Part shown: one piece after another, positions 1 to 64,000 of the stretch
Layout of the letters: each line of letters opens with the position of its first letter
Position numbering within the stretch: the first letter of the stretch is position 1
Source: Burkholderiales bacterium
GTDB taxonomy: Bacteria > Pseudomonadota > Gammaproteobacteria > Burkholderiales > SG8-41
Assembly (NCBI GenBank): GCA_019751125.1
Contig: JAIENU010000011.1
Coordinates: 291-64,290 of the forward strand
Length of the DNA: 64,000 bases
Direction of reading: 5' to 3'
Made by a program: the position numbers and the translations under genes
The notes under the pieces: model-generated
What the model was told of the DNA's origin: nothing
Databases searched by the model: none
Seen by the model: the letters and a program-made list of their open reading frames with translations, nothing else

Positions 1-90
1 TTGCGGGTGTCGCTGTACGCGCAGGAGTTGAAGACGCCGTATCCAGTATCGTACAAACGCCTCGATAAATTGTGGACTGCGATGGGGTGA
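1..90 (+). CDS. hrpA: C-terminal end of an ATP-dependent helicase HrpA-like protein (partial, runs in from the window edge)
   Basis: Open frame from position 1 reads LRVSLYAQELKTPYPVSYKRLDKLWTAMG-stop. It resembles the conserved extreme C-terminus of HrpA DEAH helicases as I recall it; not searched. Confidence 0.55.
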   Translation: MRVSLYAQELKTPYPVSYKRLDKLWTAMG

Positions 91-127
91 GCAGGGCACG
101 ACATGGTTAAACTGCGCCTTAGCCCGG

Positions 128-168
128 ATAAGCGCGCCCAAAGTAAGTCCCCTTGGGGGAAAGCGCCA
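128..168 (+). repeat. GC-rich REP-like palindromic element, copy 3
   Basis: The sequence ...gcgcgcccaaagtaagtccccttgggggaaagcgcc aligns with the copies at 18826-18864 (reverse) and 21048-21086. The internal stem is ccc(c)aaag / ccttgggg. Confidence 0.5.
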
Positions 169-256
169 TCCGGGGGATGATTTGATTTCGAAGAGCGCTT
201 GTATGCCCAGGATGACGGCCTTCGGCCTCATCCGGGTTACGGACTGAATCCGAGCC

Positions 257-1486
257 ATGACCCAGACCGATACCCAAACCCCGCTGCTGTTCACCCCGAT
301 CCGGCTGCGTGGCATCACCGCGCGTAACCGCATCATGGCTTCGCCGATGTGCCAGTACCTGTCGGATGACGGCGCACCTCAGGAATGGCAGCTGGTCAAC
401 TTCGGCCGCTTCGCGATGGGCGGCTGCGGTATCGTGTTCACCGAGGAGACCGCGGTCGAGGCGCGCGGGCGCAAGACCTATCACTGCGCCGGCATCTACC
501 ATGACAGCCACATCCCCGCCTACCGCCGCATCACCGATTTTCTGCGTGCGCAGGGCGCGGTGCCGGCGATCCAGCTCGGCCACTGCGGCCGTCGTGCTTC
601 CCAGCACGGTCCATTGAAAGACCGTGCGACGCTGACCGAGGCCGATGCGCAGGACAACATGAAGCCCTGGCAGGGCATTTCGCCGAGCCCGCTGCCGCCG
701 ACACCCGACGGCGCGATTCCGCGCGAGATGACGCTGGATGACATCCGCGACACGCTGGCTGCATGGCGCGAGGCGGCGCGGCGAGCGGTCGATGCCGGTT
801 ACGACCTTTGCGAAATCCACGGCGCGCACGGCTACCTGATCCACCAGTTCCTGTCGCCGCTGTCGAACCTGCGCCGTGACGCTTACGGCGGCAGCCTCGA
901 GGGCCGCATGCGGTATGCGCTGGAAGTCGCCGAGACCGTGCGTGCCGCATGGCCGGCGGACCGTCCGCTGTTTTTCCGGGTGTCGGCGATCGAAGGGGCG
1001 GGTGGTGTCTGGGGCATCGAAGACACGCTGGCGCTGACCCGTGAATTAAAGGCACGCGGCGTCGATGCCATCGACTGTTCTTCGGGCGGTGTCGGTGGCG
1101 ACGGCCCGATGCCCGGTGTGCCACGGGTGCCCGGGTTCCAGGCCGGTTATTCGCGCGAGGTGCGCCACGCCACCGGATTGCCGACCGTGGCGGTGGGCAT
1201 GATCAGCGATGCACACCACGCCGAAAAACTGCTGCGTGACGGTGATGCCGACGTGATCGCCCTGGCCCGCGGCCTGATGGACGATCCGAACTGGCCGCTG
1301 CACGCCGCGCGCACACTCGGTTACGCCGGTGCGCTGGGCCTGGTGCAGGAGCGCGAGGCCCAGCGCCTGCGCCTGCTCGAGCAGCACCGCGCCGATTATC
1401 CGCAGGGCAGCGCGGTGGCGATTCCCTATGGCCCGCAGGAGCGGGTGCCTTATTCCTGGGAGACAGGCATCGCAAGGCGCGGGTAG
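257..1486 (+). CDS. NADH:flavin oxidoreductase, Old Yellow Enzyme family
   Basis: 409-aa ORF. The N-terminus LFTPIRLRGITARNRIMASPMCQY and the later HCGRRAS and EIHGAHGYLIHQFLSP motifs are typical of OYE/NamA-type FMN oxidoreductases. Confidence 0.9.
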   Translation: MTQTDTQTPLLFTPIRLRGITARNRIMASPMCQYLSDDGAPQEWQLVNFGRFAMGGCGIVFTEETAVEARGRKTYHCAGIYHDSHIPAYRRITDFLRAQGAVPAIQLGHCGRRASQHGPLKDRATLTEADAQDNMKPWQGISPSPLPPTPDGAIPREMTLDDIRDTLAAWREAARRAVDAGYDLCEIHGAHGYLIHQFLSPLSNLRRDAYGGSLEGRMRYALEVAETVRAAWPADRPLFFRVSAIEGAGGVWGIEDTLALTRELKARGVDAIDCSSGGVGGDGPMPGVPRVPGFQAGYSREVRHATGLPTVAVGMISDAHHAEKLLRDGDADVIALARGLMDDPNWPLHAARTLGYAGALGLVQEREAQRLRLLEQHRADYPQGSAVAIPYGPQERVPYSWETGIARRG

Positions 1487-1499
1487 GTTGCCATGCCGT

Positions 1500-2288
1500 T
1501 CAGCGGCTGTGGCGGCGGATGAACTCCAGCGTGGTCTGTGCGGTCAGGTCGGGGTCGGTGCCGCCGGCGTGATAGCCGTCGATGGGCAGGATCTTCAGTT
1601 CCGAGCCCGGAATGGTTTTTTGCCAGCCCTCGAACACGGCCTTGCCGCGGCGCGCGGTGTCAGTGCCGATGACCAGTGTCGGCGCCTGGATCTTCTTGAT
1701 GTCTTCACGGATGTCGATCGCGCCGACCCAGTTCATGTAGGCATGAAACGTCGACAGCGGCGTGCGCCCCATCATGTCCGACCACCAGTCGATGCCCGCT
1801 TCGGGCATCTTGCTGCCCATGCGATCACGCTGGGTGCGTTTTGCCCAGGCGCGTATGCTGCTGCGCTCGACCTCCTCGACCCAGCCCGCCGCGTTCGGCG
1901 GTGTCACCGGCGAGCAGGATACGGTGACGGTCTTCACCAGCTCCGGCCGCGCCGCTGCCAGCGCCATTACACTGATCCCGCCACTCTTGCCGCCAACAAT
2001 ATGTACCGGGCCGCCGCACACTTCGCGGATGATGCGCGACAGGTCGTCGATATAGCGCTCGTTGGTCAGCGGGTAGTCCTTTGGCACCGGCGTGGACAGT
2101 CCGAATCCGCGCTGGTCGATGCGCACCACCCGGTAATGGCGCGAGAAATGCGGCACCCACGCCCGCCAGGCTTCGGTGCATTCGGTGAAGCCGTGTACAA
2201 ACAGCACCGTTTCCGGCGTTGTCCAGCCGTCAGTGTGGTCGTCGATCAGGTAGTGCAGCCGGCAGTCCGGCAGGTCGAGGTAGGGCAT
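1500..2288 (-). CDS. alpha/beta-fold hydrolase
   Basis: Contains VLFVHGFTE, RVVRIDQRGFGLS and a GGKSGG nucleophile-elbow-like motif. Start moved to the internal ATG (MPYLDLPDCRLHY) at 2288 instead of the ORF-track start 2357. Confidence 0.8.
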   Translation of the reverse strand: MPYLDLPDCRLHYLIDDHTDGWTTPETVLFVHGFTECTEAWRAWVPHFSRHYRVVRIDQRGFGLSTPVPKDYPLTNERYIDDLSRIIREVCGGPVHIVGGKSGGISVMALAAARPELVKTVTVSCSPVTPPNAAGWVEEVERSSIRAWAKRTQRDRMGSKMPEAGIDWWSDMMGRTPLSTFHAYMNWVGAIDIREDIKKIQAPTLVIGTDTARRGKAVFEGWQKTIPGSELKILPIDGYHAGGTDPDLTAQTTLEFIRRHSR

Positions 2289-2314
2289 GAACGTTCCTTT
2301 TGCTGGGCGATGAA

Positions 2315-3280
2315 TTATTGGGCGCTGATGTTGTTGTCCTTGATGATCTTCGCCCACTTCTGGATGTCGGCGCGGATCACGGCATCGAATTCGGCAGGCG
2401 AGTTGCCCACCGCGGTTGCGCCCTCTCCGCTGAGCACGGGTGCGAAGTCCGGCGAGCGCACAATTTTCACGATCTCGCGGTTCAGCCGGTCGATCACGGT
2501 CCTGGGGGTGCCGGCCGGCGCCAGAATGCCGTTCCAGCCGCGCGCCTCGTAGCCGCGCACGGTGTCGCCGATCGGCGGCACGTCGGGCAGCGCGGCAATG
2601 CGCTGCGCGGCACCAACCCCCAGCGCGCGCACCCGGCCGGCCTTGACCTGCTGCGCGGCAGTGCCTGCGGAGCCGATCAGGTAGAAGTCGATTTCGCCGG
2701 AGATCGTGGCGGCCAGTGCCTGTGGTGCGCCCTTGTAGGCAACCTGCGTGAAACGGATGGAGGTCATCGTGCGCAGCAGCTCGGCGGCGAGCGAGCCCAT
2801 GCTGCTGGCGCCGACCGAGCCGTGGTTGAGCTGCCCCGGTCTGGCCTTGGCGAGATCGATGAGTTCCTTCACCGAACGCACCGGCGACTGGCTGCTGACG
2901 ATCAGCACCGGAGATACCGCGCTGACCAGCGTGATGCCTGCAAAATCCTTAACCGTGTCGTAGGGCAGATCCTTGAACAGGCTCTGGTTCACCGGGTGCG
3001 ACGGAAATGCCATCAGCAGGGTGTAGCCGTCCGCTGCGGATTTCGCGACGATGCCGCTGCCCAGCACACCACTTGCGCCGGGGCGGTTATCCACCACCAC
3101 CTGCTGGCCCAGGGACTCGGTCAGCCTGGGCGCGATGGTGCGGCCGATGATGTCGGTGATGCCGCCGGCGCCACTGGGGATGATCATGCGCACGGGACGG
3201 TTGGGGTAGCGGTCCGCCGCTTCCAGCATTGCGGCAGACAGACAAAGCAGGGCGGCCAGCGCCGCTTTTATATATCTCAT
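2315..3280 (-). CDS. Bug/TctC-family tripartite tricarboxylate transporter substrate-binding protein
   Basis: Signal peptide MRYIKAALAALLCLSAAMLEA followed by the family hallmark RYPNRPVRMIIPSGAGGITD. Start set at ATG 3280. Confidence 0.9.
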   Translation of the reverse strand: MRYIKAALAALLCLSAAMLEAADRYPNRPVRMIIPSGAGGITDIIGRTIAPRLTESLGQQVVVDNRPGASGVLGSGIVAKSAADGYTLLMAFPSHPVNQSLFKDLPYDTVKDFAGITLVSAVSPVLIVSSQSPVRSVKELIDLAKARPGQLNHGSVGASSMGSLAAELLRTMTSIRFTQVAYKGAPQALAATISGEIDFYLIGSAGTAAQQVKAGRVRALGVGAAQRIAALPDVPPIGDTVRGYEARGWNGILAPAGTPRTVIDRLNREIVKIVRSPDFAPVLSGEGATAVGNSPAEFDAVIRADIQKWAKIIKDNNISAQ

Positions 3281-3452
3281 GATATGGTCTTTGGATCGTG
3301 ATGTTGAGGCGGGTCCGAGTATAAGGCGGGCACTGGCCGCCAGTGCAGGGCCTGCGCACGGCACATCGCTGATCGAGTCCACATCATTGGATGCTTTGCA
3401 TCGCCGCCCGCGCATCGCAGTAGAATGGCGACCCCGTAATCAGGAGTGACCC

Positions 3453-4307
3453 ATGCCCTTTGCCGAGATCGACGGCATCCGCACACAATACGAAATCGCC
3501 GGTGACGGTGTGCCACTGCTGATGCTCGCACCGGCCGCCTTTGACTCGTCGATCAATCGCTGGCGACTCAATGGCGTGTGGAAGGAAATGCAGCCGCTCG
3601 ACACGCTGCGCGGTGATTTCAAAATGATTGCCTATGACCGGCGCGAAGCCGGTGAATCCGGCGGGCGCATCGAAGCGCTGACCTGGGATGTCTATGCCCG
3701 CCACGGCATCGCGCTGCTCGACCACCTGAAGATCGACAAGGCCTTCATCCTTGGCGGCTGCATGGGGGTGTCGCTGGCGCTGGCGATGGCCGCGCGTTAT
3801 CCGCAGCGCATCCATGGCCTGCTGCTGCACTGGCCGGTGGGCGGTTACCGCTGGCTGCTGAAGGCGCGCAGCATTTTCGACAGGCACCTCGATTACCTGC
3901 GTGGCCACGGTTTTGCCGGCGTGGTGGCGCGTGCCCGGCAGTCGGGTCTGTTCTGGAACGATCCGGAAGCCGGCCCGTGGTCGGCGGTGATCAAGCACGA
4001 CGCGGCTTTTGCCGAGCGCTACGCCACGCAGGACCTCGAGGCCTACAGCGACATCGTGGCCCGTTCGCGCGACAACATGTTCAACGACACCATGCCCTCG
4101 GGCGCCAGCGGCGAAGAACTCCTGGCGATGAAACTGCCGGCCTTCATCATGTCCGGTGATGATGCCTCGCATTCGGCGTCGTCGGCGCAGGCACTGCGGG
4201 AACTGATGCCCGATGCCAGACTCTCACCACTGATGCCGCCGGCGCAGAACGCAGCTTCGGTTGCGGCCTGGCTGCGTGAATCCAGGGACGCCGTGCCGGC
4301 GGCATGA
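3453..4307 (+). CDS. alpha/beta-fold hydrolase
   Basis: 284-aa ORF with an SD caggag upstream. It has an alpha/beta hydrolase layout (LLMLAPAAFDS, FILGGCMGVSLAL nucleophile-elbow-like). Confidence 0.75.
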   Translation: MPFAEIDGIRTQYEIAGDGVPLLMLAPAAFDSSINRWRLNGVWKEMQPLDTLRGDFKMIAYDRREAGESGGRIEALTWDVYARHGIALLDHLKIDKAFILGGCMGVSLALAMAARYPQRIHGLLLHWPVGGYRWLLKARSIFDRHLDYLRGHGFAGVVARARQSGLFWNDPEAGPWSAVIKHDAAFAERYATQDLEAYSDIVARSRDNMFNDTMPSGASGEELLAMKLPAFIMSGDDASHSASSAQALRELMPDARLSPLMPPAQNAASVAAWLRESRDAVPAA

Positions 4308-4453
4308 CCCGGCGCTTGAAGTATCTTTAAGCCATGCGTTGACTGTTTTTGCGGTAGGCTGGGAAAAAAACGGCTGGTGCATGGCCGGCTAATCGTCGGC
4401 CGGGGACCATGGGTCCCGCGACAACCATACATTTTCGAACGAGGAGAACCCCG

Positions 4454-5440
4454 ATGTTGCTGAACCTGAAAAACACCCTGCGTGCCACGCTGGCGCTGAC
4501 CCTGGCCACGGCTGCTGCGGTTTCAATGGCTGCCGACCCGGCCAAGGATTATCCGAACAAGCCGGTGCGCCTGATCGGTCCCTTCACGCCCGGTGCCGGC
4601 ACCGATACCACGGCGCGGCTGATTGCCAAGAGCCTCAGCGAGCAGTGGAATCAGCAGGTGGTGGTCGATAACCGCACCGGTGCCGCCGGCGCGATTGGTG
4701 TTGACCTCACTGCGAAAGCACAGCCCGACGGCTATACCATCTGCCTGATCTCGGCGTCGATGCACGTCAACTCGGCAACCAACCCGAACCTGCCCTACGA
4801 CCTGACCCGCGATCTGCAGGGCATTTCTCAGGCGACCTCGCTGTTCTACGTGATGTACATCAACCCCTCGGTGCCGGCGAAGACCGTGCAGGACCTGGTC
4901 AACTACGCCAAGGCCAATCCGAACAAGCTCAACTACAGCTCCTCCGGCACCGGCGGCCTGCAGCACCTGGCCGGCGAACTGTTTGACTACCTGGCCAAGA
5001 CCAAGATGACCCACGTGCCGTTCAAGGGCACCGCGGCCGGCGTGGTCGCCAACTTGAGCGGCGAAGTGCAGGTCGGCTTCGGCACGCTGTTCGGCGTGCG
5101 CCCGCATATGCTGACCAACAAGCTGCGCGGCCTGGCGATCACCGCCAGCAAGCGTTCGCCGGCAGTGGACCTGCCGACCGTGGCCGAGAGCGGCGTGCCG
5201 GGTTATAACGTCGACCAGATGTACGGCATCATCGGCAGCGCGAAGATTCCGAAGCCGATCATCAACAAGATCAACGCCGGCATCGTCACCGCGCTGAAGG
5301 ATCCGGAGACCGTGAAAAAGCTGGTGGCTGACGGTTCGAATCCCGTGGGTTCGACGCCCGAGGCCTATACCGCGGTGATCCGTGGCGAAGTGGACAAGTG
5401 GCGCAAGGTGGCCAAGGCCGCCAACCTGCAGTTGCACTAA
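4454..5440 (+). CDS. Bug/TctC-family substrate-binding protein
   Basis: Signal peptide followed by DYPNKPVRLIGPFTPGAGTD. SD gaggaga lies before ATG 4454. Confidence 0.9.
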   Translation: MLLNLKNTLRATLALTLATAAAVSMAADPAKDYPNKPVRLIGPFTPGAGTDTTARLIAKSLSEQWNQQVVVDNRTGAAGAIGVDLTAKAQPDGYTICLISASMHVNSATNPNLPYDLTRDLQGISQATSLFYVMYINPSVPAKTVQDLVNYAKANPNKLNYSSSGTGGLQHLAGELFDYLAKTKMTHVPFKGTAAGVVANLSGEVQVGFGTLFGVRPHMLTNKLRGLAITASKRSPAVDLPTVAESGVPGYNVDQMYGIIGSAKIPKPIINKINAGIVTALKDPETVKKLVADGSNPVGSTPEAYTAVIRGEVDKWRKVAKAANLQLH

Positions 5441-5513
5441 ACCCGCAGCACAGTCCGCGGCCCAAGACTCCGTTGACGGAGCAGGCCGCGGCAACACACC
5501 GGGGGAGGGTGTC

Positions 5514-6485
5514 ATGAACGCAAAGTTGTCGGTAATGGCCATGGTGGCCGCCGCGATGTGCGCGGCGGCCGTTCCGGTCGCGGCACAGCAGGCCTATCCC
5601 AACCGTCCGGTGCGGCTGATCGTGCCTTTCCCGCCCGGCGGCAGCAATGACATCGTCGGCCGCCTGGTCGGCGCCGGCCTTGCCGAGCGACTGGGCAAGC
5701 AGGTGGTGATCGACAACCGCGCCGGCGGCAATTCGATCATCGGCACCGAAATGGCGGCGAAGTCGCCGCCCGACGGCCACACCCTGCTGGTGATCTCAAC
5801 CTCGTTCACCACCAACCCGATCATCCACAAGCTGCCCTACGATCCGCGCAAGGACTTCGCCTGGGTGGCGATGCTCGGCAGCGGTCCCAATGTGCTGGCG
5901 GTGACCAACAGCCTGCCGGTGAAGACCGTGCCGGAGCTGATCGCGCTCGCCAAGGCCAAACCCGACTTCATCATTTACGCGTCCACCGGCGTCGGCAGCA
6001 ACGCGCATTTCGGCACCGAACTGTTCAAGCACATGACCGGCACGCGCATGCTGCATGTGCCGTACAAGGGTGGCGGTCCGGCGCTGCTCGAAACCATCGC
6101 CGGCCAGGCGCACATCTGCCTGTCCTCGCTGATCCAGGCCATCGGCCACATGCGTGCCGGCCGGCTGCGCGGCATTGCCACCAGCGGTGCGAAACGCAGC
6201 ATCACCGTGCCCGAGATTCCGACCATCGCCGAGTCCGGCGTGCCCGGCTACGACACCGCCAACTGGTGGGGCATCGCGGTGCCTCGCGGCACCTCGCCTG
6301 CGATCATCAGGCGCGTCAACGACGAGGTGAAGGTGGTGCTCGAAAACCCCGACACCATCAAGCGCATGATCAACGAGGGTGCCGAGCCGATGACCAAGAC
6401 CCCGGAAGAACTCGGCCGCCATGTCATCGGCGAAATGGATAAATGGGTGAAGGTGGCGCAGATCGCCGGCATCAAGGGCGAGTGA
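5514..6485 (+). CDS. Bug/TctC-family substrate-binding protein
   Basis: Signal peptide MNAKLSVMAMVAAAMCAAAVPVAA followed by AYPNRPVRLIVPFPPGGSND. SD ggggagg lies upstream of ATG 5514. Confidence 0.9.
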   Translation: MNAKLSVMAMVAAAMCAAAVPVAAQQAYPNRPVRLIVPFPPGGSNDIVGRLVGAGLAERLGKQVVIDNRAGGNSIIGTEMAAKSPPDGHTLLVISTSFTTNPIIHKLPYDPRKDFAWVAMLGSGPNVLAVTNSLPVKTVPELIALAKAKPDFIIYASTGVGSNAHFGTELFKHMTGTRMLHVPYKGGGPALLETIAGQAHICLSSLIQAIGHMRAGRLRGIATSGAKRSITVPEIPTIAESGVPGYDTANWWGIAVPRGTSPAIIRRVNDEVKVVLENPDTIKRMINEGAEPMTKTPEELGRHVIGEMDKWVKVAQIAGIKGE

Positions 6486-6510
6486 GTGCTTGGTGCAAGG
6501 TTTGCAATGA

Positions 6511-6544
6511 CGCCGTACGACGCAAGTCGTACGGCTTTGTTTTT
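6511..6544 (+). terminator. Rho-independent terminator after the tandem Bug genes
   Basis: Perfect 10-bp stem gccgtacgac / gtcgtacggc with a gcaa loop, followed by the tttgtttttt run. Confidence 0.75.
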
Positions 6545-6556
6545 CATGGAGACTGA

Positions 6557-7477
6557 ATGATGAGTGATGGCATTGTTGCAGGCAAAGTCGTGGTGGTCAC
6601 CGGCGCGGGGCGCGGCATCGGTCGCGACATCGCGCTGATGATGGCGAAGGAGGGCGCGAAAGTCGTGGTCAACGACATCGGTACCTCGCTCGCCGGCGAA
6701 GGTGCGGACCAGACGCCGGCGGAAGAAGTGGTGCAGCTGATCAAGGCGGGGGGCGGCGAGGCGGTGGCGAGCTATGACAGCGTGGCGGATTTTGATGCCG
6801 CCGGGCGCATCGTGCAGAAGGCGGTCGACACCTTTGGCCGTGTCGATTGCGTGGTCAACAACGCCGGCATCCTGCGCGACGTGATTTTCCACAAGATGAC
6901 TTTTGATGACTGGGATTCGGTGATGAAGGTGATCAGCTACGGCGCCTTCAACATGAGCCGCGCCGCTGCGACCTTCTTCCGCCAGCAGAACGGCGGCAGC
7001 TTCGTGCACATGATTTCCAACTCCGGGCTCGCCGGCAACGTCGGCCAGGCCAACTACGGCGCGGCGAAGGCGAGCATGGTCATGCTGTCCAAGCACATCG
7101 CGCTCGACATGCAGCGCTTCAACGTACGCTCCAACTGCATCGCGCCCTCGGCGTGGACCCGGATGACCGGCTCCATTCCCTCCAACACCCCGGACAAGGC
7201 CGCGCGTGTCGCGCAGCGCATGATGGTCACGCCGGACAAGAATGCGCCGCTTGCGGTGTTCCTCGCCAGCGACGCGGCGAAGGACGTCAACGGCCAGGTG
7301 TTCTACACCCGCATGAACGAAATCTTCCTGATGAGCCAGTCGCGTCCGGTGCGCGGCCTGCAGCGCAGCGAAGGCTGGACGCCGAAGGCCATCGCCGAAC
7401 ACGCACTGCCGGCACTGAAGCCTTCGTTCTATCCGCTCGACCGCAACCAGGATGTGTTCAGCTGGGATCCGGTGTGA
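6557..7477 (+). CDS. SDR-family oxidoreductase (short-chain dehydrogenase/reductase)
   Basis: Rossmann motif VVVVTGAGRGIGRDIAL, NNAGI, and a YGAAK catalytic Y-x3-K. Confidence 0.85.
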   Translation: MMSDGIVAGKVVVVTGAGRGIGRDIALMMAKEGAKVVVNDIGTSLAGEGADQTPAEEVVQLIKAGGGEAVASYDSVADFDAAGRIVQKAVDTFGRVDCVVNNAGILRDVIFHKMTFDDWDSVMKVISYGAFNMSRAAATFFRQQNGGSFVHMISNSGLAGNVGQANYGAAKASMVMLSKHIALDMQRFNVRSNCIAPSAWTRMTGSIPSNTPDKAARVAQRMMVTPDKNAPLAVFLASDAAKDVNGQVFYTRMNEIFLMSQSRPVRGLQRSEGWTPKAIAEHALPALKPSFYPLDRNQDVFSWDPV

Positions 7478-7635
7478 GGCCGATTCCGGCCTGATTGCCG
7501 TTCCAGCGAAGCCATCCGCCGCCCTGCACTTGCCAAAGGGCAGGCGGTTCTGTGCTGCCGCACCACAACGCAGCTCCGCACCTATCCGGCGCCCCGAAGC
7601 GGTGCCGATTGTCCGTGCTTTGCCATCGATGAGGT

Positions 7636-7668
7636 AATTATATAAATAATTGTTTTTATTATAATTTT
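7636..7668 (-). repeat. AT-rich intergenic element (core AAAAACAA), copy a
   Basis: The reverse complement reads aattataataAAAAACAAttatttatataatt. The core ttgttttt is at 7650-7657. Confidence 0.5.
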
Positions 7669-7786
7669 GTTGTTTTCCGGCATGGCGTCCGATGTGGTAC
7701 GGCTCTTGCATCCCATCTTGTATACCAGTTGGTATGCGATTAGCTGACACCACCACTCTATTAGATACAACCTGGAAAGGGATGCC

Positions 7787-9400
7787 ATGAACCGACGCGA
7801 ACTCCTCAAATCTGCCGGCGCCGTTGCAGCGGGCGCCGCGATGCTGCCGTTCCTGAAAACCAATGCCTGGGCACAATCGGCGGGCACGGCCGTTGTGCTG
7901 ATCGGCAATACGATCAACAGCCTCGACATCCACCGTCCCGGCACCAACCGGCCGAGCTACCAGGTGGCGGTCAATGTCTATGACCGTCTGGTGACCTTCG
8001 GCACCAAGAAACTCGCCGACGGTTCGCTGTCCTACGACTACGACAAGGTCGAGCCCGAACTCGCCGAGAGCTGGCAGATTTCATCCGACCGCAAGGCGAT
8101 CCTGTTCAAGCTCAAGCCCAACGCCACCTTCTGGGACGGCACACCCGTCACCGCGGAGGACGTGAAGTGGTCTTTCGACCGCGCGCTGGCGCTGGGTGGT
8201 TTCCCCAGGGTGCAGATGGGCGCCGGCGGTTTTGTCGATCCCGCGCAGTTCGTGGTGGTGGACAGCAAAACCTTCCGCGTCGACCTCAAGCAGCCGTCGA
8301 AGCTGGCCCTGCCCAACCTCGGTGTGCCGGTGGCGGTGATCATAAATTCGAAAGTGGCCCGCGCCAACGCCACGGACAAGGATCCCTGGGCCACCGAGTA
8401 CCTGCACCGCACGCCGGCCGGCAGCGGTGCCTTCAAGGTCGAGCGCTGGGAACCGGGCCAGCAGCTGGTCTATGCACGTAACGACAAATGGGTGGGCGGC
8501 CCGTTGCCCGGCGTGCAGCGCGTGATCATCCGCGAAGTGCCGGCGACGGCGACACGCCGCGCGATGGTCGAGCGCGGTGATGCACATCTGTCCTTCCAGA
8601 TCCCGAACAAGGATGCGCAGGAGCTGGCGGCGGCGAAAAAGGTCAAGGTTGTCGGCTCGCCGATCGACAACTGCCTTTATGTCGCCTGCCTCAACTACAA
8701 CTTCGAGCCGTTCAAGGACCCGAAGGTGCGCCAGGCCGTGGCCTACGCCATCCCGTACGAGCAGATCTTCAAGCAGGCCGCCTATGGCCGCGGCGTGCCG
8801 ATGTGGGGTGCCAAGTCGGCGAAGCCGGCCACCGCCGCCTGGCCGCAGAAGTTTCCCTACGACACCGACCTGAAAAAGGCCCAGGCACTGCTCGCGCAGA
8901 CCAAGTACAAGGGCGGCTTCGAAGTGCCGCTGTCCTATGACCTCGGCGAGGCCGACTGGGGTGAGCCCGCGGCGCTGCTGATCCAGGAAAGCCTGGGCAA
9001 GATCGGCATCAAGGTCACGCTCGACAAGGTGCCGGGGGCGAACTGGCGCACCGTCGCGCTGGTCGAGAAAAAACTTCCGTTCCTGCTGGAGAATTTTGGC
9101 GGCTGGCTTAACACCGCCGACTATTACTTCTACTGGGCCTATATCAAGGGCAACCTGTTCAACGCCTCCAACTATGACGATCCGGCGGTGGCCAAGCTGG
9201 TCGAGGAGACGCTGCACATGGAGAAATCCGACAAGTCCTACGACGCCAAGATCAAGCAGCTGATCCAGAAGGCCTTCGACGACGTGCCGCGCATCCCCCT
9301 GTGGCAGCCGACGCTGGATTCGGCGATGTCACCGAAGCTGCAGGGCTACGAGTTCTGGTTCCACCGCCAGGTGGATGCGCGTTCCTACAAGCTGGTCTGA
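7787..9400 (+). CDS. ABC transporter substrate-binding protein, peptide/nickel (family 5, DppA/OppA-like)
   Basis: Tat-like signal MNRRELLKSAGAVAAGAAM. At 537 aa it has typical SBP_bac_5 length and heads a permease/ATPase operon. Confidence 0.9.
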   Translation: MNRRELLKSAGAVAAGAAMLPFLKTNAWAQSAGTAVVLIGNTINSLDIHRPGTNRPSYQVAVNVYDRLVTFGTKKLADGSLSYDYDKVEPELAESWQISSDRKAILFKLKPNATFWDGTPVTAEDVKWSFDRALALGGFPRVQMGAGGFVDPAQFVVVDSKTFRVDLKQPSKLALPNLGVPVAVIINSKVARANATDKDPWATEYLHRTPAGSGAFKVERWEPGQQLVYARNDKWVGGPLPGVQRVIIREVPATATRRAMVERGDAHLSFQIPNKDAQELAAAKKVKVVGSPIDNCLYVACLNYNFEPFKDPKVRQAVAYAIPYEQIFKQAAYGRGVPMWGAKSAKPATAAWPQKFPYDTDLKKAQALLAQTKYKGGFEVPLSYDLGEADWGEPAALLIQESLGKIGIKVTLDKVPGANWRTVALVEKKLPFLLENFGGWLNTADYYFYWAYIKGNLFNASNYDDPAVAKLVEETLHMEKSDKSYDAKIKQLIQKAFDDVPRIPLWQPTLDSAMSPKLQGYEFWFHRQVDARSYKLV

Positions 9401-9436
9401 GCATAAAAGGGCTGGCGGAAAAAACGGGGAGCGGTC

Positions 9437-10456
9437 ATGGGCCATTTGAGCATCATTCTTGCGCGGGTCTTGCAGGCGGCGCCGACGCTGTTCGGCATCG
9501 TCGTGGTGACTTTCCTGCTCACCCGCGCGCTGCCCGGCGACCCGGCGGCGTACTTTGCCGGAGCCTCGGCGACGCCGGAGTCGATTGCCGAGATCCGCGC
9601 CCAGCTCGGCACCGACCAGCCGCTGCCGGTGCAGTTTGTGCGCTACCTGAAGGACCTCGCCGGCGGCAACCTCGGCCAGTCGGTGTCCACCGGCCAGCCG
9701 GTGGCCGACGAGCTGCTGCGCCGGCTGCCGGCCTCGCTGGAGCTGACGCTGTCGGCGCTGCTGCTGTCGGTGAGCATTGCGATTCCGCTGGGCGTGCTTG
9801 CCGCGGTGCGACAGGACAGCTGGGTTGATCAGCTGTGCCGCTTCGTCGTCACCGCCGGCGTCAGCCTGCCGACCTTTTTCACCGGGCTGCTGCTGGTCTA
9901 TGTGTTCTATTTCCTGCTCGGCTGGGCGCCGGCGCCGCTGGGCCGGCTCGACATGCTGCACATCACGCCGCCGCCGGTGACCGGCTTTCTGGTCATCGAC
10001 AGCCTGATCGCGCGCGAATGGAGCACCGCCTGGTCGGCGCTGAAGCAGCTGCTGCTGCCGTCGATCACGCTGGCACTGTTCACGCTGGCGCCGATCGCGC
10101 GCATGACCCGGGCCGCGATGCTGCAGGCGCTGGCTTCCGAATACCTGCGCACCGCGCGCGCTGCCGGCCTGTCGAGCAGCCGCGTGCTGATGGTCTATGC
10201 CTTCCGCAACGCGCTGCTGCCGGTGGTGACCACGCTGGGCATGGTGTTCTCGTTCACCCTCGGCGCCAATGTGCTGGTTGAAAAAGTGTTTGCCTGGCCC
10301 GGCATCGGCTCCTTCGCGATCGAGGCGCTGGTGGTGTCCGACTACGCCGCGGTGCAGGGCTTCGTGCTGTCGATGGCGGTGCTGTTCGTGCTGCTGAACC
10401 TGGTCATCGACACCCTCTACACGCTGATCGATCCGCGCGTGCGGATCGAAGGTTGA
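9437..10456 (+). CDS. ABC transporter permease (DppB-like)
   Basis: 339-aa multi-TM protein. The N-terminus RVLQAAPTLFGIVVVTFLLTRALPGDP is typical of DppB/OppB permeases. Confidence 0.9.
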   Translation: MGHLSIILARVLQAAPTLFGIVVVTFLLTRALPGDPAAYFAGASATPESIAEIRAQLGTDQPLPVQFVRYLKDLAGGNLGQSVSTGQPVADELLRRLPASLELTLSALLLSVSIAIPLGVLAAVRQDSWVDQLCRFVVTAGVSLPTFFTGLLLVYVFYFLLGWAPAPLGRLDMLHITPPPVTGFLVIDSLIAREWSTAWSALKQLLLPSITLALFTLAPIARMTRAAMLQALASEYLRTARAAGLSSSRVLMVYAFRNALLPVVTTLGMVFSFTLGANVLVEKVFAWPGIGSFAIEALVVSDYAAVQGFVLSMAVLFVLLNLVIDTLYTLIDPRVRIEG

Positions 10457-10472
10457 AGGCGGAGGACCCAAC

Positions 10473-11369
10473 ATGACCGACATCACCGTCAACACGCTGG
10501 CCGCCGCACCCCGCAGCAGCGCCTGGAGCCGCGGCTACGCCCACTTCCGTTATGTGATGACTTCCAATCCGGTGACGCTGCTCGCTTTCGTCATGCTCGC
10601 CGCGATGATCCTGATTGCCGTGTTCGGCCCCTTGCTGGTGCCGCACGACCCCCTTGCCACCGCCGCCGACAAGGCACTCAAGCCGCCGAGCCTGCAACAC
10701 TGGTTTGGCACAGACCAGCTGGGCCGTGACGTGTTTTCCCGCGTCATCGTTGCCACGCGGCTTGATCTGCTGATTTCCGTGTCGGCGGTGGCTCTTTCAT
10801 TTTTTGTCGGCGTCGCGATGGGTGCCTGCGCCGGTTACTGGGGCGGCTGGTTCGACAAGCTCTCCGGGCGGCTGCTTGACACCATCATGGCCTTTCCGCT
10901 GTTCGTGCTGGCGATGGGCATCGTTGCGGCGGCGGGCAACACCATCCAGAACATCGTCATCGCCACCGCGATCATCAACCTGCCGTTCTACGCGCGTGTT
11001 GCACGTGCCGAGGTGTCGATCCGCCGCAATGCCGGCTTCGTGCAGGCGGCTCGGCTGTCCGGCAACACCGAGCTGCGCATCCTGATTGAAAAAATCCTGC
11101 CCAACACGCTGCCGCCGATGATGGTGCAGCTGTCGCTGAACATGGGCTGGGCGATCCTTAATGCCGCCGGCCTGTCCTTCATCGGCCTCGGCGTGCGGCC
11201 GCCGACGGCGGAGTGGGGAATCATGGTGGCCGAGGGCGCCAACTACATCGTTTCCGGCGAATGGTGGCTCGCGCTGTTTCCGGGCGCGGCGCTGATGCTT
11301 GCGGTGTTCACCTTCAACCTGCTCGGCGACGGCCTGCGTGACCTCGTCGATCCGCAGAGGCGCACATGA
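10473..11369 (+). CDS. ABC transporter permease (DppC-like)
   Basis: 298-aa multi-TM protein. HWFGTDQLGRDVFSRV is typical of DppC/OppC permeases. Confidence 0.9.
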   Translation: MTDITVNTLAAAPRSSAWSRGYAHFRYVMTSNPVTLLAFVMLAAMILIAVFGPLLVPHDPLATAADKALKPPSLQHWFGTDQLGRDVFSRVIVATRLDLLISVSAVALSFFVGVAMGACAGYWGGWFDKLSGRLLDTIMAFPLFVLAMGIVAAAGNTIQNIVIATAIINLPFYARVARAEVSIRRNAGFVQAARLSGNTELRILIEKILPNTLPPMMVQLSLNMGWAILNAAGLSFIGLGVRPPTAEWGIMVAEGANYIVSGEWWLALFPGAALMLAVFTFNLLGDGLRDLVDPQRRT

Positions 11370-13111
11370 GCACACATTTGCATAACCAGCTGCATAATCC
11401 GTCGCTGCTGGCGGTGCGCGACCTCTGCGTTGAATTCGCCACACGCAAGGGCCCGGTCACCGCGGTGCGCGCGGTCAACCTGCAGGTGGCCAAGGGCGAG
11501 ACGCTGGGCATCGTCGGCGAATCAGGCTCCGGCAAGTCGGTGACATCCTATGCGGTGATGCGCATCCTCGACCGCGCCGGGCGCATTGTCTCGGGTGGCA
11601 TCGAATTCGGCGGCATGCAGCTGCACGGCGCGGACGAAGCGACAATGAGCGACCTGCGCGGCCGCGAAATCTCGATGATTTTCCAGAACCCGCGCGCCGC
11701 GCTGAATCCGATCCGTCCGGTCGGCAAGCAGATCGAGGACGTGCTGATCCGCCACGCCCAGGCCACCCATGACCAGGCGAAGGCCAAGGCGATCGAGGCG
11801 CTGGAAAAGGTGCGCATCCGCGATGCTGCCAAGCGCTATCACGCCTATCCCTTTGAACTATCGGGCGGCATGTGCCAGCGCGTGGTGATCGCGATTGCGC
11901 TGGCCTGCCGGCCGCAGCTGCTGATTGCCGACGAGCCGACCACCGGGCTTGATGTCACCACGCAGAAGGCGGTGATGGAACTGGTGCGCGAGCTGACGCG
12001 TTCCGAAGGCATGTCGACGCTGCTGATCACCCACGACCTCGGCCTCGCCGGCGAATACTGCGACCGCATCGTCGTCATGGAAAAGGGCGAGGTGGTCGAG
12101 CAGCAGGACACCAAGGGCCTGTTCACCGCGCCGGCGCATCCCTATACCCGGCGCCTGATCCGTTCCACGCCGCATTCGGCGGCGACCATCCGTGACCTGT
12201 TGCCGGATGATTTGCGCACGCCGCTGCCGCCGGCCGTGGCGGTGTCGGAAGAACCGCTGCTGGAGGTGAAGGATCTGGTCAAGGTGTTCGAAGCACCATC
12301 CTCGTTCATCCAGCGCCTGCGCGGCCGGCGCGAGTCCGGTTACCGCGCAGTGGACGGGATCAGTTTCAGCATCGCGCGCGGCGAGAGTGTCGGCCTGGTC
12401 GGTGAATCGGGCTGCGGCAAATCGACGACCTCGGCGATGGTGATGCGGCTGCTCGATTCGAGCTCGGGCAGCATCCGCTTCAAGGGCCATGAGCTGACTG
12501 CGGTGTCGGCGGCGCAATTCGCGCGCACGCCGCAGCGCCGCGAACTGCAGATGGTCTTCCAGGACCCGCATGAAAGTCTGAACCCGCGCGCCACCGCGGC
12601 GCAGTCGATTGCCGATCCGCTGCGCCGGCTCGAAGGCATGACCGACGGCGCGGCGATCCGTGCCCGTGTCGAGGAACTCGCCGCGCAGGTCGGCCTGCCG
12701 CTGGAACTGCTCGACCGCCTGCCGCACCAGCTCTCCGGCGGGCAGAAGGCGCGTGTCGGCATCGCCCGCGCGATATCCACCAAACCGGAATTGCTGATTC
12801 TCGATGAGCCGACGGCCGCGCTGGATGTGTCGGTGCAGGCGGTGGTGCTCAACCTGCTGGCCGACCTCAAAGCGCAGTCCGGCATGAGTTATCTGTTTGT
12901 CAGCCACGACCTCGAGGTGGTGCGCCTGCTTTGCGACCGCGTGATCGTGATGCGCGCCGGCAGCATCGTCGAAGAAGGGCCTACAGCGCAGGTGCTGTCG
13001 AATCCGCAGGCTGAATACACCCGCGAGCTGCTGTCAGCGATTCCGCGTCCGGCGCATCTGCCGGGGCATGGCGCGCAGGCAGCCCTTGTGGTGGGCGCGG
13101 GAGCGGCATGA
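11366..13111 (+). CDS. Fused double ATP-binding protein of the peptide-type ABC transporter (DppD/DppF fusion)
   Basis: Two Walker A motifs (GESGSGKS, GESGCGKS) and two LSGG signatures. ATGA start-stop overlap with the upstream permease. Confidence 0.9.
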   Translation: MSTHLHNQLHNPSLLAVRDLCVEFATRKGPVTAVRAVNLQVAKGETLGIVGESGSGKSVTSYAVMRILDRAGRIVSGGIEFGGMQLHGADEATMSDLRGREISMIFQNPRAALNPIRPVGKQIEDVLIRHAQATHDQAKAKAIEALEKVRIRDAAKRYHAYPFELSGGMCQRVVIAIALACRPQLLIADEPTTGLDVTTQKAVMELVRELTRSEGMSTLLITHDLGLAGEYCDRIVVMEKGEVVEQQDTKGLFTAPAHPYTRRLIRSTPHSAATIRDLLPDDLRTPLPPAVAVSEEPLLEVKDLVKVFEAPSSFIQRLRGRRESGYRAVDGISFSIARGESVGLVGESGCGKSTTSAMVMRLLDSSSGSIRFKGHELTAVSAAQFARTPQRRELQMVFQDPHESLNPRATAAQSIADPLRRLEGMTDGAAIRARVEELAAQVGLPLELLDRLPHQLSGGQKARVGIARAISTKPELLILDEPTAALDVSVQAVVLNLLADLKAQSGMSYLFVSHDLEVVRLLCDRVIVMRAGSIVEEGPTAQVLSNPQAEYTRELLSAIPRPAHLPGHGAQAALVVGAGAA

Positions 13112-14925
13112 GCACGATGCTGACGGTTTCGGAATGGCGGGCGGCGGCACTGGCCGATCGTGAATCTGCCGCTGCTGCATTACGCACACGCCGGCAGCTG
13201 CTGGCACAGGGTGGTGATCCGGCGTGGATCTGCATCGCCAGCGAAGAACAGCTTGAGGACCAGCTCGCGCGCCTGGCGCAGCTCGATCCGGTGGCCTGTC
13301 CGCTCTACGGCGTGCCTTTTGCGGTCAAGGACAACATCGATGTGTCCGGCTGGACCACCACCGCGGCCTGTCCTGAATTCGCCAACGTCGCGAACAAGAC
13401 TGCGCAGGTGGTCAATGCGCTGATGGCTGCTGGCGCGGTGCTGCTTGGCAAGACCAATCTCGACCAGTTCGCCACCGGGCTGGTCGGCACCCGTTCGCCC
13501 TATGGCGCGGTGCCCAACACCTTCAGCACCGCGCATGTCAGCGGCGGTTCCAGTTCAGGCTCGGCCAGCGTGGTCGCGCGCGGTCTGGTCGCTTTTGCGC
13601 TGGGCACCGACACCGCAGGTTCAGGGCGGGTGCCCGCGGGTTTCAACAACCTCATCGGCCTGAAACCGACCCCGGGCGCGGTCAGCACCGCCGGCGTGGT
13701 GCCGGCCTGCCGTTCTCTGGACTGCGTGTCGCTGCTGACACTGACCGCGGCCGATGCCGCGGCGGTGTATGCGGTGATGGCGGGTGCTGGCGCACCGGGT
13801 GCCGAAGAGCCGCGTTTCCACCAGCCGCCGCCGCCGCGTTTTGCCTTGCCCGCGGCTTTGCGCGTCGGTTTGCCGCGTGAGCCGTTTTTTGTCAGCGGCG
13901 CCTACCGCTCTATGTTTGAGCGCGCCTGCCGCCACCTCGACGGCCTGGGCTGGACCCACGGCGATTTTGATCTTGCGCCATTCACTGCGGTGGCCGAACT
14001 GCTGTATCAGGGGCCGTGGACCGCCGAACGTTACGCGGTGGCCGGGGCTTGCATCGAGCGTGGCGGTGCCGGCATCGACGCCACCGTGGCGCAGGTGATC
14101 GGCGCCGGCCGCGGTTACAGCGCAGTGGATGCCTTCAACGGCCTGTATCGTGTGCGCGAGCTGCAGGCGATGACGCAGGCGGTGTGGTCACGCTTTGATG
14201 TGCTGATGGTGCCGACGGCGCCCAACCTGCCGACACTGGCCGATGTCGCAGCGGCGCCGATCGTGCGCAACAGCGAACTCGGCACCTATACCAATTTCGT
14301 CAATCTGCTCGGGCTGTCGGCGGTGGCGCTGCCCTTCGGTTTCACGCCCGAAGGCCTGCCCTTCGGCGTGACCTTCATTGCCCGGGGTGGATATGACTGG
14401 GCGCTCGCCGAACTCGCTGCGCAATGGCAGCAACGGTTGCAGCTGCCGCTGGGTGCGAAGCTGCGCGGGCTGGCAGAGGCGGATGCGGTGATCACAGCGA
14501 CACCACCGGCTTCGCTGCCGCTGGCCGTGGTCGGCGCCCACCTCTCGGGCATGCCGCTGCACCACCAGCTGACCGAGCGCGGCGCCAGGCTGCGTGCGGC
14601 GACATTCACCGCGCCGCATTACCGCCTGCATGCATTGAAGAATACCCAGCCGGCCAAGCCCGGCCTGGTGCGTGTGTCCCAAGGCGCAATGCAGGGCGCG
14701 GCGATCGCGGTGGAGGTGTACGATATGCCGATGGACACTTTCGGATCCTTTCTCGCCGGCATTGCGCCGCCGCTGGGACTGGGTAGCATCGAACTGGGCG
14801 ATGGAAGCTGGGTCAACGGCTTCATCTGCGAACCCCGGGCGCTGGATGGCGCCGAGGACATCACGGCCTGGGGCGGCTGGCGCAGTTACATCGACGGCCG
14901 CAGCCGCCAGCGCGTGGCGTCATGA
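13108..14925 (+). CDS. Allophanate hydrolase-like amidase (amidase-signature domain plus C-terminal AtzF-type domain)
   Basis: 605 aa with the amidase signature GGSSSGSASVVA. The length and C-terminal extension fit the allophanate hydrolase architecture. ATGA overlap with the ATPase gene. Confidence 0.75.
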   Translation: MSTMLTVSEWRAAALADRESAAAALRTRRQLLAQGGDPAWICIASEEQLEDQLARLAQLDPVACPLYGVPFAVKDNIDVSGWTTTAACPEFANVANKTAQVVNALMAAGAVLLGKTNLDQFATGLVGTRSPYGAVPNTFSTAHVSGGSSSGSASVVARGLVAFALGTDTAGSGRVPAGFNNLIGLKPTPGAVSTAGVVPACRSLDCVSLLTLTAADAAAVYAVMAGAGAPGAEEPRFHQPPPPRFALPAALRVGLPREPFFVSGAYRSMFERACRHLDGLGWTHGDFDLAPFTAVAELLYQGPWTAERYAVAGACIERGGAGIDATVAQVIGAGRGYSAVDAFNGLYRVRELQAMTQAVWSRFDVLMVPTAPNLPTLADVAAAPIVRNSELGTYTNFVNLLGLSAVALPFGFTPEGLPFGVTFIARGGYDWALAELAAQWQQRLQLPLGAKLRGLAEADAVITATPPASLPLAVVGAHLSGMPLHHQLTERGARLRAATFTAPHYRLHALKNTQPAKPGLVRVSQGAMQGAAIAVEVYDMPMDTFGSFLAGIAPPLGLGSIELGDGSWVNGFICEPRALDGAEDITAWGGWRSYIDGRSRQRVAS

Positions 14926-15653
14926 GCAAGGTGGTCAATATCAGCAAGGCCGGCGAAGAAGAGGGCAGCCTTGCCGAGCAGGCTTATGCGCGGATCAAGA
15001 GGCGCATTTTCGATTTCGACCTGATGCCCGGCGACCGCCTGTCCGAATCCGAGCTCGCCGAGCAGATCAAGGTCAGCCGCACCCCCCTGCGCCAGGCCCT
15101 GCAGCGCCTGCAGCATGAGGGCTTTGTCGAGGCGATTCCCAAGGTCGGCTGGCTGGTGCCGCCGCTGTCCTTCGACAAGTTCGATGCGCTGTACGACTTC
15201 CGCGTGCTGATCGAATGTTTCGCGGTGCGCGAGCTGTGCGCCGACGCCGAGGAGCGGCCCGAACTCGCGGCACTGGCGGCGGTATGGCATGTGCCGGAAA
15301 CGGAGCGCCTGAGTGATCCGGTGGAGGTTGGCGCGCTGGACGAAGCCTTTCACCTCGCCATTGTCGAATCCACCGGCAATCCCGAGATGCTGCGCACCTA
15401 CCGCGAGATCACCGAGCGCGTGCGCATCATCCGCCGCCTCGATTTCACCATCACCGACCGCGTCGCCGCGACCTATGCCGAACACGGCAAGATCCTCACC
15501 GCGATCCAGCGCCGCCGTGTCGACGAGGCGCAGCGCCTGCTTGCTGCGCACATCGAGCAGAGCAAGCTTGAGGTGCGCAAGATCACGCTCGACACCCTGT
15601 ATCAGGCGCGCAGCCGCAACCGTGCCGCGCGCGAGGACGGCCGCGGCGCCTGA
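14922..15653 (+). CDS. GntR-family transcriptional regulator (FadR/FCD subfamily)
   Basis: wHTH segment PGDRLSESELAEQIKVSRTPLRQALQRLQHEGFVEAIPKVGWLV followed by a helical FCD-like C-terminus. ATGA overlap with the upstream gene. Confidence 0.85.
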   Translation: MSKVVNISKAGEEEGSLAEQAYARIKRRIFDFDLMPGDRLSESELAEQIKVSRTPLRQALQRLQHEGFVEAIPKVGWLVPPLSFDKFDALYDFRVLIECFAVRELCADAEERPELAALAAVWHVPETERLSDPVEVGALDEAFHLAIVESTGNPEMLRTYREITERVRIIRRLDFTITDRVAATYAEHGKILTAIQRRRVDEAQRLLAAHIEQSKLEVRKITLDTLYQARSRNRAAREDGRGA

Positions 15654-15757
15654 GTATCAGCCGGGCTTTTGCCGCAGGCGTTCCACATGCCGGAGCCGCG
15701 CAGGGTCCGGACGCAGGCTTGGTGTAACATCGAATTCATTCCCCCGGAGGTTCCCGC

Positions 15758-16753
15758 ATGAACGCGAAGTTTTCCGTTGGTGTCGCCGCTGCATTCACCT
15801 TTTTTTCCGGTCTGGCTGCGGCCCAGGATAAAGCCGCCCAGGACAAGGCTGCTGCGGCGTATCCGAACAAGCCGATCCGCATGATCGTGCCCTTCGCCCC
15901 CGGTGGCGGGCTCGACATCAGCACGCGGCTGATCGGGCAGAAGCTGACCGAGAAGTGGGGGCAGAGCGTTGTGGTGGATACCCGTCCCGGCGCGGCGACC
16001 ATCGTCGGTACCGAGATCGCGTCGAAGGCCGCGCCCGACGGCTACACCATGCTGATGATCACCACCACCTTCGCCATCAACCCCAGCCTCTACGCCAAGC
16101 TGCCGTACAACCCGCTGAAGGATTTCACGCCGGTGACGCAGCTCAATTCGCAGCCGAACATTGTTGTCGTCAACGCCTCGCTGCCGGTGTCTTCGGTCAA
16201 GGACCTGATCGCGATGGCCAAGGGCAAACCCGGCGAGCTGACCTTTGCCACGCCGGGTGCTGGTTCCGCGCCGCATCTGTCGGCGGAACTGTTCCAGCGC
16301 ACCGCCGGCATCCAGATGATCCACGTGCCGTACAAGGGCATCCCGCCGGCGATCACCGACCTGATCGGCGGCCGCATCTCGATGCTGTTCACCACCACCA
16401 TCTCCGCCGTGCCGCACATCAAGGCGGGCAAGGTGAAGGGGCTCGCGATCACCAGCGCCAAGCGCCTCGATTCGATGCCCGAGGTGCCGACCATCGGCGA
16501 AACGCTGAAGGGTTATTCCGCCGAGGCATTTCAGGGCATGGTCGCGCCGGCCGGTGTGCCGCGTCCCATCGTCGACAAACTCGCGCGCGAAGTCATCGCC
16601 GCGCTGCAGACGCCGGACCTGGTCAAGGCCTTTGCGGCTTCGGGCGCCGTGGCCGTGGGCAGCACACCGGCGGAATTCAACACCTTCCTCAACAGCGAGA
16701 TGGCGAAGTGGGGCAAGGTGATCAAGGAAGCCAACATCAAGCTTGAGCAGTAG
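15758..16753 (+). CDS. Bug/TctC-family substrate-binding protein
   Basis: Signal peptide followed by AYPNKPIRMIVPFAPGGGLD. Contains a small AAQDK x2 repeat after the signal peptide. Confidence 0.9.
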   Translation: MNAKFSVGVAAAFTFFSGLAAAQDKAAQDKAAAAYPNKPIRMIVPFAPGGGLDISTRLIGQKLTEKWGQSVVVDTRPGAATIVGTEIASKAAPDGYTMLMITTTFAINPSLYAKLPYNPLKDFTPVTQLNSQPNIVVVNASLPVSSVKDLIAMAKGKPGELTFATPGAGSAPHLSAELFQRTAGIQMIHVPYKGIPPAITDLIGGRISMLFTTTISAVPHIKAGKVKGLAITSAKRLDSMPEVPTIGETLKGYSAEAFQGMVAPAGVPRPIVDKLAREVIAALQTPDLVKAFAASGAVAVGSTPAEFNTFLNSEMAKWGKVIKEANIKLEQ

Positions 16754-16764
16754 GCAGCAACAAG

Positions 16765-16795
16765 AATAAATATCGTTTAAAAACAAATACTTAGG
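16765..16795 (+). repeat. AT-rich intergenic element (core AAAAACAA), copy b
   Basis: The sequence is aataaatatcgtttAAAAACAAatacttagg, with the core at 16779-16786. It lies between the Bug stop and the tautomerase SD. Confidence 0.5.
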
Positions 16796-16802
16796 AGATT
16801 TT

Positions 16803-16991
16803 ATGCCGTTCGCCCAACTTTACGTCGCCGAAGGCCGCACCCCGGAACAGAAAAAAGTGCTGATCGAGAAAGTCACCCAGGCTTTTGTGGATGCCGTCGG
16901 CGTGAAACCCGAATCGGTGTGGATCACCGTGCAGGACATCCCCAAGAATTCCTGGGGGGTTGGTGGCAAGACACTGGCGGAACGCAGCTAG
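16803..16991 (+). CDS. 4-oxalocrotonate tautomerase family protein
   Basis: 62 aa. The N-terminal MPFAQLYVAEGRT would give the catalytic Pro1 after Met removal. The beta-alpha-beta length is typical, and SD aggag lies upstream. Confidence 0.8.
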   Translation: MPFAQLYVAEGRTPEQKKVLIEKVTQAFVDAVGVKPESVWITVQDIPKNSWGVGGKTLAERS

Positions 16992-17034
16992 TACTGCGGC
17001 ATACAACGACGACGATCCGCAGCAGGAGCACGTG

Positions 17035-18801
17035 ATGGCTGAAAAAAAACGCGCAGTCAAAATGGCGGTGCCGGCGCCGAGCTTCCGGCCGAACATGGTC
17101 GGGCGCAACCACGCCGCATCCGCCGGCCACTACCTCGCGACTCTCGCCGCGATGCGCGTGCTCGACCGCGGCGGCAATGCCGTCGATGCCGGTGTCACCG
17201 CCTCGATGGCGCTGTCGGTGCTGCAGCCGGACATGGTCAGCTTCGCCTGCGTCGCGCCGACGCTGATCTACATGAAAGAGCAGGACAAGGTGGTCAGCCT
17301 GGCCGGGCTCGGCTACTGGCCGAAAAGCACCGATGTCGCGAAGCTGATCGCCGCCGGCAACGGCAAGGCGGTGCCGGAAAACCTGCTGCGCACGGTGATA
17401 CCTGCCGCACCGGCCACCTACATCACCGCGCTGCGCCGCTACGGCACGATCTCGTTTGAAGAAGCGGTAACGCCGGCGATGGGGCTGGCGAAGAATGGTT
17501 TCGCGGTTTATCCGCTGCTGTCCACCAACATCGAATACCTCGAGAACAGCTTCAGGCGCTGGCCCGACAACGAGCGCATCTTCCTGCCCAGGGGCCGCGC
17601 GCCCAGGGTCGGTGAACTGTTCGTGCAGGAAGACCTGGCGAAGACCATGGCGCGGCTGATCCAGGCCGAGCGCGACTGCAAGGGTGACCGCGACAAAAAA
17701 CTCGCCGCGGTACACGACTATTTCTACCGCGGTCCGATTGCGCGCGAGATTTCCGATTACCACGCCGCCAATGGCGGCTTCATGACCTTTGACGACCTCG
17801 CCGCGTTTGAAGTGCCGGTCGAGGACAGCATCAGTGTCAACTACCGTGGCTATACCGTGCACGCCTGCGATGTGTGGTGCCAGGGCATCGTGCTGCTCGA
17901 GTCGCTGAAAATCCTCGAAGGTTATGACCTCGGATCGATGAAGCACAACTCGCCGGACTACGCGCACCTGATTGCGGCGGCGCTGAATCTGTCATTCGCC
18001 GACCGCGAGGCTTATGTCGGTGATCCGAAGTTCGTGAAGGTGCCGCGCGACGCGATGATTTCGGAGGCCTATGCCAGACGACAGCGCGCACGCATCGACA
18101 TGCAGAAGGCCTTCGACCGCCTGCCCGATCCGGGCGACCCCGAAATGACCGGGCGCGTACCGGGCGGCATGACGGCCGGCGCGCTGGCCTCGCCGCATGG
18201 CCTGTCAAGGCTGTCGCAGGACACCATCTACAACTGCGTCGTTGACCGCTGGGGCAACGGCTATTCCGCCACCACCTCCGACAATGCCAGTGAAACCCCG
18301 ATCATCCCCGGCACCGGCCTGGCGATTTCCTCGCGTGGCTGCCAGTCGCGCCTCGAACCCGGCCATCCTTCGGAAGTGAAGCCGGGCAAGCGCCCGCGGC
18401 TGACGCCGAATCCGGCTATGGCGTTCAAGGACGGCAAGCTGTTCATGACCTTCGGCACGCCCGGCGGCGACCAGCAGTCGCAGGGCATGCTGCAGGTTTT
18501 CCTGAATGTCGTGGACCACGGCATGACCGTGCAGCAGGCGGTGGAAGCGCCGCGGGTGTCCTCGCAGAGCTTCCCCAATTCATTCGCGCCGCATGCCTAC
18601 TATCCGGGCCGGCTCAATGTCGAAGAAGACTTCGGCCCGGAAGTCATCGCCGAGCTGCGCCGCCGTGGCCACGATGTCGAAGTCTGGCCGCGTTTCCCGG
18701 CCGCCAATGCCGCGGTGTGCGCGATCAAGATCGACCCCGAAACCGGATTACGCCACGCCGGCGCCGATCCGAGGCGCGAGGGTTACGCGCTGGCGTGGTA
18801 G
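17035..18801 (+). CDS. Gamma-glutamyltransferase family protein (Ntn hydrolase)
   Basis: About 588 aa. Contains AASAGHYLATLAAMRVLDRGGNAVDAGV, a DT-IYNCVVDRWGN autoprocessing-type segment and FGTPGGDQQ. Start set at ATG 17035. Confidence 0.85.
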   Translation: MAEKKRAVKMAVPAPSFRPNMVGRNHAASAGHYLATLAAMRVLDRGGNAVDAGVTASMALSVLQPDMVSFACVAPTLIYMKEQDKVVSLAGLGYWPKSTDVAKLIAAGNGKAVPENLLRTVIPAAPATYITALRRYGTISFEEAVTPAMGLAKNGFAVYPLLSTNIEYLENSFRRWPDNERIFLPRGRAPRVGELFVQEDLAKTMARLIQAERDCKGDRDKKLAAVHDYFYRGPIAREISDYHAANGGFMTFDDLAAFEVPVEDSISVNYRGYTVHACDVWCQGIVLLESLKILEGYDLGSMKHNSPDYAHLIAAALNLSFADREAYVGDPKFVKVPRDAMISEAYARRQRARIDMQKAFDRLPDPGDPEMTGRVPGGMTAGALASPHGLSRLSQDTIYNCVVDRWGNGYSATTSDNASETPIIPGTGLAISSRGCQSRLEPGHPSEVKPGKRPRLTPNPAMAFKDGKLFMTFGTPGGDQQSQGMLQVFLNVVDHGMTVQQAVEAPRVSSQSFPNSFAPHAYYPGRLNVEEDFGPEVIAELRRRGHDVEVWPRFPAANAAVCAIKIDPETGLRHAGADPRREGYALAW

Positions 18802-18825
18802 TGCGTAGCCGCCTCTCTGGATGTC

Positions 18826-18864
18826 GGCTCGCCCCCCGAGGGGACTTTCTCCGGGGCGCACCGG
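18826..18864 (-). repeat. GC-rich REP-like palindromic element, copy 1
   Basis: The reverse complement ccggtgcgccccggagaaagtcccctcggggggcgagcc aligns almost base for base with 21048-21086. Confidence 0.55.
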
Positions 18865-18894
18865 CATGACTTTTTCAGTTGCACGCTGCAACCC

Positions 18895-19104
18895 GTGCCA
18901 AAGTTCATCATGAATGGCGATACCAAACCCGAAGGCGGCTTTGACTACTGGGTCAGCGACGAACAGCTTGCAGCATTCGCCAGGCTGTCGATGATTGAGC
19001 GCCTGCGCTGGGTCGAGGATGCACGGCTGTTTACACTCGCCGGACAAACACCTGAAACCCGCGAGCGGATGGCGCGGCTGCGCCGGGGTGAAACCATAGT
19101 TTGA
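18895..19104 (+). CDS. Small hypothetical protein (69 aa)
   Basis: ORF with a GTG start (alternative ATG 15 nt downstream). The sequence ...DYWVSDEQLAAFARLSMIERLRWVEDARLF looks protein-like, but I cannot name a family. Confidence 0.35.
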   Translation: MPKFIMNGDTKPEGGFDYWVSDEQLAAFARLSMIERLRWVEDARLFTLAGQTPETRERMARLRRGETIV

Positions 19105-19194
19105 GCAGGCGCCTCCGCGTTTTTGCGTTGACAGCCTGTCGCCCCCTCCACACAATGCGCCAGCCCGATGAGGGCTCCATCTGGAGGAGACGAC

Positions 19195-20166
19195 ATGGCC
19201 ATAACCATTAAAAAAATAGTCGGCGGTCTTGCACTTGCCGCCATCAGCTGCGGCGCGTTCGCGCAAAGCTTTCCGTCAAAACCGGTGCGCATCCTTGTCG
19301 GCTTCGGTGCCGGTGGCGCCACCGACATCGTCGCGCGCACGCTGGCGCAGAGCCTGACCGCGGACTGGAAGCAGAACGTGCTGGTCGAAAACCGCGCAGG
19401 GGCCAGCGGCATGATCGCCGCCGAGATGACCGCCAAGGCGCCGGCCGACGGCTACACGCTGATGATCACACCGCAGACCAGCCTCGCGGTGGCGCCTGCG
19501 CTGTACGGCAAGGCGCCGTACGACACCATGCGCGATTTCGCGACGATCACGCTGACCGGCTATACGCCGCTGCTGATGGTGATCCATCCTTCTTTCCCGG
19601 TGAAGAACTTCAAGGAATTCATCGCGCTCGCCAAAAAGAGCAAGGAGCCGATCACCTTCGGTTCCGGCGGCGTCGGTTCGTCGCCGCACATGGCCGGCGA
19701 GCTGATGGCCTCGCAGCTCGGCATCAAGATCACCCACGTGCCGTACAAGGGCGAGAATCCCGCGATTGCCGACACCATGGGCGGCCAGATTCCGATCATG
19801 TTCGGCAACCTGCCGGTGGCGGTGCCGCATGTGAACAGCGGCAAGCTGCGCGGCATCGCCAACACCTGGAGCACACGCTCGCCGCTGGCGCCCGATGTGC
19901 CCACGGTGGCCGAGTCCGGCTTCAAGGATTACGCCATCGCCACCTGGTTCGGCCTGCTCGGCCCGGCCAACATGCCGGCTGATCTGGTCGGCCGCATCCA
20001 GCGGGACACTGCGCGCATGTTCAATGTGCCCGCGACCAAGGAAAAACTCACCGGCATGGGTGTTGAGCTGATCCTCAATTCCCCCGAGCAGTTCCGTGAT
20101 TACCTGAAGGGTGAGGTTGCCCGCTACGCCAAGGTGATCAAGGACGCCGGCATCAAGGCGCAATAA
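19195..20166 (+). CDS. Bug/TctC-family substrate-binding protein
   Basis: Signal peptide followed by SFPSKPVRILVGFGAGGATD. SD ggaggag lies before ATG 19195. Confidence 0.9.
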   Translation: MAITIKKIVGGLALAAISCGAFAQSFPSKPVRILVGFGAGGATDIVARTLAQSLTADWKQNVLVENRAGASGMIAAEMTAKAPADGYTLMITPQTSLAVAPALYGKAPYDTMRDFATITLTGYTPLLMVIHPSFPVKNFKEFIALAKKSKEPITFGSGGVGSSPHMAGELMASQLGIKITHVPYKGENPAIADTMGGQIPIMFGNLPVAVPHVNSGKLRGIANTWSTRSPLAPDVPTVAESGFKDYAIATWFGLLGPANMPADLVGRIQRDTARMFNVPATKEKLTGMGVELILNSPEQFRDYLKGEVARYAKVIKDAGIKAQ

Positions 20167-20179
20167 GGTTGCTCAAGCC

Positions 20180-21034
20180 ATGACGCTACCGGTTGCCGTC
20201 ATCGGCCTCGGCGCGCTGGGCCTGCCGGTTGCTTCCCGGCTGCTCGCAGCCGGCCATCCCGTCGCGGTGTATGACGTACGCGCCGAGCCAATGCGCGAGC
20301 TGGCGGCGCAGGGTGCACGTGCTGCCGCGACACCTGCGGAGGCGGCGCGTGAGGCCGATGTCATCGTCAGCCTGGTGTCCGATACCGCGCAGACCGACAG
20401 CATCGTCAGCGGCAAGGGCGGCATCCTGGAAACACTCAAGCCCGGCGCAATCTTTGCCACCGGCAGCACGCTGGGGCCGGCACCGGTGCAGCGTGTCGCC
20501 GCACAGATTGCAGCCAAGGGCGGGCACACGCTGGACATCCCGATTTCCGGCGGCATCATCGCCGCACGTGACGGCGCGCTGAGCCTGATGGTTGGCGGTG
20601 ATGCCGCAGTGCTGCAACGTGCGCGGCCTGTGCTTGAGGTATTCGCCCGCGACATTACCCACTGCGGCGCGGTCGGCAGCGGCCAAGCCGCCAAGCTGGC
20701 GCACCAGCTGGTGTTCGCGGTCAATGTGATGGCACTGCTCGAAGGTCTGGCGCTGGGCAAGGCGGGTGGTGTCGATCCCGAAGTGATGAAAACCGTGCTC
20801 AAGCAGGGCCTCGCCAACAGCACCGTGCTTCAGGTCTGGCACGACCTTGGTCCGCGCTGGAAAGGCATGCTGCAGGCCACCGCGCCCGATGCGCCGCTGC
20901 CGAACATGCGCAAGGACCTGCATCTGGTGCTGGAGCTCGCCGAGGCCCTGGGCCTTGATGCACCCGTGGCCTTGCGTGCTTCGCAGGTGGCGGATTCGGG
21001 CAAGGCGACGGGGCATCTGGATACATTGATTTAA
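20180..21034 (+). CDS. NAD(P)-dependent oxidoreductase, 3-hydroxyisobutyrate dehydrogenase family
   Basis: N-terminal dinucleotide fold VAVIGLGALGLPVASRLLAAGHPVAVYD, with the 6PGDH-type NAD-binding layout. Confidence 0.85.
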   Translation: MTLPVAVIGLGALGLPVASRLLAAGHPVAVYDVRAEPMRELAAQGARAAATPAEAAREADVIVSLVSDTAQTDSIVSGKGGILETLKPGAIFATGSTLGPAPVQRVAAQIAAKGGHTLDIPISGGIIAARDGALSLMVGGDAAVLQRARPVLEVFARDITHCGAVGSGQAAKLAHQLVFAVNVMALLEGLALGKAGGVDPEVMKTVLKQGLANSTVLQVWHDLGPRWKGMLQATAPDAPLPNMRKDLHLVLELAEALGLDAPVALRASQVADSGKATGHLDTLI

Positions 21035-21047
21035 ATGGGTCGTCACC

Positions 21048-21086
21048 CCGGTGCGCCCCGAAGGAAGTCTCCTTGGGGGGCAAGCC
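21048..21086 (+). repeat. GC-rich REP-like palindromic element, copy 2
   Basis: The sequence is ccggtgcgccccgaaggaagtctccttggggggcaagcc, with an imperfect hairpin ccccgaagga / tccttgggg. It is inverted relative to copy 1. Confidence 0.55.
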
Positions 21087-21184
21087 GGGGTCCAGGGGCT
21101 GCGTGAATGTTTCAGCAGTCGTTTTCCTGGATTCCGGTTTTAGCCGGGATGACGAAGTGCTATGGCTTCACCAAGAATAATCAT

Positions 21185-22024
21185 ATGACTGACACCAAAC
21201 CCCGCCTGCAGTCCCCAACCGGCACCTGCGACACCCACATGCACATCTTCGAGCCGCAGTACGCGCCCTTGCCCGGCGCCAATCTGCCGGCGATGCCGGG
21301 CACCATCGCGGCCTATCGCGTGCTGCGTGAACGGCTGGGCATCACGCGCACGGTGATCGTGCAGCCCACCGCCTACGGCAAGGACAACCGCTGCACACTG
21401 GCGGCAATGCAGGCATTGGCTGATGAGCGGCACCAGACGCGCGGCGTGGCGATCGTGCTGCCCGAAGACAGCGATGCCGAAATCGCCCGACTCACGGCGG
21501 CTGGTATCCGCGGCATCCGTTATCACCTGCTGCCCGGCGGCGGGGTGCAATGGGAAACGCTGGAGACCATGGCGGCGCGTGTCGCACCCCAGGGCTGGCA
21601 TGTGCAGATCCAGCTCGACGGCCGTGAACTCGCCGGACGCGAAGCGCTGCTGAAGAAACTGCCCTGCGACATCGTCATCGACCACATCGGCCGTTTCATG
21701 CAGCCGGTGGCGGCGGACGATGCCGGCTGGCTTGCGCTGCGGCGCCTGGTTGATGGCGGGCGCTGCTGGATCAAACTCTCGGCGCCGTACCACGGTTCAA
21801 AAACCGGCGCGCCGTGCTACGACGATGCCGGTGAACTGGCGCGGCAACTGATCCGTGCCGCGCCCGAGCGCATGCTCTACGCCACCAACTGGCCGCATCC
21901 TTCGTTGAAAAGCGGTTTCCCGGATGACGCTGCACTACTCGACCTGCTCAACGACTGGGCGGGCAGTGAGGCGGTGCGCCGGCAGATCCTGGTCGACAAT
22001 CCGGCACGGCTCTATGGCTTCTAA
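21185..22024 (+). CDS. Amidohydrolase-family metal-dependent hydrolase (LigI/2-pyrone-4,6-dicarboxylate hydrolase-like)
   Basis: TCDTHMHIF HxH metal motif near the N-terminus. About 280 aa with TIM-barrel amidohydrolase_2-like length. Start set at ATG 21185. Confidence 0.75.
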   Translation: MTDTKPRLQSPTGTCDTHMHIFEPQYAPLPGANLPAMPGTIAAYRVLRERLGITRTVIVQPTAYGKDNRCTLAAMQALADERHQTRGVAIVLPEDSDAEIARLTAAGIRGIRYHLLPGGGVQWETLETMAARVAPQGWHVQIQLDGRELAGREALLKKLPCDIVIDHIGRFMQPVAADDAGWLALRRLVDGGRCWIKLSAPYHGSKTGAPCYDDAGELARQLIRAAPERMLYATNWPHPSLKSGFPDDAALLDLLNDWAGSEAVRRQILVDNPARLYGF

Positions 22025-22062
22025 AAAATATAAATAAAAACAAATACTTATATTGATATTCC
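22024..22062 (+). repeat. AT-rich intergenic element (core AAAAACAA), copy c
   Basis: The sequence is aaaaatataaatAAAAACAAatacttatattgatattcc, with the core at 22036-22043. It starts at the last base of the amidohydrolase stop codon, at the left edge of the TA/MoxR cluster. Confidence 0.5.
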
Positions 22063-22088
22063 GGGGTGTGCAGGGGTCAGGGCGGGTC

Positions 22089-22123
22089 ATGGCCAGAAAT
22101 GGCCATTTTGGCTAAAATGGCCA
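22089..22123. promoter_or_regulatory. Putative operator of the Phd-like antitoxin operon
   Basis: ATGGCCA occurs three times (22089, 22099, 22117). A perfect palindrome TGGCCATTTT-ggct-AAAATGGCCA spans 22100-22123, 23 bp upstream of the antitoxin ATG, and includes a TAAAAT -10-like hexamer. Confidence 0.5.
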
Positions 22124-22145
22124 AAACTGTCACCGAGGACGCGCC

Positions 22146-22496
22146 ATGTCGACACTGACCTATCGCAACAGCAACGGACAACTGGTTGACCTTCCTTCCG
22201 TTGCCGCCACCCAGCTGAAAAACGGACTGGGCAGCGTGATGGAGCAGGTGATGCGCCGCGGCGCGATTGCCATCACCCGGCACGAAACACCCAAGGCCGT
22301 GCTGCTGGCCTACGACGAATTCGTGGCGCTGACCAGGGACCGCGCGCCGGTGTTGAACGACCTCACCGCCGAATACGACGTGCTGCTCGAGCGTATGCAG
22401 ACGCCGGCGGCGCGCAAGGCCGTGGTCAAGGCCTTCAACGCCACCCCGGAAGAGGTGGGGCGCGCCGCGGTAAAAGCCGCGCGCAGAAAACGCTGA
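22146..22496 (+). CDS. Type II antitoxin, Phd/YefM-like
   Basis: The N-terminus ...VAATQLKNGLGSVMEQVMRRGAIAITRHETPKAVLLAYDEF matches the Phd/YefM pattern. It sits directly upstream of a P-loop toxin-like gene. Confidence 0.7.
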   Translation: MSTLTYRNSNGQLVDLPSVAATQLKNGLGSVMEQVMRRGAIAITRHETPKAVLLAYDEFVALTRDRAPVLNDLTAEYDVLLERMQTPAARKAVVKAFNATPEEVGRAAVKAARRKR

Positions 22497-22539
22497 AGCG
22501 GTTGCTGCCCCGGGTTCTGCGGTCGATGGGCCATGAAGG

Positions 22540-23172
22540 ATGAATGTCCCGCGCATCAATGTGCTGGCCGGCGTCAATGGCGCTGGCAAGAGCAGCGTGG
22601 CCGGTGCAACCATCCGCAGCGCCGGCGGTTTTTATTACAACCCCGATGAAGCCGCACGCGAGATCAAGCTCGCAAGGCCGGGCCTGACCCAGGTCGAGGC
22701 CAACAGCGCGGCCTGGCATCGCGGCCGTGACCTGCTGGAGCAGGCCATCGCGCGGCGGCTCGATTTCACCTTCGAGACCACGCTTGGCGCCACCACCATG
22801 ACGAAATTGCTCGTGGCTGCGGCAGCACAGGGCATCGAAGTGCATGTCTGGTACACCGGGCTCACCACGCCCGAACTGCATATCGCCAGGGTCCGCGCCC
22901 GTGTTGCACGTGGCGGCCATGACATTCCTGAAGAGACCATCCGCCGCCGCTTTGACCACAGCCGGTTGAACCTGATCACGCTGCTGCCGCACCTGGCTTC
23001 GCTGCGGGTCTATGACAACAGCACCGAAGCTGACCCTGCCGCCGGCAAGGCGCCCAGGCCCCGGCTGGTTCTGCACATGGAAGGTGGACGCATACGCAAT
23101 CCGCAGGATCTGCCGCGGGTGCCGGAGTGGGCCAGATCAATCGCGGCGGCGGCAATGAAGCCTTTAAAATAG
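22540..23172 (+). CDS. Zeta-toxin-like P-loop kinase/ATPase (COG4185-type)
   Basis: INVLAGVNGAGKSS Walker A at the extreme N-terminus. About 210 aa and paired with an antitoxin-like gene. Confidence 0.65.
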   Translation: MNVPRINVLAGVNGAGKSSVAGATIRSAGGFYYNPDEAAREIKLARPGLTQVEANSAAWHRGRDLLEQAIARRLDFTFETTLGATTMTKLLVAAAAQGIEVHVWYTGLTTPELHIARVRARVARGGHDIPEETIRRRFDHSRLNLITLLPHLASLRVYDNSTEADPAAGKAPRPRLVLHMEGGRIRNPQDLPRVPEWARSIAAAAMKPLK

Positions 23173-23197
23173 ATATTGATCCCATCAGAGTGTTCAC

Positions 23198-24172
23198 ATG
23201 CCGAACAAAGCCGATCTGAAGCTCGCCGCGCAGCGCCTGCTGCCGGATTCCGTCGAGGCCGTCGAAGTCGGGCTGCAGGCCGCGGGTTACATCAGCAGCC
23301 GCGCCATTGCGATGGCGGTGTATCTCGCCTGCCAGCTGCAGAAACCGGTGGTGGTTGAGGGCCCGGCCGGTGTGGGCAAGACCGAACTCGCCAAGTCGCT
23401 GGCGCAGTGGCTGGAGCTGCCGCTGATCCGCCTGCAGTGTTATGAAGGGCTGGACGAGGCCAAGGCGCTGTACGAATGGAAGTACGGCAAGCAGCTGCTC
23501 TACACCCAGATCCTGCGCGAGAAGATCGGCTCGGTGATCGGTGATACCGACAGCCTCGATGCCTCGCTGACCAAGCTGCGCGGTTTTGGTGACGTGTTTT
23601 TTTCACATGACTTCCTCGAGCCGCGGCCGCTGCTGAAGGCGCTGGAGCAGCCGCGCGGCAGCGTGCTGCTGATCGACGAGATCGACAAGGCCGACCAGGA
23701 ATTCGAGGCCTTCCTGCTCGAAGTGCTGTCCGACTACCAGGTGACCGTGCCCGAGATCGGCACCGTCGCGGCGCGGGTGCCGCCGATCGTGCTGCTCACT
23801 TCCAATTCCACCCGCGACCTCGGTGATGCGCTGAAGCGGCGCTGCCTGCACCTGCACATAGATTTTCCGGATGCAAAGCTCGAATCACGCATCGTCAGCA
23901 CCCGGGTGCCGGGCATAGACGAAAAACTGCTCGCGCAGCTGGTGAGTTTTGTGCAGCAGTTGCGCGCGCTGGACCTGCGCAAGCCGCCCTCGGTCAGCGA
24001 AACCATAGACTGGGCGCGCACGCTGGTGCTGCTGCACACGGCGGTGCTCGGTGATGCGGTGGTGCGCGAAACACTGAACGTGCTGCTCAAGTTCGAGGCC
24101 GACATCGCGGTGGCCGACAAGGAAATCGGCAACCTGCTGCATCGCGCGCGGCGCGACGCCGGCGTGGCGTGA
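23198..24172 (+). CDS. MoxR-family AAA+ ATPase (CoxD-like)
   Basis: Walker A VVVEGPAGVGKTE and Walker B VLLIDEIDKA, with typical MoxR length (324 aa). GTGA overlap with the downstream VWA gene. Confidence 0.85.
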   Translation: MPNKADLKLAAQRLLPDSVEAVEVGLQAAGYISSRAIAMAVYLACQLQKPVVVEGPAGVGKTELAKSLAQWLELPLIRLQCYEGLDEAKALYEWKYGKQLLYTQILREKIGSVIGDTDSLDASLTKLRGFGDVFFSHDFLEPRPLLKALEQPRGSVLLIDEIDKADQEFEAFLLEVLSDYQVTVPEIGTVAARVPPIVLLTSNSTRDLGDALKRRCLHLHIDFPDAKLESRIVSTRVPGIDEKLLAQLVSFVQQLRALDLRKPPSVSETIDWARTLVLLHTAVLGDAVVRETLNVLLKFEADIAVADKEIGNLLHRARRDAGVA

Positions 24173-25503
24173 ATCCGGCCAGCGAGCCGCTGCGGCGCTT
24201 TCTGGAAACGGCGCGCGGCGCCGGGCTGCACATTTCCGCGGCGGAGAGCATCGATGCCGCGCGTACGGTCGAGGTGATCGGCTACGCCGACCGCGACAAC
24301 CTGAAAAACGCCCTCGGCCTGGTCCTCGCCAAAACCCCCGACGAAAAAGCGCTCTACGCCGAAGCCTTCGAGCTGTACTTCCGCCGCGAGCGCTTCGACT
24401 GGACGGGCGACCCATCCGGATCCGCGCCGCAAACCGCGGCAGCCAGCGCACTGGCGCGCATGCTCGAACACAACGACAGCGCCGGCATCACCGCGGCGGT
24501 TGAGGCCGCTGCAGTCGCGGTGGGCCTCGAGCAGATCCGTTATTTCACCCAGGGCGGTCTGTACACGCTGCGCATCCTGCGCCAGGCCGGACTGGGCGCG
24601 CTGGAAGACGAAATCACTGCGCTGCGCGGCAGTGGTAATGCCCAGGATGCGGCGCGTGCCGAGCGTATCGCCGGTCAGGTGAAAACGTTGCGTGCCGCGG
24701 TGCGCGCCTATGTTGACCGCCACCTCGAAATGTTCGGCCGTGGCGAGCTGGAGGCCATGCACACGGACCGCCTGCAGGCAGCGCGGCTCTCCGGTGTCAG
24801 CGCGCGCGACCTCGAGCGCCTGCGCGCGCTGACGCGGCGCATGGCGCGCAAGCTGGCCGCGCGCTACGCACGCACCCGCCGGCGCAAGCTGCGCGGCCAG
24901 CTCGACATCCGCCGCACCATCCGCCGCAACGTGGGCTGGGGCGGCGTGCCCTTTGTCACCCACTGGAAGCAGCGCAAGATCGACAAGCCCAGCGTGCTGG
25001 TGCTGTGTGACGTGTCAGGTTCGGTGGCTGATGTATCGCAGTTCCTGCTGATGTTTCTGTATGCGCTGAACGAGGCGCTGTCCGACCTCAGGGCCTTTGC
25101 CTTTGCCGGCGGCACCATCGATGTCAGCGAAATCCTCGAGCGCGAGCCGGTGGAGCAGGCCATCCACCGCATCCTCGATGCGATCAGCCACCAGTCCTCG
25201 AACTACGGCAACGCGCTGGCCGAGTTTGAAGCGCAGTGGATGAAGCTGATCACGCCCAAAACCACGGTGATCATCGTCGGCGACGCACGCGGCAACAACA
25301 ACGATCCGCGCATCGACATTTTTGAACGCATCTCCAGCCACGCGCGGCGGGTGATCTGGCTCAACCCCGAGCACCCGGCGAGCTGGGGCACGGGCGATTC
25401 CGACATGCCGCGTTACGCGCCGTTCTGCAGCCTGCTGCGCGAGTGCAATTCGCTGCGCCACCTGGATCGCGCGATCGGGCAGATGCTGGCGCAGCAGGGG
25501 TGA
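24169..25503 (+). CDS. VWA domain-containing CoxE-like protein
   Basis: 444 aa with a C-terminal VWA segment LVLCDVSGSV (MIDAS DxSxS). This is the usual partner of CoxD-type MoxR ATPases. GTG start overlaps the MoxR stop. Confidence 0.8.
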   Translation: MNPASEPLRRFLETARGAGLHISAAESIDAARTVEVIGYADRDNLKNALGLVLAKTPDEKALYAEAFELYFRRERFDWTGDPSGSAPQTAAASALARMLEHNDSAGITAAVEAAAVAVGLEQIRYFTQGGLYTLRILRQAGLGALEDEITALRGSGNAQDAARAERIAGQVKTLRAAVRAYVDRHLEMFGRGELEAMHTDRLQAARLSGVSARDLERLRALTRRMARKLAARYARTRRRKLRGQLDIRRTIRRNVGWGGVPFVTHWKQRKIDKPSVLVLCDVSGSVADVSQFLLMFLYALNEALSDLRAFAFAGGTIDVSEILEREPVEQAIHRILDAISHQSSNYGNALAEFEAQWMKLITPKTTVIIVGDARGNNNDPRIDIFERISSHARRVIWLNPEHPASWGTGDSDMPRYAPFCSLLRECNSLRHLDRAIGQMLAQQG

Positions 25504-25522
25504 GGTTGCGGGTAAGGACTGC

Positions 25523-25550
25523 TTGAAATAAATACAAAATTTTGTATAAT
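25523..25550 (+). promoter_or_regulatory. Sigma70-type promoter with embedded palindromic operator for the HigB-like/XRE cassette
   Basis: TTGAAA (25523-25528), a 16-nt spacer, then TATAAT (25545-25550). A perfect 12-bp palindrome ACAAAATTTTGT (25534-25545) lies in the spacer. The toxin ATG is 7 nt after the -10 and has no SD. Confidence 0.6.
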
Positions 25551-25556
25551 TAACGA

Positions 25557-25883
25557 ATGAAGCCAGTTACGTTTCTGGGGGATTCGCTGGATGCGCTCAG
25601 GCTTTTTCCGCAGACCGCACGACGCATGGCCGGGCTGCAGCTTGATCGCGTGCAGCGGGGCTTGGAGCCGGATAGCTGGAAACCGATGGCATCAGTGGGT
25701 GCAGGGGTTCGAGAGATTCGGGTGCGCGAGGCGTCTGGCGCGTTCCGGGTTATTTACGTGGCTCAGCTTGCGGATGCGATTTATGTGTTGCACTGTTTCC
25801 AGAAGAAAAGTGCCAAGACGAGCCGGATGGATATTGACATCAGTCAGCGCAGGTATCGTGATTTGATGAGAGGCGGATCATGA
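25557..25883 (+). CDS. Type II toxin, RelE/HigB superfamily (phage Gp49-like, DUF891-type)
   Basis: 108 aa. VREIRVREASGAFRVIYVAQLADAIYVLHCFQKKSAKT is the characteristic Gp49/HigB-like core. ATGA overlap with a downstream XRE gene. Confidence 0.8.
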   Translation: MKPVTFLGDSLDALRLFPQTARRMAGLQLDRVQRGLEPDSWKPMASVGAGVREIRVREASGAFRVIYVAQLADAIYVLHCFQKKSAKTSRMDIDISQRRYRDLMRGGS

Positions 25884-26161
25884 AGGCAAAGCGTTACGAG
25901 AGTGTCTGGGATGCCATCGAGGCAACGCCGCAAGCCGCGGCGAGCATGCGTGCCCGCTCAGCATTGATGATCGAAATTTCGGAACACATTCAACGCTCGG
26001 GCTGGACCCAGCGCGAAGCAGCAAAAATGCTGGGGGTGACTCAGCCCCGCATTTCTGACCTGGTGCGGGGACGTATCGAGTTGTTTTCCCTGGATATGCT
26101 GGTCGACATGGCTGCGGCCGTCGGACTGAAGCCCAGGATCAGCTTCAAGCGCGCGGCCTGA
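25880..26161 (+). CDS. XRE-family HTH antitoxin (HigA-like)
   Basis: 93 aa. WTQREAAKMLGVTQPRISDLVRGRIELFSLDMLVDM is the typical HTH_XRE antitoxin partner of Gp49-like toxins. Confidence 0.8.
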   Translation: MKAKRYESVWDAIEATPQAAASMRARSALMIEISEHIQRSGWTQREAAKMLGVTQPRISDLVRGRIELFSLDMLVDMAAAVGLKPRISFKRAA

Positions 26162-26181
26162 GCGTCTGGCTCGATGGACGC

Positions 26182-26247
26182 CGCGAGTGTAATCCGCTGC
26201 GCCACCTTGACCGCGCGATCGGGCAGATGCTGGCGCATCAGGGATAG
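26182..26247 (+). pseudogene. Orphan duplicate of the 3' end of the VWA/CoxE-like gene
   Basis: 66 bp align with 25438-25503 with about 8 mismatches. They still encode ECNPLRHLDRAIGQMLAHQG-stop, against ECNSLRHLDRAIGQMLAQQG-stop in the intact gene. Confidence 0.8.
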
Positions 26248-26271
26248 CTGCTGGTCGGCAGGAAGTTGCCC

Positions 26272-26649
26272 TCAGGCCCACCGCCGGATCAGCGGGCGCA
26301 CCTTCAGGAACAAGCGGTAGGCGCATTCGAGCAGCCAGGCGATGCCCGGCCACTGCGCGATGCGCCCGAACATCGGCCACGGCGCCGGCAACTCCTGCCA
26401 CAGCGCCGCGAACGCCCGTGCACCGCTTTCCATACGGCCCGCGGCAGTGCGCACATGAAAACGCGCCAGCAGATCGCTCTGGCACAGGCCATCCGGGCAG
26501 GCGGCTTCCTGCGCCACGTCGTGCCAGTGCACGCGCTGCGCGCGGTCGAGCCGCCGGTAGAAGGCGATCTCGCGCCGGCACAGCGGACAGGCGCCGTCGT
26601 AGAACACGGTCATGCGCGGGTCGGCCGGCGCGGCTGGGGTTTCAGTCAT
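26272..26649 (-). CDS. Thiol-disulfide oxidoreductase DCC family protein (DUF393)
   Basis: VFYDGACPLCRREIAFYRRLD CxxC motif at the N-terminus, 125 aa. Confidence 0.85.
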   Translation of the reverse strand: MTETPAAPADPRMTVFYDGACPLCRREIAFYRRLDRAQRVHWHDVAQEAACPDGLCQSDLLARFHVRTAAGRMESGARAFAALWQELPAPWPMFGRIAQWPGIAWLLECAYRLFLKVRPLIRRWA

Positions 26650-26732
26650 GGTCCCGAGTCTAAGGCTCAGCGGTCACGCGCGGCGGGACCACGCCGGCTG
26701 ACCCGGGCTTGTTCGTGCTTACTTGGGCTTAT

Positions 26733-27716
26733 TCACTCGGGCTGGTAACCCGAAATCTTCACCATCTCCGCGAAGCGCTTGTATTCCGACTCCATGAACG
26801 CGGTGAAGGCCTTGGCGCTGTCGCCGACCGGGGCGAGGCGCAGGTTGTCGAGCTGCTCGACCACGCGCGGCACTTTCAGTGCCTTGGCGAATTCAGCGTT
26901 CAGCTGGTCGGCGATCTTTGCCGGCAGTTTCGCCGGGCCGAACACGCCATACCAGCTCATGTTGTCCATTGTCGCACCGGGAGCGCCGGCTTCGGCAATG
27001 GTCGGCACCTCGGGCATGAAGGGCGCGCGCTTGGGGCCGGTGTAGGCCAGTGCGCGCACGCGCTTGGCTTCGATATGCGGCATACCCAGCGGTGTCGTCA
27101 CAAACATCACCTGCACTTCACCGGCGACCAGCGCCGCCATCGCCGGGCCCGCGCCCTTGTACGGCACATGCACCATGCGCGTGCCGGTGCGCGCGTTGAA
27201 GAGTTCACCCGCCAGGTGCAGCGTGTTGCCGGGGCCGGCCGAGCCGAAGGCGAGTTTCGAGGCCGGGTTGCGGCCCAGCGCGATCAGCTCCTGCACCGTG
27301 TTCGCCGCAACCCTGGGATGCACCGCCAGGAAATAACCGCCGCCGGTGGCGACATTGGTGATCGGCGTGAAATCGCGCCGTGTGTCGAAGGGCAGTTTTT
27401 TCTGGGTAAAGGGATTGGTGGCGAAGGAGGCCGAGGTCAGCAGCAGCGTGTAGCCGTCCGGTGAACTCTTGGCAACCAGGTCCGCGCCGATGATGCCGTT
27501 GGCGCCGGGGCGGTTGTCCACCACCAGCTGCTGGCCGATCTGCGCCGACACCTGCGCGCCCACCAGCCGCGCCACCGTATCCGGCGCGCCGGGGCCGAAG
27601 CCGACGATCACGCGGATCGGGCGCACGGGGTAGCTGGCGGACTGCGCAAGGGCCAGCGCGGGCATGCAGGCGCAGAGTGTGGCCAATCCGATGGCGAATG
27701 TGCGGCAAGTCAACAT
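26733..27716 (-). CDS. Bug/TctC-family substrate-binding protein
   Basis: Signal peptide [24 protein letters not shown] followed by [20 protein letters not shown]. Start set at ATG 27716. Confidence 0.9.
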
Positions 27717-27744
27717 GTTGTCCTCAGTATTCCAGTATTGGTGG

Positions 27745-28395
27745 TTAGCGTTCTGCACCGTCGAGCGCGCGGGTAACCAGATCCACGCATTCATCAAAGC
27801 TGCGTCGATAGTCCAGCACTTCAAGTGCCTCGAAATCTTCCTGCAACCTTGGGCGATGAGCGGCTATGCGGTCCAGTATGGCTGTGCGCCGGTCATGCAG
27901 GATCGGCCTGATTTCGGCCAATGCCTGCGGCTCTTTCTCCAGCACCATCGCCAGATCAAAGATATCCCGCGCGGTGAATTGCTCGCCGCGATGCCACACC
28001 TTCTTTGCCACGATCTCGGCGGAAGTTTCCACGGCCACCACGCGGCCGAGAAGCTGTTCGGTGCGCGTGGGTTGCTGGGTCAGCGGTCCGGATGCCACAA
28101 AATCAATTTCGCCTTCCGGGAAATACAGCTTCACAAACCCGGACTGCTCGATGTAATGCGTGGTCAGTGATTCGGCGACATCACTCAGGCGCGGACTCAG
28201 AAAACCCAGGCACTGGGGGTCGTTGACAAAAATGTCGATGTCCTTGCTGAACCGATGATGATGCCGGCGCATCAACACAGTGCCGCCACCAAAGCTCCAC
28301 TCGCCCAGCGAGCCACCCGCGGCACTGACCGAATCGATCAGCACCAGTGCCCGACGGAACAGGGTTTCCCAGGCGTTCAGGCGCTCGTCAGCCAT
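27745..28395 (-). CDS. Nucleotidyltransferase AbiEii/AbiGii-family toxin (type IV TA)
   Basis: 216 aa. [24 protein letters not shown] matches the DUF1814/AbiEii NTase core (GG...S.D.D). Confidence 0.75.
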
Positions 28396-28889
28396 GTATC
28401 AACCTTGCGCACGGGGTTGAGGGTATCGGCAATTTTCACAAGATTTTTTTCCACACGTCCCGGCTTGCTCCATCGGCTGACCGTTTCGACCAAGCCTTTT
28501 AACAGAGCGGGCGATGCCTCGTCGAGCAATGAGCGCAGATGAGGGCGCAGCGCGGCCGGCACCGAGCCGGTGAGCAAGATGCGGATCAGCGCATCCTCGG
28601 ACAGGGGCGTTTTATAGCTGACACTCGCGCTGGAGGCGGCCATGCGAATGAAATCCGGTGATGCGGCACTGCTATCAGGCGCCACAGAATCAGGTACCAG
28701 GGTCAGGGCAAGCCCAACCTCGGCAAGGATGGCGCGCAGCCGCTGCACGCCGAGATCGCCGATCAAGCCGTTCTCCAGCTGGTTCAGCGTGGTGCGCGAG
28801 ACACCGGCAGCCCGGGCCAGCTGGGCCTGGGTGAGGCCCAGATCGTTCCGTGCCTGGCGCAGGCGAAAGCCGATGTCGGGTAAACGCAT
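28377..28889 (-). CDS. XRE-family HTH protein, presumed antitoxin partner of the AbiEii-like toxin
   Basis: N-terminal HTH LRQARNDLGLTQAQLARAAGVSRTTLNQLENG plus a C-terminal domain of about 100 aa with unknown family. 19-nt overlap with the toxin gene. Confidence 0.65.
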   Translation of the reverse strand: MRLPDIGFRLRQARNDLGLTQAQLARAAGVSRTTLNQLENGLIGDLGVQRLRAILAEVGLALTLVPDSVAPDSSAASPDFIRMAASSASVSYKTPLSEDALIRILLTGSVPAALRPHLRSLLDEASPALLKGLVETVSRWSKPGRVEKNLVKIADTLNPVRKVDTWLTSA

Positions 28890-28902
28890 GGGCGGTAGTC
28901 TA

Positions 28903-29011
28903 AATGTTTAATATATTGAACATTATAATAAGATATCGGGATAATTCAAGTAGGTATTCAGAAGGAAGTCGTTCTACTTGACATTCAATATAGAACTATA
29001 GAACTATATTG
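28903..29011. promoter_or_regulatory. AT-rich divergent promoter/operator region
   Basis: Near-palindrome GTTTAATATATTGAAC within aatgtt...aacatt (28903-28924). A second palindrome CAATATAG-n10-CTATATTG (28986-29011) contains a tatagaac tandem. The region lies between divergent genes. Confidence 0.45.
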
Positions 29012-29038
29012 GCGCCATCCATTATTGAGGATCCCGCC

Positions 29039-29458
29039 ATGAGAGCCATCGAAGTCGATTTCGACGTCTTCAAAGCCCTGACCCTGCGCCGCCCGACTGA
29101 AAGCGTGACGGAAAACGACGTGCTGCGCGAACTGCTGGGGCTGTCCCCAGCGCCACGCAGCTCGAATGCCGGCGGCGCGCCCACGGCAATTGCGCCAACC
29201 ATCGATCCAGACAGTTGGCTGAGCAAAGGCGTGCGTTTCCCGGCGGGCACGGAATTTCGAGCCCATTACAAAGGTGAAACCCATCTGGCGCGCGTTGAGA
29301 AGGGGGCGTTAGTCCTGGCAGGCAAGCGCTACGACACACCGTCCGCTGCGGCGATGGCCATCACCGGCAGCCCGGTGAACGGCTGGACTTTCTGGGAGTG
29401 CCGCACCCCGGGACAGACCACATGGCGGATGATCAAAACAATGCGCCCACAAAAATAA
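29039..29458 (+). CDS. Small protein with a SeqA-N-terminal-like domain and a DUF4357-like C-terminus
   Basis: The N-terminus MRAIEVDFDVFKALTLRRPTESVTENDVLRELLGL recalls the SeqA N-terminal pattern (IEVDDELY...GESASDILRRML). The C-terminus TPSAAAMAITGSPVNGWTFWE recalls the DUF4357 motif (SPSAAA...NG...W). Start set at ATG 29039; the ORF-track TTG is at 29009. Confidence 0.5.
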   Translation: MRAIEVDFDVFKALTLRRPTESVTENDVLRELLGLSPAPRSSNAGGAPTAIAPTIDPDSWLSKGVRFPAGTEFRAHYKGETHLARVEKGALVLAGKRYDTPSAAAMAITGSPVNGWTFWECRTPGQTTWRMIKTMRPQK

Positions 29459-29530
29459 GCGATCACTGCAATATACGAATCCGGCCAGGTCGGCGCACCA
29501 CCTGATCAGCAGTTACACACAAGGAAAAAA

Positions 29531-30448
29531 ATGAAAGCCGTTTACTTCATGCAAAACGGAGGCCCCGAAGTCCTGCAATACGGCGAGCAGCCCGACCCCG
29601 TAGCCGGCGACGGGCAGGTGGTGGTGGACATCCACGCCGCGAGTGTCAACGGCGCCGACTGGAAAACCCGCTCGGGCTACCACGCCCCCACCAAAAAATT
29701 CCCGCACATCCCCGGGCGCGATTTCTCCGGCGTGATCAGCGCCATCGGGCGCGGTGTGACCGAGTTCAAGATCGGCGATGAAGTCTTCGGCGTGGTGCAT
29801 AGCAGCGACGAACGCTGTTATGCCGAGAAGGTGGCGATCGACGCCGCCATCATCACCAAAAAGCCCGCGCAGTTGAGCCACATCGAAGCGGCGGCGCTGG
29901 GACTGGTCGGACTCACCGCGATTGTCTCGATAGAAAACGCGCTGCAGGTCAAAGCCGGACAGACCGTGCTGGTGCAGGGCGGGGCGGGCGGTGTGGCGAG
30001 TTTTGGCATGCAACTCGCCAAACACCTCGGCGCTCGGGTGATCACCACCTGCAGTGCGGCGAACATTGACTATGTGAAAAGTCTCGGCGCCGACCAGGTG
30101 ATCGATTACAACAAGGAAGATTTCACCAAGGTGCTGAAAGACTGCGACGCCGTGTTCGACACCGTGGGCGGCGAAGTCGCAAAAAACGCCTTCAAGGTGC
30201 TCAAGCGCGGTGGCCGCGCTGCCTTCATCAACGGCCCGGCGCCGACACCGCCTTATGGGGACATGGCCTCGCTCAAGCCCGACGCTACGCGCAAGCGCGC
30301 GCACCTGGATCGCATCGTGCAGCTGGTGACTTCAGGCGCGGTGAAGCTGCCGCAGATCACCACCTATGCGCTGGCGGATGCGCAGGCGGCGCATCGGGTG
30401 AGTGAGGGACGGCATTTGCGGGGGAAGTTGGTGTTCAAAGTGCGGTAA
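29531..30448 (+). CDS. NADPH:quinone oxidoreductase-like, medium-chain (zinc-type ADH superfamily) reductase
   Basis: 305 aa. Contains VVVDIHAASVNGADWKTRSG and a VLVQGGAGGVASFGMQLAK cofactor-binding motif. Confidence 0.85.
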   Translation: MKAVYFMQNGGPEVLQYGEQPDPVAGDGQVVVDIHAASVNGADWKTRSGYHAPTKKFPHIPGRDFSGVISAIGRGVTEFKIGDEVFGVVHSSDERCYAEKVAIDAAIITKKPAQLSHIEAAALGLVGLTAIVSIENALQVKAGQTVLVQGGAGGVASFGMQLAKHLGARVITTCSAANIDYVKSLGADQVIDYNKEDFTKVLKDCDAVFDTVGGEVAKNAFKVLKRGGRAAFINGPAPTPPYGDMASLKPDATRKRAHLDRIVQLVTSGAVKLPQITTYALADAQAAHRVSEGRHLRGKLVFKVR

Positions 30449-30471
30449 TTTACGAAGCGCCAATTGATCTT

Positions 30472-30506
30472 TGTAAAACCAGTTGTTTTTGTTTTGATTA
30501 TTTTCA
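30472..30506 (-). repeat. AT-rich intergenic element (core AAAAACAA), divergent copy d, just upstream of hsdM
   Basis: The reverse complement reads tgaaaataatcaaaacAAAAACAActggttttaca. The core ttgttttt is at 30483-30490. Confidence 0.4.
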
Positions 30507-30518
30507 GGAAATGGGTTC

Positions 30519-33026
30519 ATGCCGTTAACTCTGCCTCAGCTCGAACGCCATCTTTTCAAGGCCGCTGACATATTGCGCGGCAAGATGGATGCCTCGGAGT
30601 TCAAGGAATACATCTTCGGGATGCTGTTCCTGAAGCGTTGTTCGGATGTCTATGAGCAACGGCGAGAAGAAATCATCAAGCAGGAGATGGATGCAGGCAA
30701 GAGCAAGGCGGAAGCCGAGCAGTCCGCCGAGAATCCGCGTTTTTACAAGATCGACGGTTATTTCTGGATGCCGGAGCGATCGCGTTACAAATATCTGCTG
30801 AACGAAGCGCACCAGAACGTTGGCGACACGCTGAACAAGGCGTTGGCCGGCGTCGAGTCATCCAACCTGAGCATGTCGGATGTGCTGGCACATATCGACT
30901 TCACCCGCCGCGTCGGGCAAAGCAAGATACCGGACATCAAGCTGCGCCAGCTCATCACCCATTTTGCGACTTACCGGCTGCGCAATGAGGACTTCGAGTT
31001 CCCGGACCTGCTGGGTGCGGCCTACGAATACCTGATTGGTGAATTTGCCGACTCCGCCGGCAAAAAGGGCGGTGAGTTCTACACGCCTCGATCGGTGGTG
31101 CGCATGATGGTGCGTTTACTCAAGCCCGAGCAGCAGCACGATATTTACGATCCCTGCTGCGGTTCCGGCGGCATGCTGATCGCAGCTAAGGAATTCATCG
31201 ACGAGCATGGCGGCACCGGACGCAATGCCAAGCTGTTCGGGCAGGAATTCAACGGAACCGTGTGGTCCATCGCCAAGATGAACATGTTGCTGCACGGCAT
31301 CAGCAGCGCCAGCCTGGAGAACGAGGATACGCTGGCCGATCCGCGCCACGTCGAAGGTGGTGAACTCAAACGCTTTGACCGCGTGCTGACCAATCCGCCG
31401 TTTTCCATCAACTGGGGCAACACTGAAAAGAACAACGACGGTACGCCGGCATGGGCGCCGAAGTTCCCGGAGCGTTTCAAATACGGCCAGGTGCCGCTGG
31501 GCGCCAAGAAAGCCGACCTCATGTTTCTGCAACACATGCTGGCGGTCACGCGAGATGGCGGCATGGTGGCGACAGTCATGCCGCACGGTGTGCTGTTCCG
31601 CGGCGGCGAGGAGCGCACCATCCGTGCCGGCATCATCGACGCCGACCTGCTGGAGGCCGTGATCGGCGTCGCGCCGAATCTGTTTTACGGCACCGGCATC
31701 CCCGCTTGCATCCTCGTGCTGCGTCAGCAGGTGCAGCACGGCGCCAACCGCGTCAGCGGCAAACCCGCTGCACGGCAGGGCAAGGTTCTGTTCATCAATG
31801 CGGACCGCGAATATTTCGAGGGCCGGGCGCAGAACTACCTGCTGCCCGAGCACATCGAGAAAATCGTCACTACCTTCGACGAATTCCGGGCGGTGCCCGG
31901 CTTTTCGGCCATTGTGGATCTTGCCAAGCTCAAGGCCAACGACTACAACCTCAACATCCGCCGCTATGCCGACAATGCCCCGCCGCCGGAGCCGCACGAC
32001 GTGCGGGCTCATCTGGTCGGCGGCGTGCCCAAGGCCGAAGTCGAGGCGAAAGCAGTGCTGTTCAAGGCGCACGGTCTCAACCCGCCGGACCTGTTCGTCG
32101 AGCGCGATACCAAGTACTTTGATTTTGCCCCTGCATTGCAGCAGCGCCAGCACCTCAAGCCCGCCATCGAAACCAACGCCGGGCTGGTGGCGAAAGAGGC
32201 GGCGATCCGGGACGCCTTCGAGCAGTGGTGGCAGGCGCACAGCGCCCGCATCACCGCGCTGTCCGGGCAGACCGACAACGTGGCGGGGCTCGTCGCCCTG
32301 CGCAACGAACTGCTGGCCAGTTTCAGTGAGACACTGGAAGCCGTCGGCATGCTCGATCCCATCCAGGTGCGCGGCATCGTTGCAGGTTTCTGGTATCAGA
32401 CCAAATACGAATTCTTGACCCTGATGGCGCGCGGCGCAAAAGGCGTGGCCGATGCCTGGCGCACCAGCATCGTCACCGCGCTGGAGGACAGAGCCAGCAA
32501 GGAAAGCCCGCTGGAGCACAAGCTGGTCAAGTTTCTGATGGGGGATTTTGTCGAGGTCATCAACGAACTGGAGGCGAAAAAGGCGGAACTCGACAGCCAG
32601 ATCAAGGCCGCCAGCCCGAAGGGCGACGATGAGGACAGCGGTGAGGGGGAGGGGGAGGGGGAGGGGGGCGCGGAAGAAGGGGATGACGACAACGTGGTGG
32701 ACGAGGCGCAGCTCAAAGCCTGGAAGAAGGAGCTGACCGCAGTCAAAAAACAGCTCAAGGCCAAGATGGACAGTTTCTCGGAGCATCTCAACCGCGAGGT
32801 CGATGGGCTCACGCCCGAAGCTGCCGCCGAATTGCTGCTCACTATCCTGCACAACGACATGCGGGCCATACTGGAACGCTATATCGCCGCACAGCGCAAA
32901 GACATTGTCGCGGCCTTCGAGAACTGGTGGGACAAATATCGAGTGACGTTGGCCGAGATTGAGGGTGAGCGGGATGCGGCGGCGCAGGCGCTGCAAGGGT
33001 TCTTGAAAGGGTTGAGGTATGTCTGA
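30519..33026 (+). CDS. hsdM: Type I restriction-modification system methyltransferase subunit M (long form, 835 aa)
   Basis: HsdM_N-like start [36 protein letters not shown] motif [10 protein letters not shown] and catalytic NPPF. A C-terminal extension of about 330 aa includes the acidic low-complexity tract [23 protein letters not shown]. Confidence 0.95.
32645..32668 (+). repeat. G5-A-G5-A-G5-A-G6 tract, (GAGGGG)n hexanucleotide repeat and canonical G-quadruplex motif inside hsdM
   Basis: Read directly: ggggg a ggggg a ggggg a gggggg on the coding strand. It is in frame and encodes the (EG)n part of the acidic linker. Confidence 0.9.
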
Positions 33027-34344
33027 GCGTTGGCAAACCGACCGCCTCGGTAAGTATTGCTACATCAAAGCGCGGATCGGATGGCGCGGACTTTCGGCGT
33101 CTGAATACACAGAGTCAGGGCCCTTCTTGATCGCAGGAAAGCATATCGAAAGTGGCGTGATTGACTGGAACGCTTGTGATCATATCTCTGAATTCCGGTA
33201 TCGCGAGTCTTCGGAAATTGCGCTCGCGGAGGGCGATGTAATCATCACAAAAGATGGCACCATTGGGCGTGTTGCTCGAATTGATTGCCTTCCTGGAAAA
33301 GCGACGATTAATGGAACGATGATGCTCATTCGACCTGAGCGGGGCATCCATTATGGTTACCTTTATCATGTTCTGAATGGCGCTGAATTCAAGAAACTAA
33401 TCGAGGACAAGGTGTCTGGGAGCTCGATTCCGCACATCTTTCAGCGGGACATGGTTGCCTTGCCAATCTCGTTTCCGCCAATTGAACATCAGGCGAAGTT
33501 GGCCCAAGTTCTCGATACCCTCGACACCGCCATCCACGAAACCGAGGCGATCATCGCCAAGCTCAAGGCCGTCAAGCAGGGGCTGCTGCAAAACCTGCTG
33601 ACGCGCGGCATCGACGCCAACGGCGAATTGCGCCCGCCCCAATCCGAAGCGCCGCAACTCTACAAGGAATCGCCTTTGGGGTGGATACCGAAGGAGTGGG
33701 ATTTTTCGTCTTTAACCAGCCTAGGAACTGATGGATTAAATAACGGTGTGTTCAAAGAACCTCGGCGTGTTGGTTCCGGTATTGCATTGGTCAACGTTGC
33801 TGACCTATATAGGGGCGATAGTGTCAGCTTGGATGATTGTGAACGCTTCGCCGCCACAGATGCAGAGCGCTCGCGTTACTCGGCAAGGCAGGGTGATATT
33901 TTCTTCACGCGTAGTTCGTTGAAGCTGGAGGGAATAGCTCAGACAAGTTTTCTAGCGGTCGAAACTGACTCGGCAGTCTTCGAGTGCCACGTCATGCGCC
34001 TTCGCCCAAACAGAGTAAAAGTGGTGCCACGCTTTCTCAAAGAATGGTGCGTTGGTATCCATGCGAGAAAGCACTTCATGGCCCAGGCGAAGCAAGTAAC
34101 TATGACAACGATTTCCCAAGATGGAATTGCTAGCCTTGACTGCCCAAGGCCGCCGCTTAAGGAGCAGCTCGAAGCGGTGCGCAGAATGGAGTCGGTCGAT
34201 AGTAGGCTAAACGCGGAGGTGTTGACCGCGAAGAAGTTGAGTGCGGAGAAGCGGGCGTTAATGGATGATCTACTTACTGGCCGCGTCCGCGTCACTCCTC
34301 TGCTGGCGCAGGCTGCTCGATCCGGGGAAACAGCGAGCGCCTGA
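33019..34344 (+). CDS. hsdS: Type I restriction-modification system specificity subunit S
   Basis: 441 aa. Two lower-GC target-recognition regions are separated by conserved helical spacers ([22 protein letters not shown]; [21 protein letters not shown]). 8-nt overlap with hsdM and 1-nt overlap with hsdR. Confidence 0.9.
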
Positions 34345-37300
34345 TGGGCTGGGAACTCGAAGACGTTGAAAAGCCCTTCATCGCACAATTGCACATGATG
34401 GGCTGGACGCATGTCGAGGGCGACATCGACGATCCGGCGGTCACATCCCGTTCGAGTTTTTCTGAAGTCATCCAGGAGCCGGTGCTGCGCGAGCGGCTGC
34501 GTGCGCTGAACCCTGGACCGGACGGCAAACCCTGGCTCGACGATGCTCGCCTCTCGGAAGCCATTTCCGCGCTCACCCGGCTGGGCCGCCACAAGCTGAT
34601 GGAGGCCAACGAAAAGGCCACGGAGCTGCTGGTGAAGGGCATCACGGTCGAGGGCCTGCCGGGCTGGGATGGCGGGCGCGGGCAGACCATCCGCTACATT
34701 GACTGGGATCATCCTGAAAGCAACCGCTACACAGTGGTCAACCAGTACCGGGTGGATTGCCTACCGGGATTCAATAGTGCCAAGCAGTTCATCGTGCCCG
34801 ATCTGGTGCTGCTGGTGAACGGCATCCCGCTGGTGGTGGTGGAGTGCAAAAGCCCGTCCATCCCGGAGCCACTGGCGGATGCGGTGGATCAACTGCGTCG
34901 CTACAGCAACCAGCGCAAGGCGGCCTTCGAGGTCGAGGACAACGAAGGCAACGAGCCGTTATTTGCCACCAACCAGTTGCTGATTGCCACCAGCTACGAC
35001 GAGGCGCGCGTGGGCTGCGTGGGTGCGGCGTTCGAGCATTACGCGCAGTGGAAGACGGTAGCCGGGGTGGATGGTGCGGGCGCGGAGTCCGAGGTGGCGC
35101 AGGCACTGGGAAGGGACGGCCTGTCGGAGCAGGAGCGGCTGATTGCTGGGATGCTGAGGCCTTCACAACTACTTGATTTAATTAAATATTTTGTCTTGTT
35201 CCTGCAGAAAGACGGGCAAGCCATCAAGACGGTGTGCCGTTACCAGCAATACCGGGCGGTGAACCGGGCGATTGAACGGCTGAAAACCGGCAAGACCCGC
35301 GCGCAGCACGGCGAGCACGACGAGCGCGGCGGCATCATCTGGCACACCCAGGGTTCGGGTAAGTCGCTGACCATGGTATTTCTGGTGCGCAAGATGCGCG
35401 CCGATCCGCAGCTGCGGCGCTTCAAGGTGATCGTGGTCACCGACCGCAAGGACCTGCAGCGCCAGTTGTCGGTGACGGCCACGCTGACCGGCGAGACGGT
35501 GGAAGTGGCCGACAGCAGCCGTGGTATTCGCGTGCTGGCGCGGCAGCAACGGCCGGGGCTGGTGTTCGCGACGATCCAGAAATACCGCGATACCGATACT
35601 GCGGCTGAGGCAGCACCGGCAGCGGAGGGGCAGAAGAAACTCCTCAAAGCCGCCGAACCCGCCAAGCCGTACAAGGCGGGCGAGCTCTACGAGGTGCTCA
35701 ACGATTCCGAGGATATCCTCGTGCTGGTGGACGAGGCGCACCGCACGCAGGCGGGCGATCTGCACGCGAGTCTGCTTGCCGGATTACCTAACTGCGCCCG
35801 TATCGGCTTTACTGGCACGCCGATCATCATGGGCGAGAAAAAGCGTACCCATGAGATTTTCGGGGAGTTCATCGACCGCTACACCATCCGCCAGTCGGAG
35901 GAGGACGGCGCGACGGTGCCAGTACTCTACGAGGGGCGCACGGCGCACGGCGCGGTCAAGGACGGCGGCAGCCTCGACGAGCTGTTCGAGGACCTGTTCC
36001 GCCAGCACAGTGCCGAGGAACTGGAGGCGATCCGCAAAAAATACGCAACCAAGGGCCATATTTTCGATGCGCCGGCGCTGATTGCGGATAAGGCACGCGA
36101 CATCTTGCGCCATTATGTGACCAACATCCTGCCCAATGGCTACAAGGCGCAGGTGGTGGCGTATAGCCGGCTGGCGGCGATACGCTATTTCGAGTCGCTG
36201 CTGGCTGCGCGCGACGAACTGCTGGCGGAAGCCGAGGCCCTGACGCCTGCGGACAAGATGCTCGACGACGAGGCGCTGTGCCAGCGCCCGCCCAAAGTGC
36301 AGGCGGTGATCCAGGCCTGGCGCTACCGGGATACGCTGGCGAAGATCCAGTTCGCGCCGATCATCTCGGGTAGTAACAACGATGATCCGGCGTGGAAACC
36401 GTGGACGGACGGCCACGCACAAGAACAACTGATCAAGCGCTTCAAGAAGCCACTGTCGCATGCGCAGCCTGATAAAAGCGATCCACTGGCATTCCTGGTG
36501 GTGAAGTCGATGCTGCTGACGGGTTTTGATGCACCGATTGCCGGCGTGATGTACCTCGATCGGCCGATCCGTGAGGCGGAGCTGCTGCAGGCTATCGCGC
36601 GGGTGAACCGCACGGGCTACGGCAAACGCTGCGGCATCGTGGTGGATTATTACGGAGTGGCGCAGCACCTCAAGGAGGCGCTGTCTGCCTATGCGGACGA
36701 GGATGTCGAGGGCGCGCTGGCCAGCCTGAAGGACGAGATTCCGGTGTTGCGTGACCGGCATCTGCGGGTGGTGGATCTGTTCCGGCGTTCGGGGATCGAC
36801 AGCCTGCAGGATACCGAGGCCTGTGTGGAGCTGCTGGGCAATGAAAAGCTGCGTGCCGAGTTTTCGGTCAAGCTGAAGGCATTTTTGGCATCACTGGATA
36901 CGGTGTTGCCGCGTCCCGAAGGGCTGCCGTTTTCTGGCGATGCCAAACGGCTGGCCTATATCTATGCTCGAGCGCGGAACCGTTACAAGGATACGCCGGT
37001 GCTGGGCAAGGATGTTGGTGCCAAGGTGCGCAAGCTAATCGACGACCATGTGATTTCTCTGGGCGTTGATCCCAAGATTCCGCCCATTCAGCTGATGGAT
37101 GCCGATTTTGATGAGCATTTGGGGCGGTCAGCCAACAATCGCGCCAAGGCTTCGGAGATGGAACACGCAATCCGCGCACATATCCGCAAGCATGTGGACG
37201 AGGACCCGGTGCTGTATCGCAAGCTGTCGGAGCGCCTGAACGACATCCTGCGTTCGATGGACGAGCAATGGGATGATGTGATCGCGCAGTTGCAGCAGTT

Positions 37301-37670
37301 GATTGACGAACTGCGTTCCGGACAAGTCGGCGACGGGTCTGCGCCGCAGGATTTGCCCGGACACTGCGCGCCGTTTTTGAGGACGGTGCTGGATGTGACC
37401 CATGCGGGCGGCAAACCCTCGCCGCAGGAGTTGTTGCACTTGAAAGATGTCACTATGGAACTGGTCGATCTGCTGGTTCAGGAATTGCAGGGCAATCCCG
37501 ATATCTGGAAACCCTACAAGCGCGCCGATCAGGAAAATCTCAATGGCCGTCTGTTTGATTACCTGATGCGCCTGCGGCCTCCGCTGGTGGATGCCGACAA
37601 AGCGGGCCAGTTGGCGGATCGGCTGATTGATCAGGCGCGTGCCAATCACGAGATGCTGGTGAACGTATGA
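34344..37670 (+). CDS. hsdR: Type I restriction endonuclease subunit R
   Basis: 1108 aa. N-terminal nuclease region (PDLVLLVNGIPLVVVECKSP, a PD-ExK motif) and SF2 helicase motifs (HTQGSGKSLTM, LVLVDEAHRTQ, FTGTP, QAIARVNR). Confidence 0.95.
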   Translation: MGWELEDVEKPFIAQLHMMGWTHVEGDIDDPAVTSRSSFSEVIQEPVLRERLRALNPGPDGKPWLDDARLSEAISALTRLGRHKLMEANEKATELLVKGITVEGLPGWDGGRGQTIRYIDWDHPESNRYTVVNQYRVDCLPGFNSAKQFIVPDLVLLVNGIPLVVVECKSPSIPEPLADAVDQLRRYSNQRKAAFEVEDNEGNEPLFATNQLLIATSYDEARVGCVGAAFEHYAQWKTVAGVDGAGAESEVAQALGRDGLSEQERLIAGMLRPSQLLDLIKYFVLFLQKDGQAIKTVCRYQQYRAVNRAIERLKTGKTRAQHGEHDERGGIIWHTQGSGKSLTMVFLVRKMRADPQLRRFKVIVVTDRKDLQRQLSVTATLTGETVEVADSSRGIRVLARQQRPGLVFATIQKYRDTDTAAEAAPAAEGQKKLLKAAEPAKPYKAGELYEVLNDSEDILVLVDEAHRTQAGDLHASLLAGLPNCARIGFTGTPIIMGEKKRTHEIFGEFIDRYTIRQSEEDGATVPVLYEGRTAHGAVKDGGSLDELFEDLFRQHSAEELEAIRKKYATKGHIFDAPALIADKARDILRHYVTNILPNGYKAQVVAYSRLAAIRYFESLLAARDELLAEAEALTPADKMLDDEALCQRPPKVQAVIQAWRYRDTLAKIQFAPIISGSNNDDPAWKPWTDGHAQEQLIKRFKKPLSHAQPDKSDPLAFLVVKSMLLTGFDAPIAGVMYLDRPIREAELLQAIARVNRTGYGKRCGIVVDYYGVAQHLKEALSAYADEDVEGALASLKDEIPVLRDRHLRVVDLFRRSGIDSLQDTEACVELLGNEKLRAEFSVKLKAFLASLDTVLPRPEGLPFSGDAKRLAYIYARARNRYKDTPVLGKDVGAKVRKLIDDHVISLGVDPKIPPIQLMDADFDEHLGRSANNRAKASEMEHAIRAHIRKHVDEDPVLYRKLSERLNDILRSMDEQWDDVIAQLQQLIDELRSGQVGDGSAPQDLPGHCAPFLRTVLDVTHAGGKPSPQELLHLKDVTMELVDLLVQELQGNPDIWKPYKRADQENLNGRLFDYLMRLRPPLVDADKAGQLADRLIDQARANHEMLVNV

Positions 37671-38404
37671 CGGGTCAAGTAGCGGCGGCTACCGTCGATG
37701 CTCGTGCGAAGCCTGGACTGGTGGTTGATGATATTTCGTTAAAACTGATTCGCAGTCCGCGACGCAAGACGATGCAAATTACTGTTGAGCGAAACGGTGA
37801 GCTGTCGATCTCCGCGCCGCCCGGTGTTCACCTCGACAAACTCCGGCAATTCGTGCGCGAGAAGCGATTCTGGATTTACACCAAGCTGGCGGAGAAAGAG
37901 CGTCTGCGCCGTGCGATACCTCGCAAGGAATTTATTGATGGCGAGGGGTTTTTATTCCTGGGCCGCAGCTATCGGCTGAAGCTGGTGGGCAAGCAGGAAC
38001 TGCCGTTGAAGTTGCTGAACGGTCGATTTTTGCTACGCAGGGATTCTGTGTCCGATGCACGCGCGCATTTCGTGCGTTGGTACAGCAACCGCGCGAAGCG
38101 CTGGCTCAGTGATCGTGTCGATGCATATTCAGGGCGCATGTCGGTCGAGCCTTCTGGTGTCAGGGTGCAGGATCTGTCCTATCGCTGGGGATCGTGCGGT
38201 AAAGATAAGTCATTGTTTTTTAATTGGAAAACGATACTCCTTCCTCCGCGCGTTGCGGAGTATGTGGTGGTGCATGAACTGGCGCATTTACACGAGCCGC
38301 ACCATACGCCTGAGTTCTGGTTGCACCTTGAAAGAGCAATGCCGGATTTCATGCAGCGCAAGGTTTGGTTGGCGGAGCATGGGGTTGATGTAGAGGGAAT
38401 TTAA
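37667..38404 (+). CDS. DUF45/YgjP-like (M48-related, WLM/SprT-like) zinc metallopeptidase
   Basis: 245 aa. HEXXH motif in VVVHELAHLHEPHHTPEFW. ATGA translational coupling to hsdR. Confidence 0.8.
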   Translation: MTGQVAAATVDARAKPGLVVDDISLKLIRSPRRKTMQITVERNGELSISAPPGVHLDKLRQFVREKRFWIYTKLAEKERLRRAIPRKEFIDGEGFLFLGRSYRLKLVGKQELPLKLLNGRFLLRRDSVSDARAHFVRWYSNRAKRWLSDRVDAYSGRMSVEPSGVRVQDLSYRWGSCGKDKSLFFNWKTILLPPRVAEYVVVHELAHLHEPHHTPEFWLHLERAMPDFMQRKVWLAEHGVDVEGI

Positions 38405-38422
38405 GTCGATTGACATTTATGT

Positions 38423-38439
38423 TTGGCATTTGATGCCAA
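38423..38439. promoter_or_regulatory. Palindrome TTGGCAT-ttg-ATGCCAA upstream of the AT-rich operon, with a consensus TTGACA at 38410-38415
   Basis: Read directly from the sequence. I found no convincing -10 hexamer at correct spacing, so a promoter or operator role is speculative. Confidence 0.3.
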
Positions 38440-38516
38440 TCACGGACGTTTCCGGGTGGCTACTTGATTAAGAGCCTTGTATTCAAGTGATGTGTGCTTG
38501 GGCTTGAGGGGGGCGG

Positions 38517-39395
38517 ATGCGATTTTGGTTAGTTAAAGATGATGCGCCAAGTGTCTCGTTTGTTAGGGGCCAGGAAGTTATTACGGTGCATATGAAGCGA
38601 AAGCTCGGCATGGTTAAGGGTGATCGTTTGCTGGTTCTATCAGCAGTAAACGAGAAATACCAATTTGCTGAGACTGCGAAGATAGAGAGCGTTTTTTTTG
38701 AAAATTTAGAAGATGATGGAGTAATTTCAATAATAGGTCTGTCTGAAACAAAAAAGCTGGATGATTTATTGCTCGATGACATGCTTTATAGCCTCACCTT
38801 TGTTTGGAACACTCAATTGCCGGCGCGGCATTTTCGTCGTGGTGTGCGTTTGGTTCCTGAGGCGGACTTTAATGCGATCGTCAATGGCTCAGTTTTCTTG
38901 TCGCGATCAGCTTACTTCACAATCTTAGGCGCATTGCCCGAAATGACCCGAGCTGAGTTTGAGGCAACTGAAATAGTCGGTGAGGCTCAATTTTTAGAGA
39001 CTGGCGGGATTAATGCGGAACATTTGCGTGCAAGAAGGAGGTATGAGTCGAAGCTAAGAAGGTTGCAGAAATATATTGATGAACAAATTATTTCAGTCGG
39101 GATTGAATTGGAAAAGTTGCAGCGGATTGCGGATGAATTGAAGGGCGATGGTTCATTGCAGTCGGTGCGACATAGTTTTTTTGATCAGGATTCAACTCAG
39201 AGGTATCGCTGGGATTATCAGATCGAAGCATTCAGCGGATTAATGAATAACCTTGAAGGAGTCCGGGTGCTTGATCGATTGCAGGAAATTTCAGAGAAGG
39301 GGGCGGTGTCGGAGGTCTTGAAATATCTGGAGAATGATGACGATGCAAGAGGCTCTGAAGAATCGTTTGAAAAAATGTTCGACGAGGTGCGGTAA
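38517..39395 (+). CDS. Hypothetical protein A (292 aa) of the AT-rich two-gene operon; family not recognised
   Basis: Strong SD gagggggg 3 nt before the ATG. The beta-rich N-terminal ~100 aa (MRFWLVKDD...VKGDRLLVLSAVNEKYQFAETAKIESVFF) is weakly reminiscent of PUA-like (ASCH/EVE) modules. The C-terminal half is helical and acidic. No P-loop. Confidence 0.7.
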   Translation: MRFWLVKDDAPSVSFVRGQEVITVHMKRKLGMVKGDRLLVLSAVNEKYQFAETAKIESVFFENLEDDGVISIIGLSETKKLDDLLLDDMLYSLTFVWNTQLPARHFRRGVRLVPEADFNAIVNGSVFLSRSAYFTILGALPEMTRAEFEATEIVGEAQFLETGGINAEHLRARRRYESKLRRLQKYIDEQIISVGIELEKLQRIADELKGDGSLQSVRHSFFDQDSTQRYRWDYQIEAFSGLMNNLEGVRVLDRLQEISEKGAVSEVLKYLENDDDARGSEESFEKMFDEVR

Positions 39396-40093
39396 TGTCG
39401 AAAAAAGAAATGCTCCGAGGAATTAAGGCCTATGCTGATGCTTTGGCAAGGGCGGGGAGGTGGGGTGGGCAATCAGCGAGGCCGGTTAATCTCAAGAATG
39501 ACTACTATGTTTATGAGCTCCTATGTTTTTTTAAAATTGCGTCTGAGGTAAAAAGTAAGTTTATTGTTGAATTGTCTGGCAATTATGAGAAAAAAATTGG
39601 TGGGGTTCGCGGAGGGGGTGGCTCCATCGAAATGCATGCGCTTTGGCCAATGGGGCCGGCAAATAAGTCTAACTTTTCTTTTTTTTGTTTGACTGAAAAG
39701 TCAGATCAAAATTTTATTTATCAGCTTTGTCCGGGCACTAATGTTGAAGATATGCATGGCAAATTAAGGGCTCCAGATATTAGTCTTCAAAAGGGTGATG
39801 CCCCAATGAATCCGACGTTTAACGATGTAATCGCTTGTTGGGATGCAAAGCATTCAATTCACGTAGGTAATACGTTACCTGATACCGCCGTTTCTGATTT
39901 TGCCTATACCGTTGCTCAATTTGGAAAGCCAGTGCCGCCTGCAAAGTGGACGTCTTTAGTTAAGCTCCCTGCGTTGCGTTGCTCGGGGCTGTTAACAAAT
40001 GGTGAGTGGTCGACTGAGCCTGATGCCGCCCTTGCTGCGGCTGGCATAGCGGAGACAAAAAATTTCCCCGATGAACCTTTAACTCGGCCTTAA
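39395..40093 (+). CDS. Hypothetical protein B (232 aa), putative PD-(D/E)xK-fold nuclease
   Basis: TAATG overlap with gene A. Candidate catalytic elements are E41 (YVYELLCFF), P127-D128 (LRAPDISL) and D150-A151-K152 (VIACWDAKH), with plausible spacing. No named family recognised. Confidence 0.65.
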   Translation: MSKKEMLRGIKAYADALARAGRWGGQSARPVNLKNDYYVYELLCFFKIASEVKSKFIVELSGNYEKKIGGVRGGGGSIEMHALWPMGPANKSNFSFFCLTEKSDQNFIYQLCPGTNVEDMHGKLRAPDISLQKGDAPMNPTFNDVIACWDAKHSIHVGNTLPDTAVSDFAYTVAQFGKPVPPAKWTSLVKLPALRCSGLLTNGEWSTEPDAALAAAGIAETKNFPDEPLTRP

Positions 40094-40169
40094 TCTTCAC
40101 TGCCATCAGGGCGCGACTGCGTCGCGCGGGTCAAAGGCGGACCGGTGGGTGACGCCTTCGGCTTACCCA

Positions 40170-40351
40170 CCCTACGAGCTGGATAACCTGGTGCGCATCG
40201 GCCAGTTGAAGGCCCAGCCGCGCACCGCCAGCGCAATCTGGCGGAATACGAGGGTTTTTGGCAGGTGGAAGAATCCGCCATCGCGGAACTTTCGGCGCTG
40301 GTGGAGTATCTGATTTCCGACGTGGACCGCTTGATCAAGGGCGTGAATTGA
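40170..40351 (+). pseudogene. Possible decayed gene remnant at the right edge of the defence island
   Basis: Two adjacent frames read PYELDNLVRIGQLKAQPRTAS... and ...AEYEGFWQVEESAIAELSALVEYLISDVDRLIKGVN-stop. There is no start codon and an apparent frameshift. Composition is high-GC, unlike the neighbouring cassette. Confidence 0.3.
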
Positions 40352-40466
40352 TCACGCCGGCGGGCATTTGTCTCAGGTGATCCAGTAAGCCCAGGCCAAG
40401 CTGCAGTAATATCCTGTCCCACACTATTCTGTGTTGAATAATTCGACTAAAAACTGAGGAGAAAAC

Positions 40467-41432
40467 ATGCGTGTCCGAATTTCGGTATTGACGAGCCTGG
40501 CGGCCTTGATCGCGCTGCCGGCGGTGGCCCAGAACTATCCGGTGAAGCCGATCCGTATCCTGATCGCGCAGGCGCCGGGCAGCGCCACGGACAACGTCAG
40601 CCGCATCATGACCAGCAAGCTCGCCGAGCAGATGGGCCAGCAGTTCGTGATCGAGGCGCGGCCGGGTGCCGGCGGCGCGGTGGGCACCGAGGCGGCGGCG
40701 CGTTCGCCGGCCGACGGCTACACCTTGTTCATGGCCAACAACTCCACGCACGGCTCGAATCCCGCGGTCTACAAAAAGCTGCCCTACGATGCGATCAAGG
40801 ATTTTGCGCCGATCATCCACATCGCTTCCACGCCCTATGTGCTGACCGCGCATCCCTCGCTGCCGGTGAAGACGGTGAAGGAACTGGTGGCTTTCGCCAA
40901 AAAACGGCCGGGTGATCTCAACTACGGCTCCGCCGGCAACGGCAGCACCCACCACCTCAGCGGCGAGCTGCTCAATATGATGGCCGGCATCAAGCTCGTG
41001 CATGTGCCGTACAAGGGCACCACGCCGGCGCTGACCGGGCTGTTGAGCGGCGAGGTGTCGGCGATGTTCTTCACCGTGGTCGGCATCGAGCCCCACGCCA
41101 AGAGCGGCCGGGCGCGGGCGCTGGCGGTGACCACGCCCAAGCGTGCGGCGCTGCTGCCCGATGTGCCGACGATGATCGAATCCGGCTATCCCGGGTTTGA
41201 GGTCACCTCGTGGTTCGGCCTGCTCGCGCCGGCTAACACGCCGGCGGCCATCGTCAGCCGCGTCAACGCCGAGTCGCAGAAAGCCCTGGCGCTGCCCGAG
41301 GTCGCGGGTGCCCTGAAGAAAATCGGTTTCGACGCCGTGGGCGGCACGCCCGAGCAGTTCGCGTCGCATATCCGCGCCGAGGTCGAGCGCTTCACCAAGC
41401 TGGTCAAGGCCACCGGCATCACGGTGGATTGA
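40467..41432 (+). CDS. Bug/TctC-family substrate-binding protein
   Basis: Signal peptide followed by NYPVKPIRILIAQAPGSATD. SD gaggag lies before ATG 40467. Confidence 0.9.
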   Translation: MRVRISVLTSLAALIALPAVAQNYPVKPIRILIAQAPGSATDNVSRIMTSKLAEQMGQQFVIEARPGAGGAVGTEAAARSPADGYTLFMANNSTHGSNPAVYKKLPYDAIKDFAPIIHIASTPYVLTAHPSLPVKTVKELVAFAKKRPGDLNYGSAGNGSTHHLSGELLNMMAGIKLVHVPYKGTTPALTGLLSGEVSAMFFTVVGIEPHAKSGRARALAVTTPKRAALLPDVPTMIESGYPGFEVTSWFGLLAPANTPAAIVSRVNAESQKALALPEVAGALKKIGFDAVGGTPEQFASHIRAEVERFTKLVKATGITVD

Positions 41433-41633
41433 GCCGGGGCGGGCGGCCGGGCCCTGGGCCTGGTCGCCCCGCAGTCCGGCCAGCCCTGGAAGTGCGGGGC
41501 TCTGGGGTAAAAACCCCAATAGATTGAACCACTTACTTGCGGTACCACTACTAAAGGTGTAACTTCCCGTTCTAACCCCTAGATCGGGAGCGACATCGTT
41601 AGTCCCATCCTGACTGTTTTCGGATCATTCGCT

Positions 41634-42269
41634 GTGCTGTTGCTGGCCTCCCTGCCGGCAGCTGCGGTGCCCTTTGCACCGCCCGGTTTTGAAGCCCTGC
41701 ACCTGGCCGTGGCTCAGGTGTCGTCGTCCGAATCCTCCCGCACTGAAGCCGTTCAGACTGCTGCAGTTCAAGTCACATTCCCCGCGCCCGAACAGCCGCG
41801 CCTGGCGCGGCCCGCGGTTGTTCCGGTCGCCACTGAAGCGCCGCGCCCGCGCAGCACTGGCACGCCGCGCGCGGCCGACCTCGCCCAGCAACTGCATCGC
41901 CTCGAAGAACAGATCGCCTCAGGCAACAAGGTGATTGCCGACATGCTCGACCGCGTGGCGCTGATGGAGCGCGAGGTCGCCGAGATGCGCGCCCGCGTGC
42001 AGTCGCTGCCCGGTGTGGGTGGTGCGGCGGCGCCGCGTCCAGCCGGGGCGGTGGTGCCGCAGGCCGCGGTGCGCGAGCAGCCCACCGCCGAGCTGGATAC
42101 CGCTGAACGCTCCAGGCGCAACCAGATGATCATCGACAACGCTCTCCTGCTGCTTGCTGCCGGCGTGCTGCTGCTGCTGATCGGCGTGGCCTACTGGACC
42201 TGGGGCCGCCCGGCCCTGAAGGACCGGCTGCGCGAAGTACGTGCGTCACGCACGGCGCCTGCGGCCTGA
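41634..42269 (+). CDS. Hypothetical membrane-anchored coiled-coil protein
   Basis: Hydrophobic N-terminus, a coiled-coil-like segment (LAQQLHRLEEQIASGNKVIADMLDRVALMEREVAEMRARV), and a C-terminal TM (ALLLLAAGVLLLLIGVAYW). GTG start is uncertain because the frame is open from 41583. Confidence 0.45.
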   Translation: MLLLASLPAAAVPFAPPGFEALHLAVAQVSSSESSRTEAVQTAAVQVTFPAPEQPRLARPAVVPVATEAPRPRSTGTPRAADLAQQLHRLEEQIASGNKVIADMLDRVALMEREVAEMRARVQSLPGVGGAAAPRPAGAVVPQAAVREQPTAELDTAERSRRNQMIIDNALLLLAAGVLLLLIGVAYWTWGRPALKDRLREVRASRTAPAA

Positions 42270-42355
42270 TTGCCCTGATTCTGCATCACCGGACCAAGCA
42301 CGGCGGTACGCAGGCCAAGGGCAAGCCCAATGACCGCGCTCAATGACCATGATCA

Positions 42356-43096
42356 ATGACTGCGATCCCGCAATCACGCACTTCGGCTGAGGTTCATCCA
42401 CTCGGGGTGATGACCTCGGGCGCTTCGGTGGCCGCATTGCTTGCCCTGCAGCCGGCCTGGGCGGCGTTCAGCGGCCGGCCGCTGGTGTTGCTGTCGCGTT
42501 CGGTCGGCATCGGCGAAAGTTATATCCCCAATCGATTGCAGCGCGGCGAGGCAGCCGATGTCGTCATCGTGGCCGATGACGTGCTCTGGCATTGCATGGC
42601 GCAGGGCTGGGTTCTGCCCGACAGCCGCGTGCCGCTGCACCAATCGTTGATCGGAATGGCAGTACGCGAAGGTGCTGCAAAGCCGGATATCTCGACGGTC
42701 GATTTATTCCAGCAGGTGTTGCTCGCGGCGAAATCGGTGGGCTACTCGGCCAGTGCCAGCGGTGATTACCTGGCCGGTGAGTTGTGGCCGCGCCTGGGTA
42801 TTGCGGACCGGGTAATGCCCAAGGCAAAGCGCATCGGCCACGAGCGCATCGCTGCGGTGGTGGCACGCGGTGAAGTCGAAATAGGCTTCGAGCAGATCAG
42901 CGAGTTGTTGCCGGAGCCGGGTATTGCCCATGTCACGCCGCTGTCGCCTGGCGCGCAGCGTGCAACGCTGTTCTCCGGCGGTGTCGCCGCGGCATCCGGT
43001 GATCCGGCGGTTGCCTGTGCTTTTTTGCAGTGGCTGCGCAGTCCGCCGGCGCGTCAGGCCTTCAGCGACAGCGGGCTGGAACCGCTGGAGGCCTAG
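42356..43096 (+). CDS. Periplasmic-binding-protein type 2 (ModA-like) substrate-binding domain protein
   Basis: The pattern VMTSGA...GEAADVVIVADDVL...G resembles molybdate-type or related PBP2 proteins. I saw no clear signal peptide. Confidence 0.55.
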   Translation: MTAIPQSRTSAEVHPLGVMTSGASVAALLALQPAWAAFSGRPLVLLSRSVGIGESYIPNRLQRGEAADVVIVADDVLWHCMAQGWVLPDSRVPLHQSLIGMAVREGAAKPDISTVDLFQQVLLAAKSVGYSASASGDYLAGELWPRLGIADRVMPKAKRIGHERIAAVVARGEVEIGFEQISELLPEPGIAHVTPLSPGAQRATLFSGGVAAASGDPAVACAFLQWLRSPPARQAFSDSGLEPLEA

Positions 43097-43109
43097 CGCA
43101 GGGATTACA

Positions 43110-44348
43110 TCAGGGCTTGAGGCTTGCCAGTGCCTTGAGCCGCGGCCACTGGCGCACGGCCTCGAGCACCTGGTCCACTTCATCGGCGGTGTTGTAGAGG
43201 TGGAATGAAAAACGCAGCCGGCCCAGCCGCTCCGATGCCCGCATCCGCTGGTTCGTAAAGTGCCGTGACAGGTCGGTGATCAGTTGCGCGCCTTCCGGCG
43301 GCGGGTTTTTCCAGCCGGCAACCACAAGGTGGGTGCGGTGCGCCTCGACCGTGCCGCTGATCAGCGGCACGCCCAACTCGCGCAGGCCTGCATCGAGCCG
43401 TAACGCGAGGCCTAGCACATGCGGTTCGATGACGGAGACGCCCACCGACTGCAGCAGTTCCAGCGAGAACGAGATCGCGTTGGCGGCGGGGTAGTTGGCG
43501 CTGCCGAGGTCGAAGCGCCGCGCGCCGGGCATCAGCGTGTAGCGGTCGCTGCCTTGGACGCCTTCGTGGGCATCACCCAGATCCACGCTGAAACGGCCCA
43601 GATAGGCCGGTTGCAGTTGTTCAGCGAGGGCGCGGCGCACGAACAGAAAGCCCAGGCCGTAGGGGCCGCAGAGGTATTTGGAGGCGCCCACCGCCAGCGC
43701 GTCAACCTGCGCGGCGTGGACATCCAGGTCGAGTGCGCCCACCGATTGCGCGCCGTCCACCAGCAGGATGATGCCGCGCTCGCGGCAGATGCGGCCAATG
43801 CGCGCGAGTTCGGTGCGTGCACCGGTGGCGAAGGTGACCGAGGACATCACCACCAGCCGGGTGCGGGCATCCATCAGCTGGGTCACGGTGTCCACCGGCA
43901 TCGCGAGGTCCGCTGTGGGTTCGGCGATGCGTACTTCTATGCCATGGCGGTCGCGCATGTTGTATAGCGAATAGACGCCGTTGGGGTGCTCGATGGCGCG
44001 GCAGACGATGGCGTTATCACCGCGTTGCCAGGGCAGCGCGGCGACGATCATGTTCAGGCCCTCGGTGACGTTGCGGGTGAGTGTCACCTCGTCGGTAACG
44101 GCGCCGATCATGCGCGCGAGCAGGCCGCGGGCCTGTTCGTCAGCCCGGTAGACGCCGCCATCTTCCTTGGCCTGGCCGTGCGCCATGGCCTCATAAAAGT
44201 GCATGGCCGCGTCCAATGCGCCTTGCGGGAGCAGTCCGCGCGCCGAGGTTTCAAAATAAATCATGTCTTTGAGGCCCGGAAACTGCGTTCGGGCCTGCGC
44301 GAGTCGTTCAGCGGGGGATATGGAGTTCATCGGGTACGCCATTTGCAT
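43110..44348 (-). CDS. Aminotransferase class V-fold PLP-dependent enzyme (cysteine desulfurase/isopenicillin-N epimerase-like)
   Basis: 412 aa. Contains FPGLKDMIYFETSARGLLP, ILLVDGAQSVGALDLDV and ASKYLCGP (PLP lysine context). Paralog of 46618-47820. Confidence 0.8.
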   Translation of the reverse strand: MQMAYPMNSISPAERLAQARTQFPGLKDMIYFETSARGLLPQGALDAAMHFYEAMAHGQAKEDGGVYRADEQARGLLARMIGAVTDEVTLTRNVTEGLNMIVAALPWQRGDNAIVCRAIEHPNGVYSLYNMRDRHGIEVRIAEPTADLAMPVDTVTQLMDARTRLVVMSSVTFATGARTELARIGRICRERGIILLVDGAQSVGALDLDVHAAQVDALAVGASKYLCGPYGLGFLFVRRALAEQLQPAYLGRFSVDLGDAHEGVQGSDRYTLMPGARRFDLGSANYPAANAISFSLELLQSVGVSVIEPHVLGLALRLDAGLRELGVPLISGTVEAHRTHLVVAGWKNPPPEGAQLITDLSRHFTNQRMRASERLGRLRFSFHLYNTADEVDQVLEAVRQWPRLKALASLKP

Positions 44349-44452
44349 TGAATGGGGAGGTCGTCGGGCCGGATAGCGCCAAGGCCGGTTTGATTCTATG
44401 CCATAATTTTTTCGGGTCCGGCAGTGTTTTCACATTTACCTGGGAGTGCGCC

Positions 44453-45424
44453 ATGTCTAGGCTTGGTCTGAAATCGGGATTGCTGGGTCTGTTGTTGTCC
44501 GTGCTGGTGTTTCCGGTGCTCGCGGCCGGTTATCCCGAAAAGCCAGTGCGCATGGTTGTGCCCTGGGCGCCGGGCGGCGGGTCGGATGTGACCGGGCGCA
44601 TCATCGGCGCCAAGATGGCCGAGGCGATGGGCCAGCAGGTGCTGATCGACAACCGTGCCGGTGCGGCAGGCAACATCGGCACCGCATCCGCGGCGCGCAA
44701 CGATCCGGACGGCTATACCCTGTTGCTCGCGGATACCGGGTTCTCGACCGGCATCAGCCTCTACAACAATGTCGGTTATCACCCGCTCAAGGATTTTCTG
44801 CCGATATCGCTGGTGGCGCTGACGCCGATCGTCGCCGTGGTGCACCCTTCGGTGCCGGCCACGAACATGAAGGATCTGATCACGCTGCTGAAAAACCGTC
44901 CCGGCAAACTGACGGGCGGCTCCGGCGGCACCGGTGGCAGCGTGCATCTGTCGCTGGAGCTGTTCCAGTTGCAGACCGGCACCAAGATCATCCATGTGCC
45001 GTACAAGGGCAGCGGCCCGGCTTCAATCGATCTCGGCAGCGGCCAGATCGACCTGATGTTCTCGACGGCGCCGGCGATCATGCCGATGCTCAAGGTCAAT
45101 CGCATCCGCGGCCTTGCGGTGGCAACGCCGGAGCGGTTCTCCTTGCTGCCGGACCTGCCGACGATGCAGGAGGCCGGGGTGCCCAACTTTGTCGCGGCAA
45201 ACTGGTACGGCATCCTCGCGCCCACCGGCACGCCGCGGCCGGTGGTCGACAGGCTGCACGCCGATCTGGTGAAGATCACGGCACTGCCCGATATCAAGCA
45301 GCGCTTGTCCGCTTCCGGCCTGGAGCCGAAGTCGAGCGCCACGCCGCAGGCCTTTGGCACGTTTCTGCGTGATGACGTGACCCGCTGGGAGCGCGTGATC
45401 CGCGAGGCAAACATCAAGTTATGA
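44453..45424 (+). CDS. Bug/TctC-family substrate-binding protein
   Basis: Signal peptide MSRLGLKSGLLGLLLSVLVFPVLAA followed by GYPEKPVRMVVPWAPGGGSD. Confidence 0.9.
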   Translation: MSRLGLKSGLLGLLLSVLVFPVLAAGYPEKPVRMVVPWAPGGGSDVTGRIIGAKMAEAMGQQVLIDNRAGAAGNIGTASAARNDPDGYTLLLADTGFSTGISLYNNVGYHPLKDFLPISLVALTPIVAVVHPSVPATNMKDLITLLKNRPGKLTGGSGGTGGSVHLSLELFQLQTGTKIIHVPYKGSGPASIDLGSGQIDLMFSTAPAIMPMLKVNRIRGLAVATPERFSLLPDLPTMQEAGVPNFVAANWYGILAPTGTPRPVVDRLHADLVKITALPDIKQRLSASGLEPKSSATPQAFGTFLRDDVTRWERVIREANIKL

Positions 45425-45428
45425 GCGC

Positions 45429-46604
45429 TTGCATGCCGCGCACCGCGGTGGCCGCGTGATCACGCGGATTCCGGCCTATCTTTATCGCGGTGGTACTTCC
45501 AAGGGGCCGTTGATCCTCGCCCGTGATCTGCCGGCCGGGCGCGAGGTGCTCGACCGCACGATGCTCGCGGCGATGGGGTCGCCGCACAAGCGCCAGATTG
45601 ACGGTATCGGCGGCGCGGAAACGCTGACCAGCAAGATCGCCGTGGTGTCGAAGTCGGCGCGCGCCGATGCGGACATCGATTACCTGTTCATCCAGGTCAA
45701 TCCGGAATCGGATATCGTCGATTACTCGTCCAACTGCGGCAACATGCTGAGCGCCGTCGGGCCGTTCGCGCTGGAAATGGGCTTGATGCCCGGGCGTGAT
45801 CCGGTAACCACGGTGCGCATCTACAACATCAATACCGACAGCCTGATCGAAGTCATCCTGCAGACGCCCGGCGGCGTGATCAGTTACGACGGCGATGCGG
45901 CCATCGACGGGGTGCCGGGCATGGCGGCGCCGGTGCGGCAGAACTTCGCGCGTGCCGTGGGCAGCAAAACGGGCCGGTTGTTTCCGACGGGCCACCACAC
46001 CGAGATGATCGACGGCATCGAAGTGACCTGCATTGATGTCGCGGTGCCGATGGTGATCGTGCCGGCAGCGGCGGTCGGTTGCAGCGGTCACGAAACCAAG
46101 GCCGATCTCGACGCCAATGCGTCACTGATTGCACGCCTGGATCGCATGCGGGTGGAGGCGGGGCTGCGCATGGGCCTCGGCGACTGCAGTGCGCTGGTGG
46201 TGCCCAAGCCGGTGCTGGTGGCCGCACCGGCGGGTTCGGGCAGCATCGCGTCGCGGGATTTTGTGCCGTTTAACTGCCACGCCACCTATTCGGTGACGGG
46301 ATCGATCGCGTTGTCGGTGGCCTGCCGGATAAGCGGCACGGTGGCCTCGCGCCTGGCGCGGCCGCAGGCGGCGGCTCCGGGGGTTGTCAGCATCGAGCAT
46401 CCCGGCGGCGTGATCGACGTGGGCGTCCGCCTTCGCGAGAGCGGCAGCGAGATCGTGCTCGAGGAGGCCAGCCTGCTGCGCACCTGCCGCAAGCTGTTCG
46501 AGGGTCAGATCTGCATTCCTGCCCGGGTGTGGGACGGCGCAGGCCGCGCGGCCAGTGCTGCGCAGATTGCCGCCGGCCTCGGCATGCCCGCAGCCACCCT
46601 CTGA
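45429..46604 (+). CDS. PrpF-family isomerase (4-oxalomesaconate tautomerase/methylitaconate isomerase-like)
   Basis: IPAYLYRGGTSKGPL N-terminal hallmark, about 380 aa. The ORF-track start is TTG 45429; GTG 45456 is an alternative. Confidence 0.8.
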   Translation: MHAAHRGGRVITRIPAYLYRGGTSKGPLILARDLPAGREVLDRTMLAAMGSPHKRQIDGIGGAETLTSKIAVVSKSARADADIDYLFIQVNPESDIVDYSSNCGNMLSAVGPFALEMGLMPGRDPVTTVRIYNINTDSLIEVILQTPGGVISYDGDAAIDGVPGMAAPVRQNFARAVGSKTGRLFPTGHHTEMIDGIEVTCIDVAVPMVIVPAAAVGCSGHETKADLDANASLIARLDRMRVEAGLRMGLGDCSALVVPKPVLVAAPAGSGSIASRDFVPFNCHATYSVTGSIALSVACRISGTVASRLARPQAAAPGVVSIEHPGGVIDVGVRLRESGSEIVLEEASLLRTCRKLFEGQICIPARVWDGAGRAASAAQIAAGLGMPAATL

Positions 46605-46617
46605 TCTGTGGCGACGT

Positions 46618-47820
46618 TCAGGCGCGCTTCAGGAATGCGCGGCTGAGTTCCAGCACCCGTTCAATGTCGGCCATGCTGTTGTAGGCGTGGCATGAAAAAC
46701 GCATCACGCCGCGGCGCATCGACAGCTTGACCTTGTTGTCGATCAGAAACTGGTGCAGGCCGAGCACGGTTTCGTTGCTGGTGTATTTGTCGCTGCCCGA
46801 GCCGAAATCACCGACGGTGACGGTGTGTGCGATGTGCGGCCCCGGTGCGCCGCCGCAGACCGGCAGGCCGAGTTCGAGCAGGCCCCTGGACAAGGCATGG
46901 CCGAGGCGTGTGGCGTGCGCCTCGATGTTCGCCACGCCGAGTTGCAGCAGGAAACTCAGCGAGGCATGTGCGGCGACGATCGCGACATAGTTGTAGTTGC
47001 CGAGGTCGAAGCGGTGTGCGCCGGGCAGCAGGCTGTAGTGTGTGCCGCCGCCCTCCGATTCATGCGCATCGCCGAGGTCGACGCCGAAGCGTGCAAGGTA
47101 GGCCGGCTGCATGCGCTCGGCCCAGGCCTTGCGCAGATACAGGAAGCCCATGCCGTAGAGGCCGAGCAGGCCCTTCTGGGTGGACACCGAAAGGGCGTCC
47201 ACTTGCGACTGCACGACGTCGATCTCGACCACGCCGGCCGACTGCGCGGCATCCACCAGGAACAGCACGTCGCGTTCTCGGCAGGCGCGGCCGAGGCGGT
47301 CGATGTCGGTGCGGAAACCTGGCGAAAACGTGACGGTGGAGGCGGTGAGTATGCGGGTGCCGCTGTCGATCGCGGCGATCATCTCGTCCACCGGCATGTG
47401 GCCGTTGCGGTGCGGAATCAGCTTGACGGTGAGGCCGCGCCGCTGCTGGTTGAGCCAGGGGTAGAGGTTGTTGGGGTGCTCTAGGTCGGCGCAGACGATG
47501 ACGTTGTCGCCGGGCTTCCAGTCGAAGGCGGTGGCGACCATGTTCAGGCCTTCGGAGATGTTCTTGGTGTAGGCGATGTCTTCCGGTGCGGCGTGGATCA
47601 GCCGGGCAAACAGCGCGCGGGTTTCATGCGTGCGCTGGAACATGAAGTCCTTGTTGCCGCCGTTGTTCATGTGGTCGTCGAGCTGGGCGTCGACCGCGGC
47701 GCGGACTTCGGTGGAGAGCAGGCCGCGGCCGCCGAGGTCGAGGTAGGTCCAGCGGTCGGTGCCTGGAAACCGGGCGCGCGCTCCGGCAACGGGATCAAAC
47801 TGGGGTGCGGGCTGGTTCAT
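46618..47820 (-). CDS. Aminotransferase class V-fold PLP-dependent enzyme (paralog)
   Basis: About 400 aa. Contains FPGTDRWTYLDLGGRGLLS, LFLVDAAQSAGVVEIDV and STQKGLLG. Start set at ATG 47820. Confidence 0.8.
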   Translation of the reverse strand: MNQPAPQFDPVAGARARFPGTDRWTYLDLGGRGLLSTEVRAAVDAQLDDHMNNGGNKDFMFQRTHETRALFARLIHAAPEDIAYTKNISEGLNMVATAFDWKPGDNVIVCADLEHPNNLYPWLNQQRRGLTVKLIPHRNGHMPVDEMIAAIDSGTRILTASTVTFSPGFRTDIDRLGRACRERDVLFLVDAAQSAGVVEIDVVQSQVDALSVSTQKGLLGLYGMGFLYLRKAWAERMQPAYLARFGVDLGDAHESEGGGTHYSLLPGAHRFDLGNYNYVAIVAAHASLSFLLQLGVANIEAHATRLGHALSRGLLELGLPVCGGAPGPHIAHTVTVGDFGSGSDKYTSNETVLGLHQFLIDNKVKLSMRRGVMRFSCHAYNSMADIERVLELSRAFLKRA

Positions 47821-47970
47821 GGCGATCTCCTGATTTCGCGCGGGTGTTGAGGTGGAAGGGTGTAAGGGTGCAGGTGTGCTGCTGATCTTACTCCGCGTCA
47901 TCGAAACCGCACAGTTCACAGTGTGGCAAGGAAATCATGATTTAATGGCGCGGTCATCGGGGGGGGTGTC

Positions 47971-48552
47971 ATGGCTGTTCTGATTCTGGGGTTGATCATT
48001 TTTCTGGGCGCACATTCCGCGCGTATTGTTGCCGAGCCCTGGCGCCTGCGCACCATCGGGCGCATTGGCGAGCTGCCGTGGAAGGGGCTGTATTCGCTGG
48101 TCTCGCTGGCGGGGTTTGTGCTGATCGTCATCGGCTACGGCGAGGCGCGACAACTCGGGCTGCCGCTCTATGACCCGCCGGTGTTCACGCGCCACATTGC
48201 TTCGCTGCTGATGCTGCCGGCGATGGTGCTGCTGGTGGCGGCCTATGTGCCGCGCAATCATCTCAAGGCGCGCTTCGGCCATCCCATGCTGCTCGCGGTG
48301 AAGCTGTGGGCGCTGGCGCACCTGTTGTCGAACGGCCGTGCCGCCGAGGTGCTGTTGTTCGGTGCGTTCCTGGCGTGGGCGGTGGCCGATTTCATCGCCG
48401 CGCGCCGCCGCGACCGCGCAGCAGCCACGGTGTATCCGGCAGGCGAGGGTCTGCGCACGGTGATCGTGGTGGTTGCCGGCGTGTTGCTGTGGGCGGTGTT
48501 CGCTGCTGTGCTCCATCAATCGCTGATCGGCGTGGCGCCTTTTGCGCGCTGA
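47971..48552 (+). CDS. NnrU-family membrane protein
   Basis: 193 aa, multi-TM. The N-terminus MAVLILGLIIFLGAHSARIV...WKGLYSLVSLAGFVLIV is typical of NnrU. Confidence 0.75.
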   Translation: MAVLILGLIIFLGAHSARIVAEPWRLRTIGRIGELPWKGLYSLVSLAGFVLIVIGYGEARQLGLPLYDPPVFTRHIASLLMLPAMVLLVAAYVPRNHLKARFGHPMLLAVKLWALAHLLSNGRAAEVLLFGAFLAWAVADFIAARRRDRAAATVYPAGEGLRTVIVVVAGVLLWAVFAAVLHQSLIGVAPFAR

Positions 48553-48576
48553 CCGCCAGTCCAACCGGATTTGTGT

Positions 48577-49770
48577 ATGAGCGGCATGACTGTCACGGCC
48601 ATCGAGCCGCTGGTGTTCAACGTTTCGGAAAAAACCAACTGGTTTTTTATCCGGGTCACCGCGGAGAACGGGCTCTCCGGCATCGGCGAGGCTTCGCTCA
48701 ACGGCTACGAGCCCGCGCAGCGGGCGATGGCTGAAGACCTGGCCTGCGACTGGATCGGCCTCACGGTGAATGAATTGCTACTGCAACTGAAGGTGTATCC
48801 GCATTCACCCGGCGGGTTGATCGCAGCATCGGTCATCAGCGCCACCGAGCAGGCAGTGACCGATCTGCGCGCGAAGGCGGCCGGTGTGCCGGTGCATGAG
48901 CTGCTCGGTGGCGCACAACGAGGTGCAGAAAAACGCCGCGCTGTAAGGGTTTACGCCAACATCAACCGCGGCGCGCGCGACCGCAGCCCCGAGGGCATTG
49001 CGCGAGCGGCAAAGCATGCGGTGGCCGAGGGTTACCGCGCGGTGAAGATCGCGCCCTTTGATGGCGTGTATTGGGGTAACAGCGGGGGCAACGACGCAGC
49101 CGATGTAGAGGCGCGCACCCGCGCCGGCCTCGCGCGTGTGGCGGCCATCCGCGAGGCGGTGGGGCCTGATGTCGAGGTGCTGGTGGATTGCCACTGGCGT
49201 TTTGACGAGGACGGTGCGCGGCGGCTGATCCAGGATTTCAGATCGGTGCGGCTGTACTGGATCGAATGCCCGATTTCGGAGAATGCCGATGCCTTTGCCC
49301 GGCTGCAGCGCATACACGCCGAGGCTCGCGCAGCCGGCATGAAGCTCGCCGGGGCCGAGCGGCAGATCGGGCTTGCCGGTTTCCTGCCCTTCATCGACGA
49401 CGGCCTGCTCGATGTGGTGATGCCCGACATCAAATACGCCGGCGGTTATGGCGAGATGCTGAAGATTGCCGAGCGCTGCGCGCAGCGCGGCGTGGCCTTC
49501 GCGCCGCACAACCCGACCGGGCCGGTGTGCAATCTCGCGAGCATGCATCTGTGCGTGGTGGCGCCGGCTTTTCTGGTGCTGGAGCACCAGCTGGCCGAGT
49601 CGCCGCTGTTTTATGACGTGGTGGGCGGTTACCGGCCGCAGCTGGTGGATGGATGCTTTGTGCTGCCCGACGCGCCGGGTCTCGGGGTTACGCTCGATGA
49701 AGCGGTACTCAAGGCGCATCCCTTCCGCCGGCTGGCGGCGAATGCGAATCTGGATGAGCGGCTGGGCTGA
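48577..49770 (+). CDS. Enolase-superfamily enzyme (mandelate racemase/muconate lactonizing family, acid-sugar dehydratase-like)
   Basis: Contains KIAPFD, VLVDCHWRF, LYWIECP and KLAGAERQ, matching the metal-ligand layout of MR/MLE enzymes. ATG 48577 is preferred over TTG 48571. Confidence 0.85.
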   Translation: MSGMTVTAIEPLVFNVSEKTNWFFIRVTAENGLSGIGEASLNGYEPAQRAMAEDLACDWIGLTVNELLLQLKVYPHSPGGLIAASVISATEQAVTDLRAKAAGVPVHELLGGAQRGAEKRRAVRVYANINRGARDRSPEGIARAAKHAVAEGYRAVKIAPFDGVYWGNSGGNDAADVEARTRAGLARVAAIREAVGPDVEVLVDCHWRFDEDGARRLIQDFRSVRLYWIECPISENADAFARLQRIHAEARAAGMKLAGAERQIGLAGFLPFIDDGLLDVVMPDIKYAGGYGEMLKIAERCAQRGVAFAPHNPTGPVCNLASMHLCVVAPAFLVLEHQLAESPLFYDVVGGYRPQLVDGCFVLPDAPGLGVTLDEAVLKAHPFRRLAANANLDERLG

Positions 49771-49796
49771 GCTTCCATGAAAAAACAACTTACAGG

Positions 49797-50786
49797 ATGG
49801 GCAGGATGAACAGGATTAATCAAAAAAACGCTGCAGTGCTTTGCATGCTGGTGCTGTCGTTTGTGGTGATGCCGGCATCGGCGCAGCCCTATCCGTCGAA
49901 AACCATCCGCATGATCGTGCCTTCGGCGCCGGGCAGCGGGCCCGACCTCATCGCGCGGGTCACCGCGCAGAAACTGAGCGAGCAGCTTGGCCGCTCGGTG
50001 GTTGCCGATCCGCGCCCCGGTGCGGGCGGCAGCCTCGGCGCGGAGCTGGCGGCAAAGGCGCCGGCCGATGGCTACACGCTGATCATGGCCAGCGCGGGTT
50101 CCCATTCGGTGAATCCCGCGCTGTATCCGAAGTTGCCCTACGACGCGGTGAAGGACTTTGCGCCGATCGGTCTGGTATCGACCGCACCCAACATCCTGAT
50201 CGTGCATCCCTCGCTGCCGGTGAAAACGGTGAAGGATTTGATTGCGCTGGCGAGGGCAAAGCCCGGCGCGCTGACTTTCGGCTCTGGCGGCAATGGCAGT
50301 ACGGCGCATCTGTCGGGCGAACTGTTCCGCGTGCTGGCCAAGGTGAACATGGTGCATGTGCCGTTCAAGGGGGCGCCGTCGGCGGTGATCGGCGTGATGA
50401 CCGGCGAGATTTCGCTGGCCATCCTCAACCTGCCGCCGGCCTTGCCGCATGTCAAAAGCGGCAAGCTGAAGGCGCTCGGTGTGAGCACTGCAAAACGTTC
50501 ATCGGCGGTGCCGGAGATTCCGTCCATCGCCGAAGCCGGACTGCCCGCTTATGACGCCAGCACCTGGTACGGCCTGCTAGCACCGGCGGGCACGCCCGGC
50601 GAGATCATCACCCGGCTCAGCAGCGAACTGATGAAGGCGTTGCGCAGCGACGACATGAAAAAACGCATCGCCGTCGAAGGCGGTGACATCGCCGGCGGTA
50701 CGCCCGAGGATTTTGCGGCGCTGATCAAGCGTGACATCGCCAAGTGGACGCAGGTGGTGCAGGCCTCGGGAGCGAAGGCTGATTGA
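49797..50786 (+). CDS. Bug/TctC-family substrate-binding protein
   Basis: Signal peptide followed by PYPSKTIRMIVPSAPGSGPD. An alternative ATG lies at 49806. Confidence 0.9.
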   Translation: MGRMNRINQKNAAVLCMLVLSFVVMPASAQPYPSKTIRMIVPSAPGSGPDLIARVTAQKLSEQLGRSVVADPRPGAGGSLGAELAAKAPADGYTLIMASAGSHSVNPALYPKLPYDAVKDFAPIGLVSTAPNILIVHPSLPVKTVKDLIALARAKPGALTFGSGGNGSTAHLSGELFRVLAKVNMVHVPFKGAPSAVIGVMTGEISLAILNLPPALPHVKSGKLKALGVSTAKRSSAVPEIPSIAEAGLPAYDASTWYGLLAPAGTPGEIITRLSSELMKALRSDDMKKRIAVEGGDIAGGTPEDFAALIKRDIAKWTQVVQASGAKAD

Positions 50787-50819
50787 TGGTGGGCCGGTGA
50801 GTGGATTGGGGTTTGTGTT

Positions 50820-50868
50820 TTATTGATAAAAATTATCAATAAAAACAATGGCTTATTTGATTTCTTCC
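50820..50868 (+). repeat. AT-rich intergenic element (core AAAAACAA), copy e
   Basis: The sequence is ttattgataaaaattatcaatAAAAACAAtggcttatttgatttcttcc, with the core at 50841-50848. It contains the palindrome TTGATAA-aaa-TTATCAA. Confidence 0.55.
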
Positions 50869-50968
50869 CTCTTGATGCATGGCGTCTTGCTGCCGCGTTG
50901 CTGACCCAGGTGGCGTGTATTTGCTGTCCTTGGCTGGTCAGCGCTGCTGACTAAAGCAAGCGGCAACT

Positions 50969-51727
50969 GTGCAGTATTGCGCTGGTGCGGTGCAGGCGGC
51001 GCGGCCACAATCGCGCGGTGAATTTGCCCGCGGGGAGGGGCTCTTGAATCATCGCAAAGCCAATACGCTGGAACTGTTTGTCGAACACCTTCTGCGCCTG
51101 CCGTGGTGGGCCGGCGTGCTTGCCGCCTTGATGTCGTGGGCGGCGTCTTATGCGCTGATTGATGCCGTGACCACGGTCAAGGGTGCCGAGCTCTCGACAT
51201 TGCAGCAGATCGCGCTGCCTGCGCTGCGTGACCTCGCCAAGGTGGCCATGGTGCTGCTGCCGGCGGCCTTTCTGACTTTGGCCTTGTGGTCAGCCTGGCT
51301 CGGTTACCGTCATCAGCGCAATTACAACGAGGTGGCCGATGAGCATGGCGCTTCGCTGCTGCAGAAACTGTCCAGCCGCGAATTCGAAAACCTGGTGGCT
51401 GAATTTTTCCGGCGCAAGGGTTTTGCCGTGGAGCAGCGCGGCACGCGCATGCCGGAAGCCGGCGTCGATCTGGTGGCGAGCATCGGCGAGGATCGATACC
51501 TCGTGCAGTGCAAGCACTGGCGCGTGCAGCGTGTCGGTGTCGCGGTGGTGCGCGAGCTGTGTGCGGTGGCCGAGACCGAAGGTGCTGTCGGCGTGTTCGT
51601 GGTCACCTCGGGCAGCTTCACCGACGAGGCGCGGCGTTACGTCGAGTGCAACCGCATCACCATCGAGCTGATTACCGGAGATCAGCTGCGCCGGATGATC
51701 CGCGGGCTTGATCCGGTCGCGGCCTGA
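50969..51727 (+). CDS. Membrane-anchored restriction endonuclease, Mrr-type catalytic domain
   Basis: Two N-terminal TM segments are followed by LSSREFENLVAEFFRRKGFAVEQRG...GVDLVA...YLVQCKHW (Mrr_cat D...(Q/E)xK core). The GTG start is uncertain; TTG 51044 preceded by ggggagggg is an alternative. Confidence 0.75.
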   Translation: MQYCAGAVQAARPQSRGEFARGEGLLNHRKANTLELFVEHLLRLPWWAGVLAALMSWAASYALIDAVTTVKGAELSTLQQIALPALRDLAKVAMVLLPAAFLTLALWSAWLGYRHQRNYNEVADEHGASLLQKLSSREFENLVAEFFRRKGFAVEQRGTRMPEAGVDLVASIGEDRYLVQCKHWRVQRVGVAVVRELCAVAETEGAVGVFVVTSGSFTDEARRYVECNRITIELITGDQLRRMIRGLDPVAA

Positions 51728-51734
51728 ACCGCCG

Positions 51735-53873
51735 CTACTTCAGCACATTGCTCGCTTCGGCCTGCTTGATCAGCGCTGCCGCGTCACGTTCCAGCAAAAA
51801 GCCCGCGGCCTTCACCTTCTCGGTGGCCTTGCGCACCGCTTCGACATAACCGGCGTGTGAACCGTAGCGCTCTTCCAGCGACGGGCGCGGATCGTTGTTG
51901 GCTTCACGTTCGGCCTTGCTGCGCGCGAAGGGCACCATGCCGCCGGCGTAGTTGCAGATCTGGCCGTCGTGGAAACCGCCGGCGGTGATGTTCCAGCCGG
52001 TATAGGTGCCCAGCGGCGCTTCGAGCAGCACCACCGGGATGCCGCCGATTTCGTTGCCGTCGGCATTCACCTTCGGCACGCGCATCGGCAGGGTCTGGCG
52101 GATGCGTGGCGGGACCACGGTCGGAATACCCGAGGCATCATTGGCGTCGAACTGGCGGCCCCAGTCGTAATCGAGGAAGGGATTGATCAGGTCGGCTTCG
52201 GGTGCGGTGGCACGCAGGCCGGGCAGTGTCGGGAAACCCATCGCCGCCTTGTTCGGCTCGACCAGTTCGCCGGACTTCAGTGTCGGAAAACGGCTCGGCG
52301 GCGGTGCGACATCCTTCATCACCCAGTTGCGGAAATGCACGGTGATCGCACGCCACGGTTCGTCATGCGACAGCGGGTTGGCGGGCAGCACGCCGCGGCC
52401 CCAGTTGTTGCCGGGGCAACTGACCGGCTTCGCCTTCTGGTGGAACTCAGCAAGGCTGGCGTTGAAGCCGCCGCTGCCGCCGCCGTGGGTGCTGCTCGCC
52501 ACGTAATAGCGGCGCACGTTGTCGGGCAGGGGAATGTCCTGTTTCGCATCGGTGCCGATCCACTCGGGGCCGAGTTTCAGCGCCCAGATTTCAGCGGCGC
52601 CGAAATGTTCGATGATTTTCGGGCAGGTGTTGCTGGCCATGCAGCGGTCCTGGATGCTGCGCGCCGGCAGGTTGCGCGCGCGGTCGGGCCAGGGCAGCCA
52701 CCATTGCGGGCCTTCACTGCCGGCCTGGTACAGCTCAAGCACGCCATCGGGCTGGGCCCAGCGGAAATTGAGTGCGATGCGCCGGCCGGCGATCACCGGC
52801 CACATGCCGTCGTGCACCCTTTTTTTGCTTTCATCCTGGTTGAAGCCAAGATGCAGCCAGCCGCGCAGATAGTTGCCCGACTGCGAGCGGCCGCGGGCAA
52901 TGCTGTGCGTGGTGAGTCCGGCAATCGGATTGGCGGTGCCGTGGTCATCGGCCTTGGCGTATTTGAAAAAGGAGCCGAGGTCACGCCAGGCGGCGAAGCC
53001 GATGCCCAGCGGGTAGGGATCCTTCGCGGTATAGACCACCTGGTAGAGCTTCGCACCATCAAAGCCGCCCTTGAGGCAGATCTGCACCGGCAGTTGGGTC
53101 AGCGGGACCGGATCGTCGAAGGTGCCGCCGCCGCAGAATTTCCAGTCCGCAGCGGCGATACGGGTTTCACCGCGTACCTTGCCGTCGATGGTTTCGTGTT
53201 CGCGCGAGACCAGCGTCGCCTGCGTGGTGTCGAGGCTCGCCGGCATATAGGGCACCGGATTGGTTTGCACGATCAGCGGCTGCGCGCCGGGACCGCTGCG
53301 GTTGATGATGCGTGCGAACACCGGGCCGGTGACCGGTGAGCCGTCGCTGTTTTTCACTACCGGCAGCTGCAGCCAGTGGTTGGCGCCGGTGCCCATGGTC
53401 TCGCGCACGGTGGTGCCCAACGCGGTGCCGAAGCCGGCGTTGTCGCCCTGCCAGGCGGTGGCGAGGCCGATGTCGCCGAATTCACGCTCCTGGGTCGAGA
53501 TCAGCACCAGCCGGCCGCGGTTGGGCACTTCATGCCACAACATGCCGCTCACCTTACTGTTGTCGATGGGTTTGGTGATGACGAAGGTGGCGACATAACG
53601 CACCTTGCCGTCGCGGTCCTTGACGAGCTGGATGTCCTGGATCAGCGCGTTGAGCGGATCGTTGGGATCAAGTTCGCCGAAGGCGCGGCCGGAGATTTGT
53701 TCGTACTGGCCGGCACTGCCATAGCTGTTGCAGTGTTCACCCTTGCAGAAGGCCGGCGACACGGTCTGGTCGATGACGATGCGGGTGACCCGTGCCGAAG
53801 CCGGCGCGCTGGCGAGTGTGATGGCGGTAATGCAGGCGGCCGCAAAAACGGCGCCGATGGGACGATTCATCAT
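51735..53873 (-). CDS. Large secreted protein of unknown function (about 712 aa)
   Basis: Strong SD (ggaggggg) and signal peptide MMNRPIGAVFAAACITAITLASAPASA. No catalytic motif that I can name with confidence. Confidence 0.6.
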   Translation of the reverse strand: MMNRPIGAVFAAACITAITLASAPASARVTRIVIDQTVSPAFCKGEHCNSYGSAGQYEQISGRAFGELDPNDPLNALIQDIQLVKDRDGKVRYVATFVITKPIDNSKVSGMLWHEVPNRGRLVLISTQEREFGDIGLATAWQGDNAGFGTALGTTVRETMGTGANHWLQLPVVKNSDGSPVTGPVFARIINRSGPGAQPLIVQTNPVPYMPASLDTTQATLVSREHETIDGKVRGETRIAAADWKFCGGGTFDDPVPLTQLPVQICLKGGFDGAKLYQVVYTAKDPYPLGIGFAAWRDLGSFFKYAKADDHGTANPIAGLTTHSIARGRSQSGNYLRGWLHLGFNQDESKKRVHDGMWPVIAGRRIALNFRWAQPDGVLELYQAGSEGPQWWLPWPDRARNLPARSIQDRCMASNTCPKIIEHFGAAEIWALKLGPEWIGTDAKQDIPLPDNVRRYYVASSTHGGGSGGFNASLAEFHQKAKPVSCPGNNWGRGVLPANPLSHDEPWRAITVHFRNWVMKDVAPPPSRFPTLKSGELVEPNKAAMGFPTLPGLRATAPEADLINPFLDYDWGRQFDANDASGIPTVVPPRIRQTLPMRVPKVNADGNEIGGIPVVLLEAPLGTYTGWNITAGGFHDGQICNYAGGMVPFARSKAEREANNDPRPSLEERYGSHAGYVEAVRKATEKVKAAGFLLERDAAALIKQAEASNVLK

Positions 53874-53998
53874 GACCCCCTCCGGTCGTGGACGATGCAA
53901 CTTGTTATGCATGCACTTTACCGGAAATTGCTGCTGGCGCGGCTGGGCTAAACTCCGGTCATCGGCGGCGCGGGCCGTCCATGACCTGGAGTGTGAGA

Positions 53999-54997
53999 AT
54001 GAATGTGAAGCGGATGAGCATTCGGCAATCGTTCAAGGCAATGCTGTGGGCAATGCCCGCGCTGCTCGGCGCCGCTGCGCAGGTGCAGGCGGCCGACGTG
54101 AAATATCCGGTACGGCCGATCCGCATGCTGGTCAGTTATCCGCCGGGTGGCCCCAGCGACATCGCCGCACGCATTACCGCGCAGCATTTTGTCGAGGCGA
54201 TGGGCCAGCAGGTGATCGTCGACAACCGTGGCGGTGCCGGCGGCACGCTGGCTGTCGGCATCCTGACCCAGGCCGCGCCGGACGGTTACACCACGCTGAT
54301 GTCGGCCGGCGGCGAGATCGTCATCGCGCCCAATCTGCGGCTGAAGCTGCCCTATGACCCGACGAAGGATATTCATCCCATCAGCCGGGTCGGTTCCAGC
54401 CAGCTTGTACTGGTGGTGCATCCTTCGGTGCAAGCCAAGACGGTGAAGGAGCTGATCGGGCTGGCCAAGGCCAAACCCGGCGCGATCAATTTTGCTTCGG
54501 CCGGCAGCGGCTCGACGGCGCACCTTGCCGGTGAGCAGTTCAAGTTTCTCGCCGGCGTGGATATCGTGCACATTGCCTACAAGGGTGCCGGCCCCGCACT
54601 GACCGAACTGATCGCGGGCCAGGTGCAGATGCTGATTTCGGCGTACTCCTCGGCCTTCCCGCACATCAAGGCCGGCAAGCTGCGCGCGCTGGGCGTCACC
54701 GGCACCAAACGCATCGCGTCCGCCCCGGACCTGCCGACCATCGGCGAGACGGTGTCCGGTTACGAGGTGCTGTCCTGGTACGGGCTGCATGCGCCCAGGG
54801 GCACGCCGCCGGCGATCATCAACCGGCTGCATCGCGAGATGGCGGTGATGGTGAAAAAACCCGAGGTCAGCGAGCGGCTGGTGGCGCTGGGCATTGAGCC
54901 CGAGGGCAATACGCCGGCGGAATTCATGGCCCAGATCAAGGCCGAGATCGCGGCCTGGGGCAAGGTCATCAACGCGGCAAAGATTCCGAAAGAGTGA
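53999..54997 (+). CDS. Bug/TctC-family substrate-binding protein
   Basis: Signal peptide followed by KYPVRPIRMLVSYPPGGPSD. Start set at ATG 53999. Confidence 0.9.
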   Translation: MNVKRMSIRQSFKAMLWAMPALLGAAAQVQAADVKYPVRPIRMLVSYPPGGPSDIAARITAQHFVEAMGQQVIVDNRGGAGGTLAVGILTQAAPDGYTTLMSAGGEIVIAPNLRLKLPYDPTKDIHPISRVGSSQLVLVVHPSVQAKTVKELIGLAKAKPGAINFASAGSGSTAHLAGEQFKFLAGVDIVHIAYKGAGPALTELIAGQVQMLISAYSSAFPHIKAGKLRALGVTGTKRIASAPDLPTIGETVSGYEVLSWYGLHAPRGTPPAIINRLHREMAVMVKKPEVSERLVALGIEPEGNTPAEFMAQIKAEIAAWGKVINAAKIPKE

Positions 54998-55004
54998 GGC
55001 GGGC

Positions 55005-55415
55005 TTGAGCAGCGCAGCCTGTCCCTTCTGCACCATGCCCGCGGCACGCGAGGTCGCGGGCAACACGCTGGCTTACGCCATCCGCGATACCTCGCCGGTC
55101 AGTCCCGGCCATAGCCTGGTGATTCCGCGCCGGCATGTGGCGTCCTTTTTTGACTGCACAGCGGAAGAACGCGCGGCAATGATGGCGCTGCTCGACGGGC
55201 TGAAGGGGCAACTGGAGCGCGAACACGCACCCGCACCCGCCGGCTACAACCTCGGGCTCAATGATGGCGCGGCTGCGGGGCAGACGGTGATGCATGTCCA
55301 TCTGCACCTGATGCCGCGTTACGCTGGTGATGCCGCGGATCCGCGCGGCGGTGTGCGCTGGATTTTTCCGCGGCACGCCGCCTACTGGAGCGGCAACAGC
55401 GGGGAGATCACCTAG
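55005..55415 (+). CDS. HIT-family (histidine triad) protein
   Basis: Contains CPFC near the N-terminus, SPGHSLVIPRRHV and the histidine triad HVHLHLMPR. TTG 55005 is proposed as the start. Confidence 0.8.
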   Translation: MSSAACPFCTMPAAREVAGNTLAYAIRDTSPVSPGHSLVIPRRHVASFFDCTAEERAAMMALLDGLKGQLEREHAPAPAGYNLGLNDGAAAGQTVMHVHLHLMPRYAGDAADPRGGVRWIFPRHAAYWSGNSGEIT

Positions 55416-56386
55416 CGCGCAACTGCCGCCGCGGGTGCGGTTGCGGCAGGTGTGGTCGCAGCAGGTGCGGCGGCCGGCTGGGTTGCCGGCTTGGCTGCCG
55501 GTGTCATCCGGAAGATGCGCTCGGGCGGTGTGCCGGCCACATAACGCGAACGTTCCAGTTTCGGTACGGTGGTGGCATTGCAGGTCTTGCGCAGGCGATA
55601 GGTCTGCAGCGGCGGTTTCCAGCCGCTTTTCGGCATACACACCACTTCAACACACTGGATCTGGCGCAGCCAGGCGCAGATGCTGGTTTCGGCACCCTTC
55701 TCGTCGAAGATGCGGGTGAGGAAGGGTTCATTGGGATAGAAGGGTTTGTTGTCGCCTTCCTCCGAACGCACATCCTGCAGCACGGTGTAGAAGTTGCCGT
55801 TCACCGCGAGCAGCGACAGCACCTTCTCCATGAACACGGCCAGTTCCTCGGTGTAGGAGAAACCGCCGATGACATCGCTGATCAGGTTGAACTCGCCGCC
55901 GAGGTCGGCAGCGGAGAAGGCACGCAGCGGCTTGTCGAATACATAACGCATCTGGCCGGGCTCCAGCCGCGCTTCGGTCTGGTGCCACTCCGGCATGCGC
56001 CGATCTTCGATCGACATCGCCACGGTGTCGGCCTTGCGCGGTTGCGGTTTGCTGAGTGACTGGATATCCGTGGGCGGTGCGTAGTAGTCGATCACCGCCT
56101 GGCCACGGCCGGCACCGATGTCGAGCCAGCGGTCTTTCGGGCCGAGGCGCTCGATGGCATTTTCGAAACCCGGCATCAGCGCGTGGATGTACGAAGCCAG
56201 CCCGCGGTCGATGACATAACCTTCAAGGCGCCGGTCACCGCGGCCGTGGTAGATGCTGTGCTGGCGCGACAGTTCGATTTCGAGTTGCGGCGTTGGCGGC
56301 GCCTCGGCGGCGGAAGCGGCGGCTGCACACAGGAACAGGGGCAGCAGGAGGGCGCTGCAAGACATTCGGGAGTGGATATGCATCAT
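55412..56386 (-). CDS. Signal-peptide-bearing protein with a class I SAM-methyltransferase-like motif and a Pro/Ala/Thr-rich tail
   Basis: Signal peptide MMHIHSRMSCSALLLPLFLCAAAASAA. A motif-I-like WLDIGAGRGQAVIDYY is present. The C-terminal tail is PAAKPATQPAAAPAATTPAATAPAAAVAR. Confidence 0.55.
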   Translation of the reverse strand: MMHIHSRMSCSALLLPLFLCAAAASAAEAPPTPQLEIELSRQHSIYHGRGDRRLEGYVIDRGLASYIHALMPGFENAIERLGPKDRWLDIGAGRGQAVIDYYAPPTDIQSLSKPQPRKADTVAMSIEDRRMPEWHQTEARLEPGQMRYVFDKPLRAFSAADLGGEFNLISDVIGGFSYTEELAVFMEKVLSLLAVNGNFYTVLQDVRSEEGDNKPFYPNEPFLTRIFDEKGAETSICAWLRQIQCVEVVCMPKSGWKPPLQTYRLRKTCNATTVPKLERSRYVAGTPPERIFRMTPAAKPATQPAAAPAATTPAATAPAAAVAR

Positions 56387-56393
56387 CGCTGAG

Positions 56394-56440
56394 TTTATAA
56401 ATAACTGTTTAAAAACAATGACTTATATTGTTTTGAATGG
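56394..56440 (+). repeat. AT-rich intergenic element (core AAAAACAA), copy f
   Basis: The sequence is tttataaataactgtttAAAAACAAtgacttatattgttttgaatgg, with the core at 56411-56418. Confidence 0.55.
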
Positions 56441-57436
56441 CTATTTCTTGCGTGCATCAAAAAATCGCTGTGCCGCGATCGCCGGTTCATAACTCTGCCA
56501 GGCGTAATCGAGGCGGCTGGTCGAGCTGATGCTGATCACCGCTGAAGTCAACGCACTGAGAAAATCCATCTGCTCTTCGCGGCTGGTGTCATCACGCAGG
56601 CGGAACTGCGCATCCTCATGACCGGCATTGCGGATTGAAAGTTCAGCGACGTTTTCGCGGATGCTGCGGAAAAACTGTTCGCGGCCCCGCGCCGGAAACA
56701 CTTCTTCATCGGCGCCGAGCACCAGGACGGGTTTGTTGACCTTGACCAGCGCCGCCGGCAATGCCGCACCGAAGGCGGCCGGATCGAGCATCACCGCGCC
56801 GGAAACCTGCGCGCCCTGCGCCAGCGCATAGGCCACCGCCGAAGCACCGAAGGAGTGGCCGACCAGCACGATGCGGCGCACGTCGGCATTCGGAAAATCG
56901 CTGGGCCGCTTGCGGATGAAATCGACAATACGCGCCAGCGTGCGGCCGTGGTTGATCCACGAGCCGCGGTTGGGCAGCTGCAGCACGATGCTGTTCATGC
57001 CCCAGGTCGCGAGGTGCATGCCCTGATAGGCGTGGTCGGCTTTGCCGTTGTTGTAGCCGTGGAGCAGGATCACCAGCGGTGCGTTGCGGGTTTCGCTCGA
57101 CAGGTAGAAGTCGGCGGGGATGCGTTCCTTTGCCGACAGCCGCAGGAACTGGCCTTCGCGCGTGGTCACGGTAAAGGGACCGCGCAGGCGGAACTGGTCG
57201 ACGCCGATGCGTTTTTCAACCACCTGTTCCTGCACCGCTTCACCCTCCAGCACCGGGACGGTCTTGTCGCGCGGCTGGAACACGATCGAGGTGATGCCGG
57301 TGGACGGCATCTGCGCGCAACTGCCGATCAGCAGCGCCATCGAGGCGGCGGTGATGACGGCCAGTGCGCGGTGCCAGCGGGCGGGGCGGGTGGGGTTGGC
57401 GCGGGGAATGGTTTGAGAACCGGATGGGATGGTCAT
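56441..57436 (-). CDS. Alpha/beta hydrolase lipoprotein
   Basis: Lipobox LLIGSC, a VLVGHSFGAS nucleophile elbow, and LVILLHGYNNG. Start set at ATG 57436. Confidence 0.75.
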   Translation of the reverse strand: MTIPSGSQTIPRANPTRPARWHRALAVITAASMALLIGSCAQMPSTGITSIVFQPRDKTVPVLEGEAVQEQVVEKRIGVDQFRLRGPFTVTTREGQFLRLSAKERIPADFYLSSETRNAPLVILLHGYNNGKADHAYQGMHLATWGMNSIVLQLPNRGSWINHGRTLARIVDFIRKRPSDFPNADVRRIVLVGHSFGASAVAYALAQGAQVSGAVMLDPAAFGAALPAALVKVNKPVLVLGADEEVFPARGREQFFRSIRENVAELSIRNAGHEDAQFRLRDDTSREEQMDFLSALTSAVISISSTSRLDYAWQSYEPAIAAQRFFDARKK

Positions 57437-57471
57437 CCCGCCATTTTGGCGGTACTCGACAGCCGTCGCAA

Positions 57472-58065
57472 TCAGCTGACCATGCCTTCCGTCTCGAAGC
57501 GCAGGTACAGCTCGCGGCAGACCCAGGCATCGGTGGCGGCGTAGGCAATCTGTGCCGGCGTCAGCTGGGGTGCAGCCCAATTGGTGGTCTTCGCACCCTT
57601 GGCGATACGAAAGCCGAGCAGGATGCCGGCGAGGTTGCGCACGCCGGTCTGGCCATAACCGTGGCGCTTGGCGACCACGCCGAGGTCGGTGATGCGGCGC
57701 TCCGCGAAATCGAAGCGCTGTTTCAGTGTGCGCAGGTCGTTGGCCAGTGCCACCCCGGCCTTGATGATCACGTCGCTGGCCAGCATTTCGGCGAGCAGGC
57801 GGTGGGTGTCCGGATAACGCAGCGGGAAGATGTGCACCGTGCTGGCGGTGGCCACCTGGGCAATGCTCGGCAGATAACTTTCGCCCTTGCGGAAGGCGGG
57901 CCGGGTTTCGGTATCGAAGCCGATCACGCGCTCATTGAGCACATCAAGCCGTGCGGCATGCAACTGCGCTGGGCTGGCGACAAAATTCACCGGTCCCTCG
58001 TAACGGCGCACCGGCAGTTCGTTGAGGTTTTCGCGGCTGATCTGGCGCAGCGGGTCTTCTGACAT
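57472..58065 (-). CDS. 3'-5' exonuclease domain protein (DEDD family, RNase D-like)
   Basis: VIGFDTETRP ExoI motif and a YAATDAWVCRELY ExoIII-like motif. Start set at ATG 58065. Confidence 0.8.
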   Translation of the reverse strand: MSEDPLRQISRENLNELPVRRYEGPVNFVASPAQLHAARLDVLNERVIGFDTETRPAFRKGESYLPSIAQVATASTVHIFPLRYPDTHRLLAEMLASDVIIKAGVALANDLRTLKQRFDFAERRITDLGVVAKRHGYGQTGVRNLAGILLGFRIAKGAKTTNWAAPQLTPAQIAYAATDAWVCRELYLRFETEGMVS

Positions 58066-58130
58066 GCAGCCAGAGTAACCGATGCACGGGCTGCGTGGTA
58101 TGTTTGTTTCCAGGAGTGAGGAGTGAAGGT

Positions 58131-58868
58131 ATGGGGCGTGTTGCTGTTCTGTTGCTGCTGATGTTGCTGGCCGCTTGTGGCACTGCGCCGCAGGCGCTGC
58201 CGCGTTACGGCAGCCTCGGCATGGAGCAGCGGCCGTCACCGAATCACGGCGAGCGCCGGCCGCAGTATGTGATCCTGCACCACACCACCAACAGCACCGC
58301 GGAACAGGCGCTGGCGACGCTGACCAGCCCGGCATCGGAAGTCAGCGCGCATTACCTGGTGGGCCGCGACGGCCGCATCTATTACCTGGTGGATGAATTG
58401 CGCCGCGCCTGGCATGCCGGTGATTCGTACTGGGCCGGCAACCGCGACCTCAACTCCGCCTCGATCGGCATCGAGCTCGACAATACCGGCGAGGAGCCGT
58501 TTGCCGAGGCGCAGATCGAGGCGCTGATCGTGCTGCTGCGCGACATCATCACGCGCTGGCGCATGCCGCCGCAGAACATCCTCGGCCACGGTGACGTCGC
58601 ACCCGGCCGCAAGACGGATCCCAGCGTGTGGTTTCCATGGCGCCAGCTGGCACAGGCGGGTTTGGGTTTGTGGTGCGAGCCGCCGTATCCGGAGGCGCCG
58701 CAGGGTGTGGAGGATGTGCTGCTGCTCGCCGCGCTGGGTTATGACGTCAGCCGGCCCGCTGCAGCGATTGCGGCGTTCAGGCGCCGCTGGGCGCCCTTGG
58801 CCGGTGGTGATGAGCGCTTGAGTGTCGAGGAGCGTGCGCTGCTGGCCTGCCTGCTGCAGCGGCGCTGA
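58131..58868 (+). CDS. N-acetylmuramoyl-L-alanine amidase lipoprotein (Amidase_2, AmiD/AmpD-like)
   Basis: Lipobox LLAAC. Contains PNHGERRPQYVILHHT, SAHYLVGRDGRIYYLV and RAWHAG. Confidence 0.85.
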   Translation: MGRVAVLLLLMLLAACGTAPQALPRYGSLGMEQRPSPNHGERRPQYVILHHTTNSTAEQALATLTSPASEVSAHYLVGRDGRIYYLVDELRRAWHAGDSYWAGNRDLNSASIGIELDNTGEEPFAEAQIEALIVLLRDIITRWRMPPQNILGHGDVAPGRKTDPSVWFPWRQLAQAGLGLWCEPPYPEAPQGVEDVLLLAALGYDVSRPAAAIAAFRRRWAPLAGGDERLSVEERALLACLLQRR

Positions 58869-58875
58869 AGATTGC

Positions 58876-59571
58876 CTAGCGCAGCGCTTTCAGGATATCC
58901 AGCGCCTTGCCCATACTGAAATTGTAGGTCGGCTCGCTCCACGCCTTCGGGTTGCCGCGCATCATGTAGCCGTGTTCGACACCCGGGAAGATGTGCACGC
59001 CGAGTGAAGGCTGGCGTGCGGCGCGGGCAAGATAACGTTCGCGCAGTTCCGGCGGCGCGGCATGGTCGGCATCACCCCAGATCAGGCATACCGGTTTGGT
59101 CAGGCCGTCGAGCTCATGTTCGAAATCACCCATCTGCGTGCTGTGGCAGCCGATGCCGGCATCGAAGCCGAGGCGTTTCGGGCCGATCGCGGCATAGGGG
59201 CCGCCGAAGCAGAAGCCCATCGCCGCCGCCTTGCCGTTGTGCTGCGGCAGCCCGCGCACCATCGCCAGCGTGTCGGCCATATCGGTCTCACCGGCCTTGA
59301 TCACCGGCAGCCGCGGTTGCGAGCGTTGTGCCGAACGATCATCACCGCGCGGCAGCGGGCCGGGCACGGTGCGCCAGAACAGGTCCGGTGCTGCGGCGAT
59401 GTAACCGGCCGCGGCAAACGCATCGGCGATGCCCTGGATGTCGGCATCAACACCGTGCACCGCGGAGGCCATCACCACGGCCGGTGCCTTGCCGCCGCCG
59501 GCGGGCAGTGCGAGGTAGCAGTCGAATTCACCGCCGCCGCTGCTCGATTTGATCCTGACCTGGCTGCCCAT
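58876..59571 (-). CDS. Dienelactone hydrolase family protein
   Basis: 231 aa. Contains GGEFDCYLALPAGGGKAPAVVMASAVHGVD and a MGFCFGG nucleophile motif. Confidence 0.85.
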   Translation of the reverse strand: MGSQVRIKSSSGGGEFDCYLALPAGGGKAPAVVMASAVHGVDADIQGIADAFAAAGYIAAAPDLFWRTVPGPLPRGDDRSAQRSQPRLPVIKAGETDMADTLAMVRGLPQHNGKAAAMGFCFGGPYAAIGPKRLGFDAGIGCHSTQMGDFEHELDGLTKPVCLIWGDADHAAPPELRERYLARAARQPSLGVHIFPGVEHGYMMRGNPKAWSEPTYNFSMGKALDILKALR

Positions 59572-59592
59572 GAATTGCTCCCCCCGTGTTTT

Positions 59593-59937
59593 TTATTCGA
59601 CGCCCAGCAGTTCGACTTCAAACACCAGCGTTGCATTCGGCGGAATCACGCCGCCGGCGCCGCGTGCGCCGTAACCGAGGCTGGCGGGAATGGTCAGCTT
59701 GCGCGAACCGCCGATTTTCATGCCCTGCACGCCCTCGTCCCAGCCCTTGATGACATGGCCGGCGCCGAGGGGAAATTCAAAGGGGTCGCCGCGGTCCTTG
59801 CTCGAGTCGAACTTGGTACCGTCGGTGAGCCAGCCGGTGTAGTGCACGGTGACGTATTGCCCGGCGGCGGCTTCCGCGCCGTTGCCGGCGACGAGTTCTT
59901 CGATGATCAGTCCGCTTGCGGTGGTGGTGGCTGCCAT
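59593..59937 (-). CDS. FKBP-type peptidyl-prolyl cis-trans isomerase
   Basis: Contains [56 protein letters not shown] and LVFEVELL. Confidence 0.95.
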
Positions 59938-60016
59938 GATGTCTGCGCTTTCCTGTTGCTGTTGAGGTGAGCGCGCATTATGCCCTGCGCGCGCAGGCCG
60001 CGAAACCGGCCCGGCG

Positions 60017-60586
60017 TCAGTCGGGCAGCGCCTTGAGTTTCTGGTGGCGCGGCGTGGCTATTGTGATGCGGCCCCAGTCGATGCCGGTGGTGGCGCCGGT
60101 AAAGCGCACCGCGAAGTCGGCGCGGTCCCATGCGGCATATTGCACGGGGATGCGTGCGCGCATGTTTTTCGGTTTCTCGCTGCGGCTGCGTGTCGGCGGA
60201 CCGTAACGGCCCTGCAGCGCGTCCATCGCCGGCTGCTGTGCCTGCAGTCCCCAGGTGCTGACATGGATGGCTTCGATCACGCCGTTGAGGACTTCGACAT
60301 TGAGTTCGCCACGGGCATATGGCACCACATCCGGGCGCGGGAAAAACACCGCGTAATCAGTCGTGCCCCAGGCGGTTTTTGCGGTCTGCGCCGTGTTGTG
60401 GCACAGCCGCTGGGTCACCGAATGTTCGTTCGCGGCGCATGCCGGTATCGCAAAGCGGCTGCCGAGTTCGACCCCGAAGAAGGTTTTTGCCGGATCAGCG
60501 GCGTGGGCACCGCTGCTGATGATCAGCAGCAGGAAGGTGCCGAAAATGCGGGAAAGAGGCTGGCTGAATGTGTTCATAGGCGGCAT
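60017..60586 (-). CDS. Hypothetical secreted protein
   Basis: Signal peptide ...[16 protein letters not shown]. No family recognised. Confidence 0.5.
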
Positions 60587-60603
60587 GATACGGCGCTTCG
60601 CTG

Positions 60604-60909
60604 ATGGCTGAACGTTTCATGTCCGCAAATTCATGGTGGGTCTATATCGTGCGCTGTGCCGACGGCAGTCTTTACACCGGCATTGCGCGGGATCTCGACA
60701 AGCGCATCGCCGCGCACAACGGCGCGGGCAGCGCCGGGGCGAGTTACACGCGGGCGCGGCGTCCGGTGCGCCTGGTCTATCGCGAGGGTGCGGACAACCG
60801 TTCGCTGGCGAGCCGCCGCGAGTACGAGATCAAGCAGCTCTCCCGCGAGGACAAACTGGCGCTGGTGCTGTCAGCCGCGGCTGCGGGCAAGGGCGGCGAT
60901 CAGCAGTAG
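60604..60909 (+). CDS. GIY-YIG nuclease family protein (UPF0213-like)
   Basis: Contains WWVYIVRCADGSLYTGIARDLDKRIAAHN...YTRARRPVRLVY...SRREYEIKQL. ATG 60619 is an alternative start. Confidence 0.85.
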   Translation: MAERFMSANSWWVYIVRCADGSLYTGIARDLDKRIAAHNGAGSAGASYTRARRPVRLVYREGADNRSLASRREYEIKQLSREDKLALVLSAAAAGKGGDQQ

Positions 60910-62040
60910 CGCGGCGAGCCCCCAGCTCAGGGCCGGCAGCAGCGTGAGCTGCGACGCAAAGCCCGGCAACTGGTGCAGTTGCAGCGCGACCACACCGATG
61001 CGCAGCAGAGCGGCGACCGCGAACATCGCGTGCATGCCTCCGCAGCTGTAACCTTCGCGGCCGGTGTGGCCCAGCGCCATCGCCGCACCAAAGGCACCGA
61101 AGATGATTGCCGCCCAGGCGGCACCGGCGATGACCTGCGCCGCGATCAGCGCCTGCAGTCCCGGTGCCTGTGCACTGGCGATCACCGCGATGACACCGAC
61201 TAGCGCACCCGCGGCCATGACCTTGAAATCGCCGTGGCGGCGGATGGCCCAGGTCAGCGGCAGCATCGCCAGATTGAAACCCACCCAGAACAGCGGCATC
61301 AGCTGGCCGAGTTCCGCCGGCGTGGCGTGGCGCAGGTACAGCGGCGCCGAGTTCAGTGCAAAGTGGACCTGAAATCCCAGTGCCACCAGCACTACGACCA
61401 GCAGGAAGGCGGCAACCGGCAGCGGCTTTGCCGGTGGCGGCGCGGCAGCGGGTGTTTCGCTGGCGAGGTGGCGTTCGGCCCAGGCCATGCCCCAGGCGGC
61501 GACGGCCACCGCGATGGCCGACAGCGCGAAGGGCAGGCGCGGATCCATGTCGCGCAGCTGGATGGTCAGGTACGGCGCCAGCGCACCGGCAACACCGAGG
61601 CCGAACAGCCAGCTGGCCGACAGCCAGGGTTTGGCGCCAGCCGCGGCGTATTTGCCGATCAGCACCAGCGGCGGTGCGCGCAGCGCCGATGAAGTGATGG
61701 TCCACACCAGCGTCAGCGCGAGCAGCAGCAGCGGACTGCCCTGGGGTGCTGCGAAGGGCAGCAGCAGGAAGGCGATGGCCGAGACCAGCGTGATCAGCCC
61801 GATCAGCGGGCCGAGGCGGCCGACCACTTGTGCCGCGCGGTCGGCCTTGGCGCCCATCGCCCAGTCGGCGAATACAAACACCAGCTGGTCGAGCAGCAAT
61901 ATCCAGATCACCGCCGACTTCGGCAGCCCTGCCTGTACCACGAGCTGCGGCAGGAAAATCACGTACACCGTCCAGGTCAGCGTGAAGAACAGCTGCAGCA
62001 GTGCAAAGACAAGACCGGTTCTGACGGTGGGGGTGTGCAT
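60871..62040 (-). CDS. MFS transporter
   Basis: 389 aa with about 12 hydrophobic segments. The convergent 3' end overlaps the GIY-YIG gene by 39 nt. Confidence 0.7.
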   Translation of the reverse strand: MHTPTVRTGLVFALLQLFFTLTWTVYVIFLPQLVVQAGLPKSAVIWILLLDQLVFVFADWAMGAKADRAAQVVGRLGPLIGLITLVSAIAFLLLPFAAPQGSPLLLLALTLVWTITSSALRAPPLVLIGKYAAAGAKPWLSASWLFGLGVAGALAPYLTIQLRDMDPRLPFALSAIAVAVAAWGMAWAERHLASETPAAAPPPAKPLPVAAFLLVVVLVALGFQVHFALNSAPLYLRHATPAELGQLMPLFWVGFNLAMLPLTWAIRRHGDFKVMAAGALVGVIAVIASAQAPGLQALIAAQVIAGAAWAAIIFGAFGAAMALGHTGREGYSCGGMHAMFAVAALLRIGVVALQLHQLPGFASQLTLLPALSWGLAALLLIAALARSRG

Positions 62041-62111
62041 GGTGTGCGCGCAGTTTGGCGATGAGTCCGGCTGCGGTCAATCGGCTACCATCGCAGGAAG
62101 GAGGAGGTCCA

Positions 62112-62804
62112 ATGAACGATATCAACAAGCCCGCAGCCGATGTGTTTGCCGCGGCGCGCACACGGCGCTCGATCCGTGCCTACAAACCCGATGCGGTACC
62201 GCCGGCGCTGCTGCGCGAGATCGTTGAACTGGGCCGCCATGCGCCCAGCGGTTCGAACATCCAGCCCTGGCGTGTGCATGTGCTGACCGGCGCGACGCTG
62301 CAGCGGCTGGGTGGCGCGATCAAATCGGCGTTTCTGAATGACGAGCCGGGCCATCACCGCGATTACGACTACTACACCGACCCGGTGTTCGAGCCCTATC
62401 TCGCGCGGCGCCGTGCCTGCGGCTGGGGTTTGTACGGCACGCTGGGCATCGGCAAGGGCGACCACGAAAAATCAAAAGCCTATCGTGCACGCAACTATGA
62501 ATTCTTCGGCGCGCCGGCGGGCCTGGTGTTCACCATCGACCGCAAGCTGGAGAAGGGCAGCTGGCTCGACTACGGCATGTTCCTGCAGACGCTGATGCTC
62601 GCGGCGCGGGCGCGCGGCCTGCATACCTGTCCCGAGGCGTCGATTGCGAGTTATCCCGATGTGGTGCGGCGCGAGCTGGGCATCAGCAGGGACTGGGTGG
62701 TGATCTGCGGCATGGCGCTGGGTTATGCCGACGAGCGTGATGTGGTGAATACCTTCCAGCCGGAACGCATCGCGCTGGAGGATTACGCGACCTTCATGGA
62801 TTAA
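62112..62804 (+). CDS. Nitroreductase family protein
   Basis: Contains RRSIRAYKPDAVP...HAPSGSNIQPWRVHVL. SD ggaggagg lies before ATG 62112. Confidence 0.85.
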   Translation: MNDINKPAADVFAAARTRRSIRAYKPDAVPPALLREIVELGRHAPSGSNIQPWRVHVLTGATLQRLGGAIKSAFLNDEPGHHRDYDYYTDPVFEPYLARRRACGWGLYGTLGIGKGDHEKSKAYRARNYEFFGAPAGLVFTIDRKLEKGSWLDYGMFLQTLMLAARARGLHTCPEASIASYPDVVRRELGISRDWVVICGMALGYADERDVVNTFQPERIALEDYATFMD

Positions 62805-62842
62805 AAATAAACCAATAAAAACAATGGCTTATGTATATTCCC
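62803..62842 (+). repeat. AT-rich intergenic element (core AAAAACAA), copy g
   Basis: The sequence is aaaaataaaccaatAAAAACAAtggcttatgtatattcc, with the core at 62817-62824. It lies between convergent genes and overlaps the nitroreductase stop codon. Confidence 0.55.
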
Positions 62843-62848
62843 CGTAAA

Positions 62849-63268
62849 TCATGGTTCGAACACCCGGTTGCCCGAGCGCGGCGGCCGCGTCTGCAGGTGG
62901 CACCAGCCGCGGGTGGCGTCCGGATGTTCCAGCCACAGCCCGAGTTCTTCGAGCACCGGCAGGTTGGCCATGCACCAGGCATCGAGCGCGCCGTCGCGGT
63001 CTTCGAGGTCGATGGCGAGGCAGCTGATATGTTTGCTGCCGCTGGCCGCACCGGGCACGGTGGCATTGAGCGCGGCAGGACGCCAGCCCGAGCTGACCTT
63101 GCGCATCATGCCCGCGCGCTTGAGCAGGCGGTTGACGCGGCGCAGGGTGTCGCGCGCATTGGCGCGCAGCTCGCGGCTGAGTTCGCTGCGGTATTCAACA
63201 TCGCGGCCCATGTAATAGTCGGCCAGTTTCAGCACGGTGCTGCGGGGCTTGGTGATCATGGGGCGCAA
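62849..63268 (-). CDS. Peptidase M15-type (LAS family, D-Ala-D-Ala carboxypeptidase-like) metallohydrolase
   Basis: Contains SGWRP...SKHISCLAIDLED...GWCHLQ (the H-x-D ... H zinc ligand pattern). The ORF-track start is TTG; ATG 63259 is the likely start. Confidence 0.65.
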   Translation of the reverse strand: MRPMITKPRSTVLKLADYYMGRDVEYRSELSRELRANARDTLRRVNRLLKRAGMMRKVSSGWRPAALNATVPGAASGSKHISCLAIDLEDRDGALDAWCMANLPVLEELGLWLEHPDATRGWCHLQTRPPRSGNRVFEP

Positions 63269-63327
63269 GATTACCCGATCACGCCGCGCCTGTTTACACT
63301 GGCGTCCTTGTCCGGGAGATCCGACGC

Positions 63328-64000
63328 ATGAATGATGGTCCCAATGTTGACGCCTATTCGCCGCAGCAGATCGCCGAACGGGTGGACAGCCTCGGCGTGG
63401 CCAAGGCGCGGCTGCCCCTGCTGTCGATGGTGATGCTGGGCATGCTCGCCGGCGCCTTCATCGGGCTCGGCGCACTGTATTACACGCTGGTGGTCAGCGA
63501 CGCTGCGCTGTCCTTTGCCGCCAGCCGCGTGCTCGGCGGCGTGTGTTTTTCGCTGGGGCTGCTGCTGGTGGTGGTGGCGGGTGCCGAGCTGTTCACCGGC
63601 AACAACCTGCTGGCGATGGCCTGGGCCGGCGGCAAGGTCAGCACGGCCGAGGTGCTGCGCAACTGGGCCGTGGTGTGCCTCGCCAACTTTGCCGGCGCCG
63701 CGGGGCTGGCGCTGCTGGTCTACCTGTCAGGCCACGCCAGCCTCAACGGCGGCGAGGTGGGGCAGACCTACATGAAGATCGCCGCCGCCAAGAGCACGAT
63801 GCCGGTGACCGAGCTGTTTTTCCGCGGTGCCCTGTGCAACGTGCTGGTGTGCATGGCGGTGTGGATGGTGCTCGCCGGGCGTACCGTGGTCGACAAGTTC
63901 GTGGCCATAGTGCTGCCGATCTCGGCCTTTGTCGCCGCGGGATTCGAGCATTCGATCGCCAACATGTATTTCTTCCCGCTGGCGCTGCTGCTGAAGGACA
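63328..64000 (+). CDS. Formate/nitrite transporter family channel (partial, runs off the window end)
   Basis: My own translation from ATG 63328 gives MNDGPNVDAYSPQQIAERVDSLGVAKARLPLLSMVMLGMLAGAFIGLGALYY...AGAELFTGNN...GFEHSIANMYFFPLALLLK. The FNT signature motifs are present. Confidence 0.85.
   Translation, partial: MNDGPNVDAYSPQQIAERVDSLGVAKARLPLLSMVMLGMLAGAFIGLGALYYTLVVSDAALSFAASRVLGGVCFSLGLLLVVVAGAELFTGNNLLAMAWAGGKVSTAEVLRNWAVVCLANFAGAAGLALLVYLSGHASLNGGEVGQTYMKIAAAKSTMPVTELFFRGALCNVLVCMAVWMVLAGRTVVDKFVAIVLPISAFVAAGFEHSIANMYFFPLALLLKD

Follow-up and report, generated by a model that had tools for sequence, protein, structure and literature searches.

A probable defense hotspot with two variable slots between conserved genes of an uncultured freshwater Burkholderiales species

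How did about 12.6 kb of defense genes come to lie between two genes for TctC-family binding proteins, BugL and BugR? The locus belongs to an uncultured freshwater Burkholderiales species and was analyzed within a 64,000-nucleotide stretch of DNA (the window). A preliminary description had read the segment as a single composite island, assembled stepwise, whose mode of acquisition was not evident. Synteny with relatives divides it into two variable slots, A and B, split by the gene of an MDR oxidoreductase. The locus is probably a defense hotspot flanked by core genes, in which slot alleles are swapped through homologous recombination in the conserved flanks. Gene calls were made with Pfam, PADLOC, and NCBIfam, and they bear out the gene content listed before. 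The signs of recombination are sequence patterns in metagenome-assembled contigs, which may be chimeric. Features are listed in Table 1.

Table 1. Coordinates of features in the window and the basis of each assignment.
Feature	Position	Strand	Basis
HigB (Gp49-like) and HigA (HTH_37) toxin-antitoxin cassette	25557-26161	+	Pfam
BugL, TctC-family periplasmic binding protein	26733-27716	-	Pfam TctC, E 2.6e-66
Slot A	about 27684-29517		BugL 5' end to MDR ribosome-binding site; junction alignments, synteny
AbiEii-like nucleotidyltransferase	27745-28395	-	PF08843, E 5.8e-17
XRE-HTH protein, 170 aa	28377-28889	-	HTH_3, E 4.3e-13
RAMA/DUF2924/DUF4357-like protein, 139 aa from ATG	29039-29458 (ORF opens 29009)	+	Weak Pfam, PADLOC
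MDR NADPH:quinone oxidoreductase	29531-30448	+	Pfam, NCBIfam
Slot B cargo specific to present strain type	30449-40105		9.66 kb; MDR stop codon to hairpin element
hsdM, long-form type I methyltransferase, 835 aa	30519-33026	+	N6_Mtase and HsdM_N (Pfam); PADLOC MTase_I, 1472 bits
hsdS, specificity subunit	33019-34344	+	Methylase_S, two stretches
hsdR, restriction and translocase subunit, 1108 aa	34344-37670	+	HSDR_N, SWI2_SNF2, ResIII, T1R_D3
YgjP-like (DUF45) metallopeptidase	37667-38404	+	PF01863, E 6.8e-57
unkA, 292 aa	38517-39395	+	PUA-like (ASCH/YTH/Lon-N-like) N-terminal beta-barrel, then helical region
unkB, 232 aa, putative PD-(D/E)xK nuclease	39395-40093	+	Alignment, model
Double-hairpin element	40106-40174	+	Alignment; common to L133 and G003
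Relic of 139-aa partner gene of MNT (nucleotidyltransferase) toxin-antitoxin pair	40175-40351	+	Alignment to intact pair, L133 8894-9881
BugR, TctC-family binding protein	40467-41432	+	Pfam, E 1.7e-77

The anchors of the hotspot are BugL on the left, BugR on the right, and the MDR oxidoreductase between them, and the intervening DNA is replaceable. BugL orthologues (77-86% nucleotide identity) occur in 16 genomes of the genus and BugR orthologues in 11. MDR orthologues (85-90% nucleotide identity) adjoin BugL in 10 lineages, and the order BugL-MDR-BugR is collinear in G003, G019, G009, and L133. Since all relatives examined have the MDR gene in this same order with BugL and BugR, there are two separate variable slots and not one island. 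The MDR gene, previously counted as island content, is a conserved core anchor between slots A and B, not cargo.

Slot A here holds an XRE/AbiEii-like pair and a RAMA-like gene. In L133, a near-conspecific strain, it is an unrelated 265-bp spacer, and it measures about 415-860 bp in G005, G007, and G020. The AbiEii-like protein is a putative toxin (62.8 bits, cut-off 22.5) with orthologues of 73-76% amino acid identity at the same site in G003 and G009. Its reading frame overlaps by 19 nucleotides that of the XRE-HTH protein, a putative antitoxin or repressor, near which a promoter-like TTGAAT-16-TATAAT lies on the minus strand (28949-28922). The AbiE type IV toxin-antitoxin systems likewise have an AbiEii-family nucleotidyltransferase downstream of and overlapping a gene for a DNA-binding partner. 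That partner is AbiEi (COG5340), however, in place of an XRE-HTH protein, and the PADLOC AbiEii models match the slot A protein weakly (E at least 2.5e-4).

The RAMA-like gene is divergent from the XRE gene. Its Pfam matches are weak and all under the curated cut-offs; PADLOC PDC-S14 matches at E 3e-8. It adjoins MDR in G003, G009, and G011 regardless of slot B content and is part of the slot A module, not of the restriction-modification (R-M) genes. These three other species of the genus have the toxin-antitoxin/RAMA module in common with the window, and the pair and the RAMA-like gene are older content, shared within the genus. The 28 bp that separate the AbiEii stop from the BugL start were measured correctly before, but G009 has the same layout with a 21-bp gap, so the tight junction is not the fresh insertion scar it was taken for.

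Just left of BugL, outside the segment first described, the HigBA cassette indicates another small variable slot, the third. On either side of the cassette lie 62-nucleotide copies of the 3' end of a VWA gene (25438-25499 and 26182-26243, 92% identical), which come from the gene upstream of HigBA. L133 has a different 540-bp insert in this region, at 26172-26224. Duplicated gene 3' ends bracket two cassettes, HigBA here and an MNT pair in G019, an arrangement that would also fit a site-specific process.

Slot B begins exactly at the MDR stop codon in 13 lineages, and similarity stops at that codon among 12 MDR 3' ends and five more metagenome contigs. Similarity of the window to all relatives ends there and resumes at 40106; the right edge against L133 falls at 40105/40106 in the alignment. 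Once intergenic DNA has diverged, any mechanism would be expected to give breaks at the borders of coding sequences. In L133, 5.2 kb of other genes take the place of the 9.66 kb. The defense cargo is different in almost every one of the 13 lineages. Alternatives in relatives are four other type I R-M systems (HsdM 23-41% identity by locus tblastn), Dnd, Hachiman (HamA and helicase), Mrr, GmrSD, HNH with a NERD-UvrD helicase, a RES-domain protein, and PemK, AbiE, and MNT toxin-antitoxin pairs.

The double-hairpin element marks where the replaceable segment ends on the right. It has a single copy in the genome and folds with −38.4 kcal/mol (z −1.97); a search of Rfam gave no family. New cargo ends at about 40105, and 40106-40351 is ancestral sequence. 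The MNT-type pair next to BugR is resident and decayed. Its MNT gene is deleted, and approximately 238 bp inside the partner gene were lost between GCCGCGCA microhomologies; pieces matching the relic exist in G003. The remnant placed earlier at 40170-40351 is a decayed gene, as proposed, but it is a resident gene, intact in L133, and no part of the acquired DNA.

The first part of the slot B cargo is a complete type I R-M operon with a coupled YgjP/DUF45 peptidase, which, to judge from its relatives, came into the genus from elsewhere. The nearest relatives of HsdM (70-84% amino acid identity, 80 loci) are in other genera of Beta- and Gammaproteobacteria, with hosts including Aquabacterium, Malikia, Thauera, Lysobacterales, and Pseudomonas, against 45% for the best match within the genus in a whole-genome search. 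No copy of the cassette was found in any other species of the genus. Nucleotide similarity to foreign hsd loci is confined to 30506-38410. HsdS has two target-recognition regions (GC 0.535) and is just 30-48% identical to the hsdS of foreign cassettes. HsdR matches TIGR00348 (NCBIfam) with 417 bits. The peptidase start overlaps the hsdR end (ATGA), the two are translationally coupled, and DUF45 directly follows hsdR in 64 of 67 homologous loci. Order (hsdM-hsdS-hsdR-DUF45) and domain sets are those of known long-HsdM type I systems with YgjP/DUF45 (PADLOC MTase_I PDLC03031). Foreign loci mostly have 1-5 kb between hsdS and hsdR, whereas here the two genes abut, and the pair behind DUF45 is present in this locus only (0 of 67 foreign hsd loci).

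That pair, unkA and unkB, is low in GC (0.44 and 0.45) and matches no family in Pfam, PADLOC, or NCBIfam. The structure model of unkA is confident for residues 1-90 only and unreliable beyond residue 90. Foldseek matches it to ZmASCH (probability 1.0) and also to Lon-N and YTH, and the model suggests a putative PUA-like reader of modified bases or nucleic acid. Its homologues form 302 representative clusters at E<=1e-3. The unkB protein is a putative PD-(D/E)xK-like nuclease, with invariant residues E41, P127-D128, and D150-A-K152 in the alignment, a model pLDDT of 80.7, and weak fold matches to AF1548 and NucC (best E 5e-3). Homologues of unkB always lie behind an unkA homologue with a 4-nucleotide overlap, and the pair sits in defense neighborhoods beside unrelated defense genes. 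Among 61 related genomes unkB occurs in one, and the pair is absent from the other 60 and from all other species of the genus. The type IV modification-dependent nucleases MspJI and VcaM4I, which join a PUA-superfamily reader to a PD-(D/E)xK domain, appear among the fold matches. The likeness consists of the PUA-like barrel of unkA, the PD...DxK signature of unkB, and the defense neighborhoods. Here, unlike in those nucleases, reader and nuclease are separate proteins, and with no sequence-family match and weak fold matches the pair is a candidate member only.

Genome GC is 63.2%; the flanks have about 0.66, hsdS 0.535, DUF45 0.543, and the low-GC pair 0.44-0.45. Measured against 2-kb windows of the genome, tetranucleotide distance is atypical only in the hsdS region (97th percentile) and at 37-41 kb (98th to 99.7th percentile), and it is in the normal range for the toxin-antitoxin/RAMA block, hsdM, and hsdR. 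Both profiles agree with the mosaic composition noted before. The accessory nature of the contents is likewise upheld. L133 has the spacer for the slot A module and wholly different genes in place of hsd, DUF45, and the low-GC pair; this hsd cassette and the pair occur in no other species of the genus. Stepwise assembly also stands. The slot A module is common to G003, G009, and G011, which do not share the hsd genes; the four genes from hsdM to DUF45 stay together in a fixed unit at 64 of the 67 loci outside the genus, never with the low-GC pair; and that pair, with its own composition and its unrelated defense neighbors elsewhere, was acquired separately from the hsd cassette.

The preliminary description had found no integrase, tRNA, or terminal repeats, and wider searches gave the same result. 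No tRNA was found in the window, no tyrosine recombinase on the contig, and no terminal repeats bracketing the segment or at the edges of either slot in the present genome. The whole assembly (94% complete) contains two tyrosine recombinases, both Xer-like. None was found in the locus in 8 genomes, and across 13 alleles the sole mobility gene encountered was an IS110 in G003.

The route of acquisition is now less obscure: from the breakpoints and the differences between strains, the likely one is homologous recombination within the conserved flanks. The window and strain L039/L139 have 3 differences in 14.6 kb (25886-40486). They are 2.4-10% divergent from 40487 on and 0.45% divergent to the left, which places a strain-to-strain recombination breakpoint at 40487, 20 nucleotides inside BugR. 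An identical block that ends within BugR speaks for cassettes being exchanged through homologous recombination in the flanks. The block could also reflect import of a divergent right flank and not of the island. In the right flank, the sequences of the window, L039, and L133 form mosaics, with identities of 90-100%. Between the two island types, identity is about 95% in DCC1, BugL, and MDR and rises to 97-100% at greater distance. Immediately ahead of its type I R-M system, G019 carries a second, foreign copy of the MDR 3' end (363 bp), which matches the resident MDR at 88% and other species at 90-92%. Evidence of fixation comes from 23 contigs, all of which carry the island unchanged (98.7-100% identity); the 10 contigs compared among them derive from several freshwater metagenome studies.

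Under the preferred reading, DNA would be taken up by transformation, transduction, or conjugation, and whole slot alleles would then be exchanged between strains and species through crossovers in the conserved flanking genes. Such exchange would leave no integrase, att sites, or target duplication. Homologous recombination alone does not explain how the low-GC pair and the hsd cassette first reached the slot. On this reading, a foreign cassette must have come into the genus at first through an illegitimate or one-sided event, and a scar of one such event would survive in G019.

Three other histories were weighed. Starts of every slot B allele at the MDR stop codon, the G019 MNT pair between MDR and the 363-bp copy, HigBA between its VWA copies, a 126-copy AT-rich motif at several junctions in relatives, and a genome whose only tyrosine recombinases are Xer-like could all reflect a site-specific integrative element at the 3' end of MDR and other genes, with its recombinase acting in trans or lost. 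The island would then be a decayed remainder of something like a cis-mobilizable element or Xer-dependent module. This is unlikely. Neither slot has repeats at its edges in the present genome, 8 genomes have no recombinase within the locus or close to it, and L133 shows replacement rather than insertion, its 265 bp and 5.2 kb being without counterpart here. With its length and 12% divergence, the duplication in G019 fits a single homologous crossover with foreign DNA better than an att site, and the AT-rich motif is genome-wide without orientation bias.

A large ancestral BugL-BugR defense locus, of which lineages kept different subsets by vertical inheritance and loss, is somewhat less probable still. 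It would account for the slot A module, which four species have at one and the same site and which has diverged about as much as core genes (AbiEii 73-76%, RAMA 75-84%, BugL 80-83% amino acid identity), for the NERD-UvrD helicase and the MNT pairs that recur across several alleles of slot B, and for the decay in place of the MNT-partner gene. It is at odds with the small cargo overlap among 13 lineages and with the wholly different content of L133 between flanks 97-100% identical. The nearest hsd relatives, which belong to other genera and classes (84%, compared with 45% inside the genus), already indicate an hsdM gene tree incongruent with the species tree, and unkA/unkB are absent from 60 relatives and reach the 99.7th percentile in composition. 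Insertion of one composite 12.6-kb island between the Bug genes is very improbable, even with defense genes on both sides of MDR, GC below the flanks across most of 27.7-40.1 kb, and the entire block shared by the window and L039 as one identical haplotype: MDR is kept in place in all relatives, its two sides are distributed differently across species, and the right 250 bp are ancestral.

The closest counterparts of the locus are the immigration control region (ICR) of Escherichia coli and the core defense hotspots of Pseudomonas. The ICR of E. coli and other enterics is a variable locus with conserved boundary genes (PMC12707154, a review that cites Sibley and Raleigh 2004, PMC373321). Its alternative cassettes encode modification-dependent nucleases as well as type I systems of several unrelated hsd families; some strains have an "empty" allele, dedicated mobility genes are lacking, and neighboring core genes are unusually polymorphic, a "bastion of polymorphism" (PMC12707154). 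The present locus shares the alternative cassettes, the conserved boundary genes, the "empty" allele of some strains, the lack of dedicated mobility genes, and, in DCC1, BugL, and MDR, the flanking polymorphism. It differs in that the phylum-level host is another, the anchors are Bug/TctC receptors and an MDR oxidoreductase instead of yjiA/yjiN, two adjacent slots have a core gene between them, and it is known from metagenome assemblies only.

The cDHS1 and cDHS2 sites of Pseudomonas aeruginosa are core-flanked, hold diverse defense systems, and differ sharply between close strains, with no detectable mobile gene in 29% and 47% of these sites (PMC10250203). The authors, too, propose whole-region transfer by homologous recombination via conserved flanks; the sites lie beside a tRNA or tmRNA gene, and transposases, prophages, or conjugative elements are frequent in them (PMC10250203). 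Core-gene flanks, varied defense content, and sharp differences between close strains are found here as well. In contrast, the window has no tRNA, 13 alleles contain one IS, and the slots are much smaller (0.3-23 kb).

This kind of locus is already known, and the present instance is new. Judging from the gene families, the type I enzyme would methylate self DNA and cut unmodified DNA, unkA/unkB would be a candidate second nuclease module, and the toxin-antitoxin genes may be abortive-infection or addiction modules. Combined, these parts may give the host a putative layered defense against phages and foreign DNA.

The two TctC-family Bug genes (BugL on the left and BugR on the right) and the genes between them are listed in the table below. 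The gene list of the preliminary description was reproduced by an ORF listing and by Pfam, NCBIfam, and PADLOC searches. That description had read 27745-40351 as a single 12.6-kb composite defence island inserted between two Bug genes. This reading is contradicted by related genomes, where the MDR quinone oxidoreductase keeps its place between the Bug genes and divides the segment into two slots.

Features of the segment between the Bug genes and of its edges (window coordinates)
Feature	Position	Strand	Basis or remark
HigB/HigA flanking duplication, two copies	25438-25499, 26182-26243		62 nucleotides, 92% identity
BugL	26733-27716	-	ORF listing and family searches
Slot A (BugL to MDR)	about 27684-29517		
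AbiEii-like	27745-28395	-	PF08843, 62.8 bits against a cut-off of 22.5
XRE-HTH	28377-28889	-	matches solely XRE-type HTH families
Promoter-like site	28949-28922		good match, for the XRE-AbiEii operon
Small RAMA/DUF2924/DUF4357-like gene	29009/29039-29458	+	family searches
MDR quinone oxidoreductase	29531-30448	+	family searches
Slot B (MDR to BugR)	30449-40105		
hsdM			835 aa
hsdS			
hsdR			
YgjP/DUF45 peptidase			follows hsdR, overlaps its stop
unkA	38517-39395	+	no Pfam, NCBIfam, or PADLOC family
unkB	39395-40093	+	no Pfam, NCBIfam, or PADLOC family
Double hairpin	40106-40174		common to L133 and G003
MNT partner relic	40175-40351		aligned to L133
BugR	40467-41432	+	ORF listing and family searches

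BugL and BugR orthologues are present in many species of the genus. Two genomes of other species, G003 and G019, contain both genes on a single contig with an MDR orthologue (85-87% nucleotide identity) between them, in identical order and orientation. The three genes are collinear in G003, G019, G009 (a further species), and L133 (the contig of a near-conspecific strain), and MDR adjoins BugL in 10 lineages. Because its position is conserved in relatives, MDR is an anchor, and the supposed island resolves into two variable slots that are independent of each other. Across strains and species the locus keeps these conserved genes at its flanks; the sequences compared are metagenome assemblies throughout.

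The composition of the segment is mosaic, as had been described. A GC and tetranucleotide profile places hsdS (53.5% GC), the DUF45 gene (54.3%), and the unkA-unkB pair (44-45%) below the genome value of 63.2%. The tetranucleotide distance is atypical only at the hsdS region (97th percentile) and at 37-41 kb (98th to 99.7th percentile), and the toxin-antitoxin (TA) block, hsdM, and hsdR are host-like DNA by this measure. The reported lack of mobility features also held. No recombinase or transposase domain was identified in any island ORF, there is no tRNA in the window, and no repeat pair brackets either slot or the whole segment. The assembly contains two tyrosine recombinases, neither of them on the contig of the window, and no PF00589 match was found in the locus in the eight genomes searched. 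The recombinase gene at one end and the flanking att repeats, often at a tRNA, that define an integrative genomic island or a mobilisable element are absent here.

Slot A carries the XRE and AbiEii genes and the RAMA-like gene. At the same site, G003 and G009 contain orthologues of AbiEii (73-76% amino acid identity), XRE (57-67%), and the RAMA-like gene (75-84%), and G011 contains those of XRE and RAMA. The slot is only about 415-860 bp long in G005, G007, and G020, and is an unrelated 265-bp spacer in L133. The RAMA-like gene goes with the TA pair regardless of the content of slot B, and is therefore a member of slot A and not of the R-M cassette. The AbiEii nucleotidyltransferase toxin of AbiE is present, but the upstream gene matches XRE-type HTH families only and not an AbiEi (COG5340-type) antitoxin. 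The 28 bp that separate the end of AbiEii from the start of BugL were confirmed, but not their interpretation as a fresh insertion scar. The corresponding gap in G009 is 21 bp, so the tight junction is old and shared. The XRE-AbiEii operon has a promoter-like site and no terminator-like hairpin was found before BugL; on these signals, read-through from the operon into BugL is plausible. No junction sequence of slot A is conserved across species beyond about 13 bp upstream of the MDR start.

Slot B begins at a precise point. In all 12 aligned MDR 3' ends similarity stops at the stop codon, and it likewise stops there in five additional metagenome contigs. The 13 slot B alleles all differ from one another. 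G003 contains a PLD-helicase, DndBCDE, a NucS-like gene, AbiEi/Eii, MNT, Fic, and an IS110 element. G019 contains an MNT pair, a second MDR 3' fragment, another type I R-M, GmrSD, a 1542-aa NOV_C protein, and a NERD-UvrD helicase. An inverted hsd-DUF45 cassette, about 40% identical, is found in G011, a third type I R-M with a RES-domain protein in G020, and an EcoEI-type HsdR with Hachiman in G023. The NERD-UvrD helicase recurs in G005 with Mrr and in G009 with HNH, G007 has an SMC-like ATPase, and contig L134 has a Dam-like methylase and a HerA-like ATPase. L133 contains HNH, a NERD-UvrD helicase, a PemK pair, and an F420-type oxidoreductase; its slot also has an MNT gene, which is intact and has a partner of 139 aa. 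By Pfam and PADLOC, the cargo is mostly defence (R-M types I and IV, Dnd, Hachiman, GmrSD, Mrr, RES, and TA pairs), with a hydrolase and an F420-type oxidoreductase as non-defence cargo in a few alleles (G019 and L133). The cargo of this defence-dominated locus varies among close relatives and includes a minimal allele, the slot A spacer of L133. The Hachiman-type pair of G023 lies at 13176-16690 of L030 (G023:C15), behind the type I R-M, and is composed of HamA (E 3e-47) and a DEAD-box helicase.

The hsdMSR genes of the window are predicted from their domains to encode a type I R-M system. HsdM contains HsdM_N (PF12161, E 1.5e-30) and an N6-adenine methyltransferase domain (PF02384, E 2.2e-97), and matches PADLOC MTase_I over its full length with 1472 bits; against TIGR00497 it reaches 231 bits, slightly below the cut-off of 242.75. 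HsdS has two target-recognition domains (PF01420, two stretches) and matches PADLOC Specificity_I at residues 56-436 (E 1e-72). HsdR combines an N-terminal nuclease with an SF2 translocase motor (HSDR_N, E 1e-36; SWI2_SNF2, E 7.5e-72; ResIII; T1R_D3), and its 417 bits against TIGR00348 exceed the cut-off of 284.55.

This cassette has its nearest relatives outside the genus. Eighty HsdM relatives with 70-84% amino acid identity belong to other genera of Beta- and Gammaproteobacteria, and the closest HsdM within the genus is 45% identical. Nucleotide similarity to the foreign hsd loci spans only 30506-38410. The DUF45 gene directly follows hsdR in 64 of 67 foreign loci, and the unkA-unkB pair, MDR, and the TA genes are absent from all 67. 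Most of these foreign hsdM-S-R-DUF45 loci (L053-L132) contain an extra 1-5 kb between hsdS and hsdR; in the window, hsdS abuts hsdR without extra DNA.

The unkA-unkB pair is rare among relatives, with unkB in 1 of 61 related genomes. Eight distant homologues of unkB were found, with 33-46% identity. Each one examined has an unkA homologue (31-32% identity, E 2e-23 to 7e-32) in front of it that overlaps it by 4 nucleotides, and the pairs have type III R-M, TA genes, or GmrSD as neighbours. Residues E41, P127-D128, and D150-A-K152 of unkB are invariant in nine homologues, an E...PD...DAK signature. The unkB model is good (pLDDT 80.7), but its fold matches to PD-(D/E)xK nucleases are weak; the best are AF1548 (E 5e-3) and NucC (E 3e-2), at TM values of 0.27-0.36. 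The unkA model is confident solely for a PUA-like/ASCH-like N-terminal barrel and is too uncertain to interpret beyond residue 90. Relatives of unkA came from gene neighbourhoods and a profile search, a word-based search giving none, and the family amounts to 302 representative clusters of public proteins at 50% identity. The pair, PUA-like plus putative PD-(D/E)xK, is an uncharacterised two-gene module of the hotspot, beside defence genes in the few pairs examined, and can reasonably be regarded as a candidate new defence system.

The 264-kb contig L133 is 97-100% identical to the window across most of the right flank and carries other content in both slots, which confirms that the segment is accessory. 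Its alignment breaks about 33 nucleotides into the 5' end of BugL, resumes 13 bp upstream of the MDR ATG, breaks again at the MDR stop, and resumes at 40106. The comparison yielded exact junctions but no simple insertion; relative to L133, both slots are replacements. The double hairpin at the right junction was considered as a dispersed REP or portable homology and rejected, as the genome has a single copy of it and no Rfam family matches. The frameshifted remnant next to it (40170-40351 in the preliminary description) is real but is not acquired cargo. Alignment to the intact pair of L133 identifies it as the ancestral, decayed 139-aa partner gene of the MNT pair; the MNT gene is missing, and the relic has an internal deletion of about 238 bp between GCCGCGCA microhomologies. 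It shows no similarity to the MDR 3' end or the Bug 5' end, and was rejected as an att-like second copy. The island thus brings together three or more acquisitions and a single event of decay, which supports the proposed stepwise assembly.

Two observations concern the DNA to the right. The 41200-43200 region just beyond BugR, with a gene for 211 aa and an SBP_bac_11 gene, is only 89-95% identical among three strains that are otherwise 97-100% identical, and is a further hypervariable patch adjoining the hotspot. About 10 kb right of BugR, L133 contains an Mrr_cat restriction gene (20556-20966) where its alignment to the window ends, with identity down to 81.7% in the last bin. The place is a possible further variable site.

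The preliminary description held that the mode of acquisition was not evident. A likely mode can now be named, in which the slot cassettes would be exchanged by homologous recombination through the anchor genes. The island is unchanged and in identical context in 23 contigs read, and the 10 compared represent several freshwater metagenome studies. Against L039/L139, from a strain sharing the island, the window differs at three positions within a 14.6-kb stretch (25886-40486). Two of these (32645 and 32648, against L039) fall in an in-frame (GAGGGG)n repeat of hsdM. To the left of the stretch the sequences diverge by 0.45%, and from 40487, which is 20 nucleotides into BugR, by 2.4-10%. The right flanks of the window, L039, and L133 are mosaics. 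Between the two island types, DCC1 (a conserved flank gene), BugL, and MDR share about 95% identity, compared with 97-100% for sequence farther out. These flank patterns fit such an exchange. In G019, a foreign 363-bp copy of the MDR 3' end lies at about 8111-8521 of L022 (G019:C1; g19 28111-28521), 1.2 kb downstream of the resident MDR, with the MNT pair between the copies and the type I R-M operon directly behind. The copy shares 88% identity with the resident gene and 90-92% with other species. It is the scar expected of a single crossover with DNA of another lineage, and it too fits such an exchange. The metagenome contig L137 was rejected as donor of this R-M operon; its MDR 3' end is 95% identical to the duplicate, but the downstream DNA is mismatched. 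Exchange by homologous recombination has also been proposed for the E. coli immigration control region (PMC12707154) and the Pseudomonas core defence hotspots (PMC10250203).

The same junctions could be read as targeted sites, where cassettes would enter the 3' ends of core genes by a dedicated, undescribed, integrase-free route such as host Xer recombinases or a repeat-guided process. Every slot B begins at the MDR stop codon, and two small TA cassettes each lie between diverged copies of the 3' end of the gene upstream of them, 363 bp at 88% in G019 and 62 nucleotides at 92% in the window. The latter derives from the VWA (CoxE-like) 3' end and flanks the 744-bp HigB/HigA cassette; L133 has a different 540-bp insert there, and the site is a third, small variable slot. 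Several junctions in relatives also contain an AT-rich motif of about 30 nucleotides (AAAAWWATCAATAAAAACAATGGCTTAT). It has 126 copies in the 63% GC genome (G000) against one match for a reversed-sequence control, with copies in the window at 22028, 50833, and 62809. The copies are mainly intergenic, and in relatives they occur in empty slot A, right behind the MDR stop (G005, G023, and G019), and upstream of MNT genes. A promoter function was rejected, as the motif has no orientation preference to neighbour genes and 25 of its copies separate the ends of convergent genes. Site-specific targeting is less likely than plain homologous recombination, and a dedicated route of this kind is quite unlikely.

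The locus, with homologous recombination as the probable route of exchange, is a core-gene-anchored, integrase-free defence hotspot of a kind known from E. coli and Pseudomonas, here seen in a freshwater lineage of uncultured Burkholderiales. Its most interesting single component is the PUA-like/PD-(D/E)xK pair. The anchors are precise, with the MDR stop codon at the left edge and the hairpin ahead of BugR at the right edge, and are usable as landmarks for collecting more cargo from metagenomes. Turnover occurs within the species, where strains with 97-100% identical flanks carry wholly different defence sets.

Follow-up and report, generated by a model that had tools for sequence, protein, structure and literature searches.

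The locus described here raises the question of what two genes with no named relatives are doing directly downstream of a type I restriction-modification (R-M) locus. The genes, A and B, lie in a 64,000-nt stretch of DNA from a Burkholderiales bacterium, which we call the window. A preliminary description had proposed that they form a two-component defence module, in which a reader-like protein is paired with a PD-(D/E)xK-like nuclease. Are they a part of the R-M system, or a system of their own, and of which kind?

An AT-rich cassette with two overlapping genes

Genes A and B are the sole long same-strand open reading frames of the interval in the ORF listing (Table 1). They meet at gcggTAATGtcg, where the TAA stop codon of A and the ATG start codon of B have one base in common (TAATG), and a ribosome-binding site, GAGGGGGG, is found a few bases 5' of the ATG of A. 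Thus, both the pair of ORFs with their TAATG overlap and the strong Shine-Dalgarno sequence before the first of them were found as the preliminary description had claimed. A and B are real genes and not chance ORFs, since homologs of both have been kept side by side, with overlapping frames, in genomes and metagenomes that are unrelated.

Table 1. Features of the locus, numbered from the first letter of the window
Feature	Position	Strand	Length	Remarks
hsdM	30519-33026	+		Type I R-M (Pfam and PADLOC); context, outside the A-B system
hsdS	33019-34344	+		Type I R-M (Pfam and PADLOC); context, outside the A-B system
hsdR	34344-37670	+		Type I R-M (Pfam and PADLOC); context, outside the A-B system
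YgjP-like (DUF45) metallopeptidase gene	37667-38404	+		Translationally coupled; context, outside the A-B system
Spacer, YgjP-like gene to gene A	38405-38516	+	112 bp	Composition switch starts here
Gene A	38517-39395	+	292 aa	ATG start
A, N-terminal domain	38517-38891	+	~125 aa	Beta-rich, EVE-like (PUA superfamily); putative modified-base reader
A, C-terminal half	38892-39395	+	~165 aa	Long helices predicted at low confidence
Gene B	39395-40093	+	232 aa	ATG start; product a probable single-domain PD-(D/E)xK-type nuclease, putative effector

The cassette stands out by its composition. Measured over 300 nt at a time, GC content drops from 0.54-0.58 to values of 0.42-0.47 in the region from about 38350 to 40000, and is back at 0.54-0.61 from about 39850. 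Over its whole length the cassette has a GC content of 0.445, compared to 0.590 in the 5 kb on its left and 0.648 in the 5 kb on its right, so the sharp AT-rich drop noticed earlier is borne out. The same difference, 0.40-0.45 in the cassette against 0.54-0.65 in the flanks, is seen in the window and in Burkholderia alike. No flanking direct repeats or target-site duplications were found around the cassette, and the gene on its 3' side encodes a TctC receptor. The spacer upstream of A contains two short inverted repeats (38420-38429/38433-38442 and 38462-38470/38480-38488) and presumably carries a putative promoter or operator of the cassette's own. A scan for promoter and terminator consensus sequences performed no better there than on shuffled sequence and gave no convincing consensus promoter in the spacer.

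Neither A nor B has a significant match in Pfam, NCBIfam, PADLOC or PHROGs, which agrees with the earlier statement that neither protein could be assigned to a named family. The component models of PADLOC-DB v2.0.0 gave zero matches for either of them at E <= 1.

Protein B as a probable PD-(D/E)xK nuclease

B belongs to a family of 238 clusters at 50% identity that bear no annotation. The active-site residues that had been proposed for it turned out to be the conserved ones. Across 79 diverse members of the family, E41, D128 and K152 are invariant, as is N202, while P127, D150 and A151 are at least 90% conserved. In B these residues lie in the contexts YVYELLCFF (E41), LRAPDISL (P127-D128) and VIACWDAKH (D150-A151-K152). 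An AF2 model of B was obtained with a pLDDT of 81 and a pTM of 0.83. In this model E41 is in helix 39-51, D128 opens strand 129-133 and D150 and K152 belong to strand 145-152. E41, D128, D150 and K152 occupy the canonical secondary-structure positions of the PD-(D/E)xK fold.

The structural neighbours of B that Foldseek returned are AF1548, NucC, DrdV, the R2 restriction-like endonuclease domain, TT1808, Bax1 and HamA. These matches are weak (E >= 5e-3, TM 0.2-0.36), yet all the interpretable ones are PD-(D/E)xK nucleases, and a query of a viral structure library with B returned models labelled 'restriction endonuclease/Mrr'. By sequence, PDB profile searches found no solved relative of B, their results being noise (pectate lyase, calcineurin B), and the Pfam family PF04411 (PDDEXK_7) weakly matches 4 of the 79 members, with a best E of 0.0019.

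Protein A and its EVE-like N-terminus

The N-terminal domain of A had been said to recall loosely the PUA-like modules, and this resemblance gained backing from three independent signals of weak to moderate strength. The first one is the NCBIfam model PRK00809, which matches three of the ten A-family members; its best E-value, 1.2e-5, corresponds to a score far below the curated cut-off of the model. The second one is the match of the A-family profile to PDB entry 2p5d (MJECL36), with E = 1.4e-3, which extends across the whole domain and aligns profile positions 1-137 to chain residues 4-146. MJECL36 is itself an EVE protein according to Pfam (E = 1.4e-28). The next PDB match of the profile is PH1033, at E = 0.51, and hhalign of A against the single MJECL36 sequence is weak (probability 26%). 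The third one comes from Foldseek. The structure model of A, built on a six-sequence alignment, has a pLDDT of 46 overall and of about 70 for residues 1-75, in which six strands are predicted. The top matches of this low-confidence model are the EVE structures 5j3e, 2ar1, 2eve, 2g2x and 3eop, followed by ASCH, SRA and YTH structures; the best match of all is THYN1 in complex with 5mC DNA. As the model is poor, we treat these fold matches as corroboration only. Pfam EVE (PF01878) has no match at E <= 1 in any of the ten A-family members. The EVE resemblance of this N-terminus is a remote one.

Several motifs are conserved in this N-terminal domain, namely M-x-x-W, GD(R/K) and LxD..YSL.F....P..h.R...R....D(F/Y)..(I/L), and W4, Y91 and F95 are conserved aromatic residues of A. 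The C-terminal half has motifs of its own: a conserved F.(S/A)R(S/T)A(Y/F)F..L..LP segment and an acidic tail, (S/x)E..FE..F. This tail is still recognisable in the truncated A partners of loci L004 and L009. Family and PDB searches gave no match for the C-terminal half, and A contains no Walker A motif and matches no P-loop family in Pfam.

Conservation and neighbourhood of the pair

A word-indexed homolog search with A returned A itself only; its relatives were recovered through the genes adjoining B homologs and by profile search. Upstream sequence could be read at 11 distinct loci (the window, L001, L003, L004, L006, L008, L009, L010, L011, L012 and L014), and at every one of them an A homolog is found directly upstream of B, in an overlapping or abutting frame, so the two proteins do form a conserved adjacent pair. 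The pairing persists down to 23-24% B identity. Homology between A proteins is seen by BLASTP (E = 2e-23 and 7e-32) and by hhalign (probability 98.7%), and the C-terminal fragments of A in L004 and L009 match at E = 1.6e-4 and 2.7e-4. The identities of A and B are correlated with r = 0.99 overall, a value that becomes r = 0.63 when the close Burkholderia pairs are removed.

A degenerate DNA pattern for WDAK...VSDF...TEPD found nothing in the genome and metagenome collections, though it matches the window and L001-L004. A second pattern, with fixed spacing, found one additional locus, L005, at a contig edge. A tblastn search of the plasmid and phage collections yielded no relatives of B, so nothing points to carriage of the cassette by a known plasmid or phage.

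The homologs were also found beside defence genes, which change from locus to locus. The pair is next to type I R-M in the window, type I R-M plus Mrr in L014, type III R-M plus UvrD/NERD in L001, L011 and L012, a GmrSD-like gene (HEC-05) in L004, and IetA, HipA and MazG-PIN in L003. Toxins such as SymE and HipA adjoin it in several loci, and some loci have nothing recognisable beside it. Among the loci compared, type I R-M genes are neighbours of the pair in the window and L014 only. In Burkholderia the cassette is located in a variable integration hotspot where R-M content swaps.

These varied neighbours and its foreign composition mark the cassette as independent of type I R-M, and it was probably acquired separately from the R-M genes, as the preliminary description had supposed. 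The same description had called it an operon attached to the R-M locus; the adjacency holds and the attachment does not, as this is a separate cassette adjacent to that locus. An identity as an accessory of type I R-M was rejected, since linkage to hsdR, hsdM and hsdS is not conserved across loci.

A candidate split modification-dependent restriction enzyme

The reading that we favour, with about even confidence, is that A-B is a self-contained, horizontally mobile defence cassette, which would most likely act as a modification-dependent (type IV-like) restriction enzyme divided over two proteins. A would use its EVE-like domain to read a modified base, the most plausible candidate being a modified cytosine that is flipped out of invading DNA, and the helical C-terminal half would serve as a linker or regulatory module that binds its partner, holding and restraining B. 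As their frames overlap, translation of A and B is probably coupled, by which they would be made together, and the two proteins probably form a physical complex. B, with E41, D128, D150 and K152 as its putative catalytic residues, would cut DNA after A engages the modified site. We infer that the ligand of A is modified DNA, and we expect the outcome to be restriction rather than abortive infection.

VcaM4I, an enzyme of EVE-linker-HNH architecture, offers an analogy on which a regulatory role for the C-terminal half of A may be proposed. [quoted passage not shown] EVE-PD(D/E)XK and EVE-HNH fusions are well established as a class of type IV enzymes, whether predicted or proven, and defence-type EVE domains are fast-evolving and often detectable only by sensitive methods (PMC7641849; PMC6765204).

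Type IV systems couple a reader to a nuclease and have no cognate methyltransferase. In A-B the coupling is genetic, through the conserved overlapping pair. No methyltransferase is conserved with the pair, and the adjoining ones are parts of complete R-M systems, of type I or type III, which vary from locus to locus; the cassette has no cognate one. Lutz et al. reported that PUA-nuclease type IV genes are rarely near methyltransferase genes (PMC6765204). In contrast to this trend, the cassette adjoins m6A-type R-M systems in two lineages, which is compatible with the type IV reading only if A does not respond to the modifications of its host.

Alternative explanations

This adjacency is also the starting point of another explanation, an unlikely one in our opinion, in which A binds a free modified mononucleotide (e.g. 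m6dAMP from a phage-degraded host chromosome) and so unleashes B as an indiscriminate nuclease, with the death of the infected cell (abortive infection) as the outcome. It has been described that PUA-like domains can sense free nucleotides (10.1101/2025.11.05.686725). Those of Metis and of a PUA-Cal-HAD system sense m6dAMP, their defence needs endogenous methylases, and further types are expected by the authors (10.1101/2025.11.05.686725; 10.64898/2026.01.15.699771). Methyltransferase systems of the m6A type adjoin the cassette both in the window, where the system is type I, and in Burkholderia, where it is type III or type I, and B is small and has no DNA-recognition domain of its own. However, in Burkholderia a shared integration hotspot with swapping R-M content accounts for the adjacency, and five loci (L003, L004, L006, L008 and L010) have no adjacent methyltransferase in the sequence at hand. 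Moreover, Pfam reveals neither a counterpart of the MisB phosphatase, the guard against self-activation of Metis, nor a calcineurin or HAD domain, and the nearest structural matches of A are DNA-binding EVE domains. It seems doubtful that A-B represents a nuclease-effector branch of 'danger-nucleotide' immunity, with a free modified nucleotide (such as m6dAMP from a host chromosome methylated by the adjoining type I or type III enzymes) or a modified RNA as its ligand. If it did, the reader-nuclease pair would be functionally tied to the adjacent R-M methylase.

The tight gene overlap and the co-divergence of A and B could also point to a toxin-antitoxin or abortive pair that reads no modification. 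B would then be a toxic nuclease and A an inhibitor, released or degraded on infection, whose beta-rich N-terminus would have another role. EVE domains are known from toxin-antitoxin modules, as well as from RNA-related contexts (PMC7641849). Toxin genes (SymE, HipA) are neighbours at several loci, and the loss of EVE domain and linker makes VcaM4I a toxic nuclease (PMC7897488). We give this explanation a small probability. With 292 aa and a conserved reader-like domain, A is far above the typical size of an antitoxin, its most conserved stretch is no short binding peptide but the C-terminal motif that is EVE-like, and family and PDB profile searches detected no DNA-binding antitoxin fold in it.

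The EVE-like domain might also recognise a modified base in RNA (tRNA or phage RNA), in which case B would cleave RNA. The EVE and PUA domains were first considered RNA binders (PMC6765204), slow-evolving EVE proteins have been linked to modified tRNA or RNA (PMC6765204; PMC7641849), and RNA targeting is predicted for some type IV-related systems (PMC11090510). Against this stands the fact that the adjoining R-M systems target DNA, and that the best structural match of A, THYN1, is the one with 5mC DNA. PD-(D/E)xK enzymes of defence islands mostly act on DNA. The chances of an RNA-directed system are therefore slight.

Finally, we regard it as highly improbable that the pair is an accessory of the adjoining type I R-M system or has a non-defence role in DNA repair or housekeeping: in the window the cassette lies directly 3' of hsdR and the YgjP-like gene on the same strand, and PD-(D/E)xK enzymes and base readers serve in repair as well, but the pair also occurs where no type I genes adjoin it, is foreign in composition, is preceded by a 112-bp spacer that contains a separate ribosome-binding site, shows a patchy distribution, was not detected in the plasmid and phage collections searched, and occupies a variable hotspot, unlike housekeeping genes.

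Implications

If the split type IV-like reading is confirmed, a two-protein architecture would be added to the modification-dependent restriction enzymes, in which a reader with a long regulatory helical module would work with a detachable minimal PD-(D/E)xK nuclease. Two families of 'hypothetical' proteins would then obtain a name and a function. Readers of new specificity are useful as epigenetic tools, and with the split design one could study by what means a nuclease on another polypeptide is licensed by its reader. As the cassette recurs beside m6A-type R-M systems, it also offers an inexpensive way of testing if nucleotide-sensing (Metis-like) immunity exists with nuclease effectors.

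Comparison with known systems

Metis consists of MisA, a calcineurin-family protein (PF00149) with a PUA-like N-terminus, plus either the HAD protein MisB (PF13419) or the membrane protein MisC (10.1101/2025.11.05.686725). As in Metis (MisA PUA-calcineurin and MisB HAD) and PUA-Cal-HAD, A-B is a two-gene cassette whose first protein has a PUA-like N-terminus, and a dependence on host methylation could possibly be common to all of them. A-B differs from both in having a nuclease as effector, instead of an NAD+ diphosphatase or a dNTP-depleting enzyme, and in having neither a phosphatase partner nor any sequence relationship to them. Pfam gives no match to PF00149 or PF13419 in A or B, and identity as Metis was rejected because the domain content differs. 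For the same reason A-B was rejected as a member of the END nucleases, which combine a PLD nuclease with an inactive EndoIII domain.

MspJI, PvuRts1I and AbaSI combine a base-flipping reader of the PUA superfamily with a restriction-fold nuclease in an ATP-free logic, which A-B, as far as its sequence indicates, would share. These enzymes are single polypeptides with SRA-like readers, whereas that of A is EVE-like, and no similarity between A-B and them was found by sequence or profile (Pfam, NCBIfam, PADLOC, PHROGs, PDB).

McrBC, with an EVE-McrB reader and McrC, has its reader and its PD-(D/E)xK nuclease on separate proteins encoded by adjacent genes, as we propose for A-B. The few relatives of B that weakly match PDDEXK_7 are a further likeness, this family being found in McrC-like proteins. 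Unlike McrBC, A has no GTPase or AAA+ motor, and unlike McrC, B is a bare nuclease of about 220 aa that lacks the McrB-binding N-terminal domain.

The closest parallel is with the EVE-PD(D/E)XK and EVE-HNH type IV enzymes, such as VcaM4I and the TspA15I group (Bell, Wolf & Koonin 2020; Lutz et al. 2019). A-B would have in common with them an N-terminal EVE-type reader, a helical connector and a small nuclease effector, with no dedicated methyltransferase and with a fast-evolving reader found in defence islands. Those enzymes are single-chain proteins, whereas in A-B the reader and the nuclease are separate polypeptides, which would be translationally coupled. In addition, the EVE-like domain of A has diverged too far to be caught by the Pfam EVE model, the helical region of A extends for about 165 aa with conserved motifs of its own, compared to the linker of about 30 aa in VcaM4I, and B comes from a probable PD-(D/E)xK family of 238 clusters for which there is neither annotation nor a curated model. 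In summary, A-B most likely represents a two-protein form, so far undescribed, of the EVE-nuclease fusions already known.

The cassette and its surroundings

The AT-rich cassette downstream of the type I R-M locus holds the two overlapping same-strand genes, A and B, that the preliminary description had reported, joined in the way it had stated and preceded by the strong ribosome-binding site GAGGGGGG 5' of A. The contrast in composition that had been seen by eye was borne out by measurement: GC content is 0.445 over the whole cassette versus 0.590 and 0.648 in the adjoining 5 kb on the left and right, respectively, and windowed values lie at 0.42-0.47 against 0.55-0.65 in both flanks. Coding-strand GC skew at window positions 38350-39700 is strongly positive, 0.2-0.4 compared with about 0.0-0.2 in flanking genes, a further sign of foreign origin.

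On the 5' side lie hsdM, hsdS and hsdR, followed by a YgjP-like (DUF45) peptidase gene whose overlap with the hsdR stop codon indicates translational coupling to the type I restriction subunit. The HsdM protein is unusually long (835 aa) and is matched end to end by PADLOC model PDLC03031. Two inverted repeats in the spacer preceding A could be an operator of the cassette or a terminator of the R-M operon; a scan of this spacer for consensus promoters found nothing. On the 3' side, B and a TctC receptor gene lie about 370 bp apart, and the DNA between them is GC-rich and either non-coding or decayed. Two short ORFs in this interval (40094-40466), encoding the peptides '...YELDNLVRIGQLKAQP...' and '...AELSALVEYLISDVDRLIKGVN*', have no Pfam match. 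They appear to be what is left, after frameshifting, of a decayed gene that may once have adjoined the R-M island.

Features of the window and loci carrying the A-B pair
Feature	Source	Position	Strand	Remarks
YgjP-like (DUF45) metallopeptidase gene	window	37667-38404		4-nt overlap with hsdR stop codon
Inverted repeat TGTTTGGCAT/ATGCCAATCA	window	38420-38442		3-nt loop; 112-bp spacer 5' of A
Inverted repeat ACTTGATTA/TATTCAAGT	window	38462-38488		9-nt loop; 112-bp spacer 5' of A
ORF A	window	38517-39395	+	292 aa
ORF B	window	39395-40093	+	232 aa; overlaps A stop as TAATG
Short ORF 3' of B	window	40149-40313	+	frame differs from next
Short ORF 3' of B	window	40265-40351	+	frame differs from previous
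A-B pair, L001/L002	Burkholderia contaminans
A-B pair, L003, L010	JGI metagenomes
A-B pair, L006/L007	ENA and JGI metagenomes			two instances of one locus type
A-B pair, L008	Logan assembly
A-B pair, L011	B. pyrrocinia
A-B pair, L012/L013	Burkholderia sp. AU31280
A-B pair, L014	Logan assembly
A partner, L004, L009				partial fragment only, at contig ends

Protein B

Neither protein has a significant match in Pfam, PADLOC v2, NCBIfam or PHROGs, in agreement with the earlier statement that no family could be named for them. A word-indexed search found B homologs in nine clusters (33-100% identity), and an exhaustive profile search extended the family to 238 representative clusters at E <= 1e-3 (188 at E <= 1e-10), almost all of them single-domain proteins of about 220 aa. 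The active-site residues proposed from the single sequence are all present and proved to be conserved: when 79 diverse members are aligned, E41, D128, K152 and N202 are invariant, and P85, K91, C112, G114, P127, P140, D150, A151, F169 and T201 are conserved in at least 90%. These columns form the pattern E...PD...DxK.

The AlphaFold2 model of B (pLDDT 81, pTM 0.83) places E41 in a helix (39-51), D128 at the opening of a strand (129-133) and D150 and K152 in a further strand (145-152), followed by a helix (163-175) and a strand (198-201). Apart from an insertion that follows the first strand, the elements come in the canonical order of the restriction-endonuclease fold. Foldseek matches in the PDB are weak (best E = 5e-3, TM 0.2-0.36), and those that can be interpreted are without exception PD-(D/E)xK nucleases: AF1548, NucC, DrdV, the R2 restriction-like endonuclease domain, TT1808, Bax1, AddAB and HamA. 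A viral structure library returned 'restriction endonuclease' and 'Mrr' models, and Pfam PDDEXK_7 weakly matched 4 of the 79 members; sequence-profile searches found no solved relative. We conclude that a new family of PD-(D/E)xK nucleases is very probably represented by B, and that the protein is very probably active. The window protein also carries a glycine-rich insertion, GGVRGGGGS, at about residues 66-78 (39590-39628), which is missing from all close homologs and modelled at pLDDT below 50.

Protein A

The sole trace for window A is a sub-threshold match to NCBIfam PRK00809 (residues 85-123, E = 0.0077). A profile built from ten members of the A family was run against every sequence in the PDB. 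Its best match was the UPF0310 protein MJECL36 (2p5d, E = 1.4e-3; profile 1-137 on chain 4-146), which Pfam recognises over its full length as an EVE domain (PF01878, E = 1.4e-28), and its second was PH1033. PRK00809, which we take to model the same archaeal UPF0310/EVE family as MJECL36, matches three of the ten members (best E = 1.2e-5) at scores that fall well short of the cut-off for membership. The AlphaFold2 model is poor overall (pLDDT 46), with six strands predicted in residues 1-75 at pLDDT of about 70; in the PDB it comes closest to EVE structures (THYN1 with 5mC DNA, 5j3e; 2ar1, 2eve, 2g2x, 3eop), with ASCH, SRA and YTH domains below them. Since Pfam EVE matches none of the ten members and hhalign of A to the single MJECL36 sequence is weak, we regard the N-terminal domain as a probable, very divergent EVE-like domain of the PUA superfamily and do not assign it to the curated EVE family. 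These signals, weak to moderate each, support the loose PUA-like resemblance suspected earlier. The remaining 165 or so residues are predicted to be helical and match nothing, and contain the conserved motifs F.SRxAYF..L..LP and an acidic (S)E..FE..F tail.

Pairing and genomic context

Adjacent co-occurrence of A and B was examined in the loci with B homologs from genome and metagenome collections (L001-L014), leaving out L005, which a contig edge truncates. Every B homolog with upstream sequence present has, overlapping or abutting its 5' end, a gene of 279-312 aa, and the order A-then-B is kept in all 11 distinct loci that could be evaluated, the window among them, even where B identity is as low as 23-24%. 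Homology of the upstream proteins to A is clear (BLASTP 2e-23 and 7e-32; hhalign probability 98.7% for the distant L006 partner), and the L004 and L009 fragments match its conserved C-terminal tail. No A-B fusion occurs among the best 150 of the 238 B relatives, all 150 of which begin at the B N-terminus. Identities of A and B rise and fall together (r = 0.99 overall, 0.63 once the close Burkholderia pairs are removed), with faster divergence of A in every pair compared. Judged from these sequences, A is the obligatory partner of B.

The recurrent neighbours are defence genes: type I and III R-M, Mrr, HEC-05, IetA and toxins. In Burkholderia, the pair sits in a defence hotspot near gyrB (compared over L011 1-13400, L012 1-12500 and L014 1-12500), where R-M content swaps between strains and A-B stays constant. 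Type III Mod/Res and a UvrD/NERD helicase adjoin it in L011 and L012; type I R-M, an extra N6-methyltransferase and Mrr adjoin it in L014; a SymE toxin gene lies 3' in L012 and L014. L011 has an IS (DDE_Tnp_1) between res and A, and Tli4_C and PAAR genes instead of SymE. The L004 pair neighbours a GmrSD-like HEC-05 protein, and that of L003 neighbours IetA, a MazG-PIN protein, HipA and an M78/HTH pair. The Burkholderia cassette (GC 0.40-0.42 vs flanks at 0.54-0.59) and that of L008 are likewise AT-rich. No B relatives were found in plasmid or phage collections, nor flanking direct repeats. A-B thus belongs to a defence setting as a mobile unit that does not depend on type I R-M, consistent with the separate acquisition proposed before: other loci carry type III R-M, HEC-05, IetA or nothing recognisable instead.

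Some neighbours deserve mention in their own right. A 1515-aa protein between the B homolog and HEC-05 (L004 1148-5695), with a faint HNH signal at 1395-1425 and otherwise no family match, may be another uncharacterised defence protein. In L003 (2613-6231) the IetA ATPase (PADLOC E = 2.7e-71) adjoins a 330-aa gene without annotation that may encode a divergent IetS partner, and the MazG-like/PIN7 protein lies immediately 5' of A-B. Directly 3' of A-B in a low-GC metagenomic lineage (L006 3886-4668, L007 3139-3921) is a DUF3800 protein (Pfam E = 1.4e-5), which PADLOC PDC-M04A also matches weakly.

Proposed mechanism and comparison with known systems

PMC7641849 (section 9) and PMC6765204 describe EVE-PD(D/E)XK and EVE-HNH fusions as a recognised class of type IV enzymes, and defence-type EVE domains as fast-evolving and often seen only by sensitive methods. 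In VcaM4I, the EVE domain receives flipped 5mC or 5hmC in a hydrophobic pocket and, with a helical linker, blocks the nuclease; deletion of both leaves a toxic non-specific nuclease (PMC7897488). By analogy, A and B would form a complex in which the C-terminal helices of A hold B in check until a modified base on invading DNA is bound by the EVE-like domain, whereupon B would cut. The parts and their conservation are observed; for complex formation, ligand and outcome, which we infer, we consider the chances evenly balanced.

The main alternative is a nucleotide-sensing abortive nuclease. According to two recent preprints, the PUA-like domain of Metis senses free m6dAMP from the phage-degraded methylated host chromosome (10.1101/2025.11.05.686725), as does that of PUA-Cal-HAD (10.64898/2026.01.15.699771), and the m6A-type methyltransferases beside A-B in two lineages make a similar role possible. 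However, many A-B loci show no adjacent methylase and, unlike Metis with its MisB safeguard, A-B has no MisB-like counterpart. We hold this reading to be unlikely. A plain toxin-antitoxin pair seems slightly less probable still, an RNA target is improbable, and a type I accessory or housekeeping role very improbable.

As far as computation goes, sequence and models support the preliminary interpretation of A-B as a possible two-component nuclease system. The logic of a reader joined to a restriction-fold nuclease is already known, and A-B is therefore not categorically new. New are the division of putative reader and nuclease between two translationally coupled genes, the long helical extension of the reader with its conserved motifs, an EVE-like domain that has diverged to an extreme degree, and an entire PD-(D/E)xK family without a curated model and absent from PADLOC v2.
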